Below, piece after piece: positions 1 through 27,059 of a stretch of 27,059 bases of DNA. The stretch lies in IMG/VR virus record IMGVR_UViG_3300022602_000059; one strand, given 5' to 3'. This DNA is from an uncultured virus (IMG/VR IMGVR_UViG_3300022602_000059) (Duplodnaviria; Heunggongvirae; Uroviricota; Caudoviricetes). Positions within the stretch are counted from its first letter, which is position 1; each line of letters starts with the position of its first letter. The notes beneath the pieces were generated by a model. It saw only the letters and a list, made by a program, of their open reading frames with translations. It searched no databases and was not told where the DNA came from. The position numbers and the translations under genes are program-made.

Positions 1-77
1 GTGAGCTGGGTGTTTGTACCCGAGTAAGCGGTAGGTGACGCGGCAAGATTGCCAGTACCTGTAATACCTGATGCCAT
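1..77 (-). CDS. probable major capsid protein, N-terminal fragment (runs off window)
   Basis: ATG at 77 with AGGAG SD upstream; reads MASGITGTGNLAASPTAYSGTNTQL; directly follows the scaffold gene in terminase-portal-scaffold-capsid order. Confidence 0.7.
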   Translation of the reverse strand, partial: MASGITGTGNLAASPTAYSGTNTQL

Positions 78-118
78 TAGATATGACTCCTATTTAGATA
101 GTTGGATGGAATTTAGGT

Positions 119-910
119 TTAACCGAACAATCCCGACGATTTGCCTTGAGCCTTATCGCTCAGTAGGCGGCTTCTGTATTTTGCGTATTCGTTCATAGGC
201 ATGGCCGCGATTTCATCGGCCGTGAACTGACGTTGCTCCGAATTAGTTTCCAGTGGTCCAGCGGGTGGCAAGGTTGCCCTTGTCCCTGTCATGTCTCTGC
301 GAGCTGCTGTCATAGCCTGCTGTGCAGATTCAAGAATTTTTGCGGAGCGCTCTTGCAAACCAGCAATGCTGGAGTCGAGCTCTTCGCGGGTATTTCCGCT
401 AACTAGGTCTAACAGTTCTGGGATGATGTTGTCCCGTTCCTGGTCAAGTCGCTGTTGGCGGTAAGCTTGCAAATCAGCAAAAGCTTTTTCTTGTTCCAGA
501 AGAGCGATGGCGCGTTCGCGTTCTTGACGCTCACGCTCCAACTGTTCTTTCCACTCTTGCTCTTTGAGCTTGAGTAGGTCTTTAGCGCTAAGTTCATCTT
601 CTTGCTGCGCCTTAGTCTTAGCTAAGTTCTCAGCTTCTTGTTGAGCCTTGCGTGCGGCCTTCTCTTCTCGTTCCTTCTTGAGCTCTGAGACTTCCGCCTT
701 TAAGCTTTCAAGTTCAGGATAGAGCTTGTTCTTTTCCTGTGCACGGACTTTGGCCAAGTCTTCTTCAGTGTAAAACTTATTTGACTTGGTAGTAGGTGCT
801 TGCTCCGTAGTATTAACAGTAGGTGCGTCAACACCAGTTACGTTTACTACTGGAACGGTATTGGCTTCAGATGCAAACGCATCAGCCATTACTTCTGCTG
901 TTTCTGACAT
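119..910 (-). CDS. capsid scaffolding protein
   Basis: Glu/Lys/Gln-rich coiled coil with 'YTEEDLAKVR' and a short C-terminal helix; lies between portal and capsid; start moved to ATG 910 (TAAGGA SD). Confidence 0.75.
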   Translation of the reverse strand: MSETAEVMADAFASEANTVPVVNVTGVDAPTVNTTEQAPTTKSNKFYTEEDLAKVRAQEKNKLYPELESLKAEVSELKKEREEKAARKAQQEAENLAKTKAQQEDELSAKDLLKLKEQEWKEQLERERQERERAIALLEQEKAFADLQAYRQQRLDQERDNIIPELLDLVSGNTREELDSSIAGLQERSAKILESAQQAMTAARRDMTGTRATLPPAGPLETNSEQRQFTADEIAAMPMNEYAKYRSRLLSDKAQGKSSGLFG

Positions 911-1031
911 AGTTATGTCCTTATCCTCTGGGTCGTTTTCCAAGTAGGCCTAAGCCTGTATCACATATGACCAAACGTTGTTTGTATGTTTAATTTTGCC
1001 CTACGTAGGAAGAAATACAGCCTAAACTGCT

Positions 1032-2753
1032 TTACTTCTCGTAGTCTTGCGGAACTCTCCGTTGAGGGATTTTGGTTCCGTAAGCTTCGGTAACTAGGCG
1101 GTTACGTACCGCGCTCTCGCCTAGAGCATTCAACTGAGCCGCTTCATCTGCTAGAGGTGTAGGACCAGCAGGTGGTACAGCTGGCTGACCCTCAGGGCCA
1201 GTAGGCAAAGGTTCTGCCGTACCACCCTCAGCGCCAGGCAACATACCTGTCAGTGATGCGATTTCGTTAGCAATCTCAGTCTGGAGAAGCTTCAAGGCGC
1301 CATCGGCCTTAGCGTCATCCATAAGCTCTTGACGGATTTCCGTGAGCTTCTCAGCAGGGAACTCTTCTCCCAAAAGGCGTAAGGCGCCTTCCTTGGACTC
1401 TAAGCCAAGAGACATCTTGGTTTGAATCTCGTTCAAGATAATCAACTTATCCAGTGGGAGGGGTGGTGGGAAGTGTACGTAAGAGCGGAAAGTAATAGGG
1501 TCATCAAAATCAAGCTGTGCAAGCTGACCTGGCTTTAAAGGGGTCGTGCTGGAGTTAGGGTCCCAAGTAAAGGCCTCTGGTTCCTTAACAGCAAGGTTAA
1601 GTAGAACTAGCTCATTGACACGCTCAAGGCCGTGCGCGTATTGAATAATCTTTTGGTGGTAACGAGCCATAAGTGGTTGGAACTGAATGCTCAAAGCAAC
1701 GCCAGAAGTGTTGGAAATAGGTTGTGCTTGACCAAGGGCAGTCTCTGGAACACCTGTCATTTCGTGCATAGACTTCTTGAGCATTGCCATGAAGTCCATA
1801 GCACCTCTAAGGCCCTGTGCGCCGCCTTCAAGGTTTTCTACCTTCGCGTCCTTAGGTAGACCACCCCACACCTTGTTAGCGCCTTTTTCTAGCTGCGACG
1901 CCTTAGCACCGATAATAACTGTGACTGGCGCTGCATGGTAGTTGACGATGTCGGCAATATCCGTAGCCGTCTCATTGTACGTACGGTTAATAGAGATAAT
2001 TTGGTCGCAATCCGAAAGGCCCCACGGAGAGCCAGAGATACGAATGTTAGGAATATGAATAACGGGAATAACTCCCAGCGGGTTCGGCCGTGAGTCGATG
2101 AGTTCGTCATTGATGTATTCCTCGATGGTGTCGTCTGTCAGGATTTCAGTATATGTAAAGACCTGACGAGTTCCTTCTAACGATGTGCCCCAGAAACGAT
2201 ACTTGAGCTTAAAGCGGATGAGGCGCTCGCGGTCATGTGGATGAAACTCAGGAAATGCAAAGGAAGCGTTGAGTGGAAGAATACGTACGCGGCCTGGGTG
2301 TGCGCGGCCTACAGTGTCTACATAGGCTTCTTCGTAAGCTACCTTGATAAAGCAGTCGCCAGATACGGCGCCTTGCTGGCCAAGCTCCCAAAGGACGGTA
2401 GCCTTGTTGTTATCTACTTCCCAGACGCGCTCAAGAAGGTCAGGGACGATAGCTTCTGTTTCCTTAGGCGAGCGGAAGTTAACGCCCTTGCCAAAGGTGA
2501 AGTTAATAATAAAGTCAGTAATAGCTCGGAAGTAGTTCATTACCATCTGAGCTTCGCCAGTCTGGCGGCGGTAAGAGTAGTGGTGGCCTAGGTACATTGC
2601 CCAGTTCAGCGAATAGCGGTTAAGGCGAGGGCCGTGTACTTCAAATTCTTCGTCCGCTAGTTCTACAAGTCCCAGCGGGGAAATCGAGATTGTTAGGTCA
2701 GAGGAGGCTGCCCGATAACTCGGTGGCGAGAAATCAATAGAGCTCACCGACAC
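1032..2753 (-). CDS. portal protein (SPP1 gp6-like)
   Basis: 573 aa with portal-type motifs NPLGVIPVIHIPN, GLSD and SGVALSIQFQPL; position downstream of the terminase. Confidence 0.9.
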   Translation of the reverse strand: MSVSSIDFSPPSYRAASSDLTISISPLGLVELADEEFEVHGPRLNRYSLNWAMYLGHHYSYRRQTGEAQMVMNYFRAITDFIINFTFGKGVNFRSPKETEAIVPDLLERVWEVDNNKATVLWELGQQGAVSGDCFIKVAYEEAYVDTVGRAHPGRVRILPLNASFAFPEFHPHDRERLIRFKLKYRFWGTSLEGTRQVFTYTEILTDDTIEEYINDELIDSRPNPLGVIPVIHIPNIRISGSPWGLSDCDQIISINRTYNETATDIADIVNYHAAPVTVIIGAKASQLEKGANKVWGGLPKDAKVENLEGGAQGLRGAMDFMAMLKKSMHEMTGVPETALGQAQPISNTSGVALSIQFQPLMARYHQKIIQYAHGLERVNELVLLNLAVKEPEAFTWDPNSSTTPLKPGQLAQLDFDDPITFRSYVHFPPPLPLDKLIILNEIQTKMSLGLESKEGALRLLGEEFPAEKLTEIRQELMDDAKADGALKLLQTEIANEIASLTGMLPGAEGGTAEPLPTGPEGQPAVPPAGPTPLADEAAQLNALGESAVRNRLVTEAYGTKIPQRRVPQDYEK

Positions 2754-2803
2754 ATCCTCTCAATAAATCTATTTGTCGACATAGTGTAACACAAAGCTAG
2801 TTA

Positions 2804-3112
2804 TTATCTAAAACGCTCGCCGCGGATAAGGTTCTTGCCTACAGGCTTGGTAACCTTCTTCTTCTGGGCTTCCTCTATCTTCTTTTTCTTCTCAGCTACG
2901 TAGTCGCGCATCTTAGGGTCGACGTCTTTTTCAGATTGCACGAACTTGCCGCCTAACTGCGTATAACGGGCGTGAACCCAGTGTGCAGCGGCTGGTGAGG
3001 GGTAGACGCGGAACTTAGAGCGTGCCTGAGTCGTAAGCATGTTCCACAGCTTGGGATTTGCTGGTACTTGCTTTGGAGTTTCCTTAGCTTCTTGCCCTTG
3101 AATTAGTGCCAT
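2804..3112 (-). CDS. hypothetical basic protein
   Basis: 102-aa ORF with GAGGGTG SD, in the head module. Confidence 0.75.
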   Translation of the reverse strand: MALIQGQEAKETPKQVPANPKLWNMLTTQARSKFRVYPSPAAAHWVHARYTQLGGKFVQSEKDVDPKMRDYVAEKKKKIEEAQKKKVTKPVGKNLIRGERFR

Positions 3113-3126
3113 ATCACCCTCGTAGA

Positions 3127-3165
3127 CCTGTACCCCCGCAGGAGGTGGAATGAGCGGGGGTCAGG
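3127..3165 (-). other. GC-rich stem-loop with anti-SD/anti-AUG loop
   Basis: CCTG-ACCCCCGC-[TCATTCCACCTCCT]-GCGGGGGT-A-CAGG; no U-tract. Confidence 0.7.
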
Positions 3166-3178
3166 AGCTTGTTAGTAA

Positions 3179-3577
3179 TTAGTCGTTTACTACTGCTGGG
3201 TTAAGGCGGTACTGGTGTGCACCATTACGCATAACCTCTTCGATGCGGTTATCGCCATGGTCAGCGAATGCACCATTTGAGAACTCCTGAAGTGTGTTAG
3301 GAGCTTCGACCCATGCAGCTGAACCGACGTGAGCACGCTCACGCATTGTCTCTTCTGGGTACTTCTCGAATACGTTAGCGTTGCGGTTTGGACGTCCAGC
3401 GGCTGCAATGTAGCCCTGGCCAGCGCCCTTTGAGAATTCGTTTGGAACGTCTGTATCAGTAGCAAGACCTTCTTCAAAGCGAAGTGGGCCACGTTGTCCT
3501 GGGAGAGCTGGCGACATCTTACGGTCGTAGACGATTGGCGCAGTCTCTGGGAACTTTGGGTCTGGTGCGATTGTCAT
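3179..3577 (-). CDS. hypothetical protein (head module)
   Basis: 132-aa ORF with strong AAGGAG SD. Confidence 0.8.
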   Translation of the reverse strand: MTIAPDPKFPETAPIVYDRKMSPALPGQRGPLRFEEGLATDTDVPNEFSKGAGQGYIAAAGRPNRNANVFEKYPEETMRERAHVGSAAWVEAPNTLQEFSNGAFADHGDNRIEEVMRNGAHQYRLNPAVVND

Positions 3578-3658
3578 ATATGACTCCTTGAAATATGGGT
3601 TTGAGGACCTCAGTTAAAAGTGTGCTACAGAAAGGTCTTGGCGTAAGGCTAAACGCGC

Positions 3659-5242
3659 TTATCTTGAGAAGAAGAGGTTTGAGGTCACCTCTACGTTTGG
3701 CATAGCCAAGTCCATAGTTAGCGCAGTTGCAATAGCCAGCGAGTCCGCAAAGTCGTCGTGGGCATGGGCTTCATCTGGAGCAGCGGCTGAGAAGTTAGGT
3801 CCGTTGAACTTCACCTCTAGGTCAGTCATCTGCTGATAGAAACGCTTCCACGTACGCAGGCGGCGTGTTTTTGCATGGGCAGGCCAACCTACTAAGCGTC
3901 GGTCAATAAGCTGCTTGAGGTGCTTCCAACGCTTGGACTGCTCCTGCTGGGAGCTTCCAACAGAATGAACCTCGGCGCGGGGTAGCAGGATTTTAAGGCG
4001 CTGAGCAACAGCGTCGCCCACACCGTTTGCATCTACACCTACTGCTAGTACGTCGTAGTTGCTGAGGAAGTTAACAATCTGGAAGTACTGGTCTTCCCAG
4101 TCATCGCCTTGGATTTCCAACCAGTTAAGAATACGGTGGTCATATAAGCCGAACTCATCAGGCCTATCCCAGTCAACCCAAACAACGGTGACTACCGTGC
4201 TGTCCATCTTGCGGGCTGGGTCAACACCCACAACCACGGGCGAGCGGTGCCACGCCTTAACAATCTCTTGTGAGGTATCCCCCAGCTCATCCATAATGGT
4301 TGAGGTAACGAACATACCTCTTTCCAACAGCCACTTGCCGCAGTACGACATTTGGAACTCATCAGAGTCTTCACCGATACGTAGCATCTCGCGCTTAATG
4401 AACTTAGCGTAGTTAGGGTTGCACTTGGCAACATCACGCCAATCCCATTCAAAATGGTTCTGTCGTGCGCGGCTACCTGTCTGGCGGCGCTTGTTCAGCT
4501 GGATTGAACGGTAAAAATTATTTTTGCTAGTAGTCGGCGTGCCAGTCTTGACCATTGTTCCAGAATAATAAGCAAGCATAGGACTAATGGATTTGCTAAC
4601 CACAAAATCATCCGCTTCTTGGCACTCATCAATAACAATAAGATGGAAAGACTTAGATTCAATCTTGGCCCTCGGGTTTGCTGTCATCATGGTGAGCGTA
4701 GAGCCAGACTTCTTGAGCTTAATCTGACGTGTGACACCCGCCACTTTACTAATGGAGTCATCAATCTCTGCATCGGCAAGGATTTCGTTAGCCGTCTCAG
4801 ATGTGAGGCGGTTCACAGCTCTGCCGAACAGGGTTTCTACCTGTCCTTCGACAGGGGCAAACATACCAATCCAGATGCCGTCTTTGTACTTTCCCAGTAG
4901 GTCAGGAAATAGTTGGGCTAGGCGTGGTAGGAGAATCATAAGGGTAACAACCGTGTTAGCGATAGTCTCAGACTTACCCGACTGACGGGCTGCTAGGGCT
5001 GTGATTTCTTCGCCGTCATTAATAATAACCGACTCAATAATACGTCGGGCCAGCGGTACTTGATAGGGGTGAAGGTCGTGCCCAACAAACTGGGCCATAA
5101 ACTTCATGATGCGGTCAATGAGGGTCTTGACGAATTCTTTAGAGAGCTCGTCTAGCTCTTCTTCTTCGTCCTGCTCTTCAACGGCGAGGTCGTCCTCATC
5201 CTCGAGGAACTCCTCTTCGTCAATAAATTCTTGTTCGCTCAT
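3659..5242 (-). CDS. terL: terminase large subunit
   Basis: Walker A AARQSGKS, Walker B LIVIDE, GTP coupling motif, RNase H-like nuclease motifs GVDPA and HDDFADSLA. Confidence 0.95.
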   Translation of the reverse strand: MSEQEFIDEEEFLEDEDDLAVEEQDEEEELDELSKEFVKTLIDRIMKFMAQFVGHDLHPYQVPLARRIIESVIINDGEEITALAARQSGKSETIANTVVTLMILLPRLAQLFPDLLGKYKDGIWIGMFAPVEGQVETLFGRAVNRLTSETANEILADAEIDDSISKVAGVTRQIKLKKSGSTLTMMTANPRAKIESKSFHLIVIDECQEADDFVVSKSISPMLAYYSGTMVKTGTPTTSKNNFYRSIQLNKRRQTGSRARQNHFEWDWRDVAKCNPNYAKFIKREMLRIGEDSDEFQMSYCGKWLLERGMFVTSTIMDELGDTSQEIVKAWHRSPVVVGVDPARKMDSTVVTVVWVDWDRPDEFGLYDHRILNWLEIQGDDWEDQYFQIVNFLSNYDVLAVGVDANGVGDAVAQRLKILLPRAEVHSVGSSQQEQSKRWKHLKQLIDRRLVGWPAHAKTRRLRTWKRFYQQMTDLEVKFNGPNFSAAAPDEAHAHDDFADSLAIATALTMDLAMPNVEVTSNLFFSR

Positions 5243-5281
5243 GTTGTCCGATTCAGTAGCTGATTAAAGAAAGTCTAGAGC

Positions 5282-5315
5282 AAACAAAGAAGCCTGGGCT
5301 GTTAAACCCAGGCTC
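5282..5315 (-). terminator. intrinsic terminator
   Basis: AGCCTGGG/CCCAGGCT stem followed by TCTTTGTTT on the minus strand. Confidence 0.7.
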
Positions 5316-5350
5316 TAAGTACCTGATGGGAGAGATGGAAACGAGGTGCT
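5282..5350 (-). ncRNA. candidate ~65-nt small RNA (CU-rich loop plus terminator)
   Basis: TATACT -10 box at 5354-5359, then ACCT-[CGTTTCCATCTCTCCCATC]-AGGT, then the terminator; no ORF. Confidence 0.4.
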
Positions 5351-5391
5351 ATAAGTATAGAGCAAATGTCGACAAATTGCTAATCGGGTAG

Positions 5392-5631
5392 TTAGTATCC
5401 GTTGCGTTGTGCGATAGCTTCGATGACTGCGTGAACGGCCTCTGCGCCAGTGCGTGCCTCTAGAAGAAGTTCAGGGCTACCCGTGCGCTCGTATGCGATA
5501 AGGGTACGGCCTAGTTCGTTGATTGCCTGCTCTCCCCAGCGGGTAAGTTCGGCTGTAGGGATGCGTTGTACACGCTTGGCAATCCTAGGGCTAAAGGGTT
5601 TATCCCAATGCTTGTTGCGCTTAAAGTTCAT
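5392..5631 (-). CDS. hypothetical helical protein
   Basis: 79 aa from ATG 5631 (MNFKRNKHW...), overlapping the end of the upstream gene. Confidence 0.7.
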   Translation of the reverse strand: MNFKRNKHWDKPFSPRIAKRVQRIPTAELTRWGEQAINELGRTLIAYERTGSPELLLEARTGAEAVHAVIEAIAQRNGY

Positions 5632-5932
5632 TAATGACCCAATCGCCTGAATACTCTGCTTGAGGGGATTCCCACCCCTCAATCTCGGAGAGTTCAACTT
5701 GGTGTATATGGGACTTGATGGCATTCGTTAGTGCTTCCTCTTCAGGCAGGGCTTCAGTAAACCAGCCAATCGCATATCCTGGACGGGTAAATGGTACACG
5801 AAAAACTAGGCAGGTTCCCTTGCGGTAGGGCTCTTCAATTTCTTGGCTCCAGCCTTTTTCTACAAAGGGCCAGAAACGGCGATGGCCGTACTTAACTGTT
5901 GTTACGTATAGTGGTCCGATTAATGAGTGCAT
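5621..5932 (-). CDS. hypothetical protein
   Basis: 103-aa ORF tightly packed in the operon. Confidence 0.7.
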   Translation of the reverse strand: MHSLIGPLYVTTVKYGHRRFWPFVEKGWSQEIEEPYRKGTCLVFRVPFTRPGYAIGWFTEALPEEEALTNAIKSHIHQVELSEIEGWESPQAEYSGDWVINEL

Positions 5933-5935
5933 CTG

Positions 5936-6460
5936 TTAGTACACGCCTCCCTGGCCTCTAAGTCGGTAGCGTACGCCCTTACCGCCCAGCTTGGTGCTCT
6001 GCTTACCCTTCAGCGCTTGCTGTTGGCGACGGCTTCGCTCTAGGTTTGCAGTTAGAGCGGCACGGCGACGAGGAGACATAGTGCTCAGGTCTACAGGGCC
6101 CATGTCATAGATGCCTGCGTCAAATCCGTTTTCATGAAGGAACTTGCCCTTGGATGTTGCGCTTTTAAAACCGTTCCACGTCTCTGGGTCTACCCCAGCG
6201 TAGTACCAATAGGTAGTGTCATTAAAAACCACGTACATGGTTTGCTCTTTGGAGTCGTATGCAGCGCGAAGTGTGCGTGGACGAGCAGGATTAGTTGTTG
6301 AGGTTTGGATAAAGTGAAGGTCGCTTGGGAGCTCTTGCCCTACTTGGGATTCTGTTTGCTCAACCGTATCAATGGCCTCGAATTCGCGGTCAATGGCGCT
6401 TTCAACACCCATGCCCCGTTGCAGGGCGGCAGCTTCATCGTTACTAATAAAGTCAGCCAT
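5936..6460 (-). CDS. KTSC domain protein
   Basis: AAYDSKEQTMYVVF...YWYYAGVDPETWNGFKSATSKGKF matches the KTSC pattern; TAATG coupling at 6460. Confidence 0.8.
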   Translation of the reverse strand: MADFISNDEAAALQRGMGVESAIDREFEAIDTVEQTESQVGQELPSDLHFIQTSTTNPARPRTLRAAYDSKEQTMYVVFNDTTYWYYAGVDPETWNGFKSATSKGKFLHENGFDAGIYDMGPVDLSTMSPRRRAALTANLERSRRQQQALKGKQSTKLGGKGVRYRLRGQGGVY

Positions 6461-6723
6461 TATTCCTCGCAAACGTGGTTTTCGGTCTCAGTCTCCAGTA
6501 CTCGCTCGTAGCAGGTTCCACAGCGAAGCCACTTAGGTGGCTTGAAGTTATTCTGAGCAGTTGCTCCAGCTTCAAACTCTAAACCATCAGGGTTGAGGGC
6601 TGGTGCGTAATTGTCTACAATTTCAGGTTCATCAAATAGCTCGGGTGGAAAAGGTCCACGTGGCGAGACGATGCGGTTAGGTATCGGGTGTACCTGTACG
6701 GCGTTATGCCGTGTAAGGCGCAT
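6460..6723 (-). CDS. hypothetical protein with C-terminal CxxC...HxC zinc motif
   Basis: CGTC...HVC; coupled by TAATG overlaps on both sides. Confidence 0.75.
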   Translation of the reverse strand: MRLTRHNAVQVHPIPNRIVSPRGPFPPELFDEPEIVDNYAPALNPDGLEFEAGATAQNNFKPPKWLRCGTCYERVLETETENHVCEE

Positions 6724-6908
6724 TACTCAGCCTTAGGTTCTGAAGCCTTTGGTTTTGCTGGTGCAGCTTTTTCTGGAAGGCGAAGTTGCCCTGCATCGGC
6801 TCGCTTCTGCAAGTGCTTAGGAAGACAGATGGCGCAATAGTAGACAGGGTTGGCGCCTGGGTTATTGAGGTAGTAGACAGCTTCACGGCTGCAGTTAGCA
6901 CACTTCAT
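6723..6908 (-). CDS. small zinc-finger protein
   Basis: CANC...CAICLPKH; AAGGAG SD; TGCTATACT extended -10 upstream. Confidence 0.75.
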   Translation of the reverse strand: MKCANCSREAVYYLNNPGANPVYYCAICLPKHLQKRADAGQLRLPEKAAPAKPKASEPKAE

Positions 6909-6941
6909 TTAGTACTCCTTGGTTTGAATGTTCAGTATAGC

Positions 6942-6968
6942 AAAAAAGGGGGCCGAAGCCCCCTTCTT
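6942..6968 (-). terminator. intrinsic terminator ending the lysis operon
   Basis: AAGGGGGC-TTCG-GCCCCCTTTTTT: C(UUCG)G tetraloop plus U6. Confidence 0.9.
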
Positions 6969-6979
6969 CACTTAATGAC

Positions 6980-7279
6980 TTACTTAGCTGCGTCTACAGC
7001 TGCCTTAGCAACAGCCTTCTGAGCGTCCGCTACTGCTGCGGTAGCAACAGAGGTCAACGCTGAGGTTGTTACTGAATCAAGATGCTCCTGCTTAGCAAGG
7101 TCTGTTACAACACCCTTAGGGTTGAACTTAGCCAACAATGGACCAACAACGCCAACTACTGCCGCCCAAAGGACGTGCTTGATGTGGTGGTTGCCTGTCT
7201 GCCAGATTGCTACAGCTGATGCTGCGGTTGCGTAAACATAGTGCTCAACAAGAGCCTTTTCTGAACGTGTGATTTTCAT
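6980..7279 (-). CDS. probable holin
   Basis: 99 aa, two hydrophobic segments followed by 'GPLLAKFNPK'; last gene of the endolysin operon. Confidence 0.65.
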   Translation of the reverse strand: MKITRSEKALVEHYVYATAASAVAIWQTGNHHIKHVLWAAVVGVVGPLLAKFNPKGVVTDLAKQEHLDSVTTSALTSVATAAVADAQKAVAKAAVDAAK

Positions 7280-7282
7280 GTC

Positions 7283-7516
7283 TTACTGCTCGCTTTCGAT
7301 GTTGTTAGCGTACGGGGTCACAATATGTGACTCTGACTCTACGTCGGGTCGTGACGTAGGGTTATGCGGTACGGCTCCCCCTGTTAGGGCAGCTAATGCT
7401 ACCTCTGTTAGATGGCTGGGGTCAACTGAGAAATTGCTAGCTTTCCATGCGGCGAGTCCCGCTACGCCAGCTAGACCTACGGCCTTAGGGTCGCTTACGG
7501 GGAACTTGAATGGCAC
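7283..7516 (-). CDS. small membrane protein (possible second holin-like)
   Basis: 77 aa with two short hydrophobic stretches, within the lysis operon. Confidence 0.55.
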   Translation of the reverse strand: MPFKFPVSDPKAVGLAGVAGLAAWKASNFSVDPSHLTEVALAALTGGAVPHNPTSRPDVESESHIVTPYANNIESEQ

Positions 7517-7817
7517 TGTGCACCTCTTTGATTAGATGAAGGGCCTCTTCGACACGCTTGTGGGTTTGCCCATCAAGGTTGAGGTCCTTTTCAATTATAG
7601 CCCTGTCTTCGTCGCCTGAACGGTTAGTAGCGTTCAATAACAAGCCAGATAGGAGGATAGACTCCAATGAGACGATAAGGGTAAGAAGGTTAAATGGATA
7701 CGGGTCAAAAACGGCAAAGGTCATCCACGCAGTCCAAAAGACCATGTGGAAGATAAGGAACCACGGTGAGCCAAAAGCTGTTGCGGCCCAGTCCGACATT
7801 CTTTGAAAATACTTCAT
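7485..7817 (-). CDS. DUF1003-family membrane protein
   Basis: FGSPWFLIFH...FDPYPFNLLTLIVSLE...NR...DR signature. Confidence 0.85.
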   Translation of the reverse strand: MKYFQRMSDWAATAFGSPWFLIFHMVFWTAWMTFAVFDPYPFNLLTLIVSLESILLSGLLLNATNRSGDEDRAIIEKDLNLDGQTHKRVEEALHLIKEVHSAIQVPRKRP

Positions 7818-8683
7818 TAAGCTCCTGCTTCCTTAATCATTGAGGCATAGGTAGCGGCGTCTAATCCCTTAGAGGATTTGAGCGCTGGGAATTTTTTCTG
7901 GTAAACGGGTACCAACGCCAAGTCCTCTGTAGTTAGTGTCCCTTTGACTAGATTGCTTGGGAGCAGCCCAGCCTTTTCTAAAGCTGTCTCTACTATCAAC
8001 GCCGCCTGAGTCTTGAGCCCAGCCTTAAACGCTGAGGTGCCAGGGAACGGCGGTGCAACTAATACTGTGGTTGTTTTAACTGTAGTCGCTGTAGTGGTGT
8101 GAGTTGCAATCGCCGCTCCCCCACCGCCAAGAGCTGTTACGGCGGCTACACCAGTCGCTAATGGCTTGCTGTTAGCGGTCTTGGAGATAGCGGGTTTTGA
8201 GCCCTCTTCGTACGCTGGGCGAACAATTGCAAGGACAAAAAGGTATGGGCGATGGCGTAGATAAACACCATGACCATCAGCCTGTGGAGAGTTAGCTGTG
8301 TAGTGGTCAGGAGTGGTGTTGCCACCAATTGTTGTGATGCCATCTTTAGAGGCGGCTACTACTAGCTCAACATGGTCAGGAATAGAGTTTCCAGAAAAGC
8401 TGTAAAAGACTATATCTCCAGGAAGTGCGGAGTACTTATCCACAACCTGCTTGTTCTTCTGGAACCAGGTCAGCCCAGCTGGGCAGTAAGAGAAGCCTTT
8501 AGGTGTTTGAGCAGCTACAAGATGAGAAGCGTTAGCCTGTGCAAAGCACCATGAGATGAACATGGCACACCACGGCTCGTTAGAAATGCCGTACCAGTCG
8601 CCGTAAGGGTTCTTGTCGGTAGCTCCGCCATAGAAGTTAACTTGCTTCTGTGCAATGTTGATGATGTCTACGCCAGCTGTCAT
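7817..8683 (-). CDS. endolysin with CHAP amidase/peptidase domain and putative C-terminal wall-binding region
   Basis: PWCAMFISWCF (Cys), PGDIVFY, DHVELV (His), TIGGNT; Thr/Ala-rich linker; PPFPG-containing C-terminus. Confidence 0.88.
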   Translation of the reverse strand: MTAGVDIINIAQKQVNFYGGATDKNPYGDWYGISNEPWCAMFISWCFAQANASHLVAAQTPKGFSYCPAGLTWFQKNKQVVDKYSALPGDIVFYSFSGNSIPDHVELVVAASKDGITTIGGNTTPDHYTANSPQADGHGVYLRHRPYLFVLAIVRPAYEEGSKPAISKTANSKPLATGVAAVTALGGGGAAIATHTTTATTVKTTTVLVAPPFPGTSAFKAGLKTQAALIVETALEKAGLLPSNLVKGTLTTEDLALVPVYQKKFPALKSSKGLDAATYASMIKEAGA

Positions 8684-9126
8684 TTGTCTAGCTCCTTATT
8701 CGTTACTACTTCAGCAGCAGCCGCTGTTCCTACCTTTCTGTAACGAAAGGTTTCCCACAGGGGCGCTGGGATTTCATGGATGCCGTAGCGTGTACGGTGA
8801 TGTGCTTCGCAGAGCACTTCTAGGTTTCCTGGGCTTTCAATCCAAGCTTGGAACTCATCGTCGTTAGCAAAGTGAACGCCAAAGGCCTCTTCCACTCTTG
8901 CTGGGTCCATGTTGTTTACCTGAGAAAACTCAATGTGGCTGTGGTGAAGCTCTGGGCCTCCTGAGCAGAAGTCGTCGTTGATGATGCACTTCCACAGACC
9001 AGCCGCCTTGATGCGAGCCTTTGCCTGATTGAATAGGTGGTAGTGAGGGTCAGATTCCCGTGGCTCGTGGGCAGGTACGGAGACAGCGAGGTGAAGGTTC
9101 AGTGCATTCTTGTGAGCTTCGGTCAC
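8680..9126 (-). CDS. HNH-like protein
   Basis: C...C...ELHH...GNLEVLCEAHH...GIH; GTG start overlaps the upstream TGA (GTGA). Confidence 0.65.
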   Translation of the reverse strand: MTEAHKNALNLHLAVSVPAHEPRESDPHYHLFNQAKARIKAAGLWKCIINDDFCSGGPELHHSHIEFSQVNNMDPARVEEAFGVHFANDDEFQAWIESPGNLEVLCEAHHRTRYGIHEIPAPLWETFRYRKVGTAAAAEVVTNKELDK

Positions 9127-9605
9127 TGGTAGATTAACCTTTCCGCTAAGTCTCCTGGGGTTACAAGATTGTCTGGCTTGTTTACCAATCCAATACCTGC
9201 CCTGTCGTAGGTGAGGGCAACTAGCTCTGAGCATATGACCCCATAACGCATAGCGGCACGCTCCATCAAGGATGTGTTCGCCAATACCTTGAGCCCCAAG
9301 ATACGAAGAGCTAGGACAAAGATGTCAAAAAAGCCGTAGGGACGACCAACAAGATTGACCGCAGCCTCTACGATGGTTTCACGCTGCTTGGTGGTCAGCT
9401 TTTCGTGCTGGTTCCATGCAATCAGCGGGTACTTAGAGACTGGACTGATAGCTACTCCAGTAGGGTTGGCTTCTACAATCAGGTGCTCATCGATGCAGAT
9501 GAAGGCGTGGTTCCAGCGGCTCATCGTGCCTAAGCGGATGAGCTTGCCAAAGAAGCCTGTAGTCTTGACGACGCCGTAATCGCCTGGGCGTGGAGTGTAT
9601 GTCAT
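9123..9605 (-). CDS. permuted papain-like NlpC/P60 enzyme (YiiX/YaeF type)
   Basis: PGD...SRWNHAFI (His first)...VGRPY...ICSELVA (Cys last)...VTPGDL. Confidence 0.85.
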   Translation of the reverse strand: MTYTPRPGDYGVVKTTGFFGKLIRLGTMSRWNHAFICIDEHLIVEANPTGVAISPVSKYPLIAWNQHEKLTTKQRETIVEAAVNLVGRPYGFFDIFVLALRILGLKVLANTSLMERAAMRYGVICSELVALTYDRAGIGLVNKPDNLVTPGDLAERLIYQ

Positions 9606-9877
9606 TTGTTCTCTTCTACGTATTGGTCAAAGCGACCTTCTAGACGAGCGTAGTCAACTTTGATATCCGTGATGTCTTGGCGCAAGTCATCTTGCGTAGC
9701 ATCTAACTTCTGAAGGATAGGAAGGACTTGCAGCTTAACGATGTCACTCAATGAGCTGCCGTGATTAGGACGAAGCTCTGCTAAGTAATGTTTGATGACC
9801 CAGCGACCAGAACCAATAAGTGCGCCAAGTACTACGACGCCAGATGCCGATGCTGCAAGAAGATTAGATGTAGACAT
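9602..9877 (-). CDS. membrane-anchored coiled-coil protein (lysis-associated)
   Basis: N-terminal TM segment, ELRPNHGSSL motif, C-terminal coiled coil. Confidence 0.7.
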   Translation of the reverse strand: MSTSNLLAASASGVVVLGALIGSGRWVIKHYLAELRPNHGSSLSDIVKLQVLPILQKLDATQDDLRQDITDIKVDYARLEGRFDQYVEENK

Positions 9878-9895
9878 TGATGACCTATCTGGGAT

Positions 9896-9916
9896 TGTGG
9901 ATATCGCTGTGGATAA
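9896..9916 (-). promoter_or_regulatory. tandem DnaA-box-like sites
   Basis: TTATCCACA (9908-9916, perfect) and ATATCCACA (9896-9904, 8/9), 3 bp apart, intergenic, next to AT-rich DNA. Confidence 0.5.
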
Positions 9917-10048
9917 CTACTAATTGTCCAAATATAAGAGCCCAGAAGGTGCAATACATGTAATTTTTACACATATTGGTGTACTTTTCTCTGTAAACAC
10001 CGCTGTTGAACTTGACACGCTCTGTAACTCTAGTGTTCCATAGAGTAT

Positions 10049-10075
10049 GAGGGAGTCAGCAATGACTCTCTTTCG
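10049..10075 (+). promoter_or_regulatory. 5' leader hairpin with GCAA tetraloop
   Basis: GAGGGAGTCA-GCAA-TGACTCTCTT followed by a U-rich tract. Confidence 0.6.
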
Positions 10076-10097
10076 TGTTCTACTGAGAGGAGCAGAA

Positions 10098-10613
10098 ATG
10101 CTTAATATCAGAATTAACCTAACGGTAAATGTTCGTAAGTTGACCGCAGTACTAGGAGCTATGTGTTTCGTATGGAGTCAACTGTTGACCCCAGCACATG
10201 CTCTGCCTGTACTTGCACCTCAAGAGAGGGCTGTAACAGTCGCTCTTCAGTACTTGAATGTATCTACGACCAAGTCCGCAGCGCAGAAAGCGCTCGCTAG
10301 CCCCTACGTCAAGTACTTTGACCCCGAGACCATTGCATTCCTCACGGAGTACGCCAATGGCCAATCGATGAAGGAGTGGAAGTGCCTCGACCAGCTATGG
10401 TCCGCGGAGAGCCACTTCAACCCTAAGGCCCTGAACATGAGCTCCAAGGCTTTTGGCCTAGCTCAGTTCCTGCCTACTACATGGACCAATTACAAAATCA
10501 AGAAGACCAGTGTGGCTGTAGTCCAAGTTCAATATGGTCTTCACTACATCAAGGTTCGTTACGGTACAGCTTGTAATGCCTGGGCTTTTCATCAAAAGAA
10601 TGGATGGTATTGA
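10098..10613 (+). CDS. secreted lytic transglycosylase (SLT/lysozyme-like, actinobacterial type)
   Basis: Signal-like N-terminus; EWKCLDQLWSAESHFNPKA (catalytic Glu), AFGLAQF, GLHYIKVRYGTACNAWAFHQKNGWY; GAGAGGAG SD before ATG 10098. Confidence 0.88.
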   Translation: MLNIRINLTVNVRKLTAVLGAMCFVWSQLLTPAHALPVLAPQERAVTVALQYLNVSTTKSAAQKALASPYVKYFDPETIAFLTEYANGQSMKEWKCLDQLWSAESHFNPKALNMSSKAFGLAQFLPTTWTNYKIKKTSVAVVQVQYGLHYIKVRYGTACNAWAFHQKNGWY

Positions 10614-10623
10614 CCTAGAAAGC

Positions 10624-10656
10624 AAAAAGCCCCAGCCGATTGGCTGGGGCTTTTTT
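10624..10656. terminator. bidirectional intrinsic terminator
   Basis: AAAAAGCCCCAGCC-GATT-GGCTGGGGCTTTTTT between convergent genes. Confidence 0.92.
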
Positions 10657-10665
10657 GTTCTCTGA

Positions 10666-12069
10666 TTAGAGAGTATAGGTATAGGTACCAGCTGCAACTC
10701 CTGGGTTTTCACCAGTAGGCAACTTGTAAACAACCAAGTTAACCGCAGTTCCCAAGGTCTGGCTTCCTGTTACAGACTGGCTGTAAACAGTTCCAACGTT
10801 GAGTGCTGTTGCACCTGAGGTTGTGTAGGTAACAGTTCCTACGTTCAATGAAGCTACGCCAATCTGACGGATAGCTTCCTTGATGGTCAAGCCAGTAACA
10901 GTTGGAGTAGAAGTTGTTGAAGCAGATGCTGCAACAGTCACTACTGCAAGGCCACGAATAGCACCTGAGACGGTGCTGCTAAGAGAGGCAGCGGTGCCAT
11001 CTACAGTAGAGTTGGTTACTGTGAACTGTGTTGGGGTCGCAGATGCAATCGTAACAGAGCTGAGGTTGTACGCTGATGCCGTTGTGTAGGTAGGGGCGTA
11101 GATAGCGGTTGCGATTGGCTGGTTTGAGCCAGCAAGTACGTAGTTGTACAGACCTGAGATTGATACAGTCTGGCCAGTAGAGAAGTTGTTATGTGCTGTG
11201 TAGGTTACGGTTGTGCCGTCTCCTGAAGCAGCGGTAACTACAGCTGACAAGGTGTAGGCAGGGTTGAAGCCTGTGGTCTTGTTTGCCGCGTTTAGAGGGA
11301 ATGCCTCGTATCCGTTAAGGATATTTACGGTGTTGTCATTAGGGACAGTGTAGGAACCAGCCTGGCCAACAGTGACTGTTGGTTGGGTTTCGGTGAGGAC
11401 GTTTGACGTAAAGTCAGTGGTTGTTCCCCAACCGTAGTCTGCGCCAATACCGTCAAGAAGCTCAGCGTAAGCCTCGGCAAGACCTGAAGCGCCTGAAACA
11501 GCGCGGTCAGTTGTTGCGTTGGTGATGGTGAATGCTGAGGTGGTTGCAGATGCAACAGCGCCTGTGAGGTTGAAAGCAGATGCGTAAGCACCAGTAGCTG
11601 TTGAGGTAGAGCCTGTAGCAGCTGATGTTACGGTGAAGTTTGTGTTAGTTACAACAGCCAAGATGGTCTTGGTGCCGTTAAATCCTGCAGCTGAAGCGCC
11701 TGAGATAACGATGGTCTGTCCTGCTGAAAGACCAACTGTTGAAGATGTTGCGTAAGTCACAACACCAGCAGATGCAGTAATGCCTGTGATAGCAACTGAG
11801 CCTAGGAGACCAGAAACGGTTACGCTCTGACCAGCAACGAACTCGTTAGCTGCGGTGTAAGTGATTGTGCCAGCTGAAGCTGAAGCAGCGGTTACTGTTG
11901 CAGAGATAAGGTCTCCACCAAAAGTACCTGAGGTTCCGCCTGTGGCGTTGTATGAAATTGATGAACCTGAACGGTCATCGTTTGTCTGTGGAGGCAAGTT
12001 GCCCCAGACGAAGTCTACAGCAACGTTGCCCGAAGGAGCTTGCTTGTAGCCAGAGTCTCTTACTGTCAT
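10666..12069 (-). CDS. Ser/Thr/Ala-rich putative virion protein with three internal beta repeats and C-terminal PASTA-like domain
   Basis: Repeats TYT..N.F..GQ.V.VSGL x3; C-terminus PTVTGLTIKEA...LNVG...GTVYSQS...GTAVNLVV. Confidence 0.65.
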   Translation of the reverse strand: MTVRDSGYKQAPSGNVAVDFVWGNLPPQTNDDRSGSSISYNATGGTSGTFGGDLISATVTAASASAGTITYTAANEFVAGQSVTVSGLLGSVAITGITASAGVVTYATSSTVGLSAGQTIVISGASAAGFNGTKTILAVVTNTNFTVTSAATGSTSTATGAYASAFNLTGAVASATTSAFTITNATTDRAVSGASGLAEAYAELLDGIGADYGWGTTTDFTSNVLTETQPTVTVGQAGSYTVPNDNTVNILNGYEAFPLNAANKTTGFNPAYTLSAVVTAASGDGTTVTYTAHNNFSTGQTVSISGLYNYVLAGSNQPIATAIYAPTYTTASAYNLSSVTIASATPTQFTVTNSTVDGTAASLSSTVSGAIRGLAVVTVAASASTTSTPTVTGLTIKEAIRQIGVASLNVGTVTYTTSGATALNVGTVYSQSVTGSQTLGTAVNLVVYKLPTGENPGVAAGTYTYTL

Positions 12070-12199
12070 TGTTTTCCTCTCGCGAAGGGATTGAAGGGGG
12101 GTAGACGAAGCCCCCTAGGGAGCGAGACGAAGTAGTAGACCTATTGAGTCAATTCTAAGGCCCTAGGTGTTCCCTAGAGCCTCAAAGTCGTCGCGGTAG

Positions 12200-12916
12200 T
12201 TAGGCGTTTTCCCCAGATTGAGCGCGAGCAAATGCGTCCCAGTACATGTTGTAGTACTTAGCGTTCAAGTCAAATCGCTTGACGTGGGTAGCAATTGCGC
12301 CAGTATGAGCGTAGACAGGAATGCCTGCGGCCTTGACCTTGCGGAAGAAGACTATGTCCTCGCTCACGTACTCATCGCCCTTGCCCTCTTTCTCGCCAAA
12401 GAAGGAGTCATTAGGGAACTTGTCACGAAGCTTCTCGACTACTGAACGGTGCATAAGTACAAGCCCCATGCCAGCGCTGTCAATCTCAATAAGCTCGTTA
12501 TTAGGTAGCGGGTGGACGTGCTGCATCTGATACTCAGAGCGGTCGTGGAAAAGGGCTGGAAGGGGGTAATCCAGCGTTCCCTCAGTCTGCTTGGAGATGA
12601 AGTAGACTCCAGAGACAATAGGCCGTATAACGGGGTTTGCGGCTTCCCAGAGGGTCTTGAGGATTTCGGCGGTTAGGCAGATATCGCTATCCACCCAGAG
12701 GAGCCAATCGCTCGTATTAGCGTCGTACCAACCGTCGATAAGGACTTGGCGCTGGCGGCCAATCTGATTACCCTGAACGCGCACAGCTTGCTTAACGCTA
12801 AAGCCCGCAACCTCAGGTAGGCGTAGGATGGTGTAGACCAAGCCCTGTGTAAACTTGCCGTCTGTAGTGCCGCCATCGCACCAGCCGATAGTGAGTGAGT
12901 CCTTTTTAGATGCCAT
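12200..12916 (-). CDS. GT-A fold glycosyltransferase (family 2-like)
   Basis: WLLWVDSDI (DxD), AGMGLVLMHRSV, SEDIVFF and a C-terminal His. Confidence 0.85.
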   Translation of the reverse strand: MASKKDSLTIGWCDGGTTDGKFTQGLVYTILRLPEVAGFSVKQAVRVQGNQIGRQRQVLIDGWYDANTSDWLLWVDSDICLTAEILKTLWEAANPVIRPIVSGVYFISKQTEGTLDYPLPALFHDRSEYQMQHVHPLPNNELIEIDSAGMGLVLMHRSVVEKLRDKFPNDSFFGEKEGKGDEYVSEDIVFFRKVKAAGIPVYAHTGAIATHVKRFDLNAKYYNMYWDAFARAQSGENA

Positions 12917-13635
12917 TACTTGTAGTCCTTTGGTTGACGGAATTTGTTCTTATATGAGTCAAAGAATGATGTACGCAAGCGCGTAGTAGTCTTTACTTGG
13001 CGCTTGTACTCTTCTTCAGAGCCGAGTTCCATCTTCCATGATTCGCGTTTAAAAGGAATGACCTGTGCCATTGGTGTACCCGCGGGTATAAGTCCTTCAA
13101 AAGACCAATCATTCAAAACAAATGGAAAGTTTACTGGAGCGTTATACTCATCAGTGTCCACAATGCCATCAAGGATGGTAAACATAGATGGTCGGTGCAT
13201 AGGCTGAGTAAAAAGTACTGAGTAGCCTTTGGGAGTTTGGATAGCCCAAGGGTTAATCCACTTAGGATAGGAGCCACCATCTACAAGATTGTTACGGTTA
13301 GGGTGCGTCGGCGCTTGTGTTACTGGGTGAAAGCCAAGAGGACCAAAGGAAGGCCACTCATACCAAGGAACAACCTTGCCTTCGTTACTTGGGTCAGGCT
13401 TTTGCGACACCCACACATCGGCATAAGTATAAAGAATGTAGCCACCAGTAATAGCATCAAAGACTGGCATACAGCGCTTAATAGTGCCTGTGGTGTGTCC
13501 GTCACCAGTGGGTTTCTTTTCTCCGCCCATGTACGACTCTAAGTTCTTGTACCAATCAGGTACAGAAGCAGATGCGGGTTTTGGTCGAAATTCCTCTGGA
13601 ACACCCATAGTGTCCGTAAAGGTAATGATTGCCAT
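12916..13635 (-). CDS. DUF6065-like protein, paralog 1
   Basis: TIKRCMPVFDAITGGY...KWINPW.IQTPKGYS...GIVDTD...GTPMAQVIPFKRESW. Confidence 0.7.
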   Translation of the reverse strand: MAIITFTDTMGVPEEFRPKPASASVPDWYKNLESYMGGEKKPTGDGHTTGTIKRCMPVFDAITGGYILYTYADVWVSQKPDPSNEGKVVPWYEWPSFGPLGFHPVTQAPTHPNRNNLVDGGSYPKWINPWAIQTPKGYSVLFTQPMHRPSMFTILDGIVDTDEYNAPVNFPFVLNDWSFEGLIPAGTPMAQVIPFKRESWKMELGSEEEYKRQVKTTTRLRTSFFDSYKNKFRQPKDYK

Positions 13636-13695
13636 TTGGTAGTCCTTTGGTTAGGTGGTTGGAAGTTTACACCTATAAGTGCTAGTATCACAACT

Positions 13696-14400
13696 ATGAG
13701 CAAAAAGTCTATTATCTTTACTCCACGAGAAAAGATAACGTCTCTTGTAGGAGTAGCTCCTACCCCAGCTGTTTCCCATGTTCCCGACTGGTATAAAAGT
13801 ATACCGCAACATATAAACGTTGAACAACTACGTCTTCATGGGGGTCAGGTTAACTCCACCATAAAAGGTTGTAGCCCATTTTTAGACGCCCTAACCGCTG
13901 GATACATGGTCACCCTAGACAGCGACGTTTTAGTTACATGGAGCAATGGCTACCCACAGTTTAATTGGAAGGGCAATAGGGACATAATATCGTCACACAG
14001 CATTGAACAGACTAGGGGACTAAGCGCTCCACAAGGATACTTTCCAGAAGTCGTTAAATGGCAAAACTACTTTCAGGTATCTACTCCACCAGGGTACTCA
14101 CTGTGGTGCACGCATCCGTCCAATAGGTTTGACTTGCCCTTTTTGACGTTAAACGGCTTTGTAGATACGGACCTGTTGACTTTTTCTATTCATTTTCCTT
14201 TTTTTATCAAAGATGGTTTTGAGGGTGTGCTTGAACAAGGGACGCCAATAGCGCAGCTAATACCCGTAAAAAGAGACAGTTGGGAATCGTCCATAGGTGA
14301 GTTTAAGGAAGACGAGGTTATTGCCTCAAATGAGATGTACAAGAAAAGGATAGTGCGAGGATACAAGCACTACTTTTGGTCTAAAAAAAGGTACGGATAG
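13696..14400 (+). CDS. DUF6065-like protein, paralog 2 (probably leaderless)
   Basis: TIKGCSPFLDALTAGY...TPPGYS...GFVDTD...GTPIAQLIPVKRDSW; TGCTAGTAT extended -10 7 nt before ATG 13696. Confidence 0.7.
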   Translation: MSKKSIIFTPREKITSLVGVAPTPAVSHVPDWYKSIPQHINVEQLRLHGGQVNSTIKGCSPFLDALTAGYMVTLDSDVLVTWSNGYPQFNWKGNRDIISSHSIEQTRGLSAPQGYFPEVVKWQNYFQVSTPPGYSLWCTHPSNRFDLPFLTLNGFVDTDLLTFSIHFPFFIKDGFEGVLEQGTPIAQLIPVKRDSWESSIGEFKEDEVIASNEMYKKRIVRGYKHYFWSKKRYG

Positions 14401-14401
14401 C

Positions 14402-14695
14402 TTACGAAAGCAATACCCAGACTTTAGTTTCTTCGTCCCACTTATATGGCTTACCGTCTGTAGGCATAGCGACAGGGGGCTGCCATACATCGTTAGAGTT
14501 AAGTACCCATGAAGCAAAAGGCTGTACCCCAACAAACTTGCTCTTAGAGGAGTCGTATGTTCCACCAATCTCTGCTGGATTGGCGTCCGTGTACTCTATG
14601 CAAGTTTTACCTGTAAGTTCTTCAGCAATAGCACGGGATTCCGCAACAATTACGTTAGTCACTACGCCGTTTTCTACAACCGCAAATTCAGCCAT
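14402..14695 (-). CDS. small acidic partner of Gly-rich protein (tail fibre assembly-like), copy 3
   Basis: MAEFAVVENGVV.N.IVAES...CIEYTDANPA.IG; paralog of 16207-16401 and 17642-17839, with an extra QPFASW...W..P.P extension. Confidence 0.7.
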   Translation of the reverse strand: MAEFAVVENGVVTNVIVAESRAIAEELTGKTCIEYTDANPAEIGGTYDSSKSKFVGVQPFASWVLNSNDVWQPPVAMPTDGKPYKWDEETKVWVLLS

Positions 14696-15636
14696 TAGAA
14701 TCCTCGCAATACGTAAATAACTCCAGCGGTACCTGCTGCACCGCTTCCGCTGTTAAGGGCTGGTCCTCCACCCGCACCAGCTCCGTACCCTGTTCCCGAC
14801 GAAGATTGGTTTCCACCAGTTCCAATACCAGAACCTGAGGGGCCAGCTGAGTTACCTGCGCCTCCGCCACCCGTGGTACCAACTACTACAGGGTTAAACG
14901 CTGAAGCAACACTTGCCGATGAGTTATTGCCTAGTCCGCTTATGTATCCATATCCCTTACCCCCACCAGGAGTGCCTGGTGCGCCTCCGTTAGGTGTGCC
15001 CAAGGTGTATGAGGATGGGGTGCCTCCTGGCCCACCGCCGTTAGAGGTATATGAGCCAAATGTCGTAGCGCCACCAGTTCCGTTGTAAGCAACTCCACCC
15101 GCACCAATTGTGTAAGAAGTCGGGCCATTTAAAACCATGCGTGCACTTTGAACGCCACCAGAACCTCCACCCCCTCCATTAGAATATCCCTGGTTGCTTC
15201 CATCTCCAGAGTAGCTTCCACCGCCACCGCCAACAATCACCGCATAAACGGGTCCAGTTTGATTGTATGTTCCGCTGGTTGTCAACGTATCGACGGTACC
15301 ACTTAATGTGGAGCTAATTGACTGTCCCACCAACTGGATATTAATAATTGTGTTAGTTCCTGAGGAAGTCCAATAAGCAATTTTTGTAGGAGCTGAAGCA
15401 AGGCTAACGGTTACTGTTCCTGAAGTTGTCACTCCAGATGCCAAAAGAGTGGTTCCTGAATAAAAATCTACATAAGTTGTTACAGATGTTGCACATGATA
15501 TTGTATAGGTTGCTGCTATGTATGCAGAGACGTTTGTTGATGTGTAAAACGTATTAGCTGCGGTAGCAGTATAAGTTTGTGCAATAGTACTGGGAGAAGA
15601 TGAGGCACCAGAACTACCTATTGTTGATGAACCCAT
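14695..15636 (-). CDS. glycine-rich fibre/adhesin-like protein, copy 3
   Basis: Ser/Thr-rich N-domain; VIVGGGGG, YTIGAGG, GGATTFG; ends GVIYVLRGF. Confidence 0.75.
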   Translation of the reverse strand: MGSSTIGSSGASSSPSTIAQTYTATAANTFYTSTNVSAYIAATYTISCATSVTTYVDFYSGTTLLASGVTTSGTVTVSLASAPTKIAYWTSSGTNTIINIQLVGQSISSTLSGTVDTLTTSGTYNQTGPVYAVIVGGGGGSYSGDGSNQGYSNGGGGGSGGVQSARMVLNGPTSYTIGAGGVAYNGTGGATTFGSYTSNGGGPGGTPSSYTLGTPNGGAPGTPGGGKGYGYISGLGNNSSASVASAFNPVVVGTTGGGGAGNSAGPSGSGIGTGGNQSSSGTGYGAGAGGGPALNSGSGAAGTAGVIYVLRGF

Positions 15637-15637
15637 A

Positions 15638-15952
15638 CTAGATTACCTCCACACCTGAGATGTTAAAAGTAACAGCTGTGGTTGAAGCTGAGCCCGAAAT
15701 AGTCTTAGCTGGGCTGTTAGCTGGGATAACTTGCTTCAAGTCGATAAAGGTAGTTGAGTTAGCCGATAAAGAAACCGCAGAAGCTACTGCCACACCATCG
15801 ATGTTAATTGTAAATGTTGAAGTAGATGTGGCGGTATTGGCTACGGCGATGTTAGTTACAATCGCGGTAGCTGAGGTAGATGACACTGTGTAGAGCGTCG
15901 TATTGGATGTTGCCGCGGCTGCGCGGGCCATCACTACTGGTGTTACTGCCAT
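15638..15952 (-). CDS. small beta-rich structural protein
   Basis: LYTV...IVTNIAVAN...ISGVE; paralog of 18702-19031 and 19568-19906. Confidence 0.75.
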   Translation of the reverse strand: MAVTPVVMARAAAATSNTTLYTVSSTSATAIVTNIAVANTATSTSTFTINIDGVAVASAVSLSANSTTFIDLKQVIPANSPAKTISGSASTTAVTFNISGVEVI

Positions 15953-16194
15953 TATATATTCGCTCCCATGATAGTCATTATCTGTGCATCATTTCCCCAG
16001 CGCATACCATTTGTTTGTGTTGAGTCTGGGATAAGTCCTTGTAACTTTCCGCCAACGCCCAAGCGGGTAACCGCTCCAGCGCCAGTGGCAACAATAAGGT
16101 CGCCAGCAGTGGTTACAGTCGAAGACTTAACCAATGAGGTGTCGGCGCCTGCGTAGTTATCCCACGAGGTTCCATTCCATCTTTTAACTGACAT
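15952..16194 (-). CDS. short fibre-shaft-like protein
   Basis: TTAGDLIVATGAGAVTRLGVG fibre motif; C-terminal IMGA. Confidence 0.7.
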   Translation of the reverse strand: MSVKRWNGTSWDNYAGADTSLVKSSTVTTAGDLIVATGAGAVTRLGVGGKLQGLIPDSTQTNGMRWGNDAQIMTIMGANI

Positions 16195-16206
16195 TTAGAT
16201 ATTCTC

Positions 16207-16401
16207 TCAGTTCGTTGGTTCTGCTGCTGGGCTTACTGGCGCTGTAAACTTTGAACCATCATAAGCCCAGCCAATTCCAGCGGGGTTAGCGTCCGTGTGC
16301 TCTATACAGGTTTTTCCAGTAGCTGTTTCAGCGTCTTCTAGAGATTCCGCAACTACAGCGTTGACTACTACTCCAGAGTCAATAACTAAATATGTTGCCA
16401 T
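16207..16401 (-). CDS. small acidic partner of Gly-rich protein, copy 2
   Basis: MATYLVIDSGVVVNAVVAES...CIEHTDANPAGIG. Confidence 0.7.
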   Translation of the reverse strand: MATYLVIDSGVVVNAVVAESLEDAETATGKTCIEHTDANPAGIGWAYDGSKFTAPVSPAAEPTN

Positions 16402-17270
16402 TATGCACTTAGTCCTCTCAAGATATACACAACTCCCGCACCACCGCTGCCGCCAGTGCTGCCTGCGTTACCTGCCTGGCCGCCGATTCCATAGTTGCCA
16501 GTGCTTGACACTACAAAAGGGAAGGGGGACGAGGCTATTGGTGAGTTGGCAAATCCAGCGTTACCTGTTACTCCCCCACCAGCACCACCAAAAACAAATC
16601 CACCAGTTGCGCCTGCTGAGCCGTTTCCGCCGCTAGGGTATCCGTTGGCGTTAGTTCCAGCTCCGCCGCCACCTGCGCCTCCGCCGTTAGCAGTATAGTT
16701 GCCGATATTGGTCGCGCCACCAGCGTTTCCAGACGCTCCGTAGACCCCCGTTCCACCAGCACCGACAGTGATGGTAGATATTCCAGTCAAGCTCATTGTA
16801 CCCGCAACCATTGCACCTGCTCCAGCGTTACTTCCCGCCGCGCTGTTACCCGCACCACCAGCTCCGCCGCCGCCAATTGCAACAACAAAGGCGGTACCAT
16901 TCTGTGAGTAGGTGTTAGTAGTGGTAGTGATGGTATCTAATGTGCCGCTTACTGATGTAGAAACAGGCAAAAGTCCAGTCAAGGTTATGACTATTGATGT
17001 ATTTGAAGCACTGGCGCTGTAATAGATTTTTGTAGCAGCTGTTGCCAAGCTTATAGATACAGTGCCTGAGCTTGTTACCGTATCCAAAACTTTTGTGGAG
17101 CCGTTCCAGAACTCTACATAAGCAGTTACAGAAGATGTGCAGGTAACTGTGTATGTTCCAGGAGTAAACGAGGTGCTTGACTCGTACACGACTGAAGTTG
17201 AGGCAGCGATAAAGGACTGCCCTACAGTAGATACGCTAGAACCGCCCAAGCTTGAGTAACTAAGTGACAT
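16401..17270 (-). CDS. glycine-rich fibre/adhesin-like protein, copy 2
   Basis: Start MSLSY at 17270 (TAATG coupling); AIGGGGAGG, ITVGAGG; ends GVVYILRGLSA. Confidence 0.75.
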   Translation of the reverse strand: MSLSYSSLGGSSVSTVGQSFIAASTSVVYESSTSFTPGTYTVTCTSSVTAYVEFWNGSTKVLDTVTSSGTVSISLATAATKIYYSASASNTSIVITLTGLLPVSTSVSGTLDTITTTTNTYSQNGTAFVVAIGGGGAGGAGNSAAGSNAGAGAMVAGTMSLTGISTITVGAGGTGVYGASGNAGGATNIGNYTANGGGAGGGGAGTNANGYPSGGNGSAGATGGFVFGGAGGGVTGNAGFANSPIASSPFPFVVSSTGNYGIGGQAGNAGSTGGSGGAGVVYILRGLSA

Positions 17271-17584
17271 TAGGAGACTCTCCATCCATAAGTAGAACCT
17301 GTGTATACGAACACTACGCCCGCATAATTCTTGTCGATAACCAGCGTCTGCGATGAGCCGTTGAGGTTAGAACCGTTGTTATTGACAGTAATGTTATTAG
17401 TTGCGGCGTTGCCTGTCGCGTCAAACACGTGCAGTTCATCTCCCAACCGCGGGGAAGCAGGCAGGGTCAAAGAACGGGACGTAGTTGTATCAACAAAATA
17501 GTTGTGTGCATCAACTAGGGTGATGTTGCTGCTTACCGCTTGCGAGGTAAATAGCCCATTAGCCCTGTCTCTAGACTCTGTCAT
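17270..17584 (-). CDS. fibre-associated small protein
   Basis: YFVDTT...LTLPASP..GD...DA.G....NNITV..NG...GW pattern typical of fibre/baseplate repeats. Confidence 0.7.
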   Translation of the reverse strand: MTESRDRANGLFTSQAVSSNITLVDAHNYFVDTTTSRSLTLPASPRLGDELHVFDATGNAATNNITVNNNGSNLNGSSQTLVIDKNYAGVVFVYTGSTYGWRVS

Positions 17585-17594
17585 TTAACTTCCT

Positions 17595-17642
17595 TTACGC
17601 TTGTGGTGCTGTTGTACTATCAAGGTTTCTGGCACGTGACAT
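17595..17642 (-). pseudogene. 15-codon vestigial ORF MSRARNLDSTTAPQA
   Basis: TAATG-coupled to the upstream gene, fills the intergenic gap, and begins with an MSRAR(N/D)L-type fibre N-terminus. Confidence 0.5.
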
Positions 17643-17839
17643 TACTCAGCTCCTGATGGTTTTTCAACAAGTGGAGGTTGTTCAAAAGTTCCGTTAGAGT
17701 ATCCAAGTCCAATAATAGCTGGATTAGAATCGGTGTACTCAACGCATTCTTTTTCATTGACTGATTGGGCAATTTCTAAGGAATCAGCGACAATAGTGTT
17801 TATAACAATACCGCCCTCAATAATTGCAAAATTAGCCAT
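17642..17839 (-). CDS. small acidic partner of Gly-rich protein, copy 1
   Basis: MANFAIIEGGIVINTIVADS...CVEYTDSNPAIIG. Confidence 0.7.
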   Translation of the reverse strand: MANFAIIEGGIVINTIVADSLEIAQSVNEKECVEYTDSNPAIIGLGYSNGTFEQPPLVEKPSGAE

Positions 17840-18702
17840 TAAACACCCCTCAGTACAAATACAGCACCAGTACCGCCAGGGTTTCCAGTTCCCGTAATAT
17901 TGTTTGAAAGGCCTGCTCCACCCTTACCGTAGTTTCCTCCGCTGTTTCCAACTACAAAATTGTAAAGGTAAGAAGGGGTTCCAGCGCTTATGGACGCACC
18001 GCCACTATTGCCGTTAACTACGTATCCACCAGAGCCGCTTCCGCCACCACCTCCAGTGTTTGGGTAAGCAGGGCCACCTCCACCGCCATTGGCCGTTAAG
18101 TTAGAAAATGTAGTAGCTCCTCCCGCACCACCAGGGTTTTGCCCACCACCAGACGCTCCACCATTACCCGCTGCTCCAATATTGTAAGTGGTTGAGGTGT
18201 TTAAGGTTAAGAGCGCTGAAACACTTCCACCACCACCGCCTCCAGAGCCCGCAACGTTGTTGTTGCTGGAGCTTCCTCCGTTACCGCCGCCGCCTCCGCC
18301 ACCTACAGCAACTACGTACACGTTTCCTGTTTGGTTGTACGTTCCGCTTGTAGTCAAAATGTCTACAGTTCCACTGGGTGCGCTTGAAGGAAATCCAATT
18401 CCCGACAAAGCTATATTGACCACTATGTTGCTTCCAGTGTTTGTCCAAAAGTCAATTTTAGTTGCTGGAGAAGCTAAGTTAAATAGTGTAGTTCCAGAAG
18501 ATGTTACAGCAGAACCTAGTAGAGTACTTCCACTGTAAAAATCTACATATGAAGTAGTGGTGCTGACACAAGTGATTGTGTAAGCTCCAGAAATTAAAGA
18601 TACAGAAGCCGTATACAACGTGTTTGAAGATGTTGCAGTAAAAGTGCTTCCTACAGTGCTTGGTGATGAACTAGATGCAGAAGCGGCGTTAGATACTGAC
18701 AT
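17839..18702 (-). CDS. glycine-rich fibre/adhesin-like protein, copy 1
   Basis: AVGGGGGGG, YNIGAAG, GGATTFS; ends GAVFVLRGV. Confidence 0.75.
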   Translation of the reverse strand: MSVSNAASASSSSPSTVGSTFTATSSNTLYTASVSLISGAYTITCVSTTTSYVDFYSGSTLLGSAVTSSGTTLFNLASPATKIDFWTNTGSNIVVNIALSGIGFPSSAPSGTVDILTTSGTYNQTGNVYVVAVGGGGGGGNGGSSSNNNVAGSGGGGGGSVSALLTLNTSTTYNIGAAGNGGASGGGQNPGGAGGATTFSNLTANGGGGGPAYPNTGGGGGSGSGGYVVNGNSGGASISAGTPSYLYNFVVGNSGGNYGKGGAGLSNNITGTGNPGGTGAVFVLRGV

Positions 18703-19031
18703 TATGCCAACTCACTTCCATAAGCGTGGAATGTAATGGCGCCAGCGGTACCTGTTGTAACGTTGATGACGTCTGTGGCGGCCAAGGTGATTCCAAGGGT
18801 AAAGAAGGTAGTGTTGTTAGCTGTGATAGGCACAGCTGAAAGAAGCACGTTAGTTGTTGAGGTTGCCGCGCCCGCTTTGCAAATCCACACGGTAGCTGTT
18901 GCTGACGAAGTGGTGGTGTTAGCCACGGCTAAGGTGCTCACTACAGTTGAGGTGTTAGCAGGCACTGTATACAGTGCTGTAACGGACGTGGTGGCGTTAG
19001 CCTGTCCTAGAATCTTTGGTGAAAAGGCCAT
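18702..19031 (-). CDS. small beta-rich structural protein
   Basis: LYTVPA...VVSTLAVAN...GITLAATD...YGSE. Confidence 0.75.
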   Translation of the reverse strand: MAFSPKILGQANATTSVTALYTVPANTSTVVSTLAVANTTTSSATATVWICKAGAATSTTNVLLSAVPITANNTTFFTLGITLAATDVINVTTGTAGAITFHAYGSELA

Positions 19032-19568
19032 TTAGGCTCCCATCGTCATAAGTTGGAACGCAAAAGCATTTTGGTCAATGCTTGTTACGTTATATGTTCC
19101 GTTACCAGAGCCAACGAGGAGCTGACCCGATGCCGTAAAGTTTGTGCTAAGAATTGCTGCGTTAGTATTAACGTTCAAGAAGCTGATGACTGAGACGGTA
19201 TCGCCAACAATCAAAGCCGATGATAAAACAATCGATGTTCCGCTGGTAGCTGTGTAGTCTACGCCGCGAACAATCTCAACACCGTTGATGCTAACGATTT
19301 CGTTTCCAGGCACATAGGAAAGGGTGACTGAGCTGTCATCTGAGCCTGAAAGAGTTGTCTCGCCGCCAGTCGATGTGTACTTCCAACGAGCTAGGTAAGC
19401 TGTAGCACCAGTCGCGTTGTCAATCCAGATGTCACCAACCGATGGGCTGGAGGGTGCGGTTGTACCAACATAGATGGAGTTACCAACGGCGCCGTCTGTG
19501 ACGTTGACCGAACCACCAGCGCTGACGCCTACACCAGTGACTTTAGGGCCGTAGCTCTTAACTGCCAT
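19032..19568 (-). CDS. fibre-like structural protein
   Basis: GTTAPSSPSVGDIWID and NGVEIVRGVDYTATSGTSIVL motifs; ends MTMGA. Confidence 0.75.
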   Translation of the reverse strand: MAVKSYGPKVTGVGVSAGGSVNVTDGAVGNSIYVGTTAPSSPSVGDIWIDNATGATAYLARWKYTSTGGETTLSGSDDSSVTLSYVPGNEIVSINGVEIVRGVDYTATSGTSIVLSSALIVGDTVSVISFLNVNTNAAILSTNFTASGQLLVGSGNGTYNVTSIDQNAFAFQLMTMGA

Positions 19569-19906
19569 TATGCTATTGTCACTCCGCTGATGAGTAGGTT
19601 GAGGGTAGAGCCTGCAGAAGCTAGTGCAGCCACTGCGTCTCCTGTAGCAAGTACCTGAGAGATGTCAAAAACCAAAGTTGAGTTAGCGGCAACAGAGACA
19701 CCACCGATGATGTTGTTGGCTGCAGAGGCAGAGTTGCCTGAAGGAACAACTGAAACGGTCACCGTTGCAGCTGAGGTTGTTGGGTTAGCGACGATGATTT
19801 CCTTAACAACTGCAGTTGTTGCTGAGGGAACCGTGTACTGGGTGACATAAGAAGTTGTAAGCTGTGTTGGTCCAGTACCAAGACGCGCGGGAGTATAAGT
19901 GGCCAC
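19568..19906 (-). CDS. small beta-rich structural protein
   Basis: YTVPSATTAVVKEIIVAN...ISGV; GTG start with AAAGGA SD. Confidence 0.75.
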   Translation of the reverse strand: MATYTPARLGTGPTQLTTSYVTQYTVPSATTAVVKEIIVANPTTSAATVTVSVVPSGNSASAANNIIGGVSVAANSTLVFDISQVLATGDAVAALASAGSTLNLLISGVTIA

Positions 19907-19967
19907 AGTGGTCCTTTCCTAATTAGATACTACAGTAAGATAAAGCGGAAAGATTTACTGCCTAAAC

Positions 19968-20087
19968 CTAGTTTTGGGATTCGCCATTTTCGCCTCGTCC
20001 AGGGGTTGCATACACCTTAATAGATGGGCGCTCTGGGTTGTTCAATATATGCACAAGTTGGGACTTAAACTCCATAGTACGGTTCAT
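19968..20087 (-). CDS. 39-aa hypothetical protein
   Basis: MNRTMEFKSQ...; ATGA overlap with the upstream ORF. Confidence 0.5.
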   Translation of the reverse strand: MNRTMEFKSQLVHILNNPERPSIKVYATPGRGENGESQN

Positions 20088-20230
20088 GGTGACCACCTAT
20101 TGAACTGAAGGGCCTGGGTTTTCTTGCCTTGAACTGTAGGAGCCTGGACTCTGCGTAAGGCATCGTCCATCTTCCTGCCAGCTAAACCTGTAGGGCGCTT
20201 AGGAAGCGCTTTCTTCTTAGGCTTGGCCAT
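20084..20230 (-). CDS. 48-aa basic hypothetical protein
   Basis: MAKPKKKALPKRP...; fills the operon gap. Confidence 0.55.
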   Translation of the reverse strand: MAKPKKKALPKRPTGLAGRKMDDALRRVQAPTVQGKKTQALQFNRWSP

Positions 20231-20720
20231 TGCCAAATGGATTGGCAGTTACGCCCGTTACAGGGGCGGTTGATGGCTTAGCAGGCTTCATAGACTTAGA
20301 GAGCGCTGCCTTGGTTACAGGGGTGAACTGGTCGCTGCCGCTAACGGTTGCGCCTGTTGGAACCTGTGGAGTCGAATCAGTGACAGTTGGGGTAACTTGC
20401 GCCTCAACAGGAGCTGCGTGGTAAGCGCCCTTAACATCTCCAAAAGTAAAGCTAGCAAACTTCTGTGTGGGGTCAACCTTCATAAGCTCTTCGCGCTTAT
20501 GGCTAACCATCTCTTTGTCACGTTGATGTGCTTGCTGGGCAGTGTACTCGCCAATAGCGGCGTGCAACATAGAATCGCCTACAGACGCGGCTGTAGTAGC
20601 GCGGGCTTTCTTTTGGCCCTTACGGCCCATCTTGACGCCCTCTAGTAAGCTGTCAGTTACAGCTTTGACAGGGTTGTCTTGCAACCCACCGAACATACCG
20701 TCTTCTGCGCTCTTTGCCAT
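20217..20720 (-). CDS. hypothetical protein (probably leaderless)
   Basis: 167 aa; GATAAT box 6 nt upstream of ATG. Confidence 0.7.
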   Translation of the reverse strand: MAKSAEDGMFGGLQDNPVKAVTDSLLEGVKMGRKGQKKARATTAASVGDSMLHAAIGEYTAQQAHQRDKEMVSHKREELMKVDPTQKFASFTFGDVKGAYHAAPVEAQVTPTVTDSTPQVPTGATVSGSDQFTPVTKAALSKSMKPAKPSTAPVTGVTANPFGNGQA

Positions 20721-20762
20721 AAGACTATTATCCTGAAAATGGCAGCAAAAACTACCTAAAGG

Positions 20763-20858
20763 TTATTCCTCTAGGTGTTTATCTTCGCACTCTCGGGCCA
20801 GGGATGGGACAACAAAAGCTTTGCCGCATATCTCGCAGTTCCAGCGGTCCTTGGGCAC
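20763..20858 (-). CDS. 31-aa zinc-finger peptide
   Basis: MPKDRWNCEICGKAFVVPSLARECEDKH; TAGTG overlap. Confidence 0.6.
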   Translation of the reverse strand: MPKDRWNCEICGKAFVVPSLARECEDKHLEE

Positions 20859-21067
20859 TAGATAAGTCCCAGTAGTCCTTCAGGGTCATGAACGTGTACC
20901 GAGTTATCTACCAGCTTCTTACCCGCTTTACGGGCGTGATGTCCGCAGAAGAGAAGCTCTCCTGCAAGGAGGGTTGCAATAATCTTTGCCTCAGCGCCGC
21001 AAGAATCACAGCGGTCTGTGCCCCGCACTAGCTCTCGGGGAGTGAATTCCACCTTAGTGACTGCCAT
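20858..21067 (-). CDS. small zinc-binding protein
   Basis: DRCDSCGAEA...GELLFCGHH; AGGAGG SD. Confidence 0.75.
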   Translation of the reverse strand: MAVTKVEFTPRELVRGTDRCDSCGAEAKIIATLLAGELLFCGHHARKAGKKLVDNSVHVHDPEGLLGLI

Positions 21068-21082
21068 CCTTGCCTCCTAGGT

Positions 21083-21379
21083 TTACTTTTGGTTTTCTTT
21101 CTTACCTGCTCGACGCTTGTTTTCTTTAGCCACGTTCTTGCTCTTAGATATTACGCGTAGGTTTCCTTTGGAGTCATTACTCTTATTGTTGTCCTTGTGG
21201 TCAACTTCTTGGTCTTTGCGAAGCTTCTTGCCCGTACGGGTTTCGTGGTCAACGCGGGCTTTGTCGGATGAAGTGGTCTTCCACTTGCCATCCTTGCCTT
21301 TTGTCTTAAAGACATAGATAGGGCGGCCACCATTCTTGTCAGAACCTTTATATGGGCCAAAGCGCTTACTTTCCGCCAC
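21083..21379 (-). CDS. HNH endonuclease
   Basis: EVDHKDNNKSNDSKGNLRVIS...N. Confidence 0.8.
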   Translation of the reverse strand: MAESKRFGPYKGSDKNGGRPIYVFKTKGKDGKWKTTSSDKARVDHETRTGKKLRKDQEVDHKDNNKSNDSKGNLRVISKSKNVAKENKRRAGKKENQK

Positions 21380-21415
21380 GTTGCTCCTCGTCTAAGTAAT
21401 TAAGTATAGAAGCAA

Positions 21416-21505
21416 TCATAGGGATTCCCTGAGCCCGCGTGGGAGCTTTGGATTATGCCCAGCGCCCTTTTGACGCTTTAAGAACTGTCGAGTTGGCTCA
21501 ACCAT
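21416..21505 (-). CDS. 29-aa basic peptide
   Basis: MVEPTRQFLKRQKG...; TAATG coupling. Confidence 0.45.
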   Translation of the reverse strand: MVEPTRQFLKRQKGAGHNPKLPRGLRESL

Positions 21506-21663
21506 TACTTACTCTTTTTCTTAGATACCGCCATGTTATCAATAAGGTTAGGGTAAGGACGACCAGCTGCTTTAGCACGTGCTTTAGCGGCAGACTTCTT
21601 TTTAGATGAAAGGTGCTTAGACTTCTTCTTGGGGTCTGGGGTATCCCATACTTCTTTAGCCAT
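21505..21663 (-). CDS. 52-aa Lys-rich protein
   Basis: MAKEVWDTPDPKKKSK...AKARAKAAGRPYPNLIDN; TAATG coupling. Confidence 0.7.
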   Translation of the reverse strand: MAKEVWDTPDPKKKSKHLSSKKKSAAKARAKAAGRPYPNLIDNMAVSKKKSK

Positions 21664-21968
21664 TACTTCTTCTTTCCCTTGTTGCGCTTAGAAATAGCCG
21701 CAGCCTTTGAGACAGCATCAGCTTTAGATGATGCGCCCCACGCCTGTAGAGATAGAAGCAAGCGTGTTGGCTCGCCATTAGGCTTGTGCTCTGGTCCCTT
21801 AGCGTGGCCCATACGAGCTAAAAAAGATGCGCGGCGAGGATTATCGCCAGACTTTACAGGAGCCTTGAGGTTATGACCCTCAGCTTTAGCGGATGCGCGA
21901 CCCTTAGCGTTCAAACCGCCCTTAGGGTTCTTACCTTCTTTGCGTTCCCATGCTGGAGATTTAGCCAT
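21663..21968 (-). CDS. DUF6321-like basic protein
   Basis: MAKSPAW.RKEGKNPKGGLNAKGRAS...NPRRASFLARM. Confidence 0.75.
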   Translation of the reverse strand: MAKSPAWERKEGKNPKGGLNAKGRASAKAEGHNLKAPVKSGDNPRRASFLARMGHAKGPEHKPNGEPTRLLLSLQAWGASSKADAVSKAAAISKRNKGKKK

Positions 21969-22207
21969 TACTTTGCTCCTTTGTGCTTTTGATTCTCCTT
22001 GCGGTGCCAATCACGAACATCTTGGACGCCCTCTTCAACAGTCTTAGCGCCAGCTTTATCGGTCAAATTAATCTTGTCCCACTTAGGGTCGTTCTTACCA
22101 GCGTGGTCTACGATGATGTCGCCATTCTTCTCATAGACTGTGTGCATCATTCCACCTGTAACAACTTTTGCTACTCGGCGTGAGTCATGTGCTCTATCTT
22201 TTGCCAT
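21968..22207 (-). CDS. hypothetical basic protein
   Basis: 79 aa, TAATG-coupled on both sides. Confidence 0.7.
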   Translation of the reverse strand: MAKDRAHDSRRVAKVVTGGMMHTVYEKNGDIIVDHAGKNDPKWDKINLTDKAGAKTVEEGVQDVRDWHRKENQKHKGAK

Positions 22208-22440
22208 TATGCTACTCCTGTTCCTCGTTCAAAGTTATTCATGGATGGGTTCAATACATCAGTAGCTTCTGGACCAACAAGATAGCGTTGGTAGCTATTG
22301 CGGGGAGCTGTATATTCGCCAAGATTGCTGACGTTCTCTACGCCTTCCCATTGACGGCCTTGGAAGTGTGGAAGGCCTCTATGACCTAAACCAGCGTTAT
22401 CGGCGCGGGTTGGGCCATAAGCTGGGTCATAGATATCCAT
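22207..22440 (-). CDS. hypothetical protein
   Basis: 77 aa, packed in the operon. Confidence 0.65.
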   Translation of the reverse strand: MDIYDPAYGPTRADNAGLGHRGLPHFQGRQWEGVENVSNLGEYTAPRNSYQRYLVGPEATDVLNPSMNNFERGTGVA

Positions 22441-22442
22441 AA

Positions 22443-22673
22443 CTAAAGACTACCAGTCGTATCGTTTACGTAAGCTTCATATGTCTCAGTAAGCATCATT
22501 AGTAAAGCTGCTGAGGTTTTAGGGTGAACTTCTTCAAAGTGACGCTTCCAAGAGAATACGTCGCGCATAGATGAGCTTGCACAGCCGTTATTGATATCGC
22601 CCCACATAATGGCAGCAAACCGCCCGACATCGTCGGGACGGTCTTGTTGGTCTAAAACCCATGGGGTAAACAT
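22443..22673 (-). CDS. YozE SAM-like protein
   Basis: FTPWVLDQQDRPDDVGRFA...D resembles the YozE N-terminus. Confidence 0.5.
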   Translation of the reverse strand: MFTPWVLDQQDRPDDVGRFAAIMWGDINNGCASSSMRDVFSWKRHFEEVHPKTSAALLMMLTETYEAYVNDTTGSL

Positions 22674-22711
22674 GGGATAAAAGGTATCAAACAGACATGC
22701 TGTCAGTACCG

Positions 22712-22933
22712 CTAAACGTTCTTGAGCCTGTCAATCAGTTCGCGGTTCTGCTTAATCTGTGCTTCGAGGGTTTCAATCTCCTCTGGGGTGAGCTTGTCCT
22801 TGTTAGCCTCATAGAGGGCAATGCCTGCCTCAAGGTTCTGCTCGAACATCAGTAGGTTCATAGCATGGCGCTCTGCAAGGAATCGAGCCTGTTCTTCTGC
22901 TCGCTGCTTACGCTTGTCTTGTGTCTTGCTCAT
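22712..22933 (-). CDS. coiled-coil hypothetical protein
   Basis: MSKTQDKRKQR...; ATGA overlap. Confidence 0.7.
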   Translation of the reverse strand: MSKTQDKRKQRAEEQARFLAERHAMNLLMFEQNLEAGIALYEANKDKLTPEEIETLEAQIKQNRELIDRLKNV

Positions 22934-23100
22934 CGGAAGTCCTCGCATTTGTGGGTATCTGGCTTGTCATAGGGGAAAAAGTACGTGATGCCGCAACCAT
23001 GACAGACTTTGCGGATACCTGACGAGTAGCTGGGTCGTGTCCAGCCGTACATGAGGACTGCGCCTGTAAGTAAGCCAAGGATGCCTGTAAGTAGAATCAC
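22930..23100 (-). CDS. small membrane protein with CxxC...HxC
   Basis: N-terminal TM segment, CHGC...HKC; GTGA overlap. Confidence 0.6.
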   Translation of the reverse strand: MILLTGILGLLTGAVLMYGWTRPSYSSGIRKVCHGCGITYFFPYDKPDTHKCEDFR

Positions 23101-23177
23101 TTGACGCACCAAACAATCAGGCAGAAGACCGAGATTAGTCCGATGATGATGTAAGGAAGTATTGAGTCGTCTTTCAT
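23097..23177 (-). CDS. 26-aa membrane peptide
   Basis: MKDDSILPYIIIGLISVFCLIVWCVK; 4-bp overlaps on both sides. Confidence 0.55.
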   Translation of the reverse strand: MKDDSILPYIIIGLISVFCLIVWCVK

Positions 23178-23284
23178 TTCTTTATATCCCAGTTCGTTTT
23201 CTTGGCGGCAATGTAACCATAGATACCAAAAGCAATGGCTACCGTGTCAACAATGACTATGTAAATAAGTGCGGCTTCAACCAT
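23174..23284 (-). CDS. 36-aa membrane peptide
   Basis: MVEAALIYIVIVDTVAIAFGIYGYIAAKK...; coupled on both sides. Confidence 0.55.
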   Translation of the reverse strand: MVEAALIYIVIVDTVAIAFGIYGYIAAKKTNWDIKK

Positions 23285-23466
23285 TACAGCTCCACACTAA
23301 TCCAGAAGAAGATGAGGTCTATGCCTATCTGATGCCTGTTAATAGTAATGCCCAAGGTAATGGCGTTAAAGGCGTAGCCAAACGACCACCACTTACCCAA
23401 AGCTCTCTTCTCACCGTAATACGTCATTGTAGCTCCTCCGCGAGGCAACCACTCATCATTCTTCAT
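23284..23466 (-). CDS. 60-aa hypothetical protein
   Basis: AGGAGG SD; aromatic/beta-rich. Confidence 0.65.
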   Translation of the reverse strand: MKNDEWLPRGGATMTYYGEKRALGKWWSFGYAFNAITLGITINRHQIGIDLIFFWISVEL

Positions 23467-23605
23467 CAGTAGCCTCCTCTAACCGCAATACATATCCATT
23501 CTTAGCACAATAATGTACCACGTCACTGAGTGAGGATTGGAAAAGGAAGTCCAAGGCGACCTCTACCAAGGCAACCTCTTCGCGCAACTTTTTCTTTTTT
23601 CCCAT
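23456..23605 (-). CDS. 49-aa hypothetical protein
   Basis: MGKKKKLREEV...; AGGAGG SD. Confidence 0.6.
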   Translation of the reverse strand: MGKKKKLREEVALVEVALDFLFQSSLSDVVHYCAKNGYVLRLEEATDEE

Positions 23606-23745
23606 TAGTAGCCTCCTAAGCAATCGTTGGAATGTGTATGGATAGAATATTGAAGTAGATATTCGCCCTTGGTAGGGGCAAAGAGCTCAGTGCCACATGC
23701 ACCACACTCACCTGACCACTCTTGCGCAAAGAAATCATAGGTCAT
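23605..23745 (-). CDS. 46-aa zinc-binding protein
   Basis: CGAC...HTH...CLGGY. Confidence 0.65.
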   Translation of the reverse strand: MTYDFFAQEWSGECGACGTELFAPTKGEYLLQYSIHTHSNDCLGGY

Positions 23746-23941
23746 CGCAACCACCCACCCTATCTGACACATAGTCGTGTACTCGCCACCAGAAGCGAGA
23801 CTTCCAGTAGCTTAGGTTCTTTTTGGGCTTTTGTACAGTACCCATGCCGACTCCTATAGAAAACCATTCAATAGGTCGGAACTCCAGCTTTGGAGAATAC
23901 GAGTTTAGGGTAATAACTTGATATGGCTCATCGTCGGTCAT
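23735..23941 (-). CDS. hypothetical protein
   Basis: MTDDEPYQV...; ATGA overlap. Confidence 0.6.
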   Translation of the reverse strand: MTDDEPYQVITLNSYSPKLEFRPIEWFSIGVGMGTVQKPKKNLSYWKSRFWWRVHDYVSDRVGGCDDL

Positions 23942-24084
23942 ACACGTGACCCAACGACAATAACAATAAAGAGAAGGCCAAGGAAGAGTTTGCGCTCGCG
24001 CCAATCAAGGACAAGGGAGAGGCCTATTTGACCCTCACTAGGAATCAGTACCTTAATGTGCTTCTTTCGAATAATGGTATTCAT
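23938..24084 (-). CDS. 48-aa hydrophobic protein
   Basis: MNTIIRKKHIK...; ATGA overlaps. Confidence 0.55.
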   Translation of the reverse strand: MNTIIRKKHIKVLIPSEGQIGLSLVLDWRERKLFLGLLFIVIVVGSRV

Positions 24085-24248
24085 TGCCCGCCCCATCCAG
24101 AACCCTTGAAGTGGATTCCTGGAGCAGAATATACCTTGGTCATCGCATATCCGCACTGAGGGCATGGAACTGTCGGCGTGTCGTTCATACCGTGTTCTAT
24201 CTCTAATGTTTCGTCGCATTCAATGCAACTGTAATCGTATCTAGGCAT
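24081..24248 (-). CDS. FmdB-family zinc ribbon protein (leaderless)
   Basis: MPRYDYSCIEC...CPQCG...FKGSGW; TGGTAGGCT extended -10 6 nt before ATG. Confidence 0.88.
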   Translation of the reverse strand: MPRYDYSCIECDETLEIEHGMNDTPTVPCPQCGYAMTKVYSAPGIHFKGSGWGGQ

Positions 24249-24298
24249 GGCAGAAGCCTACCATGTCTTTTCTCGAGCGACGCGATTTTGTATTACAC

Positions 24299-24736
24299 CT
24301 AGCGGATGAGGAAGCCTACTCCTGCGGTGATAATCATGCCGAGGAAGCCGCCAAGGACTACACGGGCTATGTGGTGGGATTTGTTATCTAGGTCACGTCC
24401 GCTGAGGATGCCAGCGATAAAGAGGCCGAGTAATGTGACAGCTACTATAGAGAGGTTCTTGGAGGGAAGCAGGGCTCCGAGCAGGGGAATAAGACCACCT
24501 ACGGCATAGGAGAGGGATGAGGCTATAGCTGCTTGGATGGAGTCCTTACGGCTACCTTCTGCTCGTACGGATACGTATTCTCCCACCCCCATGGACATCG
24601 CTCCAGCGACTATGCCTGCGGTGGTGATGGTAATGAGATTACCGATATGGGTAGCTGCTACTCCGAGCATAAGTGCGGAGATAGATACTAAGCCGTCATT
24701 AGAACCAAGGATTGCAGCGCGAAGCCATTGTCTCAT
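24299..24736 (-). CDS. VIT1/CCC1-family Fe/Mn transporter, minimal form
   Basis: LRAAILGSNDGLVS, AGAMSMGVGEYVSV, AAIASSLSY..GGLIPLL; five hydrophobic segments. Confidence 0.85.
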   Translation of the reverse strand: MRQWLRAAILGSNDGLVSISALMLGVAATHIGNLITITTAGIVAGAMSMGVGEYVSVRAEGSRKDSIQAAIASSLSYAVGGLIPLLGALLPSKNLSIVAVTLLGLFIAGILSGRDLDNKSHHIARVVLGGFLGMIITAGVGFLIR

Positions 24737-24763
24737 TCCTTGAGTGTAGAGATGCGTTACAGG

Positions 24764-24856
24764 CTAAATCAGGCCCAAGTCCTCTAGGGTAATGGCGTCG
24801 TTCTCAGGGTTGCGGCAATGGGAGAACTCATAGATGTATGTGAAGATGGGAGGCAT
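24764..24856 (-). CDS. 30-aa hypothetical peptide
   Basis: MPPIFTYIYEFSHCRNPENDAITLEDLGLI; GAAAGGT SD; own TATACT promoter at 24928-24933. Confidence 0.55.
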   Translation of the reverse strand: MPPIFTYIYEFSHCRNPENDAITLEDLGLI

Positions 24857-24870
24857 AGTTACCTTTCATA

Positions 24871-24916
24871 ACCCCAGCCGTGTGGTCTGCTTACGCTTCA
24901 GGGACGGCTCTGGGGT
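24871..24916 (-). promoter_or_regulatory. structured 5' leader / candidate ncRNA
   Basis: 11-bp bulged stem ACCCCAG(AG)CCGT/ACGGCTGGGGT enclosing a GC-GTAA-GC tetraloop hairpin. Confidence 0.5.
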
Positions 24917-24940
24917 GTTCAAGATAAGTATATATCTTTG

Positions 24941-25014
24941 TGCACCAAGTAGGAGTCGAACCTACAACACCTAGTTCCTAAGACTAGCGCCTCTACCAGT
25001 TGGGCTATTAGTGC
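24941..25014 (-). tRNA. tRNA-Leu(TAG), short variable loop, no encoded CCA
   Basis: GCACTAA/TTGGTGC acceptor stem, CTAGT-CTTAGGA-ACTAG anticodon arm, GTAGG-TTCGACT-CCTAC T arm, A73. Confidence 0.92.
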
Positions 25015-25015
25015 G

Positions 25016-25092
25016 TGGTTGCGGGAGTGGGATTTGAACCCACGACCTAGAGCTTATGAGGCTCCCGAGCTTCCGAGCTGCTCTATCCCGCG
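25016..25092 (-). tRNA. tRNA-Met(CAT), initiator-like acceptor stem, CCA encoded
   Basis: CGCGGGA/TCCCGCA with C1:A72 mismatch, A11-U24, GGAGC-CTCATAA-GCTCT anticodon arm, TTCAAAT T loop. Confidence 0.95.
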
Positions 25093-25154
25093 ATAAGTGA
25101 CCTCCCTGGTGCGCTTTGAGTAGAGGCGTGGGAGGTGCTGTTAGATAAGAATAG

Positions 25155-25186
25155 CACAAAGCCCCCCATTGCTGGAGGGCTCTGTG
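25155..25186 (-). terminator. terminator-like hairpin downstream of hsp20
   Basis: 14-bp stem with GCAA loop; two G-U pairs form only on the minus strand; overlaps TGCTATTCT extended -10 of the tRNA unit. Confidence 0.75.
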
Positions 25187-25210
25187 TGACAGGTAGCGAA
25201 TCCGTCAGTT
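25155..25210 (-). ncRNA. candidate small RNA or hsp20 3'UTR element with TTCGCTA loop
   Basis: TGACGG-[ATTCGCTAC]-CTGTCA hairpin (25187-25207) stacked on the terminator; TAAGAT possible -10 at 25213-25218. Confidence 0.45.
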
Positions 25211-25215
25211 ATATC

Positions 25216-25767
25216 TTACTTGATTTTGATAGTTTTGGGCTTTAGCTCCTCAGGTACTTCGCGCTCTAGCCGCACGGTCAAGATGCCATCTTTCATCTCG
25301 GCACCCTCGACTGTCACGTACTCAGCTAGTGGGAAGCTCTGCTTAAAGCCTCTAGCAGCGATTCCCTTGTGGAAGTACTCATCCTCGGACTCTTCGCCCT
25401 TCTTGCCTTCAATAGTCAGTACTTGCTCCTTGAAGGTAACCTCTACCTCATCCTTAGAGAAACCTGCTAATGCAAGCCGAATGAGATACTTGTCCTCTCC
25501 ATCCGAGAGAATGTCATAAGGTGGATAAGTAGCTCGAGCCCCGATTTGGTTCTGAAGCTCTTCGAAGAAAAGTTGGTGATTAGTAAAGCCAACCCCACGA
25601 GCTGTTAAGTTATTAACTAGCCGTGTAATGACCTCTGCAGGAGTGAGAGGTGCTGTCTTGGGATACCCACTGCCATGCTCTTTGTAGGGTTCCTTATATG
25701 GGTTCTTGTAGGGCAGTTCCTTATCGAACTGGTCCTTGTTAGGAAAAGAGTTGCTGAATGTAGCCAT
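25216..25767 (-). CDS. small heat shock protein Hsp20 (IbpA-like)
   Basis: YPPYDI, LALAGF, YFHKGIAARGFKQSF.LAE, DGIL, C-terminal I-x-I. Confidence 0.95.
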   Translation of the reverse strand: MATFSNSFPNKDQFDKELPYKNPYKEPYKEHGSGYPKTAPLTPAEVITRLVNNLTARGVGFTNHQLFFEELQNQIGARATYPPYDILSDGEDKYLIRLALAGFSKDEVEVTFKEQVLTIEGKKGEESEDEYFHKGIAARGFKQSFPLAEYVTVEGAEMKDGILTVRLEREVPEELKPKTIKIK

Positions 25768-25826
25768 AATTATCTCCTTAGACGATAACTGTTAAGCGGC
25801 CCTTATGGCACCGCAAGTGAAGTATA
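25768..25826 (-). promoter_or_regulatory. hsp20 promoter and SD-sequestering two-hairpin leader
   Basis: TGATATACT extended -10; hairpin 25796-25814; AGTTATC(G)TC-TAAG-GAGATAATT pairs over the AAGGAG SD. Confidence 0.65.
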
Positions 25827-25930
25827 TCACACACCGCAAAACCTACAAATTGGCTACTGTGTAGTTTTGCCCGACTTTAAATCCTATTTTAGTATTTAGC
25901 CCCTCCCCCAGAGCCAAAGCCCCATCACCC

Positions 25931-26060
25931 CTCTCAGGCAATTCCCAGAAAAGGCTACTGCCTGCCATGGGGGAGTGATACCTGTGGGTAATACCTGCAC
26001 CCCTGCTTTTCCTGAGAGTTTGCTTAACCGTGGGGGGGTCATTCCTGAGAGCTACCTGAG
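25931..26060. repeat. CCTGAGAG repeats in the non-coding strand-switch region
   Basis: TTCCTGAGAG at 26009-26018 and 26042-26051; inverted CTCTCAGG at 25931-25938; partial CCTGAG at 26055. Confidence 0.6.
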
Positions 26061-26091
26061 CACGAGCTGAGGGGCGGTTGTCGGTGGCTGG

Positions 26092-26145
26092 TGGTAGTGT
26101 TTTACCTGTCACCAAGTCGGTGGCAACCTAGCGAAAGGCAAGACA
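26092..26145 (+). promoter_or_regulatory. early-type promoter and leader: hairpin plus AACCTAGCGAAAGG motif
   Basis: TGGTAGTGT extended -10; GTCACC-AAGTC-GGTGGC hairpin; motif at 26125-26138. Confidence 0.65.
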
Positions 26146-26379
26146 ATGCTTACACGCAAACATTACCGCGACATCGCAGAAGCTATTCTGCAGACCCGCA
26201 TCCACGAGCGCACAATGGGCGCTTCGGAGGAGGACATGGTCATCATCAACCTAGCTCTCGACGCGCTGACCGACCGTCTGGCGGTCAAGTTCTGCCAAGA
26301 CAACCCACGATTCGATTACGGCAAGTTTATGACCGCCTGCCGTGGTTCGGTGGCTATGCGGACGGCGGTGGGAGCATGA
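26146..26379 (+). CDS. phage hypothetical protein (TRKHY...DNPRFD...F..AC type)
   Basis: GAAAGG SD; recurrent small phage protein pattern. Confidence 0.8.
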   Translation: MLTRKHYRDIAEAILQTRIHERTMGASEEDMVIINLALDALTDRLAVKFCQDNPRFDYGKFMTACRGSVAMRTAVGA

Positions 26380-26618
26380 CCACAGCCTTCACCCACGACG
26401 AGGTCGCGCTTCTGCGCTCCTCTGTCTCACAGACTGCTAACAGCCTAGTTTCTGACCTGTCGGACATGATTGGCTTCGACCCCAATGGAGCCAGCGAGCA
26501 CGCTATCGCTCAATGGACAAACCGCAAGACTTACCTCTGGAAGGAGATTCAGAAGCTCACCGACCTAGAGCGCAAGATAAAAGCCCTTCAGGTAGAGGTA
26601 GAGGAGGCAAAAGCATGA
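26376..26618 (+). CDS. 80-aa coiled-coil hypothetical protein
   Basis: MTTAFTHDEV...; ATGA overlap, so the real start lies inside the 175-aa track ORF. Confidence 0.7.
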   Translation: MTTAFTHDEVALLRSSVSQTANSLVSDLSDMIGFDPNGASEHAIAQWTNRKTYLWKEIQKLTDLERKIKALQVEVEEAKA

Positions 26619-26764
26619 CTCATCGTTGGGATTACGAGAGCGTAGGAGATTTCTTCTGCACTCGCTGTGAAGAGGACAAGGAAGATGTCAAGAACCTAGT
26701 CCAAGCAGAGGTGTTCACTTACATCTGCCCTGACTGTGGCAACCAAGAGGATGTGCCTCGGTAG
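26615..26764 (+). CDS. 49-aa zinc ribbon protein
   Basis: CTRC...CPDCG; GAGGAGG SD. Confidence 0.7.
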   Translation: MTHRWDYESVGDFFCTRCEEDKEDVKNLVQAEVFTYICPDCGNQEDVPR

Positions 26765-26769
26765 ATGCG

Positions 26770-26842
26770 TATGGCGGAGAGGGTTCGCTCTCTCCGCTGT
26801 GCGGGTCGCCCGACCCAAACAAACCTAGCGAAAGGTATAGAC
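26770..26842 (+). promoter_or_regulatory. two hairpins plus second AACCTAGCGAAAGG leader motif
   Basis: ATGGCGGAGAGGG-TTCG-CTCTCTCCGCTGT; GGGTC-GCCC-GACCC; motif at 26822-26835. Confidence 0.65.
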
Positions 26843-26941
26843 ATGAACAATAACAAGTGCGTCTCATGTGGCAAGGTAACGAGCTCATGGACAACCGATG
26901 ACGGCGAGTATTACTATCCACAATGTGGGGAGTGCCAATGA
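26843..26941 (+). CDS. 32-aa zinc-binding peptide
   Basis: CVSC...CGEC; GAAAGGT SD. Confidence 0.65.
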   Translation: MNNNKCVSCGKVTSSWTTDDGEYYYPQCGECQ

Positions 26942-27059
26942 ACGGCGTCGGCGTAAGCGCAAACTGCGTGTTCGTAGAACATAGCTCATGCAATGGGCTA
27001 TGGGGAGGCGATACATGGTCACCATGCGCCTGTGCCTGTCACCAAGAGGAGGAAGAATG
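26938..27059 (+). CDS. ~40-aa Cys/His-rich peptide (reaches window edge)
   Basis: C-x4-H-x2-C...CACACH; ATGA overlap. Confidence 0.6.
   Translation, partial: MNGVGVSANCVFVEHSSCNGLWGGDTWSPCACACHQEEEE

Follow-up and report, generated by a model that had tools for sequence, protein, structure and literature searches.

A hairpin loop at two 3' ends of an uncultured phage genome is complementary to two repeated start-region leaders and may pair with them

In the plasmid kissing-loop pairs CopA/CopT and RNA I/RNA II, the two partners are transcribed from the two strands of a single locus and are complementary throughout; in phage T4, RegA and RegB provide a protein-based shut-off of many early mRNAs at their start regions. 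Pairing that involves the 3' ends of mRNAs has been described in several bacteria. In Staphylococcus aureus, a 7-nt motif in the 3'-UTR of icaR mRNA is described as pairing with the SD region and interfering with initiation (PMC3868564), in Bacillus subtilis, 5'/3'-UTR pairing within the single hbs mRNA is reported to govern nuclease access, mainly affecting stability (PMC5737220), and CisR, a small RNA from the prtV 3'-UTR, is presented as acting on a CTX-phi mRNA (PMC13250501). How phage RNAs exert control after transcription has received little study, and small RNAs in phages are, in the words of one account, 'mostly yet to be explored' (PMC11512511).

We analysed 27,059 nt from an uncultured Caudoviricetes virus (IMG/VR IMGVR_UViG_3300022602_000059; this whole stretch is the window), in which the 14-mer AACCTAGCGAAAGG occurs as two exact + strand copies, at 26125-26138 and 26822-26835. 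The window holds no third copy at up to two mismatches, and at least two matches were obtained in 0 of 100 shuffles. As the earlier note had observed, each copy (AACCUAGCGAAAGG) contains the SD, GAAAGG. Each lies 7 nt before an ATG (26146 and 26843). Leader 1 heads gene 1 (26146..26379, + strand; 77 aa), the first gene of a + strand operon, with no Pfam or PHROG match and no relatives found in viral_contigs. Its differences from three close relatives over 26146-26345 fall mostly at the third codon position, and none of the positions in 26105-26156 varies in the same comparison, so we take ATG 26146 as the real start. Leader 2 heads gene 4 (26843..26941, + strand), read from the sequence as a 32-aa product with two CxxC pairs, which in the relatives L126 and L127 has lost part of its sequence and is joined to the following gene.

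GC-rich hairpins are predicted before both leaders, in keeping with the earlier description. Directly 5' of leader 1 is UGUCACC-AAGUC-GGUGGCA (26107..26125, + strand; fold of 26091-26160), in a region that shows 0 substitutions in three relatives from 26105 onward and four variable positions in 26092-26104. Between gene 3 and leader 2 lie two hairpins, of 15 bp (26769-26802) and then 5 bp (26803-26816), with a predicted energy for the pair (26769..26816, + strand) of -37.2 kcal/mol (z -4.91); this intergenic block is almost invariant in five genomes while the flanking genes diverge. The loop of the 26769-26802 hairpin contains TTCGCT, which was considered as a cis partner and dropped because it reads TTCGCC or TTCG-C in L126 and L127. 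The proposal that each leader itself folds as (A)CCT-AGCGAA-AGG(T) holds for leader 2 alone, predicted as a weak 4-bp hairpin, ACCU-AGCGAA-AGGU (-3.2 kcal/mol), but not for leader 1, in whose minimum free-energy (MFE) fold GCG pairs with a downstream CGC and no loop is predicted.

Repeated exact 14-mers number 12 in the window versus 1.46 in shuffles, so the leader repeat is notable for its position rather than its existence. AACCAAAGGACTAC stands before ATG 12916 and ATG 13635, AAGTAATGGCTAAA at two starts and, in the related genome G002, GAAAGGGAAAGCA lies 5' of two starts; exact repeated start-region 14-mers are habitual in the window's genome. The leader 14-mer may be a translation-initiation cassette, made up of the SD GAAAGG and the 8 nt before it, that was duplicated and now heads both halves of one + strand operon.

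On the minus strand, the hsp20 gene (25216..25767; 183 aa; PHROG phrog_432 Hsp20, E 1.2e-37; Pfam HSP20, 63.4 bits against a cut-off of 20.8) is followed, 8 nt past its stop, by hairpin H1 (25187..25207; UGACGG / loop AUUCGCUAC / CUGUCA). The predicted fold displays this loop as the earlier note had it (-5.5 kcal/mol, z -2.47; 5 of 200 shuffles fold as well), and opening the loop 7-mer UUCGCUA, the complement of + strand 25194-25200, is predicted to cost 0.09 kcal/mol. The + strand of the site also folds, at -5.0 kcal/mol, which weakens the earlier argument that G-U pairs fix the strand; better grounds for the minus strand are the orientation of the adjacent hairpin and the presence of a second copy in relatives.

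That neighbour, H2 (25155..25186, minus strand), is a 14-bp GC-rich hairpin that adjoins H1, runs into CUAUUCUUAU and was flagged in a terminator scan. The terminator that the earlier note had placed here is terminator-like in its stem but ends in CUUUGUGCUAUUCUUAU, a short, interrupted U run, whereas canonical terminators of this phage have U7 tails. The apical sequence of H2 differs between the window and L126-L128 with 14 pairs formed in both; judging from these sequences, the GC-rich stem is maintained through structure-preserving changes. The 79-nt 3' region of hsp20 as a whole has a predicted fold of -32.7 kcal/mol (z -6.37); an outer helix closing H1 and H2 was not relied on, its 3' strand being different in L126-L128. 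A third hairpin, H3 (25100..25135, minus strand), is predicted in a 126-nt fold between H2 and tRNA-Met, and matches the full length of the Rfam abiF model (RF03085) at 31.1 bits, below the gathering score of 37. Downstream of hsp20 on the same strand are tRNA-Met(CAT) (25016-25092) and tRNA-Leu(TAG) (24940-25014), both called by ARAGORN and by the Rfam tRNA model (59.5 and 59.4 bits for the two). These two tRNAs were the only Rfam 15 matches at or above the gathering threshold, with no match to H1, H2 or the leaders.

The earlier note had suggested, as an alternative to the hsp20 3'UTR itself, that the same minus-strand segment (25155-25210) could yield an independent RNA, some 55 nt long and with a possible -10 (TAAGAT) of its own upstream of H1, acting as a kissing-loop switch for a whole class of early genes. 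The accessible loop, as predicted, and its exact 7-nt complementarity to two leaders speak for such an RNA, and the UUCG of the loop conforms to YUNR, a pattern seen in antisense recognition loops. Against it, a scan for sigma-70-type promoters found no such site, TAAGAT included, on the minus strand near 25208-25240, leaving the separate RNA without support from that scan. H1 and, weakly, leader 2 are predicted to form loops, but kissing is doubtful for leader 1, which lies outside any predicted loop. The target class is contradicted as well. Across roughly 90 kb of sequence from this phage type, two genes of a single operon are the only ones preceded by the 14-mer, and a 59-kb relative extending beyond the window has one exact 14-mer, the orthologue of leader 2.

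Upstream of leader 1, three CTGAG words 11 nt apart form an array (26045..26071, + strand). The window+G002 composite has six arrays of this kind, every one on the + strand and lying between 26045 and 31014; they are probably promoter or regulator elements of + strand units, and the other transcription units with these arrays carry other leaders. An independent RNA serving a class of early genes is therefore contradicted on the size of that class, and we regard it as very improbable. A phage-RNAP promoter was also rejected, as no RNAP was present among the 36 window and 35 G002 proteins scanned. Five short, low-depth RNA contigs from four lake metatranscriptome runs, of a kind that cannot show ends or strand, lie on hsp20 and genes 1-2 only, covering 25317-25467 and 26175-26525 and leaving 25093-25215 uncovered.

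The relatives reveal a second hairpin with the same loop. Module B, UUUCC-UUCGCUA-GGAAA, is found in G002 (L125:17730-17746, minus strand) and in L126-L128, and in these four relatives it comes after the final stop codon of the operon with both leaders, just past the window end; we infer that the leader operon and module B share one transcript. Its stem is unrelated to that of module A, the H1 of the window (UUUCC/GGAAA versus UGACGG/CUGUCA), and the loop 7-mer UUCGCUA is the same. The two modules further have in common an adjoining long GC hairpin, the lack of a proper U-tail and the tail CUAUUCYUAU. In the MFE fold of module B, UCGCU alone is looped; its long stem, read by eye, stays paired where U.G has changed to C-G and G.U to A-U. 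Among the 32 most stable folds of 148 gene ends, a short hairpin abutting a long one was seen in modules A and B only. On our reading, H1 and the module B hairpin belong to the two copies of a 3'-end module specific to this clade, one closing hsp20 and the other the leader-bearing operon. The module B hairpin may also have arisen as an inverted duplicate of the leader hairpin, in which case the complementarity could stem from descent. Two further identities were discarded: a T-loop, since the fifth loop base is C and not A, and a boxB/nut-like site, since leaders and 3' modules have complementary rather than identical loops.

These elements are confined to a narrow clade, within which they do not vary. 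H1 (4 of 4 genomes), leader 1 (4 of 4), leader 2 (5 of 5) and module B (4 of 4) are identical in every genome that has them; H1 is identical in L126, L127 and L128 and absent from the other hsp20 phage lineage, and leader 1 is conserved in L126-L128 and leader 2 in these and G002. Loop/target covariation consequently has no varying site to draw on among the window, L126, L127, L128 and G002, and because whole intergenic blocks are conserved, the invariance is uninformative on the 7-mer specifically. Phages that have a related hsp20 or a related early region and lack the 14-mer also lack H1, and more distant relatives have neither pairing partner; across 19 loci with a shared early protein and 15 with a shared intergenic block, there was no H1, 14-mer or CTGAG array outside the narrow clade. 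The 14-mer itself occurs in 113 IMG/VR stretches, with a single match each among the 80 of 113 listed, and G002 (L119) was the sole 14-mer stretch related to the window by BLAST against 120 loci. GenBank phages gave tRNA-level matches only (0 of 73 matching records with at least 80% query coverage in one place), and G001, which equals window 1-12718, does not cover the hsp20/leader locus.

UUCGCUA of the H1 loop is, as first pointed out in the earlier note, the exact complement of UAGCGAA in both leaders; for module B, the complementary stretch is 9 nt long (UUCGCUAGG : CCUAGCGAA). In pairing energy with module B, the two leaders rank 1 and 2 of 317 candidate start regions (-16.5 and -16.3 kcal/mol); for the loop of module A, 6 of the 317 at least match the leaders' -8.9 kcal/mol. 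The predicted opening cost of the leader 7-mer is 1.7 kcal/mol, and in the modelled folds both pairing partners are accessible. The original interpretation thus survives in part, in its complementarity and accessibility and with a second UUCGCUA hairpin to add, but without its target class and separate RNA.

The match may nevertheless be coincidental: a copied start-region cassette and stabilising or processing 3' hairpins would each have their own role, and the 7-nt match would be functionless, perhaps the relic of an old inverted duplication of a CCU...AGG hairpin. Several observations favour this explanation. The 7-mer is not enriched, with TAGCGAA seen 3 times in the window against 2.95 expected; the 7-bp UUCGCUA/UAGCGAA duplex, at -7.5 kcal/mol, is weak, and some other start regions pair with the module A loop at least as well; 6 of the 14 leader nucleotides are the SD itself; further exact start-region repeats exist in the window and G002; and intergenic blocks stay conserved in their entirety where gene content is mosaic. 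Other observations are harder to reconcile with it. The same 7-nt loop on two unrelated stems argues for selection on the loop, and both modules of this architecture seen among the 32 most stable gene-end folds carry UUCGCUA. In the 85.5-kb composite, TAGCGAA/TTCGCTA has 10 sites, of which the 4 non-coding ones all fall within 2.7 kb, with an orientation that tracks 5' versus 3' position. By our own arithmetic, 4 non-coding sites in 10 has P ~0.01 given 9.5% non-coding sequence, a share that comes from an automatic coding/non-coding split which put both leaders inside over-long ORFs. On balance we consider coincidence unlikely, though by no means far-fetched.

A constant loop on variable stems is also the usual signature of a protein-recognised hairpin, and UUCGCUA could be a protein or nuclease site at two 3' ends, for hsp20-tRNA processing or mRNA stabilisation, or else a double-stranded DNA site, with the leaders' complement incidental. 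The missing U7 tail of H2 implies that the modules may not be terminators, and H1, H2 and H3 occupy the spacer just upstream of two tRNA genes, both of which would suit such a site. However, a protein that binds RNA would not recognise a loop as well as its complement, inverted repeats of varying sequence on either side would be superfluous for a double-stranded DNA site, and no candidate protein was found, the small neighbouring genes having no Pfam or PHROG family. We judge this explanation distinctly improbable on its own; chance and a protein-bound loop, summed, are about as likely as loop-leader pairing.

Loop-leader pairing is the reading we put forward, tentatively and at somewhat less than an even chance: the loop at a 3' end would base-pair beside the SD of the leaders, acting in cis in the case of the operon and in trans in that of hsp20. 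The analysis shows the sequences, the predicted folds, the accessibility and the conservation within the clade; that RNAs exist in this form, pair and affect translation we infer. The UUCGCUA loop common to both modules would engage UAGCGAA of the leaders and cover the 5' half of the SD, so that initiation would be damped or the mRNA exposed to a double-strand RNase. The operon's own 3' end could act on the leaders in cis or between molecules, and action in trans would come from the hsp20-tRNA transcript or from a 3' fragment processed out of it. A fuller scenario, which we hold to be doubtful, has a lytic lake myovirus in which the 3' hairpins of the operon and of hsp20-tRNA present UUCGCUA to the SD flanks of the first + strand operon, closing its mRNA end to end and letting a stress or late transcript cross-repress two cistrons; this would represent a phage-encoded circuit joining 5'/3' pairing with a 3'-UTR regulator.

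If loop-leader pairing is real, it would extend the control of phage gene timing by a compact device made of RNA only, with a signature that can be searched for in other phages, namely a pre-terminator hairpin loop complementary to leaders. If the match is a coincidence, the locus is a caution case, showing that a 7-nt match is weak evidence where exact repeated leaders are common in the genome.

Several described systems resemble the proposed arrangement in part. A common signal in early start regions would, as the earlier note envisaged, allow joint shut-off as with T4 RegA/RegB, but here there are two targets only and the candidate regulator is an RNA. Like CopA/CopT and RNA I/RNA II, the phage modules have a 6-7 nt loop starting with the YUNR-like UUCG, and the complementarity between module B and the leader hairpin takes in both stem and loop (11 nt, one bulge); unlike those pairs, the phage partners sit at separate loci, match over 7-9 nt and include one target outside any predicted loop. 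End-to-end pairing is proposed within the phage operon mRNA as it is described within hbs mRNA (PMC5737220), where the control reported is mainly of stability; the phage data do not tell stability from translation. As in 3'-UTR-derived small RNAs, of which CisR is described as one (PMC13250501), a candidate seed lies at an mRNA 3' end beside a terminal hairpin and would act in trans on a start region, although the phage terminal hairpin is without the U-tail typical of Hfq-dependent small RNAs and the seed is in a hairpin loop. The arrangement reported for icaR (PMC3868564) is matched by module B, which lies at the 3' end of what is presumably the same transcript and is complementary to the SD region of the leader-bearing operon. 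In contrast to the icaR motif as described there, that of the phage is set in a hairpin loop 1-8 nt past the stop rather than in a long 3'-UTR, reaches no further than the 5' half of the SD and is present at two different 3' ends.

The window is a piece of an uncultured tailed phage genome, with portal, large terminase, endolysin and tail-fibre genes and hsp20 on the minus strand, tRNA-Met and tRNA-Leu downstream of hsp20 on the same strand and, from 26146 onward, small plus-strand genes that lack family matches and adjoin a divergent control region. Beside the tRNAs, a 145-aa phage protein (24299-24736, minus strand) scored 97.1 bits against the VIT1 (vacuolar iron transporter) family; its gene is an unusual auxiliary one. 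One further sequence (G001) is identical to window positions 1-12718 and adds 4.9 kb; a second (G002), an IMG/VR record of 59,131 nt picked up through its copy of the leader 14-mer, aligns with the window at 85-90% identity starting near 26394 and runs on for 58 kb. The G002 gene set, which includes tail sheath, baseplate, DNA polymerase, helicases, primase and RNR, identifies the phage as a myovirus of some 95 kb. Over the region of interest, the metagenome loci L126, L127 and L128 match the window at 96-97.5% identity, and all three reach 1-1.9 kb beyond its end.

The earlier note had described a minus-strand hairpin after hsp20 whose loop, UUCGCUA, is complementary to UAGCGAA in a repeated leader. 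This hairpin (H1, 25207-25187) is indeed predicted, as UGACGG-AUUCGCUAC-CUGUCA at -5.5 kcal/mol (z = -2.47), starting 8 nt past the hsp20 stop and directly adjoining, as described, a terminator-like hairpin with a 14-bp GC stem (H2, 25186-25155). The whole 79-nt hsp20 3' region has a predicted fold of -32.7 kcal/mol (z = -6.37). H2 is a real structure: its apical sequences differ between the window and L126-L128, yet 14 pairs form in both. G-U pairs were said to fix the strand as minus, but the plus-strand version is nearly as stable (-5.0 kcal/mol). Upstream of hsp20, a sigma-70-like promoter was read by eye at 25768-25850 (minus strand; TTGTAG and TGATATACT separated by 16 nt, the latter including an extended -10), followed by a hairpin and the Shine-Dalgarno (SD) sequence AAGGAG; the promoter scan gave another, weaker site at 25795-25766. 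Further downstream, 7 nt before tRNA-Met, a hairpin (25100-25135, minus strand) aligned with the complete Rfam abiF RNA model; its 31.1 bits fall short of the gathering score (37), and it could represent either a pre-tRNA leader structure or a fortuitous match.

A second such module ends the leader-bearing operon in G002, L126, L127 and L128. It reads UAG-A-UUUCC-UUCGCUA-GGAAA, followed 1 nt further by a long GC hairpin and then CUAUUCCUAU; the hsp20 3' end is laid out alike, with H1, H2 and then CUAUUCUUAU. The short-hairpin stems of the hsp20 module (A) and the operon module (B) have no sequence in common, only the loop 7-mer, and pairing in the long stem of module B is kept through one-sided changes among relatives. 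We folded the 95 nt 3' of each of 148 called genes in an 85.5-kb composite of window and G002; among the 32 most stable folds, which were inspected, only in modules A and B did a short hairpin stand directly against a long one, and neither has the U7 tail that canonical terminators elsewhere in the phage carry. A loop conserved on unrelated stems would also be seen if a protein or nuclease recognized it, which we consider unlikely; complementarity to the leaders would then be incidental. The second module argues in favor of a leader-loop link. Module B starts exactly where the gene content of G002 diverges from that of L126-L128; in this mosaic, such intergenic blocks therefore serve as conserved linkers. 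A different conserved intergenic block, a small hairpin plus GGGGAGGGTGGGYCAACMCAAACATT, is common to 15 IMG/VR contigs (L159-L173) of a wider phage family and lies just downstream of terminators (G002, reverse complement, 1455-1495).

On the leader side, the exact 14-mer AACCTAGCGAAAGG was confirmed at 26125-26138 and 26822-26835, with no third copy in the window at up to two mismatches; two matches were reached in 0 of 100 shuffles. Exact 14-mer repetition is nonetheless not rare in the window (12 words versus 1.46 in shuffles). AACCAAAGGACTAC precedes the ATGs at 12916 and 13635 of two adjacent minus-strand genes (copies at 12922-12935 and 13639-13652) and AAGTAATGGCTAAA spans two further start codons (copies at 21655 and 21960), so repeated leaders are a habit of this genome. 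The leader 14-mer reads like AACC + UAGCG + AAAGG, that is, AACCAAAGGACTAC with five additional bases. An ATG lies 7 nt beyond the end of each copy. That at 26146 is, judging by codon position, a genuine start, because substitutions in L126-L128 mostly hit the third position in its frame; they do not fit an overlapping 175-codon ORF, and 26105-26156 is invariant. The hairpins reported upstream of both copies are present in predicted folds, whereas the small hairpin (A)CCT-AGCGAA-AGG(T) is predicted for leader 2 and not for leader 1. Another motif, ACCTGT(C/A)ACCAAG, recurs upstream of plus-strand starts (26104-26116 and 27035-27046; G002, reverse complement, 1664-1676), and its first nine bases recur as the 3' arm of H1 (25186-25194, minus strand). 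In L126 and L127, a deletion of ~59 nt (aligned to 26860-26940) joins the 32-aa CxxC gene that follows leader 2 in frame to the next gene, leaving the upstream intergenic block intact.

The 7-bp UUCGCUA:UAGCGAA duplex is predicted at -7.5 kcal/mol, and opening takes 0.09 kcal/mol in module A, 2.4 in module B and 1.7 in each leader; module B is complementary to the leaders over 9 nt. When 317 candidate start regions from the composite were scored, loop A paired with the leaders at -8.9 kcal/mol, with six other regions equal or better; loop B with its closing pairs ranked the leaders first and second, others lying within 0.5 kcal/mol. The leader 7-mer occurs three times in the window versus 2.95 expected, as would suit coincidence or common descent without function, a possibility we hold to be somewhat doubtful. 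Of the 10 TAGCGAA/TTCGCTA sites in the composite, 4 are non-coding, all within 2.7 kb; given a non-coding fraction of 9.5%, P is about 0.01 by hand arithmetic from site positions and ORF tables. The extra 4.9 kb of G001 adds one site, without hairpin context.

The proposal that a whole class of early genes is switched found little in G002, whose 59 kb hold one exact 14-mer, the orthologue of leader 2, and three matches with 3 mismatches each in unrelated contexts; the target class is small. Other plus-strand units share an upstream CTGAG signature and have different leaders (for example, GAAAGGGAAAGCA, twice). Each array comprises three CTGAG words at exactly 11-nt spacing (for example, TTCCTGAGAGCTACCTGAGCACGAGCTGAGG), and all six copies are intergenic, on the plus strand and ahead of plus-strand transcription units (window 26045-26071; G002, reverse complement, about 1534, 1598, 2790, 4405 and 4653), probably serving as a promoter or activator-binding module of the clade. 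Two ACCTGT(C/A)ACCAAG sites lie approximately where a transcript would be expected to start downstream of an array. DnaA-box-like words (TGTGGATAA/TTATCCACA) also occur between genes, in G002 as a perfect 14-bp inverted repeat past a gene end (reverse complement, about 2745-2790) and in the L140 lineage as direct repeats ahead of each unit (3410-3450, 4100-4130 and 4855-4890).

No differences were seen in H1, in either leader or in module B among the genomes that have them. In hsp20 relatives (about 70% amino-acid identity) the terminator directly follows the stop codon, and the 12-mer leader core was found in 0 of 5 hsp20-related loci. None of H1, the 14-mer or the CTGAG arrays occurs in phages related by an early protein (55-66% identity) or by a shared intergenic block; loop and leader therefore co-occur in one narrow clade, equivalent to a single evolutionary event. 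Contigs from RNA libraries (four lake runs) fell only on hsp20 and genes 1-2.

The antisense-pair interpretation thus finds partial support, in a narrower, somewhat different form. Its strict version, an RNA with its own promoter acting on a whole class of early genes, is very improbable; TAAGAT, its suggested -10, was backed by no promoter-like site in the scan. Our tentative reading is that the 3'-end loop pairs functionally with sequence flanking the SD in both leaders, and the hsp20-tRNA transcript would then be a second carrier of the loop, acting in trans. If true, this would be a variant of known 5'/3' or 3'-UTR RNA control, following the same logic as icaR, in which the SD region is paired by a 7-nt 3'-UTR motif (PMC3868564).
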